Shown: positions 1 through 64,000 of the stretch, in pieces
Numbering within the stretch: position 1 is the first letter of the stretch
Layout of the letters: each line of letters starts with the position of its first letter
Assembly: GCA_963734495.1 (NCBI GenBank)
Contig: CAVTHK010000003.1
Coordinates: 259,660 to 323,659 of the forward strand
DNA length: 64,000 nucleotides
DNA from: an uncultured Spirochaetota bacterium
GTDB taxonomy: Bacteria; Spirochaetota; Spirochaetia; SZUA-6; CAVTHK01
Direction of reading: 5' to 3'
The notes under the pieces: generated by a model
Databases searched by the model: none
The model's input: only the letters and a program-made list of their open reading frames with translations
Told to the model about the DNA's origin: nothing
Translations under genes and position numbers: made by a program

Positions 1-315
1 TCAGTAGCTGTAGGCCTCGTCTTTGATCGGGAGGTTCTTCTTGAGCTCCCGCAGGTACTCCCGCGAGTCGCCCATCGGTTCGTAGCGCTCGCATTCGTCG
101 ATGGCGCGCCGTACGACCGTGAAGTACTTGTAGAGCTTCTCCGTGCCCAGGCGCTTTCGCCACTTGCCGGCGATGCACCGCACGCGCAGGTTGTACTGGC
201 CGCTGCTCGCGGCGGGCACACGCACCAGCTTGCAGCTTCTGACAATTCGCGCAGTAGATCTTGCCCCTGCGAGGATCACTGCCGTCGAGCACTTCGCGCA
301 CCGCGTCGGACATCC
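1..315 (-). pseudogene. small hypothetical Cys-containing protein (about 105 aa) with one frame break near 235-250
   Basis: ATG at 315 gives MSDAVREVLDGSDPRRGKIYCANC. After a frame change it continues as KLVRVPAASSGQYNLRVRCIAGKWRKRLGTEKLYKYF...EAYSY, with the stop at 1-3. No family recognised. Confidence 0.3.
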
Positions 316-424
316 GTGATGCCTCCGCTATCCTATGCCGGCATACTACAATAATCGTCCGAGCGCGGTCAATAGTTGAAGGCCTGCGCCCGCCGCGCCG
401 CGTCGCGCGCCTGCGGCACGCGCA

Positions 425-1595
425 CTACCGCGCGAACGGCGCCGTGAGCATGTCCATGATCTGCGCCGCTCGCGGCCAGGGGACGTCCCTTGAGCGCCTT
501 CCTTCTCGGAGAAGCCGGCCGCACGCGTCGGGCTCGACGTCCGTTCCGGCCAGCGCGAACGGGCACGGCGTCCCGCGTGTGGGTCTTCACGTAGCAGGGC
601 GTCGGGTGGTCGGGCATCACGAGGATGCGCCACTGCGCGTACCGGCGCGAGCGCGTCGAGCAGCGGCGCGACGATGGCGCGGTCGATCTCCTCGAGGCTG
701 CGCACCTTCTCCTGCCATTCCCCGCGGTGGCCTGCTTCGTCCGGCGCCTCGATGTGCACGCAGACGAGGTCGTGGTCGGCGAGAGCCGCCACGCCCGCGG
801 CGCCCTTGCCGCGGAAGTTGGTGTCCGTGTTCCCGGTGGCGCCCGTCCACCTCGATCGTCGGCCAGCCGATGAGGCTGCCGAGGCCGCGCGCGAGGTCCA
901 CGGCGCAGACCATGGCGCCGCGCAGGCCCCGCCGCCGTGCCGCGAACGGCTCGAGGCGGGCCGGCTTGCCCTGGCCCCAGAGCCAGATCGACGACACGCC
1001 TCGGCGGGCGCCGCGCCGCGGAAGAGGTCGCGGCTGCGCTCGATCATCGCCACAAGCGGCTCCGAGCCCTCGCCCGCGGGCAGATGGCGGGCGAAGGGCT
1101 GCCCGAGGATGTCGTGAGGGGCAGTGGTGCGCACGCCCGAGGCGTCGTGCGACCATACCATGAGGTTGCGGTAGCTCACCCCGGAGTAGAAGCGCGCCTC
1201 GGGCACTCCCATCTCGCGGTTGAGCGCATCCACGAGGCCGGCCGCGTCGCGCGCTGGAGACCCCCCCGCCGGAGTGGTCCTTCATCAGGTCGCCGTCGAG
1301 GGTCACGAGGTTGCAGCGGAAGACCCAGTCGCCGTCGGCGACGGGTACGCCGCGGGCCGCCGCCTCGATGGGCGCCCGTCCCGTGTGGTCCCGCTCGGGG
1401 TCGTAGCCGAGGACCGACATGATGGCCACGTCGCTCCCGGCCTCCATGCTGTCGGGAATGCAGTGGACGGTCCCGCTGCGGCCCCGTCGGACGATGCCGT
1501 CCATGGCCGGGATGTCCGCCGCCTCCAGGGGTGTGCGGCCTGCCGAGCTCGCGCATCGGCAGGTCCGCCGCCCCGTCGATGATGACGAGGGCCAT
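425..1595 (-). pseudogene. apgM: cofactor-independent phosphoglycerate mutase family protein (ApgM-like), at least 6 frame breaks
   Basis: Pieces lie in three frames: MALVIIDGAADLPMRELG, HCIPDSMEAGSDVAIMSVLGYDP, DGDWVFRCNLVTLDGDLMKDHSGG, SSIWLWGQGKP, and the metal-site motif VCVHIEAPDEAGH. ATG at 1595 lies 8 nt after the hom stop. The 3-prime end is uncertain (346-427). Confidence 0.7.
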
Positions 1596-1602
1596 CTTGG
1601 CC

Positions 1603-2921
1603 TCAGAGCTCTTCGGGGTGCTCATCAACGATCTCGATCCAGGTCGTCGGTGCCCTTGACGACCGGAAGCCGGTCGATCGACGCGAGGGCGTCGCGCAGC
1701 CTTCCCTCGCTGGCCCTGTACGTCGTGATCACGACCGGGACCCCCTCCGACGGCTGGCGCACCATCCGGCAGCTCCTTCTGCAGCACCGAGCTGATGCTG
1801 ATCTCGTTGTCGCCGAGCCGCGAGGCGATCTGGGCGAGGACGCCAGGGGAATCCTCGCACATCACGCGGAGGTAGTAGCGGCTCTGGTTCGACGCCTGGT
1901 CGAGCGGTCGCGCCGTCGGCGCCCGGTCCGGCCACAGGAAGGTCGCGAAGAACGGCTGCGCCGTCCCCGCCGCGATGGCGTGGATGTCGGCGACGACGGC
2001 CGAGGCCGTCGGCCGCCCGCCCGCGCCCCGGCCGTAGTACATCGTGTGGCCCGTGGCGTGCCCGTACACGCTGATCGCGTTGAACGGCCCGGACACCCAC
2101 GCGAGGGGGTGCTCCTTGGAGATGAAGGCGGGCCTCACGTAGAGATTCACCCCGTCGCGGCGCTGTTTCGCGACCGCCAGCAGCTTGACGACGAAGCCCA
2201 GCTCCTGGCCGTAAGCCACGTCGCGTGCCTGGAGCGTGTCGATGCCGGAGACGGGGATGGAATCGAAGACGATCCGCTCGCCGAACGCCAGGGCGGAGAG
2301 GATCGCGAGCTTGTGCGCCGTGTCGGTGCCGCTCACGTCGAGGGTCGGGTCGGCCTCGGCGAGGCCCGCCGCCTGCGCCTCGGCGAGCGCCTCGCGGTAG
2401 CCCTTGCCCTCGCGCGTCATCTCGGTGAGGATGTAGTTGCAGGTCCCGTTGAGGATCCCGTAGAGCGCCGTGATGCGGTTCGCGATGAGGCCCTGGGTCA
2501 CGGCCGCCACCACCGGGATCCCGCCGCCGCAGCTCGCCTCGAAGCCCATGCTGACGCCGTGCTTGCGGGCGAGCGACAGCAGCTCGTTTCCGTGGTGCGC
2601 GAGCAGCGCCTTGTTGGCCGTGACGACGTGCTTGCCCGCGCGCAGCGCCCGCTCGATGATGTCCCTGGCCGCGGTCAGGCCGCCGACCAGCTCGACCACC
2701 ACCTGGATCGAAGGATCGGACAGCACCTTGTCGTAGTCGCCGCAGAACAGCTCCTCGGGCAAGCCGTTGGCGCGCGCGTTGGCAAAGTCGCGGTCGACGA
2801 TGTACTTGAGCTCTATGCGGCTGTCTGTGCGCGCCGCGACGACGGCGCGTTCCTGCGTGAGAAGCCTTGCTGTGGCTGCGCCCACTGTGCCGCAGCCGAC
2901 GAGGGCGACATTCGTGTTCAA
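1603..2921 (-). pseudogene. hom: homoserine dehydrogenase, two frame breaks in the C-terminal ACT region (about 1750-1765 and 1645-1660)
   Basis: TTG start at 2921 preceded by GGAGAA. Recognised stretches: NVALVGCGTVGAATARLL, VVTANKALLA, GILNGTCNYILT. After two +1 shifts the tail reads EGVPVVITTYRASEGRLRDALASIDRLPVVKG and then TTWIEIVDEHPEEL with its stop. Confidence 0.85.
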
Positions 2922-3032
2922 AAGAGGTTCTCCGAGCGCAGAGATCGTCCCGATCGTATCGGCCCGGGCAGCGTGTGTCAAGGACGCCGCCCGACGGCCG
3001 CGGCGGGCGGGACGGCGCGCCGAGGCACCGCG

Positions 3033-3063
3033 TGACGCAAATCCGGCGGCGGGGTGATACAAT
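3033..3063 (+). promoter_or_regulatory. candidate sigma70 promoter with extended -10 (TGaTACAAT) for the FecR-like gene
   Basis: TG at 3055-3056 and TACAAT at 3058-3063. A weak -35 (TGACGC) sits at 3033-3038. The element lies 33 nt upstream of the ATG at 3096. Confidence 0.3.
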
Positions 3064-3095
3064 AGGCGACAAGACCCGCGCAAGGACAAACACCG

Positions 3096-4165
3096 ATGAG
3101 AAAGGCCCTGTTCCTGCCTGATCCTGCTCGCATCCTGCGCCCTCGCCTTCGCGGAGCAGGTCGGCGAGATCCTCTTTGTGGACGGCGACGTCGACTCCTG
3201 CGCAACGAGCAGACGCTCACCGGGGCCGAGCTCGACATCGGCGGCGCCGATCGAGAACCTGGACCGCTTGCGCACCGGTGATGGACGGCCAGGTGACGAT
3301 CGCGATCACGGCGTCGTACGGGGCGCCGGCGGAGATCCGCATCGCCCCGCGAACGACCTTCTACGTCGAGATCGAGCAGACGGAGCGCCGCAGCACGACC
3401 ACGCTCGGTCTCATGACCGGATCGATCGGACTCAAGGTGCAGAAGCTCAGCGGCAACCGCGACCTCGCGGTGCGGACGGACACCACGGTGATGGGCGTGC
3501 GGGGCACGACGTTCGACGTCAGCACCTCGCCCGCGGGCGACGTGCTCGTGAGCACCCAGGAGGGGTCGGTCGCCTGCTCGGACTCCGAGAAGGGCGGCGA
3601 GATCGTCGCCGAGCCGGGGCAGGTCGTCGAGAGGCGCGTCGACGACGGCACCTTCCGCTCGATCCCGGTCGCCGTCTCGAGCCTCGAGCAGTTCCGCCGC
3701 GACTGGATCGCCGAGCGCATCGCGGTGTTCCGCAGCAACGCCCTCCGCGTGACGCGGTCCTACGCGCAGCGCTACGACCAGCTGGTCGGCGAGTTCAACG
3801 ATGCCTACGGCGACCTGATGCGCAACGGCGAGATCCTGGCCAAGTGGGTCCGGGAGGACAGGCAGGGCGGGATCGGCAGCCGTCTCGAGATCATGCGCGA
3901 GAAGCGGGCCGTCGTCGGCTCCCTGTTCCGGCTGCGCAGGACGCTCTTCGTGTTCGAGCGCGTCTATTTCAGGCTCGCCGAGCTCGAGGGCTACTACAAT
4001 GAGGGCGTCGGCCGCGGCGACCTGCGCCCCGGCCTGTCGGCAGCCCAGTTCTGGGCGCGCGTCGCGTCCGACCGCAGGGACCTCGCGGCGAAGATGGCGC
4101 GGGTCCGCTACGTGATCAAGCTCTACGCGAAGCGCAACGACGGCCAGTTCCCCGGCGAGTCCTGA
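3096..4165 (+). pseudogene. FecR-domain protein with N-terminal signal peptide; three frame breaks between 3115 and 3290
   Basis: MRKALFL, then LILLASCALAFAEQVGEILFVDGDVD, LLRNEQTLTGAELDIG, APIENLDRLRTGD, and then an intact 3290-4165 stretch (TDTTVMGVRGTTFDVSTSPAGDVLVSTQEGSV). Confidence 0.55.
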
Positions 4166-4256
4166 CCGGGTCGCTCGGGCCGGGACCGGTTCCGGAAACG
4201 GGACGGGAGCGCGGCGCATTTCGGCTATCGGGGCGGACCCGACGGAGGCAACAAAA

Positions 4257-4294
4257 AGAGACCGGCTCGCGCCGGTCTCTTTCTTTTCGGTTTT
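4257..4294. terminator. bidirectional rho-independent terminator between convergent genes
   Basis: Perfect 10-bp stem AGAGACCGGC / GCCGGTCTCT with loop TCGC. It is followed by TTCTTTTCGGTTTT and preceded by ACAAAAAG. Confidence 0.65.
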
Positions 4295-4386
4295 GGAGGC
4301 TCCGCGGTCCAGGAGCCTGTCGGACTTTCGGCAGGCCGTCGCTCGCGCCCCTGCCGGTTGTCTGGCCGCGGCGGACCGCGGCCGGC

Positions 4387-5484
<1,098 letters not shown>

Positions 5485-5720
5485 GCAGCTACCTCCAGGC
5501 GCTGAGCGAGATTATTCTATGGTTCCGGTAGTGTAACTCGTCGATGTCGCGTTGTCAAACGATATTTGCGCATCCGGAGCCTCCGGAGGCCTCCTGACGC
5601 GTCTAGGACGGGCCGCGGAAGCCCCTCGAGACCGGCCTCACGGCACCCGCAGGCCGGGGGATGCGGCCACGAGCTGCCCGGGCGCGGCGCCAAAGGCGTC
5701 CTGATCCGTTGCGCCCGCGA

Positions 5721-6941
5721 TCATCTGAACCCGGCGGCCTCGAGCTTCTTGCGGAGCGGGGTCTGGGCGCTTCCGGCCAGCACCGCCTCTCGCAGCCACG
5801 GAAGGACCACCCCGTCCCGGACCGTGCCCCAGCCGGCCGGAAGCGGCTCCGGCGCGAGGAGCATGTCTCTGGGCGGGATGTGGCCGACGAACACAGGGTA
5901 GTGGTGCGGCTGCGGCAGGTCGTTCTCGGCCACGGCCACGAGCGCCGGCAGCCCGTCGGCCACGCCGAAGACGCCGGGCAGGCGCTTGAAGTGGTTGGTC
6001 TCCATCAGCCGGATCTGAGTCTGAGGCTGGAACAGCCAGAGGAGAAAACGCCGGGCGCCCCGGGGATTGCGCGAACCTCTGAGGGAACCGGCGTGGAGGA
6101 CCTCGCTCACGGGGATCCGGTCCTTCTCGCCGAGCCAGCGGAAGTCCAGGTTCTGCCGCTTCTCCGGGGGGATGGCGAGGAACTCGCGCGAGTCCGACAG
6201 GTAGAACAGGATCCGGCTGTCCTCGATCAGCCGGTAGTAGGGGACGTGCAGGTACTTGGAATCGAAATCCCGCAGGTCGTCCGTGTTCAGGCTCTTTGAC
6301 CAGTCCCGGAAACGATTCAGCGTCCCCTCGAGCACGGAGTCGTCCCACTGCACGCTGCGGCCGTCGCTCGAGCGGAAAGCGACTCCGTCGAGGGCAGCCG
6401 TGTAGTAGACGAACGCAGGCCGCCACGCCGGCGAAAAGCCGACCTTGCGGGCGATCCGGCTCTTCTGCGCATCGAACTCGGCCGCCTTGGCGCGTATGTA
6501 CTCCGGCGTGACGTAGCTTGCCGGAGCCTCTTCGGCGAGCGCCGCGGGCTTGAACACCACCATCGGCAGATTGAAGGAAACCGGCAGAAGGTACTGGTTG
6601 TTGTCCTGGCGGCCGGTCTCCAGCAGCGCCTTGTAGAACGACCGCGGGTCCAGCCTGCCCTTGCCGAACAGGTCTCCGACCGATCGGAAGTGCTCCCGCA
6701 TGTCGGGGCCGGCCATTCCCGCGGCCACCACGACGTCCGCCCCCGTGCCTCCCTTGCGCACCGCGGCCGCGGGGTCCGGCCGGTAAACGAGCTCCACCTT
6801 GACGTCGCGCTGCGCGGCGTTGAACACCTCCACGTAAGCTGCCATCTCGCTCCTGTCGGTCAGCAGGTAGACGGTGAAGGCAGACCTCTGTGAGCACCCG
6901 GCGACGAGCACGGCGAAGAACAAGGGGAAGGCGACTCTCAT
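5721..6941 (-). CDS. lipoprotein resembling an ABC solute-binding protein
   Basis: Intact 406 aa with lipobox FAVLVAGCS. The overall pattern resembles extracellular solute-binding proteins, but the family was not confirmed. Confidence 0.5.
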   Translation of the reverse strand: MRVAFPLFFAVLVAGCSQRSAFTVYLLTDRSEMAAYVEVFNAAQRDVKVELVYRPDPAAAVRKGGTGADVVVAAGMAGPDMREHFRSVGDLFGKGRLDPRSFYKALLETGRQDNNQYLLPVSFNLPMVVFKPAALAEEAPASYVTPEYIRAKAAEFDAQKSRIARKVGFSPAWRPAFVYYTAALDGVAFRSSDGRSVQWDDSVLEGTLNRFRDWSKSLNTDDLRDFDSKYLHVPYYRLIEDSRILFYLSDSREFLAIPPEKRQNLDFRWLGEKDRIPVSEVLHAGSLRGSRNPRGARRFLLWLFQPQTQIRLMETNHFKRLPGVFGVADGLPALVAVAENDLPQPHHYPVFVGHIPPRDMLLAPEPLPAGWGTVRDGVVLPWLREAVLAGSAQTPLRKKLEAAGFR

Positions 6942-7047
6942 ACGGTGCGCCGACTCTAGGGAAGGTGTCCCGCCTTGTCAAGAAACGACCCTGCCGGCGC
7001 CTGCCGGCGTGTTGAGCAAGCGGAGCGAAAGCGTCAGACTCTCCGGC

Positions 7048-8025
7048 ATGCCGGCCACGGAGCGCTACTCCTCCTATGCCGCCTACCTCCGGCGCCGCTA
7101 CGGGGAGCCGGTCCACCGCGTCGCGGTGGACGCCGGGTTCTCATGCCCGCACAGGAGCGCGGACCGGCGCTCCGGGGGCTGCACGTTCTGCGGAGAGAGC
7201 GGCTCGCGAGCTCCCTACCTCGGCCCCGCGGACCGCAGCCCCGGCCCGGCCGGCTCGCCGACGGCCCTCGAGTCCCTCCGCGCGCAGATAGCGCGCGGAA
7301 CGGCATTTCTGGAGCACCGCTACGGCGCGCGAGCCTTCATTCTCTATTTCCAGGCGTTCTCGAACACGTTCGCGCCCCTCGCGGCCCTGCGGGCGACCTA
7401 CGACGCGGGCCTCGCCGCGGCGCCGTTCCGCGGCCTCGTGGTGTCCACCAGGCCCGACTGCGTGGACGCCGAGCGGGCGGCCCTGCTCGCGGGCTACCAG
7501 GGACCCGAGCGGGAGGTGTGGGTCGAGCTCGGGCTGCAGTCGGCCTGCGAGCGGACGCTGCGCCGGATCCGCCGCGGCCACGGGGCGGCCGCTTTCGAGC
7601 GCGCGTTTGCCCTGCTGCGCGAGCGCGGCCTGCGGGTGACGCCGCACCTGATCTTCGGGCTCCCGGGGGAGGGGTGGGAGGAGATCGAGGCGACGATCGA
7701 CCTCGTCGCCCGCCTCGCTCCAGACGGCGTGAAGATCCACAACCTCCACGTCCCCGTCGGGACTCCGCTCGCGGGCGAAGCGCGCGCGGGCGAGCTCGCG
7801 GTCCTGTCCGCCGAGAGGCACCTGGATTACGTGATCCGCGCGCTCGAGCGGCTGCCCCGGTCGACCGTGGTGGTGCGGCTCACCTGCGACACGCAGGCGG
7901 ACCGGCTGGCGCTTCCCCGGCGCTTCCTCGACAAGGCGGCGTTCAGGCGCCTGTTGCTCGCGGAGATGGCCGCGCGCGACACCTGGCAGGGGCGGCTGCG
8001 GGGCGAGCCGCGGCCCGAGGGCTGA
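7048..8025 (+). CDS. radical SAM protein, TIGR01212 (YhcC-like) family
   Basis: MPATERYSSYAAYLRRRYGEPVHRVAVDAGFSCPHR...GGCTFCGESG. The ORF-track start at 6874 would overlap the divergent gene, so the ATG at 7048 is preferred. Confidence 0.75.
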   Translation: MPATERYSSYAAYLRRRYGEPVHRVAVDAGFSCPHRSADRRSGGCTFCGESGSRAPYLGPADRSPGPAGSPTALESLRAQIARGTAFLEHRYGARAFILYFQAFSNTFAPLAALRATYDAGLAAAPFRGLVVSTRPDCVDAERAALLAGYQGPEREVWVELGLQSACERTLRRIRRGHGAAAFERAFALLRERGLRVTPHLIFGLPGEGWEEIEATIDLVARLAPDGVKIHNLHVPVGTPLAGEARAGELAVLSAERHLDYVIRALERLPRSTVVVRLTCDTQADRLALPRRFLDKAAFRRLLLAEMAARDTWQGRLRGEPRPEG

Positions 8026-8087
8026 CGGCGCCTGTACAGGGCGGCGGGCGCTCGTGTATCCTCGGGCGAAAACAAGGAGCAGGCAGG

Positions 8088-9023
8088 ATGAACCTCAAAG
8101 GTCGATCGCTCTTGACGCTCAAGGACTACACCGCGGAGGAGATCCGCGGTCTTCTCGATCTCGCGCACAAGGTCAAGAAGGAGCGGCGCTCGGGCAAGGT
8201 CGGCAGGCGCTTCGCGGGCAAGGCACTGGCGCTCATCTTCGAGAAACGCTCCACGCGGACCCGGTGCGCATTCGAAACGGCGTTCGGCGAGGAGGGCGGC
8301 CACGTGTCGTTCCTCTCGATGGCCGACATCCACCTCGGCTCCAAGGAGACGATCGAGGACACGGCGCGGGTGCTGGGCAGGATGTTCGACGCGATCCAGT
8401 TCAGGGGATTCAAGCAGGCGACCGCCGAGGCGCTCGCCGCGTATTCGGGCGTCCCCGTCTACAACGGCCTCACCGACGTCTACCACCCGACTCAGTCGCT
8501 CGCCGACCTGATGACCCTCGAGGAGGCGTTCGGCCGCCTCAAGGGGCTGCGCCTCGCGTATGTCGGAGACGGGCGCAACAACGTCGCTCATTCCCTGCTG
8601 ATCGCGTGCTCCAAGATGGGCGTCGACTTCGCCATCGGCGCCCCCGAGAGCCTCTCTCCCTCGCAGGAGCAGCTGGACTACGCCCGCGGGGAGGCCGCGC
8701 GCAGCGGCGCCCGCGTCGAGGTCACCTCCCGCCCCGAGCAGGCGGTCCGCGGCGCCGACGCCGTGTACACCGACGTGTGGGTCTCGATGGGGGAGGAGGC
8801 GCAGGAAAAGGAGCGTGTCGAGCTCCTGACGCCTTTCCAGGTGAACGATCGCCTCATGAGCGCTACGGGAAAAAAGGAGTCGATCTTCCTGCACTGCCTG
8901 CCGGCGGTGCGGGGGAACGAGGTCACCGGCCAGGTGCTCGACGGACCGCAGTCGCGGGCCTTCGACGAGGCGGAGAACCGCAAGCACACCATCAAGGCGC
9001 TGATGCTCGCTACGATAAATTGA
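8088..9023 (+). CDS. argF: ornithine carbamoyltransferase
   Basis: Motifs STRTR, HPTQ and HCLP are present. AAGGAG lies upstream of the ATG at 8088. The long 682-aa ORF upstream is out-of-frame read-through. Confidence 0.9.
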   Translation: MNLKGRSLLTLKDYTAEEIRGLLDLAHKVKKERRSGKVGRRFAGKALALIFEKRSTRTRCAFETAFGEEGGHVSFLSMADIHLGSKETIEDTARVLGRMFDAIQFRGFKQATAEALAAYSGVPVYNGLTDVYHPTQSLADLMTLEEAFGRLKGLRLAYVGDGRNNVAHSLLIACSKMGVDFAIGAPESLSPSQEQLDYARGEAARSGARVEVTSRPEQAVRGADAVYTDVWVSMGEEAQEKERVELLTPFQVNDRLMSATGKKESIFLHCLPAVRGNEVTGQVLDGPQSRAFDEAENRKHTIKALMLATIN

Positions 9024-9082
9024 AGAAGGTCGCCCGCCGCGCGCTCTGACCCGGGCCTGGGCCGGCGCGTTCGCGGGAGGAG

Positions 9083-10375
9083 CTACAGCGCCTGCGCCGC
9101 CCGGTACACCGCGTCGTAGAGCTCCTCGACCTGCTCGGGCTCCACGGCCGAGAACGCGATCCGCAGCAGCCGCTCGTCCATGGCGACGGTCCCGACGCCC
9201 TGCTCGAGCAGCTTCTGGCGCAGCTCCTCCGCGCTCCCCCTCTTGAGCCGGAAGCACATGAAGTAGCCGGAATTGAACGGCAGGAGCTCCAGCGCCGGAG
9301 GCACCTTGCGCCCGGCGAGGACCTGCTTGACCTTGCGGTACTTCGCCTCGACCAGCCGGACGGCCGCTTCCTTTTCCTGCCGGTACGTCGGCTTCTCCAT
9401 GGCCCGGATCAGCAGGTACTGGGCGGGGCGGCCGGCCATCGAGACTGTGGCGCGGATGGCGCCCATGGTCTTGTTCTCGAGGGCGGAGTACTGGGCCGGC
9501 TGGAGGCCCTTGGCCCCGTAGGTCAGCATGCCGACGCGGAAGCCCCAGACCATGTCTTCCTTGGTGCTCCCGTCGATCTTGACCGCGAGGATGTTCTCGT
9601 GCAGCGGAGCGAGATAGGTGAACAGCGACTCCTTGCAGGTCTCCTCCTCGAAGAAGAGGCCGAAGTAGGCGTCGTCGATGATCACCAGCATGGAAAGCCC
9701 GCGATCGGCCAGGTCCCCCAGGACGTGCACGATCGCCTGCGCCTCGTCGCGCGTCGGCGAATACCCGGTGGGGTTGTTGGGAAAGTTGAGCAGCACGATC
9801 GCCTTGCCCCGGCTCTCTTCGCGCACCAGCGCCTCTCTCAGCCCCGCGGCGTTGAAGCCGCCGGAGCGCGTGAAGAAGGGGAAGGTGACGAAGCGCGCCT
9901 CGCGCCGGTCCTCGTACATGAGGCGGTAGTTCTCCCACGCAAGGTCGGGGATCACGACGGGGTCGCCCGCGTCGATGAACAGGTCGCCGGCGATCGACAG
10001 CCCGTGGGTCAGGCCCGCGGTCACCAGGGGCACGGATGTGGGCACCCCCGCGAGGCCGGGGTTCTTCTCGACCATGGCGGCCTTCCAGATCTCTCTCAAG
10101 CGGGGCTCGCCCGCCGTCGTCGAGTAGCCGACCAGCTCCGACGGCGACAGCGAGGGCACGGCGGCGCGGATCGAGGGCAGAGCGATGGGCTGGCCCTCGG
10201 TGAACGCCATGCCGGCGGTCGCGTTGAAGCGGCTGGCCTTCTTGTTGGCCTCCGCGGTCTGGGCGACGATCCCCTTGGGGAAGTAGGCGCGCCTTCCGTA
10301 GCGCGAGAGCAGGCGCTCCGCCACCGTTCCCGCCAGCGCCGCATTCGCCTCCTGCAGAGGAGTCACTGGAGCCAT
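9083..10375 (-). CDS. PLP-dependent aminotransferase, class I/II fold
   Basis: NFPNNPTGY and the PLP-lysine region KIDGSTKEDMVWGFRVG. The ATG at 10375 has GGAGGA 4 nt upstream. Confidence 0.8.
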   Translation of the reverse strand: MAPVTPLQEANAALAGTVAERLLSRYGRRAYFPKGIVAQTAEANKKASRFNATAGMAFTEGQPIALPSIRAAVPSLSPSELVGYSTTAGEPRLREIWKAAMVEKNPGLAGVPTSVPLVTAGLTHGLSIAGDLFIDAGDPVVIPDLAWENYRLMYEDRREARFVTFPFFTRSGGFNAAGLREALVREESRGKAIVLLNFPNNPTGYSPTRDEAQAIVHVLGDLADRGLSMLVIIDDAYFGLFFEEETCKESLFTYLAPLHENILAVKIDGSTKEDMVWGFRVGMLTYGAKGLQPAQYSALENKTMGAIRATVSMAGRPAQYLLIRAMEKPTYRQEKEAAVRLVEAKYRKVKQVLAGRKVPPALELLPFNSGYFMCFRLKRGSAEELRQKLLEQGVGTVAMDERLLRIAFSAVEPEQVEELYDAVYRAAQAL

Positions 10376-10426
10376 CCCATCCTCCAAAACGCAGGCGGCG
10401 CCCGTCGCCGGGCGCCGCAGCGGACT

Positions 10427-12325
<1,899 letters not shown>

Positions 12326-12415
12326 ATCGACCGACCTCTATATCGGCCGCGGTCCTCCGCGGCCAGACTTGCCGAAGCGATGCAACTGGCGGCCTGCTGC
12401 AGGTCCGACAGCCTC

Positions 12416-12607
12416 CTAACGCGATTTACAGAGTCGCGCGACCGCCGCAAGGGCGATCGCTACCTCGTGTTCCCCGTCCGCGTTCACCGGAGCGGGCTCG
12501 GGCCGCCGCGACCCGAGGGCGACCCTGACGGCCGCACCCGTGGCGAGGGAGGCTGCCACCCCCGCCGCCATACCGACCAGCAGCAGAACGACGTCGCGCG
12601 CGATCAC
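12416..12607 (-). CDS. small single-pass membrane protein, OadG/MmdD-like
   Basis: 63 aa. The GTG start overlaps the birA stop (GTGA). Hydrophobic N-terminus VVLLLVGMAAGVAASL and an EVAIALAAVA tail, as in decarboxylase gamma/delta chains. Confidence 0.45.
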   Translation of the reverse strand: MIARDVVLLLVGMAAGVAASLATGAAVRVALGSRRPEPAPVNADGEHEVAIALAAVARLCKSR

Positions 12608-13338
12608 TGCACGTCTCCCAGGGTGAGTGTCACCCGGCCCTGGGGTGTGAGCACTGCGAGGGAGCCTTCCTCGGTGACGTCACAAGCCGTGCCAGTTATC
12701 CGGGAGTGGAGCGAGTTTACAGAAATCTGCCGACCTAGCATAGGGGTCAGGGCCAGGAACTCGGACCGGATCCAGGGAAAGCCGGCCTCCAGAAACGCGG
12801 GGTAGCCGGCGAAGAACTCGTCCAGAACGGCTTCCAGGAACGCGTCCCGCTCGACGGCCCGGCCCAGGACGAGGTTCAGCGACGCAGCCGGCTGATCGAT
12901 GGCGGCGAGGTCCTCCTCCCGCATCGCCAGGTTAACGCCCGCGCCCACGACCGCGCCGCGCACGCGGCCGGGCGCGCTCACGGCCTCGGCGAGGATGCCC
13001 GCGAGCTTGCGGCCCCCCGCGAGCAGGTCGTTCGGCCACTTGATCGCAACCTCGGCGCCCAGGCCGCGGGCGACGCGCGCGAGGACCACGGCCATGTACT
13101 GCGTCAGGTTCGGGAACCCCGCGGGCGGACGCTCCTGCCGCGCCGGCTCGAGCTTGAGCACGAGGCTCGCGTACAGGTTCCCCGCCACCGACGAGCGCCA
13201 CGCGCGCTCGAGGCGGCCCCGGCCCCGGGTCTGGCGGTCGGCGACGACGGCGAGGCCGTGGGGGAGCTCCTCGAACCGTTCGACGGCGTAGCGATTGGTC
13301 GACTCGATCTCGCCCAGGTGAAGGACGCGATGCCTCAT
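12604..13338 (-). CDS. birA: biotin--[acetyl-CoA-carboxylase] ligase (no DNA-binding domain)
   Basis: Intact 244 aa with the GRGRLERAW and KWPNDL motifs. Confidence 0.85.
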   Translation of the reverse strand: MRHRVLHLGEIESTNRYAVERFEELPHGLAVVADRQTRGRGRLERAWRSSVAGNLYASLVLKLEPARQERPPAGFPNLTQYMAVVLARVARGLGAEVAIKWPNDLLAGGRKLAGILAEAVSAPGRVRGAVVGAGVNLAMREEDLAAIDQPAASLNLVLGRAVERDAFLEAVLDEFFAGYPAFLEAGFPWIRSEFLALTPMLGRQISVNSLHSRITGTACDVTEEGSLAVLTPQGRVTLTLGDVQ

Positions 13339-13346
13339 CGCACGGG

Positions 13347-13532
13347 TCAGCGCTTGAGCACCCGTCGCTGAACGAGCTCGCGCATGCGCATGATGCCCTG
13401 CCTGCCATGCAGGGCCCAGGACCCGGCCGCGCCGGGCGCGGCGGCCGCACCCGCCTTCACCTTTGACGTCTCCTCTTCTTCCTCGAGGTAGCGCGCGACG
13501 CCGGCGAGAACCGCAAGCACTTCGGGGTTCAT
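13347..13532 (-). CDS. small acidic protein, possible accessory subunit of the carboxyltransferase complex
   Basis: 61 aa, MNPEVLAVLAGVARYLEEEEE...MRMRELVQRRVLKR. The ATG lies 9 nt after the stop of the upstream carboxyltransferase gene. Family not confirmed. Confidence 0.35.
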   Translation of the reverse strand: MNPEVLAVLAGVARYLEEEEETSKVKAGAAAAPGAAGSWALHGRQGIMRMRELVQRRVLKR

Positions 13533-13540
13533 CTCGGCTC

Positions 13541-15094
13541 CTACAGCGGGATATTCCCGTGTTTCTTGGGAGGCAGCGCCTCGCTCTTGCTCTTCATGAG
13601 CTCGAGCGCGGCGACGAGCCGCACGCGCGTCTCCGCGGGCCGGATCACCGCGTCGATGTAGCCGCGCTCGGCCGCCAAGTACGGGTTGTAGAGCTGGTTC
13701 TCGTACTCCTCGATCTTCTGCCGGCGCGCGGCCTGCGGGTCGGCGGCGCCGTCGATCTCGCGGCGGTAGATGATGTTGACCGCGCCCTCGGCGCCCATCA
13801 CCGCGATCTCGGCCGTGGGCCAGGCGAAGACCATGTCCGCGCCGAGGTGGCGCGAGCTCATGGCGATGTACGCGCCGCCGTACGCCTTTCGCGTGATGAC
13901 CGTGAGCTTGGGGACCGTAGCCTCGGAGTAGCTCCACAGGAGCTTCGCGCCGTGGCGGATGATGCCGCCCCACTCCTGCTGCGCGCCGGGGAGGTAGCCG
14001 GGGACGTCGACGAACGAGACCAGGGGGATGTTGAAGGCGTCGCAGAAGCGGATAAAGCGGCTCGCCTTGTCGGAGGCGTTGATGTCGAGGCAGCCCGCGA
14101 GCACGGCGGGCTGGTTGCCCACGACGCCTGTCACGTGCCCGGCGATGCGCGCGAAGCCCGTGACGATGTTCTGCGCGTAGGCGGCGCTCGACTCAAAGAA
14201 GCTGTCGCGGTCCACGACCGCGGCGATGACCGCCTTGATGTCGTAGGCGAGGCGCGCGCTGTCGGGGATGATGGCGTCGAGCTCTGGGCACTCGCGGCGC
14301 GGACTGTCCTGGGGCGCCTGGTACGGCGGGTCCTCGATGTTGTTCGACGGGAGGTAGGAGAGCAGCTTCTTGATCTGGGCGATCGTGTCGGCTTCCGTCG
14401 CTCCGGAGAACTGCGCGTTGCCGCTCTTGACGTTGTGGGCCGCCGCGCCGCCGAGGTCCTCGTGCGTCGTGTCCTCGCCCGTGACGGCTTTGATGACCGC
14501 CGGCCCGGTGATGTACATGTAGCTCGTCCGCTCGGTCATGAACGTCCAGTCGGTCATCGCGGGGGAGTACACGGCGCCGCCGGCGCAGGGGCCCATGATC
14601 GCCGAGATCTGCGGGATGACGCCCGAGGCCCGGGCGTTCCTGAAAAAGATGTCGCCGTAGCCCCGCAGCGAGTCGATGCCCTCCTGGATGCGCGCGCCGC
14701 CCGAATCGTTGAACCCCACCACGGGGGAGCCCGACTTGAGCGCGAGGTCGAGGATCTTGCAGATCTTGGCCGAGTGCATCTCACCCAGCGACCCGCCGCG
14801 CGCCGTGAAGTCCTGGAAGAAGGCGAACACCGGCCTTCCGCTGACGAGGCCGTGGCCCGTGACCACCCCGTCGGATGGGATCACCTGCTTGTCCATGCCG
14901 AAACGCGACGCCCGGTGATGCACGAAGCGGTCGATCTCCTGGAACGTGCCCTCGTCGAAGAACAGCGCCACCCGCTCGCGCGCCGACAGCTTTCCCTGCT
15001 TGTGCTGCTTCTCGACCTGGTCGTCGCCGCCCATCTTGAGGGTCTCGCAGTCCCTCTTCGCCAGGTCCTCGATTCTGCTACGGATCGATTCCAT
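13541..15094 (-). CDS. methylmalonyl-CoA / propionyl-CoA carboxyltransferase (12S / beta-subunit type)
   Basis: Intact. ATG at 15094 with GGGAG 5 nt upstream. Stretches typical of the family: LSARERVALFFDEGTF, GFNDSGGARIQEG, PKLTVITRKAYGGAY. Confidence 0.85.
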   Translation of the reverse strand: MESIRSRIEDLAKRDCETLKMGGDDQVEKQHKQGKLSARERVALFFDEGTFQEIDRFVHHRASRFGMDKQVIPSDGVVTGHGLVSGRPVFAFFQDFTARGGSLGEMHSAKICKILDLALKSGSPVVGFNDSGGARIQEGIDSLRGYGDIFFRNARASGVIPQISAIMGPCAGGAVYSPAMTDWTFMTERTSYMYITGPAVIKAVTGEDTTHEDLGGAAAHNVKSGNAQFSGATEADTIAQIKKLLSYLPSNNIEDPPYQAPQDSPRRECPELDAIIPDSARLAYDIKAVIAAVVDRDSFFESSAAYAQNIVTGFARIAGHVTGVVGNQPAVLAGCLDINASDKASRFIRFCDAFNIPLVSFVDVPGYLPGAQQEWGGIIRHGAKLLWSYSEATVPKLTVITRKAYGGAYIAMSSRHLGADMVFAWPTAEIAVMGAEGAVNIIYRREIDGAADPQAARRQKIEEYENQLYNPYLAAERGYIDAVIRPAETRVRLVAALELMKSKSEALPPKKHGNIPL

Positions 15095-15171
15095 TTCTGC
15101 TCCCGGGTCCGCTTGGCCGCTCGAAGATCGGAGGAGCATAGCTAGTTTGCGCAAAAAGAGTCAAGAAAAAG

Positions 15172-15202
15172 CCGTACGCAGCCGTACGGCGGCCTCCGTA
15201 CG
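15172..15202. promoter_or_regulatory. three copies of CCGTACG in the promoter region of the carboxyltransferase operon
   Basis: CCGTACG occurs at 15172, 15182 and 15196. The middle copy is part of the 8-bp palindrome CCGTACGG. Confidence 0.25.
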
Positions 15203-15389
15203 ATATCGCGCGGGCCGCGGCGGGCGGGCGGGACAGCCGGCGGGGCGGGCCGAACGGCGCCTTGACCAGTGTCCGGGCGGGCTGTAGGCTTCCGCAGGCA
15301 CGATCCTCGATGCCCGGACCGGTCGCAGCGGCGGATCGGACCCAGACGAAAGGACAAAAGGCTGCCGGCACGGCCGGTCGAGCTTGCCG

Positions 15390-16820
15390 ATGTACGTCTA
15401 CCGCAGGCTATCCAATGTGCGCCGCGTCGTGTTCTGGCTCGCGGCCGCGCTATACCTCGTCACCTTCCCTGTCATCATCCTCGACGTCACGGGAATCGTG
15501 CTGCGCCCCGCCCAGCGCACGCCGTTCATCCAGACGGGAGCGCTGGAGATCGTCACCCGGCCCGACGGGTGCGAAGTCGTCGTGGATGGCCGGTCCGCCC
15601 GCTCGCTCACGCCGGCCGTCGTCGAAGGATTGCAGCCGGGGCGCCACGACGTGCTGATCCAGGGGCCCGGCGGCGCTTCGTGGCGTGGAGCGATCGAAGT
15701 CGCTCCCGGCGAGGTCACCTCCGTCAAGGGGCTGCCCGTCGCGCTGCCTTCGGTGACGCGGGTCCCGCTTCCCGCGGGCCCGGTGCTCGCTGTGCGCCGC
15801 AGCCTCGTCAGCGCTTCCGTTCTGGTTGCCGGGTCCGAGGAGCCGCGCCTCGCGGTGCTGGACCTCGCCGCGGGGCGCCTGGTGCCCCTGCGCGGGGCGC
15901 CGGTCCGGGGGACGGTCTCGGCGGTGCACCCCATGCTTTCGGACGCGGAGTTCCTCGTCCAGCTCGACCTGGGCAACGGCAGCTCGGCGATGCTCCTCGA
16001 CCAGTCCGCCCTGGGCGGCTGGAGCTCGATCGAGCTGCCCTTCGGCCTGCCCGCGGGGGTCCTCCCGCTCGCCGTCTCCTGGCGTGATCGCGCCGTCATG
16101 TACCTCGACGGCCAGCTCGTCGTTCAGAGGAGCCCCGCGGGCGACCGCACCCTGTTCGCGACGAGCGCCCCGGTCGTGGCCTCGGGGTCGGCCCAGGGAG
16201 GGATGCTGCTGCTCGACAGGGACGGCTGGCTCTATCATCAGGCTCGCTTCCTCGCCCCCCGCGTCGTTTCCAGCTACCGGCTCGGCGCCCTCTCGGCCGT
16301 CGCCGAGGGCGCGCGGGGCAAGATCGTGGCGCAGAAGGGCTCGGTTCTCGTCGTGAAGGCGGGTCAGTCGCTGTTCCTGCTGACCCGCACGCGCGCCGTG
16401 GAAGTGACGGGAGTCGGAGGCGCGGCCTTTGACGAAGTCCGCGAGCGCATCATCGTGTGGAGCGCGAATCGCGTCGGAAGGCTCGACAATCCGTGGATCG
16501 AGAGCGAGCCGCACCCCGGCGCTCCGGCGGCGAAGCAGCCGACGCTCAGCTGGAGCCTGCAGACCGAGGGGCCGGTCGAAAGGGTGATCGCGGTGCGCGA
16601 CGGCGACGCCGTGATCATCGTGACCGACGCCGCTCTGCTCCTCGGGGTGCTGAGCGAGCGGGTCCTGCTCGAGCCGTTCAACATCGCCACCCTCGCGCCC
16701 GGAGGCGTCCGTCCCGTGATCGACGCCTCCGGCGCCGTCGTGCTCGCGGATGGGCCGGGTCCGGCGCAGCTTCTGCGGCTGGCCCCGCCGCCCCTGGCGA
16801 TCCCGGGAGAGCAGCGATGA
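15390..16820 (+). CDS. PEGA-domain membrane-anchored protein
   Basis: N-terminal TM helix, then LEIVTRPDGCEVVVDGRSARSLTPAVVEGLQPGRHDVLI. The stop overlaps the next start (ATGA at 16817-16820). Confidence 0.6.
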   Translation: MYVYRRLSNVRRVVFWLAAALYLVTFPVIILDVTGIVLRPAQRTPFIQTGALEIVTRPDGCEVVVDGRSARSLTPAVVEGLQPGRHDVLIQGPGGASWRGAIEVAPGEVTSVKGLPVALPSVTRVPLPAGPVLAVRRSLVSASVLVAGSEEPRLAVLDLAAGRLVPLRGAPVRGTVSAVHPMLSDAEFLVQLDLGNGSSAMLLDQSALGGWSSIELPFGLPAGVLPLAVSWRDRAVMYLDGQLVVQRSPAGDRTLFATSAPVVASGSAQGGMLLLDRDGWLYHQARFLAPRVVSSYRLGALSAVAEGARGKIVAQKGSVLVVKAGQSLFLLTRTRAVEVTGVGGAAFDEVRERIIVWSANRVGRLDNPWIESEPHPGAPAAKQPTLSWSLQTEGPVERVIAVRDGDAVIIVTDAALLLGVLSERVLLEPFNIATLAPGGVRPVIDASGAVVLADGPGPAQLLRLAPPPLAIPGEQR

Positions 16821-18454
16821 GCTTTGCCTACACTCCATGGCCGGAGGACAAGCGGGCGCGGCGCCTCCAGCGGCTGCTCGACATGCTTCCGGGCCTCGTG
16901 AGCTGGAGCATCATCCTCGGCCTGGCCGCGGTGTCGCTCTTCGCCCCGATCTATGGAGCGGTGGCGCTCGTCGCGTTCCTCTACTACTACGTGTTCCGCA
17001 TCTCCTACGTCGCCGTGTTCCTCATGCTCGGTTTTTTCCAGATCTGGGTCGAGAGGCGCACGGACTGGGTGGCCCGCATCCGCGACCTCTACGACCCGCC
17101 CGCCGAGCCGCAGCCGGTCTCCGGCGTGCGGGCGCGCCTCTCGCTGCGCCGCCACTGGAGCAACCTGCGCGCCCTGCTGCGCGAATCCGAGGGCAAGCCG
17201 CTGCCGAAGCTCGACGATCTGCTGCACGTCGTCCTGATACCGGTGCTGCGCGAGCGGCGCTCCATTTACGAGGAGACGGTGCGCGGCGTCGCGGCGAGCA
17301 CCATGGCGAGCGAGGAGAAGATCGTGGTCGCTCTCGGCGTCGAGGAGCGGGGCGGGGCGGAGGTCCTGGAGGCCTGCCGCGAGGTGCAGCGCGAATGGCG
17401 CGACCGCTTCGTGGATTTCCTCGTGATCGTGCACCCCGACGGGCTGCCCGGCGAGATCCCGGGCAAGGCCTCGAACGACACCTACGCGGCGCGCCAGGTC
17501 GTCGCCTGGCTCGAGGAGCGCGGCACCGACCTGCGCAACGTCGTCCTCACCTGCCTCGATTCCGACACGATGGTCCCGCCGAGCTACTTTGCCTGCCTCA
17601 CCTACGCGTTTCTCGCCTGTCCGGAGAGGCTGCGCGCGAGCTTCCAGCCGATCCCGGTCTTCGATAAGAACCTCTGGTCGGTCCCCGCCCCCGTGCGCAT
17701 CGCCGAGATGAGCACCACGGTCGTGCAGGTGATCGAGAGCACGAACATGGACTGGCTGGTCTCGTTCTCGAGCCACAGCATCAGCCTGTACGGCCTGCGG
17801 GAGGCCGGCTACTGGCCCGTGGACATGGTCGCCGAGGATGCCGCGGGCTACTGGCAGCGCTACGTGCATTTCAGCGGCGACTACCGTGTCGTGCCGATCC
17901 CGGTTTCCGTCTCGATGGACGCCCCCGAAGGCGAAACGTTCCTGCAGACGATGCTCATATCCTACAAGCAGAAGCGCCGCTGGGCGTTCGGGGCCGAGAA
18001 CGTGGCCGTCGCGCTCCGCGGCGTGCTCACGACGCGCGGTCTGGACCTCGCGCGCAAGCTCACCTGCGCGATCAAGCTCATCGACAACTACGTGACCTGG
18101 GCGACGTGGGCCTTCATCCTGAACTTCGTCATCTGGATGCCGCGGCTGGGCGCGCAGATCGCGAAGAGCTCCGCGCTGGCCGTGTTCAACTTCCAGCGCC
18201 TCTCCGGGACCGTGTTCAGCCTCTCCGGGGTCTACCTCGTGCTGCTGGTGGTGATCTCGCTGGCGCTCGCAACTCGCAAGGCCGCGCCCAGGGCGCCGCT
18301 CTGGCGCCTGCTGCTGCACCCCCTGGAATGGCTGCTCTTCCTGCCGATCACTTCGCTGCTCCTCGGCAGCGTTCCCGCGCTCGATGCGCAGACCCGCCTC
18401 ATGCTCGGCAAGCGCCTCGGCTACTTCCCGGTCCCGCACAAGGACAAGGAGTAA
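16817..18454 (+). CDS. integral-membrane processive family-2 glycosyltransferase (polysaccharide synthase-like)
   Basis: Intact 545 aa. DSD at LTCLDSDTM, AED at MVAEDAAGYW, and QKRRW matching the QxxRW processivity motif. TM helices flank the domain. Confidence 0.6.
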   Translation: MSFAYTPWPEDKRARRLQRLLDMLPGLVSWSIILGLAAVSLFAPIYGAVALVAFLYYYVFRISYVAVFLMLGFFQIWVERRTDWVARIRDLYDPPAEPQPVSGVRARLSLRRHWSNLRALLRESEGKPLPKLDDLLHVVLIPVLRERRSIYEETVRGVAASTMASEEKIVVALGVEERGGAEVLEACREVQREWRDRFVDFLVIVHPDGLPGEIPGKASNDTYAARQVVAWLEERGTDLRNVVLTCLDSDTMVPPSYFACLTYAFLACPERLRASFQPIPVFDKNLWSVPAPVRIAEMSTTVVQVIESTNMDWLVSFSSHSISLYGLREAGYWPVDMVAEDAAGYWQRYVHFSGDYRVVPIPVSVSMDAPEGETFLQTMLISYKQKRRWAFGAENVAVALRGVLTTRGLDLARKLTCAIKLIDNYVTWATWAFILNFVIWMPRLGAQIAKSSALAVFNFQRLSGTVFSLSGVYLVLLVVISLALATRKAAPRAPLWRLLLHPLEWLLFLPITSLLLGSVPALDAQTRLMLGKRLGYFPVPHKDKE

Positions 18455-18501
18455 GGCCGCGACCCGTTTCGCCGCCGCATGGCTCGCCTGCCGCGGGGCC
18501 G

Positions 18502-19840
18502 TCAGCCGCCCTTCGCCCCGCCGCCCGCCGCCGGCGCCGGGCGTGTCGCGCAGGCCCTTGCGCCCGCCGCGGCCGAGCAGGCTCGCGCGCGTCAGGCTGG
18601 CGTCCTTCTTCTTTTTGAGCTCCAGGGCGACCTCCTCGATCCTGCGCCTTCGGTCGGAGGGCCTGCCCTGCTCAGGGGGCTCTTCGAAGAGCTCGCCCTG
18701 CATCGGCTGGCCCTGCGCTGGACGCGCGCCCTGCGCTGGCTCGCCCTGCGCCCGGGGCTCGCTTCCGCGGCGGTGCTCGCCCTGCCCGGGGGCCAGGCCC
18801 TGCTCGCGCGCCGCCTCGCCGGCGAGGCCGACGCCGATCAGGCGCACCGGGGTCGCGCCGTCCCAGCGGCGGTCGAGGAGCTCGAGCGCCACCCGGTGGA
18901 TCTCGAGCGCGGAGGCCGGGGGCCGGGCGAGCGTCGTCTGGATCGTGGTGGTCTTGAAGTCGTGCGTGCGCAGCTTGAGGAACAGCGTGCGCGCGGCCTC
19001 GCGCTCCTCGATGACGCGCTCCATGAGCAGCTGCGAGAGCTCGAGGAGGACGGTCCGCAGGTGCTCGCGGTCGACGGTGTCGTGCTCGAAGGTGATCTCG
19101 TGGCTGAGGGAGTGGCTCCGCGGCGTTTCGGAGTGAATCCCGGGGTCTTCGCCGCGCACGCAGCCGTGGAGGAAGCGCGCGGCGCCCTTGCCCAGCATCG
19201 ACGCGAGCTGCGCTTGAGAGAGAGCGCGCAGCTCGGGGATCGTGGTGATGCCCGCCTCGCGCAGCCGCGCCCGCGTCTTTTTCCCCACGCCCCAGAGATC
19301 CTTGAGCGCGAGCCCGTCGAGAAACGCGATCGCCTCCCCTTCGGCGACGCGCACGAGGCCGTCGGGCTTGCCCGCTTCGCAGGCGAGCTTGGCGAGATAG
19401 CGGTTGGGGGCGATGCCGACGGAGACGTTCAGCCCCTCGGCCCCGCGGACCTGGTCCTTCATCCGGCGGCCGACCTCGAGGGAGTCGCCTAACAGCCGCT
19501 CGGTGCCCGAGAGGTCGAGGAAGGCTTCGTCCACCGAGATCTGCTGCAGGTGCGGCGTGTAGCCGGCGAGGATCGCCATGACGTTACGCGATACCTCGAC
19601 GTAGCGGTCCATCCGCGCGGGCACGAAGACGCCCCTGGGACAGCGCCGATACGCCTCCGATATGGGCATCGCCGAGCGCACGCCGAATCGCCGCGCCTCG
19701 TACGAGCACGCGGCGACGACGCCCCGCTGCCCCGGCATCGCGCCGACGATCACGGGTTTCCCGCGCAGCGTGGCGTTGTCCCGCTGCTCCACCGAGGCGT
19801 AGAACGCGTCGAGGTCCACGTGGAAGATCGTGGCGCCCAT
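18502..19840 (-). pseudogene. dinB: DNA polymerase IV; in-frame stop missing, 3-prime end inferred
   Basis: MGATIFHVDLDAFYASVEQRDN, SVDEAFLDL, HhH region. The frame then runs open to 16364. A +1 shift near 18510-18560 would give a stop at 18502-18504. Confidence 0.8.
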
Positions 19841-19952
19841 CGGACCTTCTGGATTACCACGGCAGCGAGCCGGCGCGCAAGGAGCGGGCGAGCTGGGAGC
19901 GGACGAGCCGGGAGCCGGCGGGCGAGGGGCCGCCGCGGCGGGCGCGGGCGCT

Positions 19953-22154
19953 CTACGTGCGGAAGCGGAAGCCGTCGTCCACGATCATGCGGCTGCGCAC
20001 GACGCGGTTCCGGCCGGGAAGCTCGACGCTGGTGGGCATGTCGTCGTAGCGGAGGCGCACCGCCAGCGTGAACGTCTGTCCCTGCGGCAGCGTGAGCTCC
20101 ACCTCGAGCGGCACCGGCGGATAGCGGCCCACGTGGAGCGTGTAGGCCCTGCCCGATTGGTCGCGCGTCGCGGGGAAGCTGGAGTCGTAGAGCAGGAACT
20201 TCTCCTGCGATAGGATCGCGAGCTCGATGCTCTCGGGGTTCCCCCGGGGCTCGATCGCGACCGTGACGTTCTCGCGGTCGAGCATGGGCGTGCTCGCGGC
20301 GCGGATCGTGAGCAGGTCGCCGGGGGCTTCGGCGGGCAGCAGCCGCGACTTCGCCCGGGTGGCCACGGTCTTGACCGAGCCCGATTCGGCATAGCGGATC
20401 CTGCCGAGCGGCGCGGAGCTCGTGACCTCGATGCGGCTGCTCCGGGCCGTCAGGTCGACGTAGCGGGTGACGTCGATGACCTGCGGCCGCAGCGGCCCGA
20501 ACGGGGGGAACGCCAGCGCGGCGGCGAGAAGCGCCACCGACAGCGCGGCCGTGACGGCGGGGGCGGCGCGGCGCACGGCCCGGGTCACGGCTTCGGAGAA
20601 GGGGGCGGACAGCGTCATGTCGAGCAGCAGCAGGACGTAGGGGAGCAGGAGCACCGCCACGACGAAGTTGCCCCTCAACGGAGCCGTCAGCACGATGCGG
20701 CCGGCGTCGCTTCCGGGCTGGAGGATGAGCGCGAGCCCGACGCCGGCGATGCTGGCCGGCGCGAGCACGAGGCAGAGCAGCCGCAGCCAGGTCCAGCGGG
20801 TGGCCTCGTAGAGGAAGACGAAGAACACCGGCCACAGCAGGATGACGGCCAGCGAGACGTTCGCGGCCGCGACGACCATGAGCCCGAAGATCAGCACAAG
20901 GAGCGCGGAAGCAGGGAAAAAGCGCTCCGGGATCCGCTCGAGCCATGGGCCGGCATGTCGCAGCAGCAGCCGGCTCGCCACGATCAGAAGGAATGCGGCG
21001 CCTGACACCTTGAGCGCCAGAAAGAGGCCGGGAGAGGCCTTCCACAGGTCCCGCACGCCGCGAAGCGCCTCCACCGCGTACACGAGCCCCGTGGCGGCAA
21101 GGAGGAACGCGAAGGTCGCCGCGAACAGGATCGGCAGGAGCCAGAGGTGCTCGCCGGTGATGACGATGTCTTCGGTGAGCCGTCGCCTCGCGAGCTGTAT
21201 GTAGACCACCGAGACTGCGAACACGGCCAGCAGCAGGAGCAGGTAGTCGCGCTCCGAAAGGAAGTAATGGCGCGAGCCGATCCGGAACAGGAGGTAGTGC
21301 CTGTCCCAGGACTGCGGGATGCCGCCGCGGCTGGCCTCCAGGAAGCGGCTCCAGAACGCCGCGAAGGCTCCTGCGAACTCGCGATCGTTTCCGGCCGCTC
21401 CCGTGTACTCGCCTTCGATGGCGACCGCCGGATAGCCGTTGCGAAGAAATGGGCCGACCGGCGTCCGCAACTTGACCAGGCCCGCGCGGACGAGCTGGAT
21501 CTCGTTGCCGTCCGCGCGGGCGTCCAGGCCCGCCTCGCCGAGCGCCCCGAGGGTGCGCCGGAGGAGCCACAGCGGCGCGACCAGCCCCTCGGAGCCGGCC
21601 CGCACCACGACGCGCTCGGGGACGGCGTCGAGGTTGAGGTAGAGCGCGAGCACGGGGTTCTCGGGGTAGTAGCCTTCGAGGAAGAGGCGGCTGCTCATCG
21701 GGTAGGCGTCGCCTTCGCCCTGCTCCGCGCCCAGGAAAAGGATCTGGATCGTGAGCGGCGGCCGCGAGGACGCGGCCTGCCGGGCGGTCTCGAGAGCGAG
21801 CGCCAGGCCGATCGAATCGTCCCTCCCGGGCTCGGGCTGCTGCGCGGTGTCGATCGGGACGCAGAGCAGGACCGTATCGGGGCGTCCGCCCGGGATCGTC
21901 GCCACCACGGAAGAGGCGAAGGAGTGCATGACCTCGGAGTCCCGGAAGTCCTGGATGCTGTAGGCGACCCTCATCTGCGAGAGGCGGTCCCGCAGCAGGT
22001 CCACCAGCTTGCGCGAGTTCTCCGACCCTTCAGGGCGCGGAGCGAGCGCGCGGATGGCGGCGAGATCCTTGTCGAACTCGTGCCACGCGGCTTCGCACCA
22101 CGAGCGAGGAGACCACAGGAGGAGCAGAGCAGCGACGGTCAGAATGAGCCGCAT
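19953..22154 (-). CDS. M28-family peptidase domain fused to a multi-pass membrane domain
   Basis: Intact. Signal peptide, then a peptidase-like N-terminal half (VVATIPGGRPDTVLLCVPID, ILFLGAEQGEGDAYP), followed by about 8 hydrophobic helices. Confidence 0.6.
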   Translation of the reverse strand: MRLILTVAALLLLWSPRSWCEAAWHEFDKDLAAIRALAPRPEGSENSRKLVDLLRDRLSQMRVAYSIQDFRDSEVMHSFASSVVATIPGGRPDTVLLCVPIDTAQQPEPGRDDSIGLALALETARQAASSRPPLTIQILFLGAEQGEGDAYPMSSRLFLEGYYPENPVLALYLNLDAVPERVVVRAGSEGLVAPLWLLRRTLGALGEAGLDARADGNEIQLVRAGLVKLRTPVGPFLRNGYPAVAIEGEYTGAAGNDREFAGAFAAFWSRFLEASRGGIPQSWDRHYLLFRIGSRHYFLSERDYLLLLLAVFAVSVVYIQLARRRLTEDIVITGEHLWLLPILFAATFAFLLAATGLVYAVEALRGVRDLWKASPGLFLALKVSGAAFLLIVASRLLLRHAGPWLERIPERFFPASALLVLIFGLMVVAAANVSLAVILLWPVFFVFLYEATRWTWLRLLCLVLAPASIAGVGLALILQPGSDAGRIVLTAPLRGNFVVAVLLLPYVLLLLDMTLSAPFSEAVTRAVRRAAPAVTAALSVALLAAALAFPPFGPLRPQVIDVTRYVDLTARSSRIEVTSSAPLGRIRYAESGSVKTVATRAKSRLLPAEAPGDLLTIRAASTPMLDRENVTVAIEPRGNPESIELAILSQEKFLLYDSSFPATRDQSGRAYTLHVGRYPPVPLEVELTLPQGQTFTLAVRLRYDDMPTSVELPGRNRVVRSRMIVDDGFRFRT

Positions 22155-22185
22155 GGCCACTTCGAAGGATAGCGCATCTCCCCGC

Positions 22186-22269
22186 CGCAGTGGAAGGTGC
22201 CGCCCCTCCCGCTCCCGACCGCCTCGCCCCTGCGCCGCCCCTCCGCCGCCGCGCAGTGGAAGGTGCCGC
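22186..22269. repeat. 18-nt direct repeat CGCAGTGGAAGGTGCCGC, two copies 66 bp apart, in a divergent promoter region
   Basis: Identical copies at 22186-22203 and 22252-22269, between the M28 gene and the nitroreductase gene. Confidence 0.6.
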
Positions 22270-22301
22270 GACGAGGCGATAGAGTATACGAGGAGCCTCC
22301 C

Positions 22302-22811
22302 ATGGACGTGCTACCGGAGATCCTTCAGAGGAGAAGCGCCCGCAGCTTCAAGGACCAGGCGGTCGAGAAGTCCAAGCTCGAGCGCATCCTGAAGGCCGCG
22401 CAGCTCGCACCCTCGGCGAAGAACCGGCAGGAGTGGCGCTTCGTCGTTGCGCAGAAGGCCGCCGACAAGGAGGCCCTGAGCCGCGCGGCGTTCGGCCAGG
22501 CGTTCGTCCGGCAGGCCGGCGCCGTCATCGCGCTGTGCCCGACGAACGTCGACTACCGCATGCCCAACGGGCAGCTCTCCTACCCCATCGACCTGGCCAT
22601 GGCCGCCGCGTTCATGGCGCTGCAGGCCACGCGCGAAGGGCTGGCAAGCTGCATGGTAACCACGTTCGACGAGCAGGAAGTGCGCGATGCGTTGTCGGTG
22701 CCCTTCACCATCCCGGTCGTGATGCTGCTCGTGCTGGGCTACGCCGATCAGGAGCCGGAGCCGCAGGCGCGCAAGCCGCTGCGCGAGATCAGCTCCTACG
22801 GCCACTGGTGA
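22302..22811 (+). CDS. nitroreductase family protein
   Basis: MDVLPEILQRRSARSFKD...APSAKNRQEWRFVV. GAGGAG lies 7 nt upstream of the ATG at 22302. Confidence 0.8.
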   Translation: MDVLPEILQRRSARSFKDQAVEKSKLERILKAAQLAPSAKNRQEWRFVVAQKAADKEALSRAAFGQAFVRQAGAVIALCPTNVDYRMPNGQLSYPIDLAMAAAFMALQATREGLASCMVTTFDEQEVRDALSVPFTIPVVMLLVLGYADQEPEPQARKPLREISSYGHW

Positions 22812-22875
22812 AGCCTGGCCGGTGAGGCCGGCCGATGAAGCAGGCTGGTGACGCGGCGCGCTTCCTGCCTGACGC

Positions 22876-24369
22876 CTACGGGCCGGCCGAGAGGATCTCC
22901 CTGACGACGCTCGCCTCGTCCCACGTCCGGGGGCCGTCGGCGTAATCGATGCTCTTCTCGTGCCCCTTGCCCAGGCACATGACCACGTCGCCCGGCCGCG
23001 CCGCCCCGAGGGCGGCCCGCAGCGCTTCGCGCCGGTCGGGGATCAGGCGCACCTCGGCCGCTCCCTTCGCCCCGGAGGCGATCTGGCGCAGGATCTCCAT
23101 GCGATCCTCGCCCCGCGGGTCCTCATCCGTGAGCACCATGAGGTCCGCGAGCTCCGAGGCGACGCCGCCCTGCGCCGGGCGCTTCTCCACGTCGCGCTCG
23201 CCGCCCGAGCCGAAGACCACGATGAGGCGGCCGCGGGCCAGGCCGCGGATGAACCCGAGCACCTTGCGGAACGCTTCGGGCGTGTGGGCGAAATCCACGA
23301 ACACGTCGAACGGCTGGCCGCAGTCGACGCGCTGCAGGCGCCCGGTCGGCGCGCTGAGGCGCGGCCCGAGGGCCGCCAGATCGGCAAGCGCTTCGCCGGT
23401 GTGCACCGACACCGCCAGCAGCGCGCCCAGGAAGTTCTCGACGTTGTGCCTGCCCGGCAGCGTGAGGCTCGCGGAGTGCTCGCCCGAGCGGCTGCGCAGC
23501 CGGAACCGGCTTCCCCATGCCCCGGTCTCCAGATCGCGGGCCTCGAGGTCAGCCGCCGCGCTGTTCAGGCTGAAGGTAAGCGTCGAGTGGGGCGCGCCCG
23601 CCTCCTCGAAGAGCCTCCAGTGCGCGTCGTCCCTGTTGGCGACTCCGAAGCTCGTCTCCGCGGGCTTGAGCCCGCGGAACAGGTTCGCCTTGTCGCGCCT
23701 GTACTGCTCGAGGCTGCCGTGGAACTCGCGGTGCTCCGCGGTCACGTTGGTGAGGACCGCGACGTCGAAGGCCACGTCGGCGAGGCGCGCCGTGCGGGCC
23801 GAGAGCCCGTGGGAGGTCGCTTCGACGATCGCGAACGCGCAGCCCGCGTCGCGGATCTCCGCGAGGATCCGGTGCACTTCGTGGGCCTCGGGCGTCGAGG
23901 TGTGAATCGGGTTCGGCCGGGGAGGCCCGGAGGTCTTGATGTCGACGCTCGAGAAGAAGCCGCTGCGCTTCCCCGTCATCTCGAGAAGCTGCTGGATCAT
24001 CCACACGGTGGTGCTCTTGCCGTCGGTTCCCGTGACGCCGATCACGCGCAGGGCGCGGTCGGGGTGATCGTAGAGCGCGGCCGCGGCCGCCGACATCGCG
24101 GCGCGGGTGTCGTCGACGCGCACGTACGCGCGGTCGGGGCGATAGCTCGGGAGCTCCGCCGAATGGAGCACCGCGGACGCGCCGCGATCGAGGGCCTGCT
24201 CGACGTAGCGGTGCCCGTCGGTGTGGATGCCCGGAAACGCCGCGAACAGCCAGCCGGGGGCGACGTGCCTCGAGTCGATCGCCAGGCCGCGGATCACCGA
24301 GTCGGCCCTCCCGCGCAGGCGGGCCCCGTGCATCCCGGCGGTCAGGGCGTCCAGTGTCTTTTCGGGCAT
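22876..24369 (-). CDS. murE: Mur ligase family protein, MurE-like (UDP-MurNAc-tripeptide synthetase)
   Basis: Intact 497 aa from the ATG at 24369, with VTGTDGKSTT and DFAHTPEA plus C-terminal domain motifs. It is not part of a dcw cluster here. Confidence 0.75.
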   Translation of the reverse strand: MPEKTLDALTAGMHGARLRGRADSVIRGLAIDSRHVAPGWLFAAFPGIHTDGHRYVEQALDRGASAVLHSAELPSYRPDRAYVRVDDTRAAMSAAAAALYDHPDRALRVIGVTGTDGKSTTVWMIQQLLEMTGKRSGFFSSVDIKTSGPPRPNPIHTSTPEAHEVHRILAEIRDAGCAFAIVEATSHGLSARTARLADVAFDVAVLTNVTAEHREFHGSLEQYRRDKANLFRGLKPAETSFGVANRDDAHWRLFEEAGAPHSTLTFSLNSAAADLEARDLETGAWGSRFRLRSRSGEHSASLTLPGRHNVENFLGALLAVSVHTGEALADLAALGPRLSAPTGRLQRVDCGQPFDVFVDFAHTPEAFRKVLGFIRGLARGRLIVVFGSGGERDVEKRPAQGGVASELADLMVLTDEDPRGEDRMEILRQIASGAKGAAEVRLIPDRREALRAALGAARPGDVVMCLGKGHEKSIDYADGPRTWDEASVVREILSAGP

Positions 24370-24445
24370 GGCCCACGGTAGCAACTGTCGCGGCCCCGCG
24401 CAAGCGCCAGGGATGGCGCGGGCCCGGGCGCTACAGGGATGTAAA

Positions 24446-24521
24446 GCGCCCGGGCAAGCGCCAGGCAAGCGCCAGGCGCCCGGGCAAGCGCAGGCAGCGC
24501 CAGGCGCCCGCGCAAGCGCGA
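24446..24521. repeat. degenerate tandem repeat of a 28-30 bp unit (GCGCCCGGGCAAGCGCCAGGCAAGCGCCAG), about 2.5 copies
   Basis: Units at 24446-24475, 24476-24503 and a partial unit at 24504-24521. A related CGCGCAAGCGCCAGGG occurs near 24398. Confidence 0.6.
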
Positions 24522-24558
24522 TCTGGACGAGACGCGAGCGCGCGGGGTAGCATCGGGC

Positions 24559-26233
24559 GTGCTCCGGCCGGCGCTCTTCGACGACTACCTCTCGCGCCAG
24601 CTCATCCCCTACATCGGCAATAAGCGCAGGCTGCTCCCTTTCCTCGACCAGGTCTTCGAGCGGCTCGAGGCGGACAAGCCGGTGCGCGTGTTCCTCGACC
24701 CTTTTGCCGGAAGCGGCTCCGTCTCGCGCCTGGCCCGCGTGCGCGGGTGGCGGGTCATCGCGAGCGACTGGGAGCCATTCAGCGTCGAGATCAACCGATG
24801 TCACCTCGGCGTCCAGGCCTCGGAGCTACCCGCGCTGTTCGCGGGACGCGGCGGCCTGCCCGCTGTTCTCGCCGAGATGAACGGCCTGCCGCCCCCGCGG
24901 CCCGAGCAGCGCTACGTCGCGCGCCACTTCGCGCCGCGGGAGACGGCCCGGGCCGATTATCGCCGCGAGCGGCTCTTCTACAGCACGGAGAACGCCCTGC
25001 GCATCGATGCGCTTCGCAACAGGATCGAAGAGCTCTATCCCTCCGGTGGGCTCGACCCGCGATCGGCGGCCGAGCGGTCGGTCCTGCTGGCCGGGCTCCT
25101 CTACGAGGCGGCCACCCACACGAATACATCGGGTGTGTTCAAGGCGTGCCACAAGGGCTTCGGCGGCCATGGCCGGGAGGCCCTGGGCCGGATCCTCGCC
25201 GCCATCGCCCTCGCGCCGCCCGTGCTCGTCGACGCGCCGCCGGCCTGCGTCCTCGCCGGGGACGCGCTCGACGTCGTGCGCGGCCGCTCCGCCGACCTCT
25301 GCTACCTCGACCCGCCGTACAACCAGCACCAGTACGGCAGCAACTACCACCTGCTGAACACCATCGCCTTGTGGGACCGGCCGCCGGTCTCGGACGAGCT
25401 CACGCCGGAAGGCCGCCTGCGCTTCAAGGCCGCGATCCGGTCCGACTGGGTTCGGACGCGCTCCGACTTCTGCGCGCGCGCCCGGGCGCCGGCCGCCCTG
25501 CGGGCCCTGCTCGACGCGGTCGATGCCGGCCGCATCGCGCTCAGCTACTCGAGCGACGGGATCATCCCGCTGGAGGAGCTGCGCGAGACCCTCGAGGCGC
25601 GCGGCCGGGTGAGCGTCTACTCGAGCGGATACGTGAAATATCGAGGGGGAAGGCAGAGCGCCGCGCGCGAGACCAGCAACGAAGAGCTCCTCTGGGTCGT
25701 GGAGCGGGGCCGCTGCGCCGCCGCAGGCTCGCGCGCCCGCATCGACGCGCAGCTCGCGCGCGGGCGGCTCGGGCTCCTGCTCCGCGGCGCGTTCGTCCCG
25801 CGCCGCGCGGCCGAGCTGCTGGCTGCGGCCGGCGGGCAGTGCGAGCCGCTTCAGGGCGTCCGCCTGCCGATGCCATCGCTCCACCGCTTCGCCGATCCGG
25901 AGGCGGCGATCGAGCGGCTGGCCGCGCTCCCGCCCGCAGCCCGGGCCGAAGTCGAGCGGAGGCTCGCGGCCGCCCTCTGCACCGATCGCGCGGAAGAGCT
26001 CGATGTCCTGACCGCCATCCTCCCGGGCATCGCCGGGGGCGGCGAGGCGGTCCGATGGGCGCGGCGCGCCGCGCAAGCTGCTCCGCAAGCTGGCGCATCG
26101 GAAGTACGCGGAGCTCTTCGCGGCGGGCGCGCGCGGGCTGCGGGCCGTGGCGGCCGCGGCGCCCGCCTACGGCTTTCTGGCGGACGAGGTCGAGCGGCTC
26201 GAACTCCTGCTGCGCGCGCGCCTCGCGGGGTGA
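24559..26233 (+). pseudogene. D12-class (Dam-like, alpha-group) N6-adenine DNA methyltransferase with a C-terminal extension of about 190 aa; one +1 break near 26060-26075
   Basis: GTG start. YIGNKRRLLPFL, the AdoMet motif FLDPFAGSGSV, and the catalytic motif DPPYNQHQY. After the shift the tail reads RKLLRKLAHRKYAELF...ERLELLLRARLAG, with its stop at 26231-26233. Confidence 0.7.
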
Positions 26234-26234
26234 C

Positions 26235-28068
26235 CTATGATTGCGCGGCGGCCGCGAGGTGCGCTGCGAGCGCGCGGGCGGTCTCGAGGCTGACCCGCGC
26301 GCGCTCTGCCAGCTCCTCGGGCGGCGCCTGGGCGATGGCTGCCAGCGAACCGTAGCTCTCCAGCAGCACGCGGCTGCGGGACGGGCCGATGCCCTTGACG
26401 CCTTCGAGGGTCAGGCGCTCCATGGCCTTCGCCTTCTGTTTCGTGCGCAGGCTGTTCGCGAAGCGGTGCGTCTCGTCCCGCACCGCCTGCAGGACTCTGA
26501 GCGCCGACGATGAGCGGGGGAGGACGACGGCGCTCGTGGCGCCGGCCGGCCAGATCTCTTCGTTCTCCTTTGCCAGGCCCACCAGCGGGATCCCCTCGAG
26601 GCCGAGCGAAGCGAGCACCGAGGCCGCAGCGCTCACCTGGCCGCGGCCGCCGTCGACGAGGATCAGCTCCGGCCGCTCCAGGCCGTCGTTGAGCACGCGC
26701 GTGTAGCGGCGCGCCACGACCTCGCGGATCGCGGCGTAGTCGTCGATCCGGTCGCCGAGGCTGCGGATGCTGAAGTGACGGTAGCCCGATTTCTCGGGTT
26801 TCCCGTCGACGAAGCTGATCATCGAGGCGACGGTCTGTTTCCCCGCGAGATGGGAGATGTCGAAGCCTTCGATCCGGCGCGGCGGCTTCGGCAGCCCGAG
26901 GGCCTGCTGGAGGGCCTCGAGCGCGCGGCGTGCCTTCTTCGCCCTGGCCGTAGAGCTGGATGTCCTGCTCGGCGTTCTCCATGGCGAGCGCCAGGATCTT
27001 CGCGTGGCGGCCCCGCTGCGGGAAGCGCGCCTCCACCGGCGGCCGTCCGGGCCGGGCCGCGGCCAGGTACTGCGCCAGCTCGGCCGCGTCTTCGCGCACG
27101 ATCGACGGCAGGTAGGCCGCGCGGGGCGGCCGCGAGGTCACGGGCAGCTTGCCGTAGTACTGCAGCACGAACTCGGCGACGGACTCCTCGCCCGAAGAGT
27201 AGACCTCGGTGCGGTAGACCTCCTTGCCGACCATGGCGCCGTCGCGCATCTGAAGCACGACGAAGCTCGCGCGGTTGTCCCGCGCTGCGAAGCCCACGTA
27301 GTCACGGTCGCTCTCGCCGCGGGCGCCGGCCACGTCCACCACCTGCTTCTCGGGGGTGAGGTCGCGTATCGTGCGGATCTGGTCGCGGATGTGGGCGGCC
27401 TTTTCGTACTCCAGCCGGATGGACGCCTCGGCCATCGCGGCTTCGAGGTCCCCGACGAGCTCTTCCGTGCGGCCCGTGAGCAGCTTCCTGATCCGCTCCA
27501 CGTTGACCTGGTAGGCCGCCTGGTCCACAGCGCCGACGCACGGGCCCAGGCTGCGGCCCAGGTGGTAGTAGAAGCACGGGTGCCGGCGCGGCTTGAGAGG
27601 CCCCCTGCACATGCGGAGCGGGAACAGCTTGACGATGAGCGCGAGATACTCGTCGAGCCGTCCCGCCTGGGGATAGGGCCCGAAATAGCTCGACCCGTCG
27701 AACACGATGCGGCGCGTGCGGAAGACCCGCGGGTACGCCTCGTTCGTGATCCGGATGACCGGGTAGCTCTTGCCGTCCTTGAGGTTGATGTTGAAGCGCG
27801 GCTTCCACTGCTTGATCAGCGTGTTCTCGAGCAGGAGCGCGTCGTACTCGTCGCGGGTGACGATGACCTCGACGTCCGCCGCGTTGCGCAGGAGGATCCG
27901 CGTCTTGATGTCCTTGCCCGCGTTGAAGTACGAGCGGACGCGCTTGACGAGGCTCTTGGCCTTTCCGACGTAGATGATGCGCCTGGTCGCGTCCTTGAAC
28001 AGGTAGACGCCGGCCTTGTCGGGGAGCTCCTTGACCCGCTCCGAGAGCGGCGCGACCGGCTCGCTCAT
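26235..28068 (-). pseudogene. uvrC: excinuclease ABC subunit C; one +1 break near 26945-26960
   Basis: GIY-YIG N-terminus (AGVYLFKDATRRIIYVGKAKSLVKRV). After the shift: ARAKKARRALEALQQALGLPKPPRRIEGFDISHLAGKQTVASMISF, and a C-terminal HhH. The ATG at 28068 overlaps the dtxR-like stop (ATGA). Confidence 0.9.
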
Positions 28069-28562
28069 CGGGCTTCGGGGACCCCCGCGGGGCGCCGGGC
28101 GCGCGGCCGGCCCGGCCCGGCGGCCGCGCGGCGGTCGAGCCACGTCCTCTGCCGCGGGCAGCTGCCGCAGCAGTCGATGAAATCCGCGAGGCGTCCGTAC
28201 ATCTCGTCCGAGACGCGGTGCTCGAGCAGGCAGGCGTCGTCGCCGGCCGTCTTCTCGTCCAGCCCGAGGACGGAAACGAGAAACGCGCGCAGCACCTCGT
28301 AGCGGCGCATGATGCCGGTGACCGTCTTTTTCCCGCGGTCCGTGAGGGTGATCAGGTCGTAGGGGGCGTAGTTGAGGAGGCCGCGGCGCGAGAGCGAGCG
28401 GAGCGCGGCGGTGACCGACGCCTTGATCACGCCGAGGCGCCGGGCGATGTCGGTGACGCGGGCGGCGCCCTTTTCCTGCTGGATCAGCCAGGCGGCCTTG
28501 AGGTACATCTGCTGGCTCTCCGAGAGCTTCGCGGATCTGTCGACGGCGGATCCCTGTTTCAC
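28065..28562 (-). CDS. DtxR/MntR-family metal-dependent transcriptional repressor
   Basis: Intact 165 aa with a winged-helix N-terminus (SQQMYLKAAWLIQQEKGAARVTDIARRLGVIKASVTAALRSLSRRGLL). It is divergent from feoAB. Confidence 0.8.
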   Translation of the reverse strand: MKQGSAVDRSAKLSESQQMYLKAAWLIQQEKGAARVTDIARRLGVIKASVTAALRSLSRRGLLNYAPYDLITLTDRGKKTVTGIMRRYEVLRAFLVSVLGLDEKTAGDDACLLEHRVSDEMYGRLADFIDCCGSCPRQRTWLDRRAAAGPGRPRARRPAGVPEAR

Positions 28563-28624
28563 CGCGCCAATGATAGTCTCGTGCCGCCCCTTGAGTCAAC
28601 GAGCCAAACAGTGTTTGATCAGTC

Positions 28625-28653
28625 TTGACAGTGTTAGCCTCGGCAGATAATGT
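28625..28653 (+). promoter_or_regulatory. candidate sigma70 promoter of feoAB with adjacent inverted repeat
   Basis: TTGACA at 28625-28630, then GATAAT/TAATGT at 28646-28653 (spacing 15-17). Immediately downstream is TGTTTG-N6-CAAACA. ACAGTGTT occurs twice nearby. Confidence 0.4.
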
Positions 28654-28705
28654 TTGCCAAGACAAACAAAGCGGGCGGATCGGGCCGTCCGCGGGAGGGT
28701 GCGGG

Positions 28706-28957
28706 GTGCGGTGCAGTGTGGGGGAGCTCCCGGTCGGCGCGAGCGCCGTCGTGGTCGGGTACGGCGAGGCCCGCCCCGGCTACCGGGCGAGGCTTCTGTC
28801 CATGGGTCTCACGCGCGGGGCCCGGGTCCGGGTGGCCCGCCTCGCGCCGCTCGGCGACCCCGTGCAGGTCCAGGTCCGCGGCGTCTCGCTCACGCTCCGG
28901 CGCGAGGAGGCGCGGGTGCTCATCCTCGAGACCGACGACGACGCCGCGGCCGGGTGA
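28706..28957 (+). CDS. feoA: ferrous iron transport protein A
   Basis: SH3-like FeoA pattern (LPVGASAVVVGYGEARPGYRARLLSMGLTRGARVRVARLAPLGDPVQVQVRGVSLTLR). The start is uncertain: GTG at 28706 or ATG at 28625. Confidence 0.7.
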   Translation: MRCSVGELPVGASAVVVGYGEARPGYRARLLSMGLTRGARVRVARLAPLGDPVQVQVRGVSLTLRREEARVLILETDDDAAAG

Positions 28958-28971
28958 GGGAGCAACGACCC

Positions 28972-31365
28972 ATGGAATCCTGCTGCGGGACGCGCTGTCC
29001 GGCGGCTCGCCGCTGCGCGCCGGCCCCGGCCGCACGGGCGGTTGCCGCGCTGGCGGGCAATCCGAACTCGGGCAAGACGACGCTGTTCAACGCCCTCACC
29101 GGGAGCCATCAGCGGGTCGGGAACTGGCCGGGAGTGACGGTCGAACGGAGGGAAGGCGCGCTTGCCGACGGCGGGCGCGAAGCCGTCCGCGTCGTCGATC
29201 TTCCCGGCATCTACTCGCTTGCTGCCGGGTCGGAAGACGAGGTTGCCGCCCGGGACTTCCTCCTGAGCGGCGAGCCCGGCCTCGTGGTGAGCGTCGTCGA
29301 TGCGACCAGCCTCTCTCGCGGCCTGTTCCTCACCATTGGTCTCCTCGAGATGAAGGTGCCCGTCCTCGTCGTGCTCACGATGATGGACCTGGCAAGGCGG
29401 CGAGGGATCGCGATCGACGCGGAGCATCTCGCGGGTCTCCTCGACTGCCCTGTCGTGGCCGTCGACGCCACCAGCGCGAAGGACGCCGGGCGGGTCGGGG
29501 GCGCCATCCGCGCGGCGCTGGATCTCCGGCGGATCTCATCGTTCCGCGTGAGCTACGCGCCCGCGATCGAGTCGTGCCTCGCGGAGCTCGGTCCGCTGCT
29601 CGCCGGTCTCGCCGCCGGGATCGGCGCGGACGAACGGTGGGTCGCGCTCGAGCTGATCGGGGGCGACGCGTGGATCGCGCGGCGCGCGGCCGAGGCTTCA
29701 GCCGTGACTGAAGAGCATGCGGGCGGCGTCCGCCGCGGCCTGCGCGCCTCGATCGGCGAGGAGCCGGACGTCGCGGTCGCGGACGCGCGGTTCGCCCTGG
29801 CGCGCTCGCTGTCGGGCCCGGCGTCGCGGGAGCCCGCCGCGCGGGGGACGGTGACCGAGAGGGTGGACCGCGTGCTGCTCAACCGCTTCCTCGCCCTCCC
29901 GATCTTTCTCGCGGCGATGTACCTGACGTTCTGGTTCACGATGAGCGTCGGGGGCGCTTTCGTCGGTTTCTTCGACCGGATCGCGGGCACGCTCTTTGTC
30001 GACGGTCCCGCCGCGCTGCTCGCCGGCGCCGGGGCCCCCGGCTGGCTCATCGCCCTGGCCGCAGGAGGGCTCGGCGCAGGCCTGCGCGCCGTGGCGGCGT
30101 TCGTGCCGGTCCTCTTCGCCATGTTTCTTGCGCTCGCCGCGCTCGAGGAGTCCGGCTACATGGCGCGGGCCGCCTTCGTCATGGACCGCATCATGCGATG
30201 CGTCGGCCTTCCCGGGAGGGCGTTCGTGCCGATGATGGTGGGGTTCGGGTGCACGGTCCCTGCGATCATGAGCACCCGCACCCTCGAGACCCGGCGCGAC
30301 CGGTTCATGACGATCTTCATGGCGCCGAGCATGTCCTGCGGCGCGAGGCTGCCGGTCTACGCGTTCTTCGCGGCTGCATTCTTTCCGGACGCTTCCGGAG
30401 CGGTGGTCTTCTCGCTCTACGCCGCCGGTGTCCTCGTGGCGCTGCTGACCGGTCTTCTGCTCAAATCGACGCTGTTCCGCGGCGCGGAGTCCTGCTTCGT
30501 CATGGAGCTGCCGCCGTATCACGTGCCGCGGGTGCGCGCTGCGGTCGCTCAGGCGTCGTTCAGGCTCAAGGGGTTCGTGATGAGGGCGGGCGCCGCAATC
30601 GCCCTGATCGCGACCGTTCTCGGGCTGGCGAACACCATCTCCGCGGGCGGACTCCCGGCGCGCGGCGGCCGCGGCGAGACGGTCCTGTCCGCGGCGGGCA
30701 AGGTCGTCGCCCCCGTCTTCGAGCCGATGGGCGTCCGCGGCGACAACTGGCCGGCCGCGGTGGCGCTGCTCACCGGCCTGTTTGCTAAGGAAGCGGTGGT
30801 GGGGACGCTGAGCTCCCTCTACGGCCAGGGCGGGGCGGTGGAGCGGGCGGCCTCCTTTGATCCGATCGCCCGTATCCGCGAGGCCCTGGCTTCGGTCCCT
30901 GTCGGGCTGGCGCAGGCCGCGGCGCGCCTGGTCGACCCGCTGGGGCTTCGGGCGGGCGGCGCTGCGCCCCGGGACGCCGGAACGTTCGCTCGCCTGCGCG
31001 AGCGCTTCAGCCCCGCGGCTGCATACGCGTACCTGCTGTTCGTGCTGCTGTATTTCCCCTGCGTGGCGTCCATGGGTGCGGCGCTGCGGGAGATGGGAGC
31101 GGGCCTGGCCCTGGCCCTTGCCGGCTACCTCACGGCAGTCGCGTGGTCAGTGGCGACGCTGTTCTATCAGCTTGCGGCGGGGCCGAGGCCGCTGCCCGTC
31201 GCGCTCGCGCTCGCGGTGGCAGCCGCCGTGGTGGGTGTCTTTGCTCTGGCGGGAAGGAGCGGCCGCGACGCCGCGGCCGCTCCGATGGATCTGCCTACAG
31301 CCGCGACCGGGCCGCGTAGTGCGTGTGCAGCAGGTGATGCGAGCGCTCCCCGAGCGGCTCTTTGA
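28972..31365 (+). CDS. feoB: ferrous iron transport protein B
   Basis: G-domain GNPNSGKTTLFNALTG and DLPGIYSL, followed by a polytopic membrane domain. The last ~70 nt overlap the convergent hydA-like gene, so the 3-prime end is somewhat uncertain. Confidence 0.9.
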   Translation: MESCCGTRCPAARRCAPAPAARAVAALAGNPNSGKTTLFNALTGSHQRVGNWPGVTVERREGALADGGREAVRVVDLPGIYSLAAGSEDEVAARDFLLSGEPGLVVSVVDATSLSRGLFLTIGLLEMKVPVLVVLTMMDLARRRGIAIDAEHLAGLLDCPVVAVDATSAKDAGRVGGAIRAALDLRRISSFRVSYAPAIESCLAELGPLLAGLAAGIGADERWVALELIGGDAWIARRAAEASAVTEEHAGGVRRGLRASIGEEPDVAVADARFALARSLSGPASREPAARGTVTERVDRVLLNRFLALPIFLAAMYLTFWFTMSVGGAFVGFFDRIAGTLFVDGPAALLAGAGAPGWLIALAAGGLGAGLRAVAAFVPVLFAMFLALAALEESGYMARAAFVMDRIMRCVGLPGRAFVPMMVGFGCTVPAIMSTRTLETRRDRFMTIFMAPSMSCGARLPVYAFFAAAFFPDASGAVVFSLYAAGVLVALLTGLLLKSTLFRGAESCFVMELPPYHVPRVRAAVAQASFRLKGFVMRAGAAIALIATVLGLANTISAGGLPARGGRGETVLSAAGKVVAPVFEPMGVRGDNWPAAVALLTGLFAKEAVVGTLSSLYGQGGAVERAASFDPIARIREALASVPVGLAQAAARLVDPLGLRAGGAAPRDAGTFARLRERFSPAAAYAYLLFVLLYFPCVASMGAALREMGAGLALALAGYLTAVAWSVATLFYQLAAGPRPLPVALALAVAAAVVGVFALAGRSGRDAAAAPMDLPTAATGPRSACAAGDASAPRAAL

Positions 31366-33067
31366 GCCACGTCTCGTAGAGCTTCTGGATGTCGGGGTTG
31401 AGGTGGCTCTTGCGCAGCGTCTTGCCCTCGTCCTCGCGGTAGATCGCAGCGATGCGGGCCTTGCGCACCTCATCGGTGGTAAAGCGCGGCTGGCCGCCGC
31501 CGCCGATGCAGCCGCCGGGGCAGGTCATCACTTCGACAAAGTGGTACTGGCCGGCGCCGCTCTTGATCCTCTCCATCAGGATCCGGGCGTTTCCCAGGCC
31601 GTGGGCGACCGCGGTCCGCAGCTCGACCCCTTCGAGGAAGCGCCAGTCGGGAAGCGTCCCTTCGAGCCTGATCGCCGCCTCCTTGACCCCCTGCAGCCCC
31701 TCGAGCGGCGTGACGTGGAGGCCGCCGACCGGGATCTCGCGGCCGGTCACCAGCTCGTACGCGGTGCGCAGCGCCGCCTCCATGACTCCGCCGGTATTGG
31801 CAAAGATGTCGGCCGCGCCGGTGGAGAGGCCGAGCGGGGCGTCCATCTGGTCGTCGGGGAGCGAGACGAAATCGATGCCGGCCCCGTCGATCATCTGGGC
31901 GAGCTCGCGCGTCGTGAGCACGTAGTCGACGTCCTGCTGGCCGCTTGCGTTCATCTCGGGCCGCTGCGCCTCGAACTTCTTGGCCGTGCACGGCATGACC
32001 GAGACCACGACGATGTCCTCGGCCCGCCTGCCGATCTGCTCGGCGTAGAAGGTCTTGGCCAGGGCGCCGAACATCTGCTGCGGGCTCTTGCAGGTCGAGA
32101 GGTTCGGCAGGTACTCCGGGTAGAAGTGCTCGGTGTACTTGATCCAGCCCGGCGAGCAGCTCGTGAACTGGGGGAGAGCCACCGGGCGCTTCTCGACGAG
32201 GGCTTTCTTGAGCCTCATCAGGAGCTCGGTGCCCTCCTCGACGATCGTGAGGTCGGCCGTGAAGTTGGTGTCGAAGACCTTGGCGAAGCCGAGCCGCCGC
32301 AGGGCGGAGACCATCTTGCCGGTGACCAGCGTGCCGGGCGGGAGCCCGAAGCACTCCCCGAGGGCGGCGCGGATGGCGGGCGCGGTCTGCACGATGACCA
32401 CCTTCTTCGGGTCCTCCAGGGCGCGGAAGACGCCGTCGGCGTGGCTGGACTCCACGATCGCGCCGACGGGGCAGACCGCCGCGCACTGCCCGCACTGCAC
32501 GCAGGCGACGTCGGCGAGGTTCGCCGCAAAGGCGGGCGCCACCTGGGTGCGGTAGCCGCGGTACTGCGGGAAGAGGGCGCCCACGCCCTGCACGTCGTTG
32601 CACGCGGTCACGCACCGGCGGCACTTGATGCACTTGCCGGAGTCGCGGGAAAGAGCCGGCGTGCTGCGGTCGAGCCGCACCGCGGCCTTCTCGCCCGTGT
32701 AGCGGATGTCGCGAATCCCGAGCTGGTGGGCGAGCGCCTTGAGCTCGCAGTCCTCGCTCCGGTCGCAGGTCTGGCAGTCGCCTTCGTGCTCCGACAGCAG
32801 CAGCTCGACCACCGTGCGGCGCGCGTTGCGGACGCGGCCCGTGTTGGTGCGCACCTTCATGCCGTCGGAGGCGGGGGTGGCGCAGGCGGCCGAGAGGGTC
32901 TTGGCCCCCTCGACCTCCACGACGCACACGCGGCAGGCTCCGAGGGGCGCGCGCCCCTCGAGGTGGCAGAGGGTGGGGATGTGGACCCCGGCATCCGTGG
33001 CAGCCTGGAGGATGGTCGCGCCGGGGGCGACTTTCGTTTCTCTGTCGTTGATCGTGACGCTAATCAT
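31295..33067 (-). CDS. hydA: [FeFe]-hydrogenase-like large subunit, M3 architecture (HydA/HndD type) with variant L1 motif
   Basis: Intact 590 aa. It has a 2Fe-2S ferredoxin N-terminus, HEGDCQTCDRSEDC and two ferredoxin CxxCxxCxxxCP motifs. L1 is FTSCSPGW (canonical TSCCPxW), L2 is VMPCTAKKFE, and L3 is EVMTCPGGCIGGGGQP. Confidence 0.85.
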   Translation of the reverse strand: MISVTINDRETKVAPGATILQAATDAGVHIPTLCHLEGRAPLGACRVCVVEVEGAKTLSAACATPASDGMKVRTNTGRVRNARRTVVELLLSEHEGDCQTCDRSEDCELKALAHQLGIRDIRYTGEKAAVRLDRSTPALSRDSGKCIKCRRCVTACNDVQGVGALFPQYRGYRTQVAPAFAANLADVACVQCGQCAAVCPVGAIVESSHADGVFRALEDPKKVVIVQTAPAIRAALGECFGLPPGTLVTGKMVSALRRLGFAKVFDTNFTADLTIVEEGTELLMRLKKALVEKRPVALPQFTSCSPGWIKYTEHFYPEYLPNLSTCKSPQQMFGALAKTFYAEQIGRRAEDIVVVSVMPCTAKKFEAQRPEMNASGQQDVDYVLTTRELAQMIDGAGIDFVSLPDDQMDAPLGLSTGAADIFANTGGVMEAALRTAYELVTGREIPVGGLHVTPLEGLQGVKEAAIRLEGTLPDWRFLEGVELRTAVAHGLGNARILMERIKSGAGQYHFVEVMTCPGGCIGGGGQPRFTTDEVRKARIAAIYREDEGKTLRKSHLNPDIQKLYETWLKEPLGERSHHLLHTHYAARSRL

Positions 33068-36000
33068 CGGCTGGCTCCTTGGGGTACTGCGGGGGCTGCG
33101 TGCGCCGAGGCGGCCGAGCGGCGCGGCCGCGGCGCACCTGCTCGAGGGTGAGCTCGGGCGGCGTGATCACCGTCTTCCCGAAGTCGCAGCGCAGGCACCG
33201 GCACGCCTGCTTGAGCGCCACGGCCTCGTTCCACGGGAGCTCGACCTCGTCGAAGTTGTGCCTTCGGCGCTCGACGGCGATCGAGGGCATCTTCTCCCTC
33301 GGCGTGGCCACCGGGTCGGCCTCGGGGTCGAAGAACGTGTCCTCCGTCCTCTCCGTGCGCCAGAAGGCGTTGTAGCCTCCGCTCAGGTACAGGTCCATGG
33401 CGACCGCGGCGCGTTCGCCCCCGGCGATCGCTTCGACGACCGACGACGGGCCGCTGGCCGCGTCGCCGCCGGCGAAGACCCAGTCCAGGGACGTCTGGCC
33501 GGTGACCGGATCGGCGGAGATGAAGCCGTCGTCGGTGAGCGCCACCGCCGCCCCGCCGAGGATCTGCCGCGCGTCCAGCCTCTGGCCGATCGCCGCGATC
33601 ACCTGGTCGGCCTCGACCTCGAGCTCGGCCGCGCTCGCCTTGGCGCGCCTGCGGCCGCTCCTGTCGAATTCGCCGAGCGACATGGTGACGCAGCGCAGGC
33701 CCGTGATCTTCCTGCCGCGGTCGCGCAGGACCGCGACCGGCTGCGTGAGCGTCATCAGCTCCACGCCTTCCTGCAGCGCCTCGTCGATCTCTTCGGCATA
33801 CGCCGGCATCTGCTCGCGGGTGCGGCGGTAGAGGACGGTGACCTTTTCCGCCCCGAGGCGCAGCGCCGTGCGCGCAGCGTCGATGGCGGCGTTTCCGCCG
33901 CCGATGATCGCGACCTTGCGCCCGACTTCGCACGGAGCCGCGGATGTTGTACTGCTTGAGGAACGGGACGGCCTGGACGACGCCCGGGCCCTCGGCGCCT
34001 TCGATGTCGAGCTCGATGCCTTCGGGCGCACCCACCCCGAGGAAGACGCTCTCGTAGCCCCAGTTCTTGAGGTCGGCGAGGGTAAAGTCGGCGCCGAGCC
34101 TTCGGCCGGTCTCGATGTCGACGCCCATGCGCTCGATCATGCGGATCTCGCGGGCCATGGTCTCGCGGGGCAGGCGGTAGGCGGGGATCGTCTGGGTGAG
34201 CATCCCGCCGGGCGCGGATCTCCGCCTCGAAGACCTTGGGCTTGTAGCCCAGACGGGCGAGGAAGTAGGCGCATGCGAGGCCGCCGCGGCCCCGCGCCCA
34301 CGATGGCGATCTTGCGCGCGGCGTTCGCCGCGTTCTCCCGCACCTCGGGGAGCTGAATGGTCACCTCCTGGTCGACCATGAAGCGCTTGATCGCCGCGGA
34401 CGGAGACCGGCGCGTCCAGCGACGTGCGGCGGCACTTGTCCTCGCAGGTGTGGAAACAGACGCGGCCGCAGACGGCGGCGAACGGGTTGCGCTCGCGGTG
34501 CAGCTTGAGCGCCTCGGCGTAGCGCTTCTCGGCAACCAGCGAGACGAAGCCCGGCACGTTGACCCCCGCGGGGCAGGCGCTCTGGCAGGGCGCGCGCACG
34601 AGCGAGGGGCAGACGCCCGCTTCGCAGTGGCGGTCCCGGATGTGCTGCTCGTACTCGTGGCGGAAGTGCCGTATGGTGGAGAGCACCGGGTTGGGCGCGG
34701 TCTGGCCGAGGCCGCAGAGCGCCGTCTCCTTGATCTGCTGGCCGAGCTCGACCAGCCGGTCGATGTCCTCCATGTGCCCCTTGCCCGCGCAGATCCGCTC
34801 GAGGATCTCGAGCATCCGCTTGGTGCCCACGCGGCAGGGGACGCACTTGCCGCACGACTCGTCCTGGACGAACTCCAGGAAGAAGCGCGCGACGTCGACC
34901 ATGCACGTGTCGTCGTCCATGACGATGAGCCCGCCCGAGCCCATGATCGCACCGAGCTCGGTGAGGGTCTTGTAGTCGAGCGGGACGTTGAGGTGCTCCT
35001 TGGAGATGCAGCCGCCCGACGGACCCCCGACCTGGGCGGCTTTGAAGGTCTTGCTCCCCTTGATGCCGCCGCCCACGTCGTAGATGAGCTCGCCGAGAGG
35101 CGTGCCGATCGGGACCTCGACCAGCCCGGTGTTGTTGACCGCGCCGGCGAGGGCGAAGACCTTGGTGCCCTTGCTGTCCGCGCTGCCCATGGAAGCGTAC
35201 CAGGCGGCGCCGTTGAGGATGATGGCGGGGACGTTGTTGTAGGTCTCTACGTTGTTCAGGACGGTCGGCCTGCCGCGCAGGCCCTTCTGCGCCGGGAACG
35301 GCGGGCGCGGCCGAGGCTCGCCGCGCTTGCCCTCGATCGAGGCCATGAGCGCGGTCTCCTCGCCGCAGACAAAGGCGCCGGAGCCCATGCGGATCGCGAG
35401 GTCGAAGGAGAAGCCGGTCCCGAGGATGTCCTCGCCGAGGAGCCCCCGCTCGCGCGCCTGCTTGAGCGCCGCGTCGAGCCGCTCGACCGCGAGCGGGTAC
35501 TCGGCCCGCACGTAGATGTACCCGCGGCTCGCCCCGATCGCGAAGGCGCCGATGACCATGCCTTCGATGACGCTGTGGGGGTCGCCCTCGAGGACGCTGC
35601 GGTTCATGAACGCGCCAGGGTCGCCTTCGTCGGCGTTGCAGAGGATGTACTTCTGTCCGTCCTCGGAGGCCGCCTTGCGCGTGAAGTCCCACTTCATCCA
35701 GGTGGGGAAACCGGCGCCGCCCCGGCCGCGAAGGCCCGACCGCTTGATCTCGTCGATGACCGTTTCGGGGGTCATCTGGGAGAGCACCTTGGCGAGGGCC
35801 TGGTAGCCGTCGTTGCCGATGTAGTCCTCGATGTCGAGCGGGTCGATGCGGCCGCAGTTGCGCAGCACCACCTTGGTCTGCCTGCGGAAATACTCCAGGT
35901 CCCGCTCGGTGCGCAGCTGGGCGTCGCCGTCGATCATCGTTTCCAGGACCTCGGGCACCCTGTCCTCGGTGACCCCTTCGAACCAGGCGCCGCTGGGCTG

Positions 36001-36315
36001 GAAGACCATGACCGGTCCCTTGGCGCACGGCCCGAGGCAGCCGGTCTGCACGATGCGGGCCTTGGCGCCGCGCGCCTCGAGCTCCTTTTCGAGCGCGGCC
36101 TTGACCTTGAGCGCGCCCGAAGCGAGGCAGCCGCCGCCGGTGCAGAGCCGGATCTCCATCTCGGCGGCCCGCGCGTCGCGCGCCTCCTGGACTCTCTTGC
36201 GGACGGTGTCGAGCTCCTCGATCGAGCCGATCCTGGCGGGCCCGGCCGTCCGGCTGGTCGCCTGGCCGACCTTGACCTTCACCTTGGTTTCCTTTCCGCC
36301 TTCGCCGAACTTCAT
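33060..36315 (-). pseudogene. hydB: NuoF-like flavoprotein (HydB) fused to a GltD/NfnB-like NAD(P)H:FAD oxidoreductase module; four +1 breaks between 33930 and 34400
   Basis: The ATG at 36315 overlaps the hydC stop (ATGA). The NuoF part has [23 protein letters not shown] and ESCGKCVPCRVG. The GltD part has APCQSACPAGVNVPGF, NPFAAVCGRVC, KIAIVGAGP, then AGLACAYFLARLGY, PGGMLTQTIPAYRLP, VAIIGGGNAAIDAA and FAGGDAASGPSSVVEAIAGG. The stop at 33060 overlaps the hydA start. Confidence 0.8.
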
Positions 36316-36848
36316 GCCTTCTCCTCCCCCTGCTCGGCCTGGGTGAGCAGCTCGCGCACGCGCGCAGGCTTGACCCGCTGGTGGACCTCGTCGTTGACCA
36401 TGACGGCGGGGGCGAGGCCGCACGCTCCGAAGCAGCGGCCGATCTCGAGCGAGAACTGGCGGTCGGGCGTCGTCTGCCCGACCTCGATGTGCAGCGTGTC
36501 CTGAAGGGACTTCAGCACGTCCTTGCCGCCGCGCACGTAGCAGGCCGTGCCGAGGCAGACCCGCACGAGGTTCTTGCCGCGCGGAACGGTGGAGAAGTAG
36601 GAGTAGAAGGTCACCACCCCGGTGACTTCGCTGTAGGGCTTCTCGAGCCTGAGCGCGATGTGCTTGAGCACGCACGCGGGCAGGTACCCGAGCAGGTCCT
36701 GGGCCTTCTGGAGCACGGGGATCAGGGCGCTGTCCGGATCGGGGAACTCGTCGATGACGCGATCCAGGATCGCCAGCTGTTCGTCGGCGATCCGTTCCGC
36801 TTCCTGCGGCGAGGGATTCGCGACTCCGGGATGCACGGCCTGGCTCAT
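36312..36848 (-). CDS. hydC: NuoE-like 2Fe-2S thioredoxin-fold subunit (HydC)
   Basis: VCLGTACYVRGG and CFGACGLAPAVMVND. The ATG at 36848 has AGGAGG 5 nt upstream. Confidence 0.85.
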   Translation of the reverse strand: MSQAVHPGVANPSPQEAERIADEQLAILDRVIDEFPDPDSALIPVLQKAQDLLGYLPACVLKHIALRLEKPYSEVTGVVTFYSYFSTVPRGKNLVRVCLGTACYVRGGKDVLKSLQDTLHIEVGQTTPDRQFSLEIGRCFGACGLAPAVMVNDEVHQRVKPARVRELLTQAEQGEEKA

Positions 36849-36924
36849 GAACACCTCCTAAGGCTTCGCGGGGGGCCCCCAGATCGCCTGCCTCACGGCT
36901 ACCGGGGCCCTTTTCCCCCGACGC

Positions 36925-37100
36925 ATATGGATTTAATGCTCCACATGCTCATTTATTAGCTGACCTTTACCGATTGAATGTCACAATACTCTATTTAAGA
37001 GTGTTATAGCGCGCACAAAAAGCCTTCTTGTCACATCAATGATGCCACAGGCCTCTTTGTCGCGCAATCTATCACGTGTTATTGAGAGTGTCAAACATGT
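36925..37100. promoter_or_regulatory. AT-rich shared control region between the divergent hydCBA and hox operons, containing repeated heptamers and an imperfect palindrome
   Basis: AATACTCT-ATTTA-AGAGTGTT at 36985-37005. AGAGTGT at 36998 and 37085. GTGTTAT at 37001 and 37076. TGTCACA at 36979 and 37029. Confidence 0.4.
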
Positions 37101-37400
37101 TCCATGTCGCGGGGCGCGATGTCCGCGCTCCCGTGGCGTGAAGAGGAATGATGCGATTCCATGCTGCGCGCTGCGGCCGGAGCGGAGCAATTCGGGGAGA
37201 GTCGGGACGCCAAGCGCTGCCGCGGCTGCCTCGGTTTTGCGACTTGACGGCGCGCACGGTTGGGATACTCTGGGGACACGACGTGCGTTCGTTGCTGACC
37301 GCGGGTGCGCGCAGTGGGATGGCAGCGTGGGCGACGGCACCTCACTGATCGACAACGGCGCGACCAGGCGATGAACGGCTGAGACGTCATAGGAGGTCGC

Positions 37401-39168
37401 ATGAGCCAGGTCTGGAGCATCGCCGAAGTGACGGCCCGCTACGGGCGGGAGCGCGACAGGCTTCTGGACATCCTCCGTGAGGTTCAGGCCGAGCACGGGT
37501 TCGTCTCCGACGAGGCCGTGCGTGAGATCGCGCACGCCCTCGGCATCCACAAAGTCGAGGTGCACGACGCGGCGACGTTCTACAATTTCCTCTCGCGCAA
37601 GCCCAAAGGCCGCACGGTCATCCGCCTCGCCAAGGGCGTGGTGGAGCGGCAGCATGGCCTGGCCGAGGTGGCCGCCGCCTTCGAGCAGGCGGTGGGCGTG
37701 CGCTTCGGGGAGACCACCGCGGACGGCGCCATCAGCCTCGAGTACACGTCCTGCATCGGGATGAGCGACCAGCCGCCCTCGGCGCTCGTGGACGGCCAGG
37801 TCGTGGGAAGCATCCGGCCCGAAGAGGTCCCGGGCATGGTGGCGGAGCTCCGCGAGCACGGGCACCTCGCCCGCTCGCGCGTCGAAACCAACCTGGTGGT
37901 CGCAGGGGCGTGCATCTTCGCCCCCATGGAGCGGGGCCGCGCCATCCGCTCCGCGGTCAACATAACGCCCGACCAGGTGATCGCCGAGCTCAACCGCGCG
38001 AGACTGCGCGGGCGCGGCGGGGCCGGGTTCCCGACCGCGATGAAGTGGGACTTCTGCCGCAAGGCGCACGGCCGCGCCCACTACATCGTCTGCAACGCCG
38101 ACGAAGGCGAGCCGGGGACCTTCAAGGACCGCGTGATCTTCAGCCTGTCGCGCGACCTCGTGATCGAAGGGCATGACGGTCGCCGCCTACGCAATCGGCG
38201 CGAGCTTCGGCCTCCTGTACCTGCGCGGCGAGTACGCCTTTCTCCAGGAGCGCATCGAGGAGGTCCTCGCGCGGCGCAGGCACCAGGGTCTGCTGGGCAA
38301 TCACATCTGCGGCAAGGAAGGCTTCGACTTCGACATCCGCGTCCAGATGGGCGCGGGCGCGTACGTCTGCGGCGAGGAGTCGTCGCTGCTGGAGTCCGCG
38401 GAGGGCAAGCGCGGCGCCCCGCGCGACCGCCCGCCGTTCCCCGTGACCAAGGGCTACCTGGGCCAGCCCACGGCCGTCAACAACGCCGAGACGCTCTGCT
38501 GCGCGGCGCGGGTGCTGGAAAAGGGGGCCGGCTGGTTCTCCGGGATCGGCACCAGGGACTCGACGGGCACCAAGCTCTTCAGCGTCTCCGGCGACTGCAC
38601 GGCGCCCGGCGTCTACGAGCTGCAGTTCGGGCACGAGCGTCAACAAGCTGCTCGAGATGGTCGGCGCCGAGGACGTGCAGGCCGTGCAGGTCGGCGGGCC
38701 GTCGGGCGCCTGCGTCGCGCCCAAGGACTTCGGCCGCAGGCTCTGCTTCGAGGACCTGGCGACCGGCGGCTCCGTCATGGTGTTCGGCAAGGACCGGGAC
38801 CTGCTGCAGGCCGTGCGCGACTTCACCGAGTTCTTCGTCGAGGAGTCGTGCGGCTGGTGCGCCCCCTGCCGCGCCGGCACGACGCTGCTGCTGCGCATGC
38901 TCGAGCGGATCCAGGAGGGGCGGGCCACCCGCGCGGACCTGCACCAGATGGAAGACCTCGCCGCCACGGTGCAGGCACTGCAGCCGCTGCGGCCTGGGGC
39001 AGACCGCGCCCAACCCGTTCGTGACGACGCTGCGCAACTTCCCGGAGCTGTACCAGGCGCGCCTCGCGCCCCGAGGAGTACGTGCCCGCGCTCCGCCTGG
39101 AGGAGGCGCTCGCGGCGGGCGAGCGCGCCGCGGGCCGGCGCGCCGCGACCAGGGAGGCCGGCGAATGA
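37401..39168 (+). pseudogene. hoxF: NAD-reducing [NiFe]-hydrogenase diaphorase subunit HoxF (NuoE-like plus NuoF-like); four +1 breaks
   Basis: AGGAGG upstream of the [52 protein letters not shown]. Breaks near 38170, 38640, 38980 and 39075. The TGA overlaps the hoxU ATG (ATGA at 39165-39168). Confidence 0.8.
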
Positions 39169-39880
39169 ACACCAAGGTCACCTTCGTGCTGGACGGCCGC
39201 GACGTCGAGGCCAAGCCGGGCCAGACGATCCTGGAGGCGGCGGACGCCGCGGGCATCTACATCCCGCGGCTGTGCTACCACGAGGACCTGCGTGCCCGGC
39301 GGCCACTGCCGGATCTGCTCGGTCAAGGTCAACGGGAAGGTCACCAACGCGTGCACCATGCCCGTCATGGACGGGATGGTGGTCGAGAAGCGACACGCCG
39401 GAGCTGACCGCTCACCGCAAGCGGATCGTCGAGATGCTCTTCGTGGAGGGCAATCACTTCTGCCCCATCTGCGAGAAGAGCGGCAGCTGCGAGCTGCAGG
39501 CGCTGGCGTACCGGTTCGGGATGACGGCGCCGACCTACCCGTACCTGCCGCGGCTCCGCGGCGGTGGACGCGAGCGCACCCCGACGTGTTCATCGACCGC
39601 AACCGCTGCGTGCTGTGCGGCCGGTGCGTGCGCGCCTCGCGCGACCGCGACCACAAGGGCGCTGTTCGGCTTCGAGGGCCGGGGCGTCTGCGCATGCGGG
39701 TCGTCGTGGATTCGCTCGACGGCCTCGGCGGCACGGCCCTGGTGCGCGAGGACGCGGCCGCCGCCATCTGCCCGACGGGCAGCATCGTCGTGAAGCGCGT
39801 CGGCTACGCGACGCCGTACGGCAGGCGGCACGTACGACAAGGCGCCGATCGGCTCGGAGATCGAGAAGAAGGGGTCCTGA
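39165..39880 (+). pseudogene. hoxU: HoxU diaphorase iron-sulfur subunit (NuoG N-terminal-like); about 8 frame breaks
   Basis: [99 protein letters not shown]. Stop at 39878-39880. Confidence 0.7.
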
Positions 39881-39932
39881 GGCCGGCCGACGGCGCGACC
39901 GGCCCTGAGGCCGCACGAAAAGGGGGAACAGC

Positions 39933-40477
39933 ATGGCGGGCAAGCCCAAAGTCGCGACGTGTGCTCTGACGGGCTGCTTCGGGTGCCACATGTCGCTGCT
40001 GGACATCGACGAGCGCATCCTCGATCTGATCGAGCTCGTCGATTTCGACAAGTCGCCGATCGACGACATCAAGGAGCTCACGGGTCCCGTCGACATCGGG
40101 ATCATCGAGGGAGGCGTGTCCACCGAGGAGAACGTCGAGGTGCTGCGCTCGTTCCGCGAGCACTGCAAGGTGCTCGTGGCCATCGGCGAGTGCGCGCTCA
40201 CGGGCGGCGTCCCGTCGATGCGCAACCTCGTGCCGCCTGCAGGAGTGCCTCGAGGAGGCGTACCTGAAGGGGCCGACGGTCGTCGACGGCCGGATCCCCG
40301 ACGACCCGTCGCTTCCGCGTGATCCTCGACAGGGTCTATCCCTGCCACGAGGTGGTCAAGATCGACTACCTCCTTCCGGGCTGTCCTCCGTCGGCCGACG
40401 TGCTCTGGACGGCGCTCTCGGCCCTGCTCAAGGGCGAGGAGCCGAAGCTGAGCTACGAGCTGATCAAGTACGACTGA
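39933..40477 (+). pseudogene. hoxY: [NiFe]-hydrogenase small subunit HoxY; two +1 breaks (about 40235 and 40320)
   Basis: KVATCALTGCFGCHMSLLD, IGECALTGGVPSMRN, YLLPGCPPSADVLW. Ends ELIKYD with its stop at 40475-40477. Confidence 0.8.
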
Positions 40478-40491
40478 AGGGAGGCGCGCTC

Positions 40492-41974
40492 ATGAAGACC
40501 AACGGCAACGGCAAGCACAAGGGCACGGCGGGCGCGCAGGCCACCCGGAAGATCGTCATCAACCCCGTCACGCGCGTCGAGGGGCACGGCAAGGTCACCA
40601 TCCATCTCGACGCGAAGGGCGGCATCGACCAGGCCCGGTTCCACGTCGTCGAGTTCCGCGGGTTCGAGCGCTTCGTGCGCGGCCGGCTGTACTGGGAGGT
40701 GCCGGTCATCGTCCAGCGGCTCTGCGGCATCTGCCCGGTGAGCCACCTCCTGGCCGCGGCCAAGGCGATGGACGTCATCGTCGGCGCCGACCGGCTCACG
40801 CCGACCGCGGAAAAGATGCGGCGGCTGATGCACTACGGCCAGATCTACCAGTCGCACGCCCTGCACTTCTTCCACCTCGCGTCGCCCGACCTCCTGTTCG
40901 GCTTCGACGCGCCGCCGGCGACGCGCAACGTGATCGGCGTCGCGCGCGAGCACCCCGAGATCGCGACGAAGGCCGTGCTGATGCGCAAGTTCGGCCAGGA
41001 GATCATCAAGGCCACCGCGGGAAAGAAGATCCACGGCAACGGCGCGATCCCCGGCGGGATCAACAAGAACCTCTCGATCGAGGAGCGGGACATGCTCGCC
41101 GGCGGCATCGACGACGATGCTCGCCTGGGCGGTCGAGGGGCTCGAGCTCTACAAGGGGCTGTACACGCAAGGACATCGACGCGGCTCGCCTCGTTCGGGA
41201 GCTTCGAGAGCAATTTCGTGAGCATCGTGCGCGACGACGGGGCCTCGACCTCTACGACGGTCTGCTGCGGGCCAAGGATCCCGACGGCAAGATCATCTTC
41301 GACAAGGTGCAAGGCCGCCGACTACCTGGACGTGATCGCCGAGGAGGTGCGCGGCTGGAGCTACATGAAGTTCCCGTTCATCCGGCCCCTCGGCAAGGAG
41401 AAGGGGTGGTACCGCGTCGGACCGCTGGCGCGCATGAACAACTGCGACCGCATCGACACGCCGATCGCGGAGGCGGAGCGCAAGGAGTTCCTCGCGCTCG
41501 GAGGGAGGCCGCCCGGTCCACTCGACGATGGCCTACCACTGGGCGCGCCTGATCGAGCTGGTTCACTGCGCGGAGAAGATGAAGGAGCTGCTCGCGGACC
41601 CCGACCTCCAGGGGACGGACCTGGTGACGAGCGGCGAGCGGCGCGGCCGCGGGGTCGGCTGGATCGAGGCGCCGCGCGGCACGCTGTTCCATCACTACGA
41701 GGTCGACGATCACGACCAGGTGACGATGGCGAACCTGATCGTGTCGACGACCAACAACAACGAGCCCATGAACCAGGCGGTGCGCGCGGTCGCGCGAGAC
41801 CACCTCGCCGGGAAGGCCGAGATCACCGAGGGCCTGCTGAACGCGATCGAGGTCGCCATCCGGGCCTACGATCCGTGCCTGAGCTGCGCGACGCACGCGG
41901 TCGGCCGCATGCCGCTCGAGGTCGTGCTGCTCGGCTGCGACGGGCGGGAGATCTCGCGCGGGAGCAAGGGGTGA
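40492..41974 (+). pseudogene. hoxH: [NiFe]-hydrogenase large subunit HoxH; about 7 +1 breaks between 41115 and 41520
   Basis: The N-terminal Ni-ligand motif RLCGICPVSH and the C-terminal DPCLSCATH, followed by a 24-aa extension. Three successive +1 shifts within 41115-41180 were verified by hand translation. Confidence 0.85.
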
Positions 41975-42533
41975 GCGGGAGGGCCGGCCGCTCGGTCCTG
42001 GTCGTCGGCGTCGGCAACCCCGGCCGGGGCGACGACGGGATCGGGCCCGCCCTGGTCGAGCGCCTGGAGGCGCGACGCCGTGCCCGGGCTCGCGCTGGAG
42101 TCGGCCTTTCAGCTCTCGCTCGAGCACGCGGCCGCGGTCGGCGGAGCATCCGACGGTGCTGTTCGTCGACGCGGCCGTCGGCACCGCTGTCGGCCGCGCG
42201 GCCGTTCGCGCTGCTGCCGATCGCCCCGGGCGACGGCGCCGTCACCGGCATCAGCACGCACGCGATGGCGCCCGCGGACGTGCTGGCGGTCTCGCGGCTC
42301 GCGTTCGGCGCCGGCGCCGGACGCGTGGCTGCTCGCGGTGCGGGGCCGCGACTTTCGCGAACGCGAGGGGCTGAGCGCGCGCGGCCCGCCGCAACCTGGC
42401 GCGGGCCCTCGAGGCCGCCCGGGCGTTCATCGCCTCGGCGCTGGATCGCGGCGCGGACCTCCGGTGCCGGACGAAGCGACGAGACGACGGCCGGCGCAAG
42501 TCCGACAGGGTGCTGGGGAGGAGTGAAAGATGA
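41971..42533 (+). pseudogene. hoxW: hydrogenase maturation endopeptidase HoxW-like; about 5 frame breaks
   Basis: The GTG overlaps the hoxH stop (GTGA). VLVVGVGNPGRGDDGIGPALVERL, TVLFVDAAV, ISTHAMAPADVL, AWLLAVRG. The inferred stop overlaps the next ATG (ATGA at 42530-42533). Confidence 0.6.
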
Positions 42534-42908
42534 CCGATCGGAAGACCATCCTGATCATCGACGATGACGCGGACATCCGGGCCTCCATCCGGATGGTGCT
42601 CGAGGCCGCGGGGTTCTCCGTAGGCGAGGCGGGAAGCGCCGACGAAGGGCGCCAAGATCGCCCCGAGGATCTCGCCCGACGCCATCATCGTCGACCTGAT
42701 GATGGAGAGCGTCGACTCGGGGGTGCAGCTCTCGCAGTCCCTCAAGGAAAGCGGCTACGCCGGCCCCATGTACCTGCTGAGCTCGGCGGGCGACTCCGTG
42801 CGCTTCAACCTGGACCCGCGCGAGCTCGGCCTGGCCGGCATCTTCCAGAAGCCGATCCAGCACGACCTGCTCGTGCGCACCCTCAAGTCGAAGCTGCACG
42901 TCCCGTAG
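42530..42908 (+). pseudogene. stand-alone response-regulator receiver domain (no output domain); one +1 break near 42645
   Basis: GGAGGAG upstream. TILIIDDDADIR, PDAIIVDLMM, FQKP. About 125 aa in total. Confidence 0.7.
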
Positions 42909-42942
42909 GCCGGGCCCGCCGGGTCATCGCGCCCCGCTCGGC

Positions 42943-44448
42943 TCAGGCCTCGGCGCAGGGCAGCGTGACGACGAACGTGCTCCCGCGGTCCGGCGCCGAG
43001 TCCACCGAGATCGTGCCGTTGTACTCGTCGAGCACCCTCCGCACGGTGGCGAGGCCGAGGCCCGTCCCGGGGATGCCCTGCGTCTTCGGGCCGCGAGCCC
43101 TGTAGAAGTCCTGGAAGAGGTTGGACACCTCCTCCTGCGTCATGCCGATGCCCGTGTCCTGCGAAGCGCGATCTCCCAGCCGCCGCCGAGCCGCTCCTGC
43201 CGCTGCGGACCGAGACCGTGAGGCTGCCGCCTTCGCGGTTGTACTTGATGCCGTTGGAGATCAGGTTCATGAAGATGCGGTCGAGGTCGCCGCGGTCGGC
43301 GACGCACGCGCGCCTCGTCGGGCGCCTCGAGGCTCAGGCGCGATCCCGCGCTTTTCCGCCTGCACGCGGAAGAACTCCAGCTGCTCGTCGAGGACCTGCC
43401 GCAGGTCGAGCCCCTGCGCCGACCGCTCGACCTTGCGCGCCTCGCGACTGCGCAGGAACTGCAGGTCCTTCACGAGGTCCAGCAGCGCTTCGGCGCGCGC
43501 CTTGCTCCGCGCCATGATCTCCTTGATCCGCTCGGGCTCCCGTCGAGCGTGCCCGCGAGCACGACGTCGATGTAGCTGACGATCGCGGCCAGCGGGCTGG
43601 TGAGCTCGTGCGCGACCATGGAGACGAAGCGGTTGCGGTCCTGCTCGGCTTCCCACTCGTCGGTGACGTCGCTGCAGCAGCAGGATCAGCCCCGCGGTCT
43701 CCCTCGCCGCGGATGTACGGCGCCGCGTTCAGCTCGAGCCTGCGGCCCCGGAGCTCGAGCCGCAGCCGCCGGAAGCGGCCGGCCGCCGGCCCGCGCGGCG
43801 AGCAGCGTCCTCGACGACGGCCGGTGACCGCGGCGTCGAGGCCGAGCTCCTCGAGGGCCAGGTCCTCGCGGTAGCGGACGCCGAGCAGCGAACTCGGCCC
43901 GCGGGTTCATCAGCACCGGCTTGCGGTTGATGTTGAGCACGATCACCCCTTCGCGCATCGAGTTGATGAGCTGGCGCGAGAGGTTGCGCTCGCTGTTGAG
44001 CGCGGACAGGTAGGTCTCCCGCTCGCCGGATGAGCCGGCACTGCCGCGCCCGCCCGCTCGACGACCTGCAGCAGCTCGTCGGGCGCCGAACGGCTTGACC
44101 AGGAAGTCGAAGGCGCCGTGGCGGGTGACCTCGACCGCGGCCTCGACGGTGGCCAGCGCCGAGACGATGACGACGACCGTCGCGGCCGCTCTCGTTGATG
44201 CGCCTCGGTCACCTCGAAGCCGTCGATCCCGGGCATCTTGAGGTCGACGAGGGCGACGTCGAAGGTCCCGCCCGGCGAGCCGCACCAGCGCCTCGCCGCC
44301 GTCCGCGGCCGCGACGACGGAGTGACCCTGGCGCTCGAGGATGCGGCGCATGCCCTCGCGCATGCCCTCCTCGTCGTCGACGACCAGGATGCTGAGGGCG
44401 CCGCCTCGGAGGACGCTGTCGCGGGGTCGGTCCGACGACCGCGCTCAC
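42943..44448 (-). pseudogene. hybrid sensor protein: receiver domain, PAS-like region, HisKA and HATPase; many frame breaks
   Basis: The GTG at 44448 overlaps the upstream stop (GTGA). LSILVVDDEEGMREGMRRILERQGH, FDVALVDLKMPGIDGFEV, HGAFDFLVKPF, INSMREGVIVLNINRKPVLMNPRA, LVAHELTSPLAAI, NLISNGIKYNREGG, GTGLGLATVRRVLDEYNGTISVDSAP. Confidence 0.65.
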
Positions 44449-46607
44449 GGCGCGGACCTCTCCGCGCCGACGGCCGCGCCGGCGCCGGCGCCGGGTCCCG
44501 CAGCCCGATCTCGAAGCAGGCGCCGCCCTCGGGGCGATTGCCGCCGCGGATCCAGCCGCCGTGCATCTTGACGATCCCGTAGCAGACCGAGAGGCCCAGT
44601 CCCGTGCCCTTGCCGACCGGCTTGGTCGTGTAGAAAGGCGTGAACAGGTGCTCGAGGACGCCTCTCGGGGATGCCCGGCCCCGTGTCGGACACCGAGACG
44701 GTGAACTCCCCGTCGCCCTCCTGCGGTCTCGATCCGGATGCGTCCCGCCCCCGGGCATCGCCTCGATCGCGTTCTTGATGATGTTGTCGAAGACCTGCCG
44801 CAGCTGCGACGAGTCGACGCTGTGAGCCTTCATGCCGTCGTCGAGGTCGAGCTCGACGCGCACCCGTCCCGCGGGGTCGAGGGCGCGGGCACGGCCCGGG
44901 CCGCTTCGCGGACCAGCGCGTTGATGTCGGTCTGCTGACGGTCGATCTTCTTCTCGCGCGCGAAGTTCAGGATGCCCTGCACGATCGAGCGGGCGCGCTC
45001 GGACTCGCGGATGATGCGGTCCGCGTCCGCCGAGCCCCTGCCCGCTCGCCGCCTTCGGCGAGCTCCTCCCGCAGGAGGTGCGCGTACATGAGCACGACGC
45101 CGAGCGGGTTGTTGATCTCGTGGGCGATGCCCGCGGCCATCTGGCCCATGGAGGCGAGCTTCTCGGCCTGGATCAGGCGGCTCTGGTTCTCCTTGAGGTC
45201 CGTGATCGTCGTCCTCGAGCCGCGAGATGAGGTAGGGCAGGCACATCTCGACCTCGGCGATGCCGCGGTAGACGGCCACCGCCTTCTCCCGGCAGGAGTC
45301 GTAGCCGCAGGCGCGGCAGTTCAGCTCGTCCTCGGGGACGCACCTTGCCGGTGCTGGCGAGGATCTTGCGGATGTCCTCCTCGGGCACCGGCGCCTCGCG
45401 GGTCTTGGATCTGCGCGAACGTCTTGGGGAGGTCGAGCGTCGAGGTAGCGGGTGTTGGCGGCCGCCCACTCCTCGATGTCGCTGATCAGCGGGACTGCGC
45501 TTCATGTAGTCGACGATGTACTTCTTGCGCTCGTAGAAGGTGAGGTCGTTGGGCATCGCGGGCCCGCCGATGCACCCTTCGCAGAACAGCAGGTCGAAGA
45601 GCCTGGTCACCACGGGCCGGCGCTTGCGCACGATCCGGCCGAGGACTGGAGCAGCTCCGTGACCCGGGCGCTTCCCTCGACGATCATCACCGGGCTCTCC
45701 AGCAGGTCGTCGTCGATGGCGGCCGCCTTGAGCAGCCCGCCGGTGACCGGGTAGATCTGGCCGAGGTTGGCGTGCGGCGGATCGAAATCGCGCGGCGCCG
45801 CGGCCTGCGGATCGACGCCGAGGTCCGCGAACAGCTCGATCAGCTCCTCGAAGGTGAGCACCTCGTCCACGAGGCCGAGTCCGCCGCGCCTCGTCCTTCT
45901 TCGCGACGCACGGCCCGATGAAGACGATCGGCGGGAGGCTCCGCGCCGGTCGGGCGTGAGGCGCTCGCGGATCACGCGCGGCCATCGCCTCCATCGGCGA
46001 AACGACGTCGCGCGAGGTGCGGCACGAGCTCGGGGCAGATCTTCTCCACGTACGAGACGACCGCGGGGCAGGGCGAGCTGATGACGAAGGCCGGCCGACC
46101 GGCGGCCGGTCTCATCGCGCACGAGCTGCCCGAATCGCCGGCGATACTCGTAGGAGACCAGGTCCGCGCCGAAAGCCACCTCGTAGCACGCGGCTGAACC
46201 CGCAGGCGGCGACCGCGCCGACGAGGCGCTCGGGCTTGACGTCGAGGAAGGCGGCGGGAAAGGAGGGCGCGATCATGGCGCAGCACGGCCTGCCCGGAGC
46301 GCAGGAGGCGCTCGACCTCGGCGACCGACGAGCGGATCTGCTTGGCGCCCTGGGAGCACATCGGGACGCAGTAGCCGCAGGAGATGCACTTGGAGGCGAT
46401 GATCTCGGCCTGGCCGCCGTGCACCTCGATCGCCTTGGTCGGGCAGGTCCGCACGCAGGAGTAGCACTTCCTGCACTTTTCGGCAGCCGTCAGGACCGCG
46501 AGAGAATCACCGGCTGCCTGGCCGTAGCGAGCCCTGCCCGCGGGCCGCTGCGGTCCCGGAAGTGCCTCCATCAGGCCCATGATAGCATGCCCGGCTCCCT
46601 TGTCCAC
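44445..46607 (-). pseudogene. sensory [FeFe]-hydrogenase-like domain fused to a histidine kinase (HydS-type, kinase-linked); many frame breaks
   Basis: - Ferredoxin motifs: CRKCYSCVRTCP and CISCGYCVPMC.
- H-cluster-type motifs: ISSPCPAVV, FIGPCVAKKDEA, LLFCEGCIGGP.
- Extra cluster motif Cx2Cx4Cx16C ([29 protein letters not shown]) at about 45241-45315.
- Kinase part: His[18 protein letters not shown] and HATPase DNIIKNAIEAMPGGG ... GKGTGLGLSVCYGIVKMHGG.
- The start is uncertain (GTG at 46607 or an ATG about 27 nt downstream). Confidence 0.65.
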
Positions 46608-47362
46608 CGCACTGTCCGCCCTGCCCGTCGAACGGATGACCGGTCACCAGCGCCGCCGCCGTGCCGCCGGAGACGAAGACGTCGGCCCGCAGCGGAAGGC
46701 CGCGGTGGAACAGCCTGTGGAAGCCGTCCGGGATCCGCGCGAGCGCGCGGCCATTCGACGCGAGCGCCGCTGCCGCGGCCGAGGCGGGGATCCACTCGCC
46801 CGCGGGAAGCTCGAGCGCCACCTCCCGGCGCTCCGCCTCCGCTCAGGTCGGTGACGCGCAGGCCGCCCGAGAGGATGCTCTCCGCGAGTCGCGCCGTGTC
46901 CAGGTGCCACGGGTCTTCGAGGCGGAGGGCGTCGACGGCCTCCAGGAGGCGGCTCGTGTTCAGCTCCTCGAGGCGGTACCCGGCTGCGGAGAGGCTGAGG
47001 AGGCAGGCTGCCAGGGGCCCCCTCCGCCACGACAGCGCGAGCGGCGAGCTCTCGCCCTCGCAGATGCCCGCCCGCCGGCAGCAGCTCGACGCCCGCGTGC
47101 ACCGGGAACGCGAGCACGGGCGTCGGCGCCGCCGCGGGAGCTCGACGGAGGCGTCCGCGGGCCACGACGGCAGGCGTTCGGCGCGCACGGGACCTCCCGG
47201 CTCGCTCCAGACGATCCGGCAGGCGAGGCCGGGGAACCGCGCCCGCCACGAGTCGGGAGGCTCGGGCAGCAGCAGCCGCTGGGGCCGCGGCGGCAGGTCG
47301 CATGCCAGGCATCCCGCGGCCAGCAGCGCGGCGCAGCCGGCCGCCCGCAGTCGTCGCCTCAT
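46571..47362 (-). pseudogene. hypothetical lipoprotein; about 4 frame breaks, 3-prime end uncertain
   Basis: MRRRLRAAGCAALLAAGCLAC lipobox. The remaining fragments (AAGYRLEELNTSRLLEAVDALRLEDPWHLDTARLAESIL, ELPAGEWIPASAAAAALASNGRALARIPDGFHRLF) match no family I recognise. Confidence 0.35.
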
Positions 47363-47409
47363 GCACGAGACAATGGGGCCGGCGCCCGCGGCGCGTGGCG
47401 TCCCCGGCC

Positions 47410-47942
47410 TCAGCCTGCCGATTCGCGAAGCTGCTCCCTCAGCCGCGCGCGGATGCGCTCGAGCACCGCGAGGGTGCGCGGGCTGCGGTAGTCGGGGTAG
47501 GTCCAGGGCAGGGGCCGGAAGCCGCCCTTCTCATACTTCAATGTGAGCTCGGCATAGATGCCGTCGCGGAGGGGGATGCGGTGGGCGCTTTCCTTGGTCG
47601 TGGCCAGCGAGAAGCGGGCCAGCGTCAGCAGCCCCGGGTCGAGGTTGAAGGTGCGCCGGCCCGATTCCGCGAGCCCGGCCTCGAGCACGTTGGTCTCGAG
47701 CTTGATGGCCGCGAGCGAATCCGGGCTGACGAGCCGCTCGAAGGAGAGGAACCAGCGCGACAAAGGGCTTCCCATTTCCTGATCGTAGTAATCGGTAAAG
47801 GTGAAGGCGTCGGGCTCGCTTTCCACGTCGACCGGGCCGAAGAGGGCCTCGAGCCTCTCTGCGCCGAGCCGCGCCGCTCGGGGCGGCTCGCGATCACCGC
47901 GACGACGAGCTTGGCCGGGGGGAAAGGGCGGGGGATTCCCAT
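47410..47942 (-). pseudogene. DUF4416-family protein; one frame break near 47880
   Basis: MGIPRPFPPAKLVVAVIASRPE, then LGAERLEALFGPVDVESEPDAFTFTDYYDQEMG...FNLDPGLLTLARFSLATTKESAHRIPLRDGIYAELTL...WTYPDYR. Confidence 0.6.
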
Positions 47943-47979
47943 GGCTGTTTGCGAGATTCCCTCCGGGCGGAGGATAGCC

Positions 47980-47985
47980 TATAAT
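47980..47985 (+). promoter_or_regulatory. perfect TATAAT box 9 nt upstream of the ATG at 47995 (candidate leaderless transcript)
   Basis: TATAAT at 47980-47985, then GGTGCGCTG, then ATG. There is no Shine-Dalgarno sequence. Confidence 0.4.
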
Positions 47986-47994
47986 GGTGCGCTG

Positions 47995-49380
47995 ATGGAA
48001 GAAACGGGATCCTGGACGCAGCAGATGCAGACCGCGGTCGAAGGGCTTCGGGCCGAGCTGGAGTCGAGCGACCTGCCGAGGCTCCGCAAGGCGATCGCGG
48101 TCTACAAGACCACCTTCGACAACGTCTATCAGATGCTGGTGCGCAAGTCGCTGATCAAGGCGGACTTGTACGGCTACGACAGCGGTCCCAAGAAGCTGGA
48201 GGCTCCCGCCGACGAGCCCATCCTCGAATCCCAGAAGATAGAGCAGGCGGGCATGCGGCTGGCCGCCTACGGGGCCCAGATCAACCTGCTGGCAACGTCG
48301 CTGCAGCCGACGCTCGACTGGCTCGTCCTCTCCAGGCTGCCGGCGCTGGCCAACCTGGCGCAGTACATCCGGTGGGCGAACCTGACCCAGGGTTCCGACA
48401 GCCCGATCACGCAGGTCGTCGCCGAGTTCATCGATCGGATCAAGGCGCACAGCGACATGATGTCGGGCCGCGTCGCCGCGACGAACGTGGGCCAGCTGGG
48501 CCGGCTCTCCCGGGAGATGGTCCGGACGGTCGAAAGGGTGGCGGTCTATCAGCGCGAGGCCTACAAGTCGATGCTCCGCCGGGATGTGGCGCCGGCGGTC
48601 GGCGCCGAGGGGACCGAGGAGCAGAAGCTTGCGCGGGCCAGGAAGGTCTTCGCGACCGCGCTCAAGGGAAAGGCGTTCTACCCGGAGCTGTTGAAGGAAG
48701 TGCTCGCCGAGGATTCGCCGGCGGGAGGCGAGGCGCGCGCCGCGGCCCTGGCGCGCCTCTCGAGCCTGCTGCAGAACGAAGGGCCGACCCCCTCCTCCAA
48801 CGACAGGGTCAGCCTCATGCAGGCGGTGCGCGCTCTGGCCGCGGCCGCTTCGCCGCTGGCCGACTGCGTCGTCAAGATCGCCGAGATCGACCAGGCGGCG
48901 CGGAAGGAACGGGAGCCGAAGGGGCTGCGGGCGCTCCTGAGGCGCCTCCGGCACGCGAAGCCCGAGACGCCCGCCTACCGGATCGAGTATCTCGACGGCG
49001 CGGTCATGCGCGCGGAGACGATCGCGATCGACGCCTTCCTCGACGAGGTGACCAGGCAGTCGCGGCTGCTGGCCGCCCTCACGAGGCGGGACGGCCCGAC
49101 CGCGGACCGGTTGCGGCGCGCCGGCGACAGGAGCCTGACCGAGTTCCTCGACCGGCAGCTCGCGACGCTGCAGATCATGCACCGCCGGCTCGCGGGTCTC
49201 TCCGACCTGTTCCGCAAGCAGACGCCGGCGGCTCCCGCAGGCGCGTCGGACGCCCCGGTCAAGGGGATCAAGATCGAGCTCACGGTGCTGAGGAACTGCC
49301 TGATCCGATCGAACCGGCTCAGGCACGCCTACGCGGGGGCGCCGGAAGAACGCGACAAGGCGAAGAGCGCCGGCGCCTGA
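47995..49380 (+). CDS. hypothetical protein, 461 aa, largely helical-looking, no family recognised
   Basis: The frame is intact. An alternative ATG at 47941 would overlap the divergent DUF4416 start codon, so 47995 is preferred because of the TATAAT box. Confidence 0.5.
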   Translation: MEETGSWTQQMQTAVEGLRAELESSDLPRLRKAIAVYKTTFDNVYQMLVRKSLIKADLYGYDSGPKKLEAPADEPILESQKIEQAGMRLAAYGAQINLLATSLQPTLDWLVLSRLPALANLAQYIRWANLTQGSDSPITQVVAEFIDRIKAHSDMMSGRVAATNVGQLGRLSREMVRTVERVAVYQREAYKSMLRRDVAPAVGAEGTEEQKLARARKVFATALKGKAFYPELLKEVLAEDSPAGGEARAAALARLSSLLQNEGPTPSSNDRVSLMQAVRALAAAASPLADCVVKIAEIDQAARKEREPKGLRALLRRLRHAKPETPAYRIEYLDGAVMRAETIAIDAFLDEVTRQSRLLAALTRRDGPTADRLRRAGDRSLTEFLDRQLATLQIMHRRLAGLSDLFRKQTPAAPAGASDAPVKGIKIELTVLRNCLIRSNRLRHAYAGAPEERDKAKSAGA

Positions 49381-49404
49381 CCGGGGCTGCCCGCCCGCCG
49401 GCCC

Positions 49405-51294
49405 CTATCCCCCGTACATCCCGAGGATCCGGAAGTCGTCGGTCTCGCCCTTCAGCAGCTCGACGGCCTCGTCGAAGGACTCGCGGGCGGCGGGCATCTC
49501 GACGTCGACGTAGAACATGTACTGCCACGGCTTGCCGAGGATCGGCCGCGACTCGAGCTTCTTCATGTTGATGCCGCGCTCGGCGAGGACCGACAGCACG
49601 CGGTAGAGGCAGCCGGGCCTGTCGGCGGTGTCGAACACGAGCGAGGCCATCGTGACGGGGGCGCCGCGGCCGGCGCCTTCGCGGGCGATGACGAAGAAGC
49701 GGGTGTAGTTGCGCGCGTTGGTCTCGATGCCTTCCTTGAGGATGCTCATCCCGTAGACCGCGGCCGCTTCGGCGCTGGCGATCGCCGCGTTCTCCGGCCG
49801 CGCCTCGCGCGCGATCATGGCGACGGAGCCCGCGGTGTCGTAGTAGGGCACCCTCTCCCAGGCGGCGTACCGGTCGAGGAAGCGCGCGCACTGCGCGAGC
49901 CCCTGCGGGTGCGAATAGACGCGGCGCACGTCATCGATGCGCGCGCCGGGAAGGCCGATCAGGTTGTGCACGATGCGGATCTTGCGCTCGCCGACGATCT
50001 GGATGTCGGGGTACTCGAGCAGCAGGTCGTAGTTCTCGTGGATCGAGCCCGCGAGGGAGTTCTCGATCGGGATGACGCCGTAGCGCGCCTCGCCGCTCAG
50101 CACCGCCTCGAAGACGCCGCGGAACTGCGGGCAGGGCAGGGGCTCGACCGGATCCTGGAACTCCATCTGGATCGCCTTTTCGCTGAACGCCCCCCGCTCC
50201 CCCTGGAAGGCCACCCTGGTCCCGGCCGCGGCCGCCTCCGGCCGCGGCGCCGCGGGCGCGGCTTCCTCCCTCCGCGGCAGCCGCGAGAGCTCCTTGCCGA
50301 GCACGGGCGCCATGGCCTCGATGTCGCGCATGAGCTTCTCGAACTGCTCGGGGTAGATGCTCTGCGGGCCGTCGGAGAGGGCGTGGTCCGGGTCGGGGTG
50401 CACCTCGACCATCACCCCGTCGGCGCCCGCGGCGATCGAGGCGAGCGCCATCGGCGAGACCTTGTCCCGCAGGCCGGTGCCGTGGCTCGGGTCCACGAAG
50501 ATGGGCAGGTGGCTGAGCTTCTTGACGACCGGGATGGCGCTGAGGTCCAGCGTGAAGCGCGTGGCCGTCTCGAACGTGCGGATTCCGCGCTCGCACAGGA
50601 TGACGTGGTCCGCACCGGCCGCGAGCAGGTACTCGGCGGACATCAGCAGGTCTTCGATCGTCGCGGCCAGGCCCCTCTTGAGCATCACGGCCTTGCCGAG
50701 CGCGCCGACGGTCCGCAGCAGGTCGAAGTTCTGCATGTTCCGCGCGCCGATCTGGAAGATGTCGACATAGTCGCGCATGGGCTCGGCCTGGACCGGGGAC
50801 ATGATCTCCGAGATGACAGGCATGCCTGTGGCCTCGCCCGCCTCTTTGAGATAACGGAGCGCCTCCTCGCCGAGCCCCTGGAACGCGTAAGGCGACGTTC
50901 GGGGCTTGAACGCGCCGCCTCGGAGGATCACCGCCCCCGACTCCCGCACCGCGTGCGCGGTTTCCAGGAGCTGCTGCCGGCTCTCGATGGAGCACGGACC
51001 CGCGATGGCGGTGATGCGCGACCCGCCGATCTTGACGGGCCCCACGGGGAAGATCGTGTCCTCCTTCTTGAACTCGCGCGACGCGAACTTGTACGGCTTG
51101 GTGATCGGGATGACGCTGGCGACGCCGGGAAGCAGCTCGACCTCGCGGAGGTCCATCGCCACGACCCCGACCGCGCCGAAGATGGTCTTTTCCTCGCCGA
51201 CGATCTCCTTGACCCGGAAGCCGCGCGACTCGAGCGTCTCGCGGATCGCCTGCTTTTCCGGGTCCGTGATGCCCTGCCTGAGGACGATGACCAT
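49405..51294 (-). CDS. bifunctional 3-deoxy-7-phosphoheptulonate synthase (type I-beta with N-terminal ferredoxin-like domain) / prephenate dehydratase with C-terminal ACT domain
   Basis: Intact 629 aa. DAHPS part: GPCSIES, RGGAFKPRTSPYAFQGLG, DPSHG. After a Pro/Ala linker comes the PDT part: RVAFQGERGAFSE, IPIENSLAGSI, TRFFVI, ESRP. Confidence 0.85.
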   Translation of the reverse strand: MVIVLRQGITDPEKQAIRETLESRGFRVKEIVGEEKTIFGAVGVVAMDLREVELLPGVASVIPITKPYKFASREFKKEDTIFPVGPVKIGGSRITAIAGPCSIESRQQLLETAHAVRESGAVILRGGAFKPRTSPYAFQGLGEEALRYLKEAGEATGMPVISEIMSPVQAEPMRDYVDIFQIGARNMQNFDLLRTVGALGKAVMLKRGLAATIEDLLMSAEYLLAAGADHVILCERGIRTFETATRFTLDLSAIPVVKKLSHLPIFVDPSHGTGLRDKVSPMALASIAAGADGVMVEVHPDPDHALSDGPQSIYPEQFEKLMRDIEAMAPVLGKELSRLPRREEAAPAAPRPEAAAAGTRVAFQGERGAFSEKAIQMEFQDPVEPLPCPQFRGVFEAVLSGEARYGVIPIENSLAGSIHENYDLLLEYPDIQIVGERKIRIVHNLIGLPGARIDDVRRVYSHPQGLAQCARFLDRYAAWERVPYYDTAGSVAMIAREARPENAAIASAEAAAVYGMSILKEGIETNARNYTRFFVIAREGAGRGAPVTMASLVFDTADRPGCLYRVLSVLAERGINMKKLESRPILGKPWQYMFYVDVEMPAARESFDEAVELLKGETDDFRILGMYGG

Positions 51295-51425
51295 GGCGAA
51301 GCCTAGGCAGTCCGCTCCGCCGTTGTCAACACCGCGCGGCGCCCGACGGCCGCGTCGCCCGCGTCGCCCGCGGGCGCGGCGCAGCACGGCGCAGCGCGGC
51401 GCGGTTTCCCCGCGGCGCGAATTGC

Positions 51426-51434
51426 TGGTATAAT
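51426..51434 (+). promoter_or_regulatory. perfect extended -10 promoter TGGTATAAT 8 nt upstream of the GGDEF gene ATG (candidate leaderless transcript)
   Basis: TG at 51426-51427, TATAAT at 51429-51434, ATG at 51443. No Shine-Dalgarno sequence lies in between. Confidence 0.45.
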
Positions 51435-51442
51435 CCATAACA

Positions 51443-52639
51443 ATGAAAAAGAAGGTATTCGCGCTGCTGGAGGGCTGCGAAGGCGTCGATCGTTATCTCA
51501 GCGCCCTCGAGGGCGACGTGTACAATGTCGAGCGCATCGGCGCGGACAGCGCCGGGGTCGGCGCCCTGTCCGAGAGGGTGCACGCCCACGCTGCCGCCGA
51601 GGCGGCTCCCTTCATTTTTGTCGTGGACAAGAAGAGGTTCCGGCACGAGGAGTCCAGCCGGGAGATCTCCCTGGCCATGGCGGCCCACGGGATCGCCGTG
51701 GAGCCCGTCTTTCTCGTGGTCGCCAGGAATTTCTCCGTGGAAGAGATGGGCCGCATCCTCCGCCGCGGCAACCTGTTCGTTCTCCCCCGCACGTCCGGGA
51801 GCGCCGCGCGCCCGACGGGCTTTGCGCGCTTCAACGCCGCGCTCGAGAAGGTCTTTGTCGATTTCGAGCTGCAGAGCCGCCTCGCGCGCTACGTGGCCGA
51901 CGACCTCCAGAGCTTCGCCCACAACGAGCAGCTGCGCTCCACCAAGGAGGAGATCGAGCGGGTCAACCAGGAGCTGGCGCTCCAGAACCGCGTCGACGAG
52001 CTGACCAAGCTGCTCAACCGCAGGGGCATCATCGAGAGCATGAGGATCGCCAAGGGGCGGGCCGGCCGCGAGCGCTGGCGCCTTGCCGCGAAGGCGGAGC
52101 TGGTCGACCCGCAGCGCGGGGTTCCCGCCGGCGAGATCAACGAATTCTTCGGCCACCTCTCGTGCATGATGATCGACGTCGATCACTTCAAGCACGTCAA
52201 CGACAGCTACGGGCATGTGGTCGGAGACGAGGTGCTGCGGTCGATCGGCAAGCTGTTCCACAGGAAGGGCATCTTCCGCGCGGAGGACATCTGCGGCCGC
52301 TACGGCGGCGAGGAGTTCACCGTGATCCTGCCCGCCACCAGCGCCGTCAACGCGTTCGTGCCCGCGGAGAAGTTCCGGGCGGAGCTCGCGCGGCTCAACT
52401 TTTCCTCGGAGCGCGGCGAGAAGTTCCGCGTGACCGCGAGCATCGGCATCGCGGAGCTCAGCGACTCCGAGGAGACGATCGACGAGATCGTCAGCAAGGC
52501 CGACGCGGCGCTCTATCGGGCCAAGGAGAGCGGCCGCAACAAGACGGTCATCTACGACGAGGACAGCTTTACGCACGACGACGTGTTCCGCGCGTCCGAA
52601 AGGCGCGTCGAAGACATCGAGGAGATCGGCGGCGACTGA
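51443..52639 (+). CDS. diguanylate cyclase (GGDEF domain, GGEEF active site) with uncharacterised N-terminal domain and coiled-coil linker
   Basis: Intact 398 aa. DVDHFKHVNDSYGHVVGDEVL, RYGGEEF, ALYRAKESGRN. Confidence 0.85.
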   Translation: MKKKVFALLEGCEGVDRYLSALEGDVYNVERIGADSAGVGALSERVHAHAAAEAAPFIFVVDKKRFRHEESSREISLAMAAHGIAVEPVFLVVARNFSVEEMGRILRRGNLFVLPRTSGSAARPTGFARFNAALEKVFVDFELQSRLARYVADDLQSFAHNEQLRSTKEEIERVNQELALQNRVDELTKLLNRRGIIESMRIAKGRAGRERWRLAAKAELVDPQRGVPAGEINEFFGHLSCMMIDVDHFKHVNDSYGHVVGDEVLRSIGKLFHRKGIFRAEDICGRYGGEEFTVILPATSAVNAFVPAEKFRAELARLNFSSERGEKFRVTASIGIAELSDSEETIDEIVSKADAALYRAKESGRNKTVIYDEDSFTHDDVFRASERRVEDIEEIGGD

Positions 52640-52688
52640 CCGGCAGCCGCAGGCGCTGCGGCGCCGCGGCAGCCGCGGGTGCCGGGGA

Positions 52689-53492
52689 CTACTCCCCGGC
52701 GAGGGCACGCTCCGCGTACGCCACGCCGCGGCGGAAAATCGCCATCCCCCCCGCTTCGGCCACCGGCTCCCGCGTCCAGCGGGGGTGGTTCTCCGGGTGC
52801 TGGAACGCTTCCGGGTGGGGCATGAGCCCGAAGACGCGGCCGCTCGCGTCGCACAGGCCGGCAATGTCCCTCACCGAGCCGTTGGGGTTGTCCGGATAGC
52901 TCGCGGGCGCCTGCGCCCCGGGCTGCCGCGGCAGGTAGGTCGCGGCGATGCGGCCGCCTCGCTCGAGCGCTTCCAGGACCCGCGCTTCGGGCGCGATCAG
53001 CTTGCCCTCGCCGTGACGTACGGGCAGCTCGGTCGGGGGGATCCCTTCGGTCCAGACGCACGCGGAGCGCGGAAAGCCCAGCCTGACCCAGCGGTCCTCG
53101 AACTTGCCCGAGTCATTGGCCACGAGCGAGACCTCGGGCTTTCCCGCCGCCGAGAGGTCGGGCAGGAGCCCCGCTTTCACGAGCACCTGGAACCCGTTGC
53201 AGATGCCGATCACGAGGCGGCCGCCGCGGATAAAGCGCTCCAGCGCCGGGCCGACGCGGCGGCGCAGCAGGACGGCGAGGACGCGGCCCGACCCCAGATG
53301 GTCGCCGAACGAGAAGCCGCCCGGGAGCGCGAGGATGTGACAGTCGTCCAGCCGGAATACCCCGTCGACGAGGTCGCTCACGTGCACGCCCGCCGGCTCG
53401 GCTCCCGCCGCGCGGAACGCGTCGAGCAGCTCCTCGTCCGCGTTGATGCCCAGCCCCTGCAGCACGCAGACCCGCACCCGCCGGCCGCTCAT
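52689..53492 (-). CDS. purQ: phosphoribosylformylglycinamidine synthase glutaminase subunit
   Basis: ALPGGFSFGD, GICNGFQVL, HPE. The ATG at 53492 overlaps the purL stop (ATGA). Confidence 0.85.
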   Translation of the reverse strand: MSGRRVRVCVLQGLGINADEELLDAFRAAGAEPAGVHVSDLVDGVFRLDDCHILALPGGFSFGDHLGSGRVLAVLLRRRVGPALERFIRGGRLVIGICNGFQVLVKAGLLPDLSAAGKPEVSLVANDSGKFEDRWVRLGFPRSACVWTEGIPPTELPVRHGEGKLIAPEARVLEALERGGRIAATYLPRQPGAQAPASYPDNPNGSVRDIAGLCDASGRVFGLMPHPEAFQHPENHPRWTREPVAEAGGMAIFRRGVAYAERALAGE

Positions 53493-56478
53493 GGCTGCCT
53501 CCCGCTCCATGCGCCGCGGACCGCCTCGAGCGTCAGCTCGAGCAGCGGACGAGCGCCTCGGCTCACGCGAAGGAGCGGCTCACCCAGCACCGAGCCCGCG
53601 CGGGCCATCTCGGCGCCGCGCATGCGCCGCTCGAAGGCGGCGCGGCTTGCGGGACGCACCGAGACCAGGAAGCGCGAAGGCGTCTCGCAGAACAACAGCC
53701 GGTCCGCCTCGGCGGCCGCGGGGCCTGCCCCGGCCGGGACCGCATCGGCGTCCAGCTCCGCTCCGAGCCCGCCTCCGATCGCGGATTCGCACAGCGCCAC
53801 CGCGAGCCCGCCGTCGGAGAGATCGTGGCAGGACGCGACCAGCCCCTCGGCGATGGCGCGGTGCAGCGCGCGGTAGCCGGCCATCGCCGCCGCGGGCTCG
53901 ACGGCCGGGGCCTCGCCCAGGGGCGCGCCCACGAGCCGCTCGTAAGCCGTGCCGCCGAGCTCGCCGCGCGTCGCTCCCACGACGTAAAGCGCGTCGCCGG
54001 CGGACTTGAAGTCCGTCGTCACGGCGCGGCTCACGTCCTCGATGATGCCGACGAGCGAGACCAGCAGCGTGGGCCGGACCGAGATCTTGCGGCCGCCGGC
54101 GAAGGCGTCGTTCTTCATCGAGTCCTTGCCCGAGATCAGCGGAAGGCCGTACGCCACGCACGCCTCGGCGAGCCCGCGGCACGCGCGGACGAGCTGCGCG
54201 AGCTTGTGCGGCCCGTCCGGGTTGGTCGGCGAAGCGATCGGGTCCGGCCAGCAGAAGTTGTCGAGCGCCGCTGCCTGATCCGGGTCGCCGCCGCAGCGCC
54301 ACGTGCGCGCGCAGGGCCTCGTCGACCGCGCACATCGCCATCCGCAGCGTGTCGTGGTCGCCGTAGCGCGGGCAGATCCCGTGCGTGACCGTGATGCCCC
54401 GGCGGCCGGCGCGCCCGAGCCGCAGCACCGCGCCGTCGGACGGGCCGTCCTCGCGCGCGCCGCAGAAGGGCTTGATCACCGAGCGGGCCTGGACCTCGTG
54501 ATCGTACTGGCGCACCAGGTCCTCTTTGCTCGCGACGTTCGGGTCCGCGAGGAGGGCGAGCAGGTCCGCGCGGAGGTCGCGGCCCGAGCGGTCCGCTTCG
54601 CCGCGAGGCTGCGGGTCCCAGACCGCCTCGAGGCGCATCCGGGGCAGACCCTCGGCGAGAAAGGCGCACGAAAGGCGCGCTACGAGGCGGCCGTCGTGGA
54701 AGACTTCGACCAGCCCGGAGTCCGTGAACTGCGCCGACGACCGTGGCCTCGACGCCGCGCCGGCGGGCGAGCGCGAGCAGCTCGCCGGCCTTTTCCGGCG
54801 CGACGGCGAGGCTCATGCGCTCCTGCGACTCGGAGAGCAGGATCTCCCACGGGGCGAGCCCCGCGTACTTGAGCGGGCACTTGTCGAGCTCGATGCGCAC
54901 GCCGCCCGGCTCCATCGCCATCTCGCCGAGGGACGACGAGAGGCCGCCCGCGCCGTTGTCGGTGAGCCCGCGGTACAGGCCGCGGTCGCGGGCCTCCATC
55001 AGCAGGTCGGTCATCCGCTTCTGGATGATGGGGTCGCCGATCTGCACCGCCGAGGTCGGCGAGGTTTCGTCGAGCGCGAGCGATGAGAACGTCGCCCCGT
55101 GGATCCCGTCCTTGCCGATGCGGCCGCCCACCATCACCGCGAGGTCGCCGGGCTCGACGTGCTTGACCCAGCCCTCCTCGCCGTTGAGGCGCGCCGGGAG
55201 GATCCCGCCGGTGCCGCAGAAGACCAGGGGCTTCCCGAGGTAGCTCTCGTCGAACAGGAACGCGCCCGCCACGACGGGGATGCCCGACTGGTTGCCGCCG
55301 TCGACGATCCCGTGATGGACGCCCTCCAGCACCCGCGCGGGGGGCAGCAGAGCCGCCGGGACCCGGTCCGCCGGAGTCGCCGGGTCGGCGAAGCAGAGGA
55401 CGTTCGTGTTGAAGATCGGCCGCGCGCCCATGCCCGTGCCGAGGATGTCGCGGTTGACGCCCACGATGCCGGTGATCGCCCCGCCGTAGGGGTCGAGCGC
55501 CGACGGGGAGTTGTGCGTCTCGACCTTGAACGCCAGCAGCGTCTCCTCGTCGACCTGGATCACGCCCGAGTTGTCGTGGAACACGCTCTTCAGAAAGGGC
55601 TTCGCGATCCGCTCCGTGGTGCTGCGGATGTACGTGCGGAACAGGGAGTCCACGTGCTCGACGCGGTCCCCCTCCCGGTAGGCGATCGAGGCCGCGAAGA
55701 TCTTGTGCTTGCAGTGCTCGCTCCACGTCTGGGCGATCATCTCGAGCTCGACGTCGGTGGCCTCGGCACCGATCCCCGCGGCGGTCCGTTCGCCGCGCCC
55801 GGACGCGACGTAGCCGCGGATCGCCCGCATCTCCTCCGTGGTCAGGGCGAGCAGCCTCCGCCGCGAGAGCGCCGCGAGCTCCTCGTCGCCCATCGCGGCG
55901 ACGTCGAAGCGCTCGACCCAGGCGGGGCTCGCCGGGACGACGTGCGGGTAGAGCGCGGGCGGCCGCTCGCCGCGCTCCCACCGCGCCCGGTCGAGGGCGA
56001 GCGCGCTCTGGATCAGGGGGTTGTGGAGGGCGGCGGCGAGAGCGGCCGCGCCGGCCGCGTCGAAGCTGCCGCCGAACAGGTACTGGCGCGCGGTCTGCAC
56101 GACGGTTCCCGCCGGCAGCGGATGCCCGAGCACCGTTTCCATGGCCTCGCGGGCGGTCAGGGCCACCGTGTCGGTCACGCCCGGTCGCGGCGTCACCTCG
56201 ATGAGGCACTGCCACCGCGCATGTCGCCCCGCGAGCGGCTCGTCGATCAGGCCCTCTTCGGCGACCGGATCCGTAAAGGTCTCCTCGACCTGCGCCCGCG
56301 TGAGAGCGCACCCGTCGACCAGGTAGACGTCGACGAGCGTGAGGTCCTCGAGAGGGAGCCCGAGGCCGCGGCGGAGCCGGCCGAGCAGCCGCGCCGCGCG
56401 GCCGTCGGTCACGCCGGCGCGAAACGTCACCTCGATCCGCACGAACGCGAGACTACACGCCGCGCCCCGGAGGGGCAA
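53489..56478 (-). pseudogene. purL: phosphoribosylformylglycinamidine synthase subunit PurL with N-terminal PurS-like domain; two +1 breaks (about 54735 and 54300)
   Basis: VRIEVTFRAGVTDGRA (PurS-like), WSEHCKHK, ETHNSPSALDPYGGA, GKDSMKND. The start is uncertain (ATG at 56478 or GTG at 56442). Confidence 0.85.
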
Positions 56479-56602
56479 GGGGCCGGCGCACCGGACGCCG
56501 CGCGAGTCTACGGCGCCGCGGCAGTCCGTTGGCGGTCAGGGCGGTCGGCGGGGGGCACTGGACACGCCGGATCGACATTGGCTACTTTGCTCTTCCATCG
56601 AT

Positions 56603-57112
56603 ATGTCTGAGCCAAGCTGCTTCCGTGCCGGGAATGTGCACTCGATTGCCGCCACGGACAAATACGGGGCGATCGCCGAGCTGATCCGCAACGCGGGCGC
56701 CCTCGCCGAGGTCGAGGACCTCGGTCAGTTCGAAGAGTGCGTCATCACGCGCGAAAGGATCGCGGGCACGGGTCTCGGACGGGGCGTGGCCGTGGCTCAC
56801 GGCAAGACGCCGCTCGTGGACCGTGTCATCGTGACGCTCGGGGTGTCGAAGGCCGGCATCGACTTCGGGGCGCCTGACGGGCTGCCCGTGCACCTGCTGT
56901 TTCTCGTGGCGAGCCCCCCGGACAAAAGCTCTGAATACCTCATGGCGCTCTCGGCGATCGCCAGGCTCTGCAAGCTGCAGGAAGTCAAGGAGCGGGTCCT
57001 CGGCGCGCCGATCGCCGATGCCGGCCGCTACCTGGCGGATGTCTTCGCGAGGACCCTGCACAGCCGCTGCGAGCGGCTGGCGGGGAGCCTCGCCCTGAGC
57101 AGCCTCTTCTAG
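56603..57112 (+). CDS. PTS EIIA type-2 (PtsN-like) domain protein
   Basis: KYGAIAELI, GTGLGRGVAVAHGK, VHLLFLVASP. Confidence 0.65.
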   Translation: MSEPSCFRAGNVHSIAATDKYGAIAELIRNAGALAEVEDLGQFEECVITRERIAGTGLGRGVAVAHGKTPLVDRVIVTLGVSKAGIDFGAPDGLPVHLLFLVASPPDKSSEYLMALSAIARLCKLQEVKERVLGAPIADAGRYLADVFARTLHSRCERLAGSLALSSLF

Positions 57113-57153
57113 GAGCCTGGTCGACGTGCGGCTGACCGCCGTTCCCGCCGCTT

Positions 57154-57183
57154 CCGCGGGTCTGGGCACGGCGGACCGTGCCC
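57154..57183. terminator. GC-rich hairpin followed by a 10-bp palindrome; weak terminator candidate
   Basis: GGGCACGG-CGGA-CCGTGCCC at 57154-57173, then GATCTAGATC at 57174-57183. There is no U-tract. Confidence 0.3.
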
Positions 57184-57241
57184 GATCTAGATCTTCCTGG
57201 ACTATAGAATAGAAGAAGGCGCCCTCCCGGGAAGGCAGGAC

Positions 57242-58231
57242 ATGCGGATCGACGCTTATGCGCACACAGGGGTGCCCCGGTTCGGCTCCGCCGAGCAGGG
57301 TCGGACGTTTCTGGAGTCCGCGGGCATCGACAAGATCGTGTTCGTGCTCGGGCCGGAGGTGCCGGACCTCGCGCAGATCCCGCTCGCGCACGAGGCCCTC
57401 GGCGAGCGCGTGCGCACCTTCGGCATCCCCTTCGGCCGCGACGAAGCCCAGGTCGAGGAGATCGCGCGCGCGCAGATCCAGGCGGGAGTCCTCGGCTTCC
57501 GCCTCGAGCCGCGCCAGGTGCTGGCCTACCCGCGCGTGCTCACCCTCATCGGCGAATCCGCCCGCTGGATCTACGCCACCAATCCCGCGCACTCGGAGCC
57601 CGTCTGCAGCGCACTGTCCGAATGGCTGGAGAGCTACCCGGAGGGCTTCGTCGGCGCGCCTCACTTTCTCATGCCACGGGTGCCGGACGGCGCCCGGCGC
57701 CGGGCCGTGGAGCGGCTCGCATCCCACCCGCGGTTCTTTGCGATCTTCTCGCGCCACGGCGGCGTGGGCAGCGCGATGCCCTATCCCCACGAGGACCTGA
57801 GGGACTGGGTGCGCTTCGTCCTCGACCTCTGCGGAAACGGGCGGGTGCTCTGGGGAAGCGAGTTCCCCGTCTTCACGTGGCGCGGCGAACGCATCGAGGA
57901 ATGCCTGGCCTGGTACTCCGCGCTCATGCCGGAGACGGCCGCCGACGCGGTCGAGGGGTTCCTCGGCGGCAACGCTCAGCGGATCATCTTTTCCCGGCCC
58001 GCGCCGCCGCGCTCCCGGCCGGCTGCGCCCCCGTGGGTCGAGCGCCAGTTCGACCGCAACCGGACCGTGCCGCTGTTTCCCCGCGGCCTGGCCCTCCCGA
58101 TGCCGGTCTACCGCGTCTACCTCGACCGCTACCTGGCCCGCGTGGCACGGGAGCCGAAGCTGCTGCTCGAGGATGTGTTCCGGGAAGCGCTGACGGAAGC
58201 GGCGAAAGACTCAGAAGCGGCGAAAGACTAG
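57242..58231 (+). CDS. amidohydrolase-2 (PF04909-like) family protein
   Basis: Intact 329 aa. MRIDAYAHTG start and WGSEFP near the C-terminal third. Assigned by general resemblance only. Confidence 0.55.
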   Translation: MRIDAYAHTGVPRFGSAEQGRTFLESAGIDKIVFVLGPEVPDLAQIPLAHEALGERVRTFGIPFGRDEAQVEEIARAQIQAGVLGFRLEPRQVLAYPRVLTLIGESARWIYATNPAHSEPVCSALSEWLESYPEGFVGAPHFLMPRVPDGARRRAVERLASHPRFFAIFSRHGGVGSAMPYPHEDLRDWVRFVLDLCGNGRVLWGSEFPVFTWRGERIEECLAWYSALMPETAADAVEGFLGGNAQRIIFSRPAPPRSRPAAPPWVERQFDRNRTVPLFPRGLALPMPVYRVYLDRYLARVAREPKLLLEDVFREALTEAAKDSEAAKD

Positions 58232-58827
58232 CGGTCGCGCCTGCGCGGGAGCTTCCGCTGCGGGGCCTTTCCCCTGGCCTGCCGCTCCCGCTTGGAGCGG
58301 CACCGGGCGATGGCGTCCTCGCACTCCTTTACGCCTTCGGGATCGGTCTCCTGGCGGTAGGAGGTCTCATAGGCACGCTCCGCCTCCTCGTAGAGCCCGC
58401 TCACTTCCAGGGAATAGCCGAGCTCGTACCATGCCTCGGGGTAGGGGCCCTGAAAGACGTCCTCCACCAGGTTGCGGAGCTCCCGGGTGGCCTCTTCGAT
58501 CTTTCCCTGGTTGCGCAGGGCGCAGGCCAGGTTGAAGCGCGCGTCGGTGAACGCGGGGGCCAGCTCCACGGCCCTGCGCAGGAGCGCCACGGCCTCGTCC
58601 ACGCGGCGGCCGGGGAGCCGGAAGGCGTAGATCCAGCCGAGATGATTCAGCGCCTCGAGATGCGACGGGTCCGCGGACAGAACGGTCTCGAGCAGGTCGG
58701 CGGCCTGCCGGAAGCGGCCATCGCTCGCAAGCTGGTCCGCCTCGGCGAACGAGTTCTCGAGGAACGTCCGCTGCTGCGCGTCGTTGCGGATCAGGCGGAA
58801 ACTTTTGTCCTTGTCGTCCTCGTCCAT
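58228..58827 (-). CDS. tetratricopeptide-repeat protein
   Basis: Repeated TPR-like helices (ALNHLGWIYA, ARFNLACALRNQGKIEEA, AWYELGYSLEVSGLYEEAERAY). ATG at 58827. Confidence 0.65.
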   Translation of the reverse strand: MDEDDKDKSFRLIRNDAQQRTFLENSFAEADQLASDGRFRQAADLLETVLSADPSHLEALNHLGWIYAFRLPGRRVDEAVALLRRAVELAPAFTDARFNLACALRNQGKIEEATRELRNLVEDVFQGPYPEAWYELGYSLEVSGLYEEAERAYETSYRQETDPEGVKECEDAIARCRSKRERQARGKAPQRKLPRRRDR

Positions 58828-59015
58828 TTCCTGCTTCCAGCGCTCAATGTGCCTCGACCGCGTGCTCCGCAGCAAGCCCCGCGGCCAGTGTAGCGTTTTG
58901 CGGCCGCCGACGCGAGCCCCGGGAGCGGCCCCGGGCGGCGCCAGGAGGCGCCCGACCGGGCGACGTCGCCTGATCTCGTTTGATCGCGGGCGCCTTCTTT
59001 CCATATAGTTGTCTG

Positions 59016-59700
59016 GTGAGACTGCTTCGGATCGTCAGGGCGGCGGCCCTTGCCGGCGCGGCTGCCGCAGCCGCCGCGGCTCTCGCCGCCTGCGTCCGGG
59101 CGCCGGCCGTGGCGCGGGCCGCCGCGCCCGCCCCGCGGCCCGGGCGCGAGGTCGGGGTGCCGCCTTCGCTGGCCGCCGGCAGCCTCCTCGTCTCGCGGGC
59201 GGGGCTGCAGGACCCCAGCTTCGCCCAGTCCGTCGTGCTCCTGGTCGAGGCGGGCGAGGACGGCGCCTGGGGGCTGATTCTGAACCGGCCGACGGAGCTC
59301 GCGCTCGGCCGTGCCTTCCCCGACGTCGAGGCTTTCCGCGGGCAGGGCGGCGTGCTGCACTTCGGCGGCCCGGTCGACGCCCAGGCGCGTGCTCGCGCTC
59401 GTGCGCACGCAGGCCGAGCCGGATGAGTCGCGCCCCGTGCTCAAGGGCGTTCGGCTGTGCTGGAGCATGGACGTCATCGGCGGGCTCGCGCGCAACGGAG
59501 TCTCCTTTCGCGTGTTCGCCGGCTACGCCGGCTGGGGCGCCGGGCAGCTCGACGCCGAGCTCGCGCGCGGCGACTGGCACGTGATGAGCGCGAACGAGGC
59601 GCTCGTCTTCGACCAGGACGGCGCCGGGCTCTGGGAGCTCCTCAACCGCAAGTCGTCCACGCTCGTCGTCGAAGCCCCCCGAGTACGGGGGCAAGTGCCG
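59016..59700 (+). pseudogene. YqgE/AlgH (UPF0301) family protein with lipoprotein-type signal peptide; +1 break near 59385, 3-prime end not resolved
   Basis: AAALAAC lipobox. LLVSRAGLQDPSFAQSVVLLVEAGEDGAWGLILNRP, VLHFGGPVD, FAGYAGWGAGQLDAELARGDWHV. TATAGT sits 6 nt upstream of the GTG at 59016. Confidence 0.55.
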
Positions 59701-59749
59701 GGGCCGACGACGCGGCCGCCGGCCCTCGGACCGCCCCGGGGACGTAGCG

Positions 59750-60960
59750 GTGACGTTCGTCGGCTTCGGGCTCGGCGCGATCCAGACCGGGCTCTTCCTC
59801 TACGAGGCGCGGCGCTCGGGCGCCTTTGACCGGCTGGTGGTGGCCGAGATCGACAAGCCGCTGGTGCGCGCGGTGCGCGCGAGCGGGAGCGTGTCGGTGA
59901 ACGTGGCGTGGAGCGACGGCGTCGAGCGCGCCCGCATCGAGGGCGTGGAGCTGCTCGACCCGAACGAGGCCGCAGACCGCGCCGCGCTGGTCCGCGCGGC
60001 AGCCGAGGCGCACGAGCTGGCCACCGCCGTGCCGAGCGTGGCCGCCTATGGCCGCGGAGGCGAATCCTCGCCTGCCCGCGTGCTCGCTGAGGCGCTTGGC
60101 GCCGCCGCCGGCGGACAACGCGTCCTCTACGCGGCAGAGAACCACAACCGCGCCGCGGAGATCCTGTCGTCCGCCGTCGGCCCGGCGGCGGCGATCGCCC
60201 GGGTTCCAGGCGCTGAACACCGTGATCGGCAAGATGAGCGGGGTGATCGCGGACCCCGCCGAGATCGAGGAGTCGCGCCTCGCGCCGCTCGCGCCCGGGA
60301 TCGGCCGCGCGGCGCTCGTCGAGGAGTTCAACCGCATCCTCGTGAGCCGCGTGACGCTGGCGGGCTTCCGCCGCGGGCTCACGGTCTTCGAGGAGAAAGA
60401 CGACCTGCTGCCGTTTGAAGAGGCGAAGCTCTTCGGCCACAATGCCATCCACTGCCTGCTCGGGTTCCTCGCCCGGCGGCGCGGGTACTCCCTGATGAGC
60501 CAGGCGGCCGGCGACGGCGAGCTGATGGGGTTCGCGAGGGAAGCCTTCATTCTAGAATCCGGGGCCGGGCTTCTCGCGAAGCACCGCGGGGTAGGGCGAC
60601 CCGCTCTTCGCGGAGGCGGGCTTCGAGGCGTACGCCGACGACCTGCTCGCCCGCATGGGCAACCCGTGGCTGCGCGACACGGTCGAGCGCGTCTGCCGCG
60701 ACCCGGAGCGGAAGCTGGGCTACGGGGACCGGCTGTTCGGCGCGATGCGCCTCGCGCTCGCTGCCGGCGTCCGGCCCGTGAGGATCGCGGCCGCGGCGAG
60801 GGCGGCGATCGAGCACCTCGCGCCCGGGCCGCTCGACGCGGCGGCGATCCGTGGTATCCTCGAGTCGATCTGGAGCCGCGGGCCGGCGGAGGCCGACGGC
60901 CTCGCGGAGGAGTGCGTCCGCCTCGTGGCCGAGGCGCGGCCGATGGGGCGCGGGAGGTGA
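59750..60960 (+). pseudogene. mannitol dehydrogenase family oxidoreductase; two +1 breaks (about 60200 and 60600)
   Basis: TFVGFGLGAIQTGLF Rossmann start. YAAENHNRAAEIL, LNTVIGKMSGV, EEFNRILV, KLFGHNAIHCLLGFL, RVCRDPERKLGYGDRLFG. Confidence 0.6.
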
Positions 60961-60964
60961 GGCG

Positions 60965-61273
60965 ATGATCGTGCGTGCGGTGCGGGTGTACGTAAAGCCG
61001 GAAGCGGTCGAGGCCTTCGAGCGCGCGACGGTCGAGAACCGCGCGGGGTCGATCAGGGAGCCGGGCGTGCTGCGCTTCGACGTGCTGAAGAGCGCGGAGC
61101 GGCCGGCCGAGTACCTCCTCTACGAGGTGTACGCCGACGACCAGGCCACCGCGGACCACAAGGAGACCGCTCACTACAAGAAGTGGAACGAGACCGTGGC
61201 TCCCATGATGGAACGCAAGCGGGAGGGCGCCGCCTATGCTCCGGTGGCGCCGCTCGACCGCAAGTCCTGGTAG
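60965..61273 (+). CDS. antibiotic-biosynthesis-monooxygenase (ABM) domain protein
   Basis: 102 aa with GGGAGGTGAGG upstream. [38 protein letters not shown]. Confidence 0.65.
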
Positions 61274-61283
61274 AGGCCCGGGA

Positions 61284-62236
61284 GTGGCTCGCTACCTGGT
61301 CACCGGCGGCGCGGGCTTTATCGGGAGCCACGTCGCCGCCGCGCTCGCGAAGCAGCACGAGGTGATCGTGCTGGACAACTTTTCCTCGGGCAGCCGCGCG
61401 AACCTCGCGGGAGTCGCCGTCGCGCGTGGTCGAAGGCGACGTGCGCGAAGCGCGGTCCCTCGCAAAGGCCTGCGAGGGCGTCGAGGCGGTCTTCCACCTC
61501 GCGGCGCGGATCAGCGTGGCCGGCTCGATGGAGACGCCCGCCGACACCGTCGGAGTCAACACGGTCGGGCACTCTGGCGCTGATCGAGGCCGCGCGCCGC
61601 GCCGGGGCAAAGGCGATCGTGCTCTCCTCGTCGGCCGCGATCTACGGCGACGACCCGAGGCTGCCCAAGCGCGAGCGCATGGTCCCCGATCCGCGCAGCC
61701 CGTACGCGGTGTCGAAGCTCGATGGAGAGTATTACCTGCGCATCTTCGCGGCGCCTCACGGGATGCGCGCCGTGGCCCTGCGCTACTTCAACGTCTTCGG
61801 CCCGCGGCAGGATCCCAGATCGCAGTACGCGGCCGCCATTCCGGCGTTCATCAGCCGGGCCATCGCGGGCGAGCCGATCACCATCTTCGGCGACGGGAAG
61901 CAGACGCGCGACTTTGTCTTCGTCGAGGACGTCGCGCGGGCCAACCTCCTGGCCGCAGGCGTGCTCTCCGCCGCGGGCCGCGGCGCTCCGCCTTTTGCCG
62001 TCTACAACGTCGGCGGCGGCCGCTCGATCTCCATCCTCGAACTGGCGCGCGTGATCATCCGCGCCACCGGCTCCTCCTCGCGGATCGTGCACGCGGACCC
62101 GCGGCCCGGCGACGTGCGCGCCTCGCGCGCCGACGTGTCGCTCATCCGCCGCGACCTCGGCTTCCGCGCCGAAGTCGCGCTGCCCGAAGGCCTTCGCCGC
62201 ACCATCGAAGCTTTCCGGGCCCCCGTCCGCGCATGA
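61284..62236 (+). pseudogene. NAD-dependent epimerase/dehydratase (UDP-sugar 4-epimerase-like); two +1 breaks (about 61425 and 61570)
   Basis: GTG start with GAGG upstream. [19 protein letters not shown], the YAVSK catalytic motif, RYFNVFGPRQ. Confidence 0.8.
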
Positions 62237-63387
62237 GCGGCGGCGGCGGCGGCGGCGTAGCGACGGGCGCGATGCGCGCGCCCGGCCGCGTCAACCTGAT
62301 CGGCGAGCATGTCGACTACAACGGCTTCGCGGTGCTGCCGATGGCGATCGATCGCGCGGTCTCGGCGGCGTGGCGGCCGCGGAGCGACGGCCGCGTCGTG
62401 CTGCGGAGCGCCGGGGAGTACCCCGCGCGCGAGTTCGCGCTCGAGCCGCGCATCCCTCCGGGTCCGCCTGGAGATTGGGGAAACTACGTGAAGGCTGCCG
62501 CGCAGGGGCTCATCGACGCCGGCTTTGCGCTGCGAGGTGCGGAGATGCTGATCTCCTCCACGCTGCCGCCGTCGGCGGGGCTCTCCTCGTCGTCCGCCCT
62601 CGTGGTGCTCGCCGCGCTCGTGCTCCTCGAGGCGGCGGGCCTCGCGATGCCGAAGCCCGCGCTGGCGGCGCTGCTCGCGGAAGCCGAGAAGTACGTCGGC
62701 ACGCGGGGCGGGGGCATGGACCAGGCGGCGAGCCTCCTCGGCCGCGCGGGTCACGCGCTGCGCATCGACTTCCGCCCGCTGCGCGTCGCGCCGCTGCCGT
62801 TCTTTGCCGACTGCGTCGTCGTCGTGTCCAACAGCCTGGTGCGCGCCTCCAAGGCCGAGGCCGCGGGCTACAACTCGCGCGCGGCCGAGTGCCGGCAGGC
62901 CGCGGCTGCCGCGGCGCGGGCCCTCGGGCGCCCCGCGGACCCGCCGCCGCTGCTCGCGGACCTGCTCGCTCACGCGACGCGCGAGGAGATCCTCGCCGCC
63001 GTGCCGCCCGGGCTGCTGCGCCGGGCCCGCCACGTGCTCACCGAGTCGGCGCGCGTGGACGCCGCGTGCGCCGCGCTCGCCGCGGGCGATGCGGCCGCTT
63101 TCGGCAGGCTCATGGACGAGTCGCACGCGAGCTGCCGGGACGACTTCGACTTCAGCTGCCCCGCCCTCGAGCGGCTGGTCGCGCTCGGGCGCCGGGCCGG
63201 CGCGCTCGGCTCCCGCCTCACCGGCGCGGGCTTCGGCGGCTGCGCGGTGCACCTGGTGTCGCGGGAGCGCGCGCCGGCGCTGCTGGCCGCGCTCGCCGAA
63301 GGCTTCTACCGCGGCTTCGAGCCGGGCGCCCTCGGCGACGCGCTGTTCGTGGCCGAGCCCGCCGCAGGCGCGGGGCCGGCGGCCTGA
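62233..63387 (+). CDS. galK: galactokinase (GHMP kinase family)
   Basis: The ATG overlaps the epimerase stop (ATGA). APGRVNLIGEHVDYNGFAVLPMAI, PPSAGLSSSSAL, GAGFGGC. Confidence 0.8.
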   Translation: MSGGGGGGVATGAMRAPGRVNLIGEHVDYNGFAVLPMAIDRAVSAAWRPRSDGRVVLRSAGEYPAREFALEPRIPPGPPGDWGNYVKAAAQGLIDAGFALRGAEMLISSTLPPSAGLSSSSALVVLAALVLLEAAGLAMPKPALAALLAEAEKYVGTRGGGMDQAASLLGRAGHALRIDFRPLRVAPLPFFADCVVVVSNSLVRASKAEAAGYNSRAAECRQAAAAAARALGRPADPPPLLADLLAHATREEILAAVPPGLLRRARHVLTESARVDAACAALAAGDAAAFGRLMDESHASCRDDFDFSCPALERLVALGRRAGALGSRLTGAGFGGCAVHLVSRERAPALLAALAEGFYRGFEPGALGDALFVAEPAAGAGPAA

Positions 63388-63411
63388 GCCGCACGCCGCG
63401 GCCCGGCTCCT

Positions 63412-64000
63412 TCAGCGGCCCCAGCGGTCCGGCAGCTCGTGCAACGGAACCGCGTGCCCGTCGCGGGCGAGCGGGAAGGAGTGCGGCGCCCGGCAGATGA
63501 CGGAGAGGCGGTCCACGCTTCCCCGCGGCAGCTCCGCGGCGACCCGTCGCAGGGCGGCGAGATCGTCGCCCGACGGCAGCTCGGTCCACTTCGCGTCGGC
63601 CAGCTCGAACCGGCCCGCGCGGTGCCACAGGAAGTCAGCCTCGCGCGAGCGGTCGCGCCAGAAGTGCAGGTCCCATCCCCCGGTGGCGTTCGCCTGCAGC
63701 CGCCGGATCTCGCCGAAGGCGAGCGTCTCCCACAGCGGCCCCGCGAGCGGTGACGCGGCGAGATCCCGCGTCTCGCGGATGCCCACGAGGAACGAGCAGA
63801 GACCCGAGTCGCGCATGTACAGCTTCGGGGTCTTCACGAGCGATTTCGTGCGGTTGCTGAACCACGGCTCGAGCAGCACCGCCTGTGCGGAGGCTTCGAG
63901 CACGCCGAGCCACGCGCCCGCGGTCGATCCCGCGATCCCCACGTCACGGGCGAGGTCGGTGCGGTTCAGCAGCTGCGCTGAGCGCAGCGCGCAGGCACGC
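63412..64000 (-). CDS. ATPase with C-terminal DUF4143 domain, partial (N-terminus beyond window)
   Basis: KLYMRDSGL, EADFLW..., typical of the AAA plus DUF4143 family. The open frame continues to the window edge. Confidence 0.6.
   Translation of the reverse strand, partial: RACALRSAQLLNRTDLARDVGIAGSTAGAWLGVLEASAQAVLLEPWFSNRTKSLVKTPKLYMRDSGLCSFLVGIRETRDLAASPLAGPLWETLAFGEIRRLQANATGGWDLHFWRDRSREADFLWHRAGRFELADAKWTELPSGDDLAALRRVAAELPRGSVDRLSVICRAPHSFPLARDGHAVPLHELPDRWGR

Follow-up and report, generated by a model that had tools for sequence, protein, structure and literature searches.

A histidine kinase with a putative sensory [FeFe]-hydrogenase domain, encoded near a [NiFe] Hox operon in an uncultured spirochaete

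A 64,000-nucleotide stretch of contig CAVTHK010000003.1 from an uncultured Spirochaetota bacterium (hereafter the window) contains a region on the minus strand in which motifs of [FeFe]-hydrogenases and of histidine kinases follow one another, spread over three reading frames. This poses the question whether a single intact gene lies beneath the broken frames, and whether its product might be a kinase that responds to H2. In the reading that we favour and consider reasonably probable, the region is an intact gene whose product joins a putative sensory [FeFe]-hydrogenase of group C type to a class I histidine kinase, with H2 signalling as the proposed role. The gene is a genuine but ordinary addition to a class known from genome predictions. 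Kinase-linked group C sensors, which the original prediction had taken to be known from genomes, were already present in HydDB in 2016 (PMC5037454), and a "BfuT with His_kinase_dom" was described from genomes in 2024, with some family members reported in cultured species (PMC11406978). We found no report in the literature of a biochemically characterised kinase-fused member, again in line with the original prediction, and no relevant paper that ties a sensory [FeFe]-hydrogenase to autophosphorylation.

One gene beneath the frame breaks

Once about 21 single-base frame breaks are removed, the stitched protein comprises about 702 amino acids, in which two [4Fe-4S] ferredoxin motifs, an [FeFe]-hydrogenase H-domain, a Cx2Cx4Cx16C cluster, HisKA and HATPase_c follow in this order (Table 1). 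The proposal that one polypeptide carries the motifs in this succession holds, as all of them were located on the minus strand and intact orthologues possess the same architecture. Its details required some amendment. An extent of 44445-46607 had been proposed, and the stop codon (44445-44447) agrees with it; the likely start, however, is the ATG at 46571, which matches the orthologues, whereas the GTG at 46607 marks only the maximal ORF. Both ferredoxin motifs, given as CxxCxxCxxxCP, are present, but the second ends in CS instead of CP.

The profile searches that had been recommended (Fe_hyd_lg_C, Fer4, HisKA, HATPase_c) all matched the stitched sensor. Fe_hyd_lg_C (PF02906) reached 141.7 bits, the cutoff being 22.1 (4e-41), and covered profile positions 3-245 of 245; the Pfam scores lie far over the thresholds, and the domain pattern is consequently not a product of chance. 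The H-box histidine and the N, G1, F and G2 boxes of a class I (HisKA) kinase were all found, in keeping with the predicted HisKA H-box and complete HATPase domain (49 and 96 bits). Among PDB sequences the kinase part matches CckA (5idj, 6e-32) and ZraS (9jfj, 6e-31), and Foldseek aligns the fold model with HydA structures as well as with the ZraS and CckA kinases, the H-domain reaching a probability of 1.00 against both TmHydA and the D. desulfuricans enzyme. No NCBIfam model captures the fusion, the best matches being an AtoS-like kinase model and TIGR04105, far under cutoff.

Only 38 residues separate the last cysteine of the Cx2Cx4Cx16C motif from the phospho-accepting histidine, and Pfam detects no PAS domain between this cluster and the H-box of the corrected sensor. 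In the AlphaFold2 model of the orthologue P0002, a helix starts right after the last cluster cysteine and runs to the DHp helix. Because it lacks a PAS domain after the C-terminal cluster, the sensor, as judged from its sequence, stands outside subclass M2f and instead joins an M2e-like core to a kinase.

The stitching was carried out by hand and by alignment over many frame changes, which might have fused what are really two genes, one hydrogenase-like and one for a kinase. We regard the chance of this as negligible: uninterrupted ORFs of 650-720 amino acids with both parts occur in many clean assemblies, and the linker from the last cluster cysteine to the H-box (...EKLASMGQ) is nearly invariant. 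Orthologues that preserve this architecture in one unbroken ORF include P0001 (about 90% identical once the frames are corrected), P0002 and P0003; the best 120 database matches are all intact, with the same four domains (H-domain, FeS, HisKA, HATPase_c). A search with the linker pattern recovered no fewer than 583 candidate loci, spread over many phyla, among species-representative genomes.

Are the frame breaks real, so that the sensor and Hox genes are decaying pseudogenes? The sequence as given, with about 21 breaks in the sensor and about 70 across 38.1-47.9 kb, invites the idea. We mapped the breaks by frameshift-aware dynamic programming, because tblastn by itself ran the frames together in gapped alignments of poor quality; relative to intact relatives, the sensor needs 19-22 single-base corrections. 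The breaks are confined to two patches, at about 38.1-47.9 kb and about 0.6-1.8 kb, and strike unrelated genes too: a phosphoglycerate-mutase-family gene in the second patch carries the same noise, and genes from 47995 onward are clean. Compared with the related locus L002, 42 one-base insertions and 12 one-base deletions were counted, without a link to homopolymers, the insertions being random single bases; deletion bias is generally reported for bacterial pseudogenes, the opposite of this pattern. A total of 54 indels against only 355 substitutions would be implausible as natural decay. Not one in-frame stop is present in 657 aligned codons of the sensor or 491 of the neighbouring REC-kinase gene, and dN/dS relative to a 92%-identical relative is 0.20 for both, which indicates that the sensor is under purifying selection. 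Hence, given mostly random one-nucleotide insertions, confinement to patches, the lack of in-frame stops, this dN/dS value and intact full-length orthologues, the breaks are most likely sequencing or assembly indels, and the organism itself presumably carries an intact gene; decay is very improbable. Programmed frameshifting was rejected, as the roughly 21 sites share no common context.

Table 1. Positions of the sensor gene, its motifs and its neighbours in the window (residue numbers refer to the corrected sensor)
Feature	Position	Strand	Basis and remarks
HydC-HydB-HydA group A [FeFe]-hydrogenase operon, NADH-linked, bifurcating-type	31308..36857	-	stitched translation, tblastn; divergent from Hox
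[NiFe] bidirectional Hox-type operon	37401..42479	+	alignment to L083 proteins, Pfam of L001/L083 orthologues; 24 frame breaks
HoxF (E-F fusion)	37401-39165	+	
HoxU	39168-39874	+	
HoxY	39990-40474	+	
HoxH	40492-41971	+	
protease-like gene, 162 aa	41971-42479	+	
stand-alone REC, ~125 aa	42530..42908	+	frameshift-aware alignment, Pfam; one frame break; convergent with kinase genes
REC-(PAS-like)-HisKA-HATPase_c hybrid kinase	42943..44450	-	frameshift-aware alignment, Pfam; ~19 frame breaks
sensor gene, [FeFe]-hydrogenase-like domain and histidine kinase	44445..46571	-	frameshift-aware alignment to P0001, P0002 and L083 protein; Pfam on corrected protein
Fer4	residues 29-76		Pfam
Fe_hyd_lg_C	residues 96-335		Pfam
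FeS (PF04060)	residues 413-442		Pfam, 37 bits
HisKA	residues 471-534		Pfam, 49 bits
HATPase_c	residues 581-685		Pfam, 96 bits
kinase core	44570..45125	-	Pfam; PDB sequence matches; Foldseek
G2 box	44570-44608	-	motif location
F box	44621-44644	-	motif location
G1 box	44664-44690	-	motif location
N box	44756-44797	-	motif location
H-box AHEINNPL	45102-45125	-	motif location
C-terminal Cx2Cx4Cx16C [4Fe-4S] motif (FeS, PF04060)	45241..45318	-	Pfam, motif location
H-domain active-site elements	45560..46276	-	alignment to 7p5h_A, 8bj7_A, 8rxj_A, 9r9v_A; census in 82 relatives
L3, LLFCEGCIGGP	45560-45592	-	alignment
F417-equivalent Tyr	45730-45756	-	alignment
L2, GPCVAKKDE, FIGPCVAKKDEA	45887-45922	-	alignment
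L1, SSPCP within ISSPCPAVV	46056-46082	-	alignment
APS (P231/S232 equivalent)	46247-46276	-	alignment
two N-terminal [4Fe-4S] ferredoxin motifs	46353..46475	-	motif location, Pfam
ferredoxin motif 2, CISCGYCVPMCS	46353-46388	-	motif location; ends CS
ferredoxin motif 1, CRKCYSCVRTCP	46440-46475	-	motif location
two small upstream genes	46630..47942	-	syntenic with L001 and L083
hypothetical, 245 aa	46630-47353	-	
DUF4416	47386-47942	-	

The active site of the H-domain

Alignment with the HydA proteins of T. maritima and D. desulfuricans bears out the three H-cluster signature regions and four ligand cysteines of the original prediction. The [4Fe-4S]H ligands (C300, C355, C499 and C503 in CpI numbering) align in all three motifs with 7p5h_A from the T. 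maritima HydABC entry, and those of L1 and L2 align also with the D. desulfuricans enzyme (8bj7_A, 8rxj_A, 9r9v_A). The canonical signatures TSCCPxW (L1), MPCxxKxxE (L2) and ExMACxxGCxxGGGQP (L3) are not matched by the SSPCP, GPCVAKKDE and LLFCEGCIGGP of the sensor. In its L3, two residues lie between the last two ligand cysteines (CxxC), whereas group A enzymes have three (CxxxC), and the GGGQP tail is reduced to GGP. A proline, as predicted, takes the position of the proton-relay cysteine C299, other proton-path residues are also missing, and Gly, Leu and Tyr replace M353, M497 and F417, respectively. With L1 to L3 deviating in this way, the sensor cannot be a prototypical catalytic enzyme of group A, though it may well be one of the sensory type. 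No relevant literature was found on the HydA motif "TSCSP".

A census of 82 relatives reveals how firmly these features are retained. The eight ferredoxin cysteines, the four H-cluster cysteines, the four C-terminal cysteines and the phospho-histidine are each kept in at least 79 of the 82, the figure being 79 for every H-cluster ligand and 82 for the histidine; the Cx2Cx4Cx16C motif is present in 78, the G1 Asp in all and the N-box Asn in 79. The same holds for K358 (77/82), E361 (78/82), A230 and S232 (79/82 each) and P231 (80/82); in group A enzymes, the K358 and P231/S232 positions hydrogen-bond the CN ligands. The C299 equivalent is a cysteine in none of the relatives, with P, S, T, A or D in its place, the M353 equivalent is Gly in all 82, and that of M497 is Leu in 79.

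These data bear on an alternative in which the H-domain carries [4Fe-4S] clusters only, without a [2Fe] subsite, and senses redox state, ferredoxin/NADH poise, O2 or CO instead of H2. The spacing and shortened tail of L3 and the lost proton path would suit such a protein. The P1 to P3 motifs are hardly findable in group C1, for which H-cluster binding has been doubted (PMC11406978); in a kinase-less paralogue from Bacteroidales the C499 and K358 equivalents are gone, so that the fold evidently tolerates loss of the site; and some members lack a hydrogenase link, such as the close relatives P0007 and P0008, which no hydrogenase adjoins. In the kinase-fused family, however, the ligand cysteines, K358, E361 and the A-P-S positions are strongly conserved, HydE, HydG or HydF is encoded within 10 kb at about half of the loci (40 of 82, by NCBIfam equivalog models), and most sensor genes directly follow hydA. 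Moreover, the sensory enzymes TmHydS and TamHydS bind an H-cluster despite similar substitutions (PMC8163306, PMC10055695). We consequently judge the cluster-only alternative unlikely and retain a putative H-cluster in the favoured reading.

Neighbouring genes in the window and in relatives

The hybrid-kinase gene downstream of the sensor probably belongs to the same operon; a PAS domain is found in its orthologues at loci L001 and L007. On the other flank, the genes for the 245-residue hypothetical protein and the DUF4416 protein are possibly co-transcribed with the sensor. The sensor gene had been placed between two hydrogenase operons, but this turned out to be incorrect, because both lie on the same side: Hox is about 2-7 kb away and HydCBA, just beyond it, about 8-13 kb. 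On the sensor's far side are DUF4416, a TP_0584-like gene, DAHP synthase, GGDEF and purL. Judged from the Pfam assignments of the orthologous genes (PF27537 for HoxH, NuoE/F-like for HoxF), the [NiFe] genes encode a bidirectional HoxFUYH enzyme; HydA matches PDB entry 8a6t_A (3e-135), and HydB has a GltD-like extension. Neither hydE, hydG nor hydF is present within the 64-kb window, and the catalytic HydA encoded here points to maturase genes elsewhere in the source genome. No match to the sigma-54 promoter or Rex operator consensus was found anywhere in the window, Rfam and tRNA scans returned nothing, and inverted repeats in intergenic regions were limited to trivial palindromes.

In relatives, where counts derive from tblastn with defined queries, the genes usually run hydC-hydB-hydA-sensor-REC-REC/HK, and hydE/G/F often come next. 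A group A HydA lies directly upstream of the sensor in 49 of 69 loci, a REC gene directly downstream in 50, and a REC-kinase gene after the sensor in 63. REC and REC-kinase genes each occur in more than 70 of 82 related loci, single-domain REC in 72. Clusters c8, c9 and c18, derived from greedy longest-ORF calls, were discarded as antisense ORFs in high-GC genomes. The spirochaete clade departs from the usual order, its module being detached from HydABC and adjoining the [NiFe] Hox operon, either as sensor-REC/HK-Hox-REC (L009 and L031) or in the inverted form seen in the window, L001 and L083. No DNA-binding response regulator is part of the conserved neighbourhood.

Such gene orders might also reflect an accessory subunit that docks onto the HydABC (Bfu) complex, or a slow hydrogenase, whose kinase acts post-translationally and not on transcription. 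The position of the gene, usually fourth in the hydC-B-A cluster, and its designation as T subunit (PMC11406978) are compatible with this, as are the absence of a transcription factor from the conserved module and the low H2 turnover retained by TmHydS and TamHydS (PMC8163306). Yet a complete kinase core with two conserved receiver partners is the signature of phosphotransfer, and in the spirochaete clade the module is situated apart from HydABC, beside Hox. The T. maritima entry 7p5h was deposited as HydABC only, and we know of no solved HydABC structure that contains such a sensor subunit. In our assessment, an accessory role is distinctly improbable, and a signalling kinase remains the preferred reading.

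Proposed signalling and relation to known systems

Our data establish the architecture, residue conservation, gene neighbourhood and purifying selection of the sensor; that the H-cluster is loaded and the kinase dependent on H2, as well as the direction in which regulation runs, the partners in phosphotransfer and the output, we infer. H2 sensing by this kinase is plausible in the light of its sequence, and the following model can be drawn. H2 would bind to, and be slowly oxidised at, a sensor-type H-cluster characterised by the missing proton-relay cysteine, Gly for M353, Leu for M497 and a short L3. A redox or conformational change would then pass via the C-terminal [4Fe-4S] domain and the helical linker to the DHp helix and thereby alter autophosphorylation at the H-box histidine; an HExxN motif suggests phosphatase activity as well. 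The phosphate might be handed to the single-domain REC protein, to the receiver of the neighbouring REC-PAS-kinase, or to both, and the latter could relay the signal to a further output controlling hydrogen metabolism. In most lineages the partner would be the bifurcating HydABC hydrogenase encoded upstream; in the spirochaete clade it would be the adjacent Hox operon, possibly together with HydCBA. That an [FeFe]-type sensor kinase usually coupled to HydABC was rewired to [NiFe] Hox in this high-GC clade, with PAS-less [4Fe-4S]-to-kinase coupling and a multi-kinase relay lacking DNA-binding output, is a tentative suggestion with the odds somewhat against it; if true, it would be the first case in which one hydrogenase class senses H2 to regulate another.

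The general question behind the interest in this family is how putative sensory [FeFe]-hydrogenases transfer their signal. As of 2026, only TmHydS and TamHydS have been studied (PMC13104023), and a TamHydS study of that year overturned the favoured redox relay through the C-terminal cluster. A built-in histidine kinase offers a simple biochemical readout, autophosphorylation with versus without H2, that could settle whether, and how, these proteins sense H2. This value attaches to the whole family with its hundreds of members and not to the noisy copy in the window, whose specific interest is the link to [NiFe] Hox.

With the HydS-like proteins of groups C and D the sensor shares the loss of C299 and of the M353/M497 pair, the C-terminal cluster and the linkage to a catalytic hydrogenase. 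TmHydS from Thermotoga maritima (group C, subclass M2f) likewise has two N-terminal [4Fe-4S] clusters, all H-domain ligand cysteines but no proton-relay cysteine, and a gene adjoining a catalytic hydrogenase operon; the Gly and Tyr at the M353 and F417 positions correspond to its G177 and Y223 (PMC10055695). The Cx2Cx4Cx16C motif, correctly named in the original prediction as the extra-cluster motif of HydS, is common to the sensor, TmHydS and TamHydS (PMC8163306). The C299 equivalent is Pro in the sensor but Ala (A131) in TmHydS, and that of M497 Leu instead of Ser (S267) (PMC10055695); TmHydS, furthermore, has a PAS domain at its end and passes its signal to separate proteins, whereas in the sensor the cluster leads straight into HisKA/HATPase_c. 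TamHydS from Thermoanaerobacter mathranii (group D, M2e) resembles the sensor in its F-clusters, H-domain, Cx2Cx4Cx16C motif, lack of PAS and Leu at M497, but has Ser instead of Gly at M353 and has nothing beyond the C-terminal cluster; a separate gene next to it encodes a histidine-kinase-like ATPase (PMC8163306).

Also comparable are the BfuT proteins with a His_kinase domain, which belong to HydDB group C (C1, "histidine kinase-linked", and C3) and occur in Hydrogenedentota, Caldithrix abyssi and Bacteroidota (PMC11406978; PMC5037454); sensors with a kinase domain are classed as C3 and HATPase-bearing ones as C1 (PMC11406978). The bfuC-B-A-T order, the phyla and the kinase domain agree with the sensor's family, and the second sensor gene that Bacteroidota carry upstream of bfuC matches loci L038-L070, L042 and L065. 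By gene order, phyla and description, the family is thus very likely BfuT with a kinase domain, from which the spirochaete module differs by its position away from hydA and beside [NiFe] Hox.

HoxBC-HoxJ-HoxA of Ralstonia eutropha and HupUV-HupT-HupR (HydDB group 2b) follow an analogous logic, with a low-activity hydrogenase module reporting H2 to a histidine kinase that controls genes for hydrogenase. These systems include a DNA-binding NtrC-type regulator, whereas none is seen at the window locus, and their sensor and kinase are separate proteins in a complex, whereas here they are fused. The sensor is not a member of group 2b, its domain being of the [FeFe] type and unrelated to their [NiFe] site; its resemblance to the [NiFe] regulatory hydrogenases is one of analogy only.

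Reading frame and integrity of the fused sensor gene

The G+C content of the window is about 70%, so that long spurious open reading frames occur in all frames, and a three-frame translation of 46750-44300 spreads the motifs of the [FeFe]-hydrogenase-like histidine kinase (the sensor) across all three minus-strand frames. Stitched by hand into 670 aa, the protein displays, in this Pfam order, Fer4 families, Fe_hyd_lg_C (5e-42), the FeS domain PF04060 (2e-9), HisKA (1e-13) and HATPase_c (3e-26), and all four families named for a search in the original prediction (Fe_hyd_lg_C, Fer4, HisKA, HATPase_c) are matched. A purpose-written frameshift-aware protein-to-DNA alignment, with intact relatives as references, runs from 46565 to 44448, makes 19-22 single-base frame corrections, nearly all of them for extra bases in the window, and meets no in-frame stop over this distance; the intact orthologue P0001 shares 596 identities in 665 positions. 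The Pfam architecture of the corrected 702-aa protein is unchanged (Fe_hyd_lg_C, 96-335, 141.7 bits; FeS, 413-442; HisKA, 471-534; HATPase_c, 581-685). Its start is likely the ATG at 46571, as in the intact orthologues P0002 and P0003, and its stop codon lies at 44445-44447. Motif coordinates, Pfam searches and alignment uphold, with four small corrections, the proposal that hydrogenase-like and kinase motifs reside in one reconstructed polypeptide. The direct joining of both parts is likewise borne out by the best 120 protein-collection matches, mostly from Spirochaetia MAGs and 60-86% identical to the rough query, as all of these are intact proteins of 650-770 aa with PF02906, PF04060, PF00512 and PF02518.

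Across the full length of the window, a Viterbi pass based on codon usage placed the frame switches unevenly, with three dense patches and possibly a fourth, while most other genes keep a single frame throughout. The patch around the sensor spans ten genes, for which breaks were counted against the orthologues of L083, a clean syntenic relative (see the table). An unrelated phosphoglycerate-mutase-family gene in the 0.6-1.8 kb patch is broken as well, and gives a full-length Pfam match only when about eight frame segments are stitched. Along 4.3 kb of nucleotide alignment (91.7% identity) with the close relative L002, 54 indels stand against 355 substitutions, and the window carries 42 one-base insertions versus 12 one-base deletions, mostly outside homopolymers. 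At the codon level, dN/dS relative to L002 is 0.20 for sensor and downstream kinase alike; neither the 657 codons compared for the former nor the 491 for the latter include a stop. This indel-to-substitution ratio, the excess of insertions, the strong purifying selection and the confinement to patches of about 10 kb do not agree with gene decay. The same observations point to an unpolished long-read stretch. From five lines of evidence we infer that the frame breaks are technical, and the patches look like unpolished long-read sequence within an otherwise clean assembly.

Features discussed in the text, with frame breaks relative to L083 orthologues
Feature	Position (strand)	Frame breaks
HydA	31308-~33060	
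HydA, L1 motif	32144-32167 (-)	
HydB	~33.1-36.3 kb (-)	
HoxF	(+)	4
HoxU	(+)	7
HoxY	(+)	2
HoxH	(+)	6
Protease-like gene	(+)	5
REC	(+)	1
REC-PAS-HK	(-)	19
Sensor	44445-46571 (-)	21
245-aa hypothetical	within 46630-47942 (-)	3
DUF4416	within 46630-47942 (-)	1
TP_0584-like		0
DAHP synthase-PDT		0
GGDEF diguanylate cyclase	51443-52636 (+)	0
Dense frame-break patch, ten genes	38166-47858	
Dense frame-break patch	645-1765	
Dense frame-break patch, inside FecR-domain gene	3194-3276	
Possible frame-break patch	59385-62228	
Kinase-less paralogue	L038:3385-5238 (-)	
Aspartate ammonia-lyase	L065:17481-18896	

Metal sites and domain arrangement

Motifs were placed with HMMER, with T. maritima HydA (7p5h_A) and the D. 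desulfuricans enzyme as references. The canonical L1 (TSCCP), L2 (MPCxxKKxE) and L3 (MACxxGCxxGGGQP) read SSPCP, GPCVAKKDE and LLFCE-GCIGGP in the sensor, the loop between the last two L3 cysteines being one residue shorter. As originally claimed, all four H-cluster ligand cysteines are present and the proton-relay Cys is replaced by Pro. K358, E361 (CpI numbering) and the A-P-S motif are retained as well; further substitutions are M353 to Gly, F417 to Tyr and M497 to Leu. In a residue census of 82 relatives, each of the 16 cluster cysteines is kept in at least 79 and the L3 CxxC spacing in 78, while all 82 have the H-box His and Gly at the M353 equivalent; at the C299 equivalent, P, S, T, A or D occurs, but Cys in no relative. 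TmHydS, a putative sensory hydrogenase, likewise possesses Gly at M353 (G177) and Tyr at F417 (Y223) (PMC10055695), and the Cx2Cx4Cx16C motif, correctly ascribed to Thermotoga HydS, is common to the sensor, TmHydS and TamHydS (PMC8163306).

The AlphaFold2 model of P0002 (mean pLDDT 78; above 90 across much of the H-domain) places a helix directly after the last cluster Cys, then a short low-confidence break (461-475) and the His-bearing DHp helix, with no PAS fold between that Cys and the DHp helix. By Foldseek, the N-terminal two-thirds of the model resemble HydA structures and the C-terminal third ZraS, CckA and HK853. As far as sequence evidence reaches, interpretation as a putative sensory [FeFe]-hydrogenase-kinase fusion is supported.

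Genomic setting and spread of the fusion

The minus strand of the window carries, in order, DUF4416, the 245-aa hypothetical, the sensor and REC-PAS-HK. A single-domain REC gene on the plus strand converges with the sensor-kinase genes and is preceded by a Hox-type [NiFe] operon (HoxF, HoxU, HoxY, HoxH, protease-like gene), from which a HydC-HydB-HydA group A [FeFe]-hydrogenase operon diverges. The syntenic relatives L001 and L083 share this arrangement without HydCBA; in loci L009 and L031, sensor, REC-HK, HoxF to HoxH and REC occupy one strand. In the window, L001 and L083, the sensor is immediately preceded, on its own strand, by DUF4416 and the 245-aa gene, whose product matches no Pfam family; since the two overlap or abut it in clean relatives, they may be co-transcribed with it. 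The GGDEF gene, the N-terminal half of whose product is unannotated, is syntenic with the sensor locus in the same three genomes.

No hydE, hydG or hydF lies in the 64-kb window, and its catalytic HydA implies that these maturase genes are located elsewhere in the genome. The textbook L1 is TSCCP, with a cluster-ligand Cys where this HydA, with TSCSPGW, has Ser. As TSCSP-type L1 motifs also occur in the solved HydA1 structure (PDB 7q4v_A) and in 13 of 31 HydAs adjoining related sensors, we regard it as a natural variant and not an error; a literature explanation of the cluster-ligating residue in TSCSP-type HydA was not found. HydB combines a NuoF-like core with a GltD-like module (Fer4_20 and Pyr_redox_2), a combination that points to an additional NAD(P)H or flavin site in this HydABC-type hydrogenase.

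Scanning species-representative genomes with two linker peptides revealed at least 583 loci encoding a relative of the sensor. The best 80, with query coverage of at least 93%, derive from Spirochaetota, Planctomycetota, Bacteroidota, Acidobacteriota, Armatimonadota, Myxococcota, Chloroflexota, Hydrogenedentota, Calditrichota, Fibrobacterota and others. Carriers in culture include Caldithrix abyssi and Tenuifilum thalassicum. A model for the fusion was not found in NCBIfam, and names attached to the protein-collection matches are generic, e.g., 'histidine kinase' or '[Fe-Fe] hydrogenase large subunit C-terminal domain-containing protein'.

Across 82 related loci, the dominant order is (Rex)-HydC-HydB-HydA-sensor-REC-REC/HK-(HydE-HydG-AspA-HydF). 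HydA directly precedes the sensor in 49 of 69 loci, REC directly follows it in 50 of 69, and a REC-HK lies within 3.1 kb downstream in 63 of 69; at least one maturase gene (HydE, HydG, HydF; NCBIfam equivalog matches) is found within 10 kb in 40 of the 82. In 16 related loci, hydG and hydF are separated by an aspartate ammonia-lyase gene. The spirochaete loci L084 (encoding P0007) and L085/L086 (P0008) have no hydrogenase near the sensor kinase, which is preceded by Rex (L084) or a REC-PAS protein (L085, L086); next after the sensor kinase come a REC-kinase-methyltransferase fusion and a gene of the URO-D family. This arrangement hints at a different output. Bacteroidales possess a second, kinase-less sensor paralogue (~617 aa) upstream of hydC, accompanied by a SpoIIE-like phosphatase gene (L038; equivalents in L040, L041, L045, L049, L050, L057, L060 and L070). 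In this paralogue, C, H, D or N occupies the position of the C499 ligand, and Ala (Asn in L040 and L050) that of K358; its H-cluster site, unlike that of the kinase-fused copy, looks degenerate.

Signaling model and relation to known sensory hydrogenases

An H2-responsive histidine kinase is the best-supported reading of the sensor sequence. H2 would react with the sensor-type H-cluster, the change would be relayed via the adjacent cluster domain and the helix to the DHp domain, and the single REC, the REC domain of the second kinase or both would receive the phosphate. HExxN follows the H-box His, which in HisKA kinases points to an additional phosphatase activity; the sensor may have one too. 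No DNA-binding regulator is conserved near the sensor in the related loci, and the window holds no match to the sigma-54 promoter consensus or to that of the Rex operator. The C-terminal cluster of TamHydS remains oxidised under H2 (PMC13104023), which cautions against a simple electron relay in the sensor; a conformational route for the signal is equally possible.

In keeping with the original statement that no kinase-linked group C enzyme is known to have been characterised biochemically, our literature search found no paper that characterises a kinase-fused sensory [FeFe]-hydrogenase, and in a 2026 study TmHydS and TamHydS are still the only ones that count as characterised (PMC13104023). 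Judged by its sequence, the sensor belongs to a class already known and predicted from genomes, since in HydDB [FeFe] group C1 carries the label 'histidine kinase-linked (putative)' (PMC5037454) and a 2024 study of Hydrogenedentota (PMC11406978) reported HATPase_c on C1 proteins, together with 'BfuT', a group C3 sensor that bears a histidine-kinase domain and is encoded downstream of bfuA, also in Caldithrix abyssi, and, in Bacteroidota, another bfuT gene upstream of bfuC. Loci L042, L065 and L038-L070 match this BfuT pattern exactly. The only novelty specific to the locus reported here is the association of the sensor module with a [NiFe] Hox operon.
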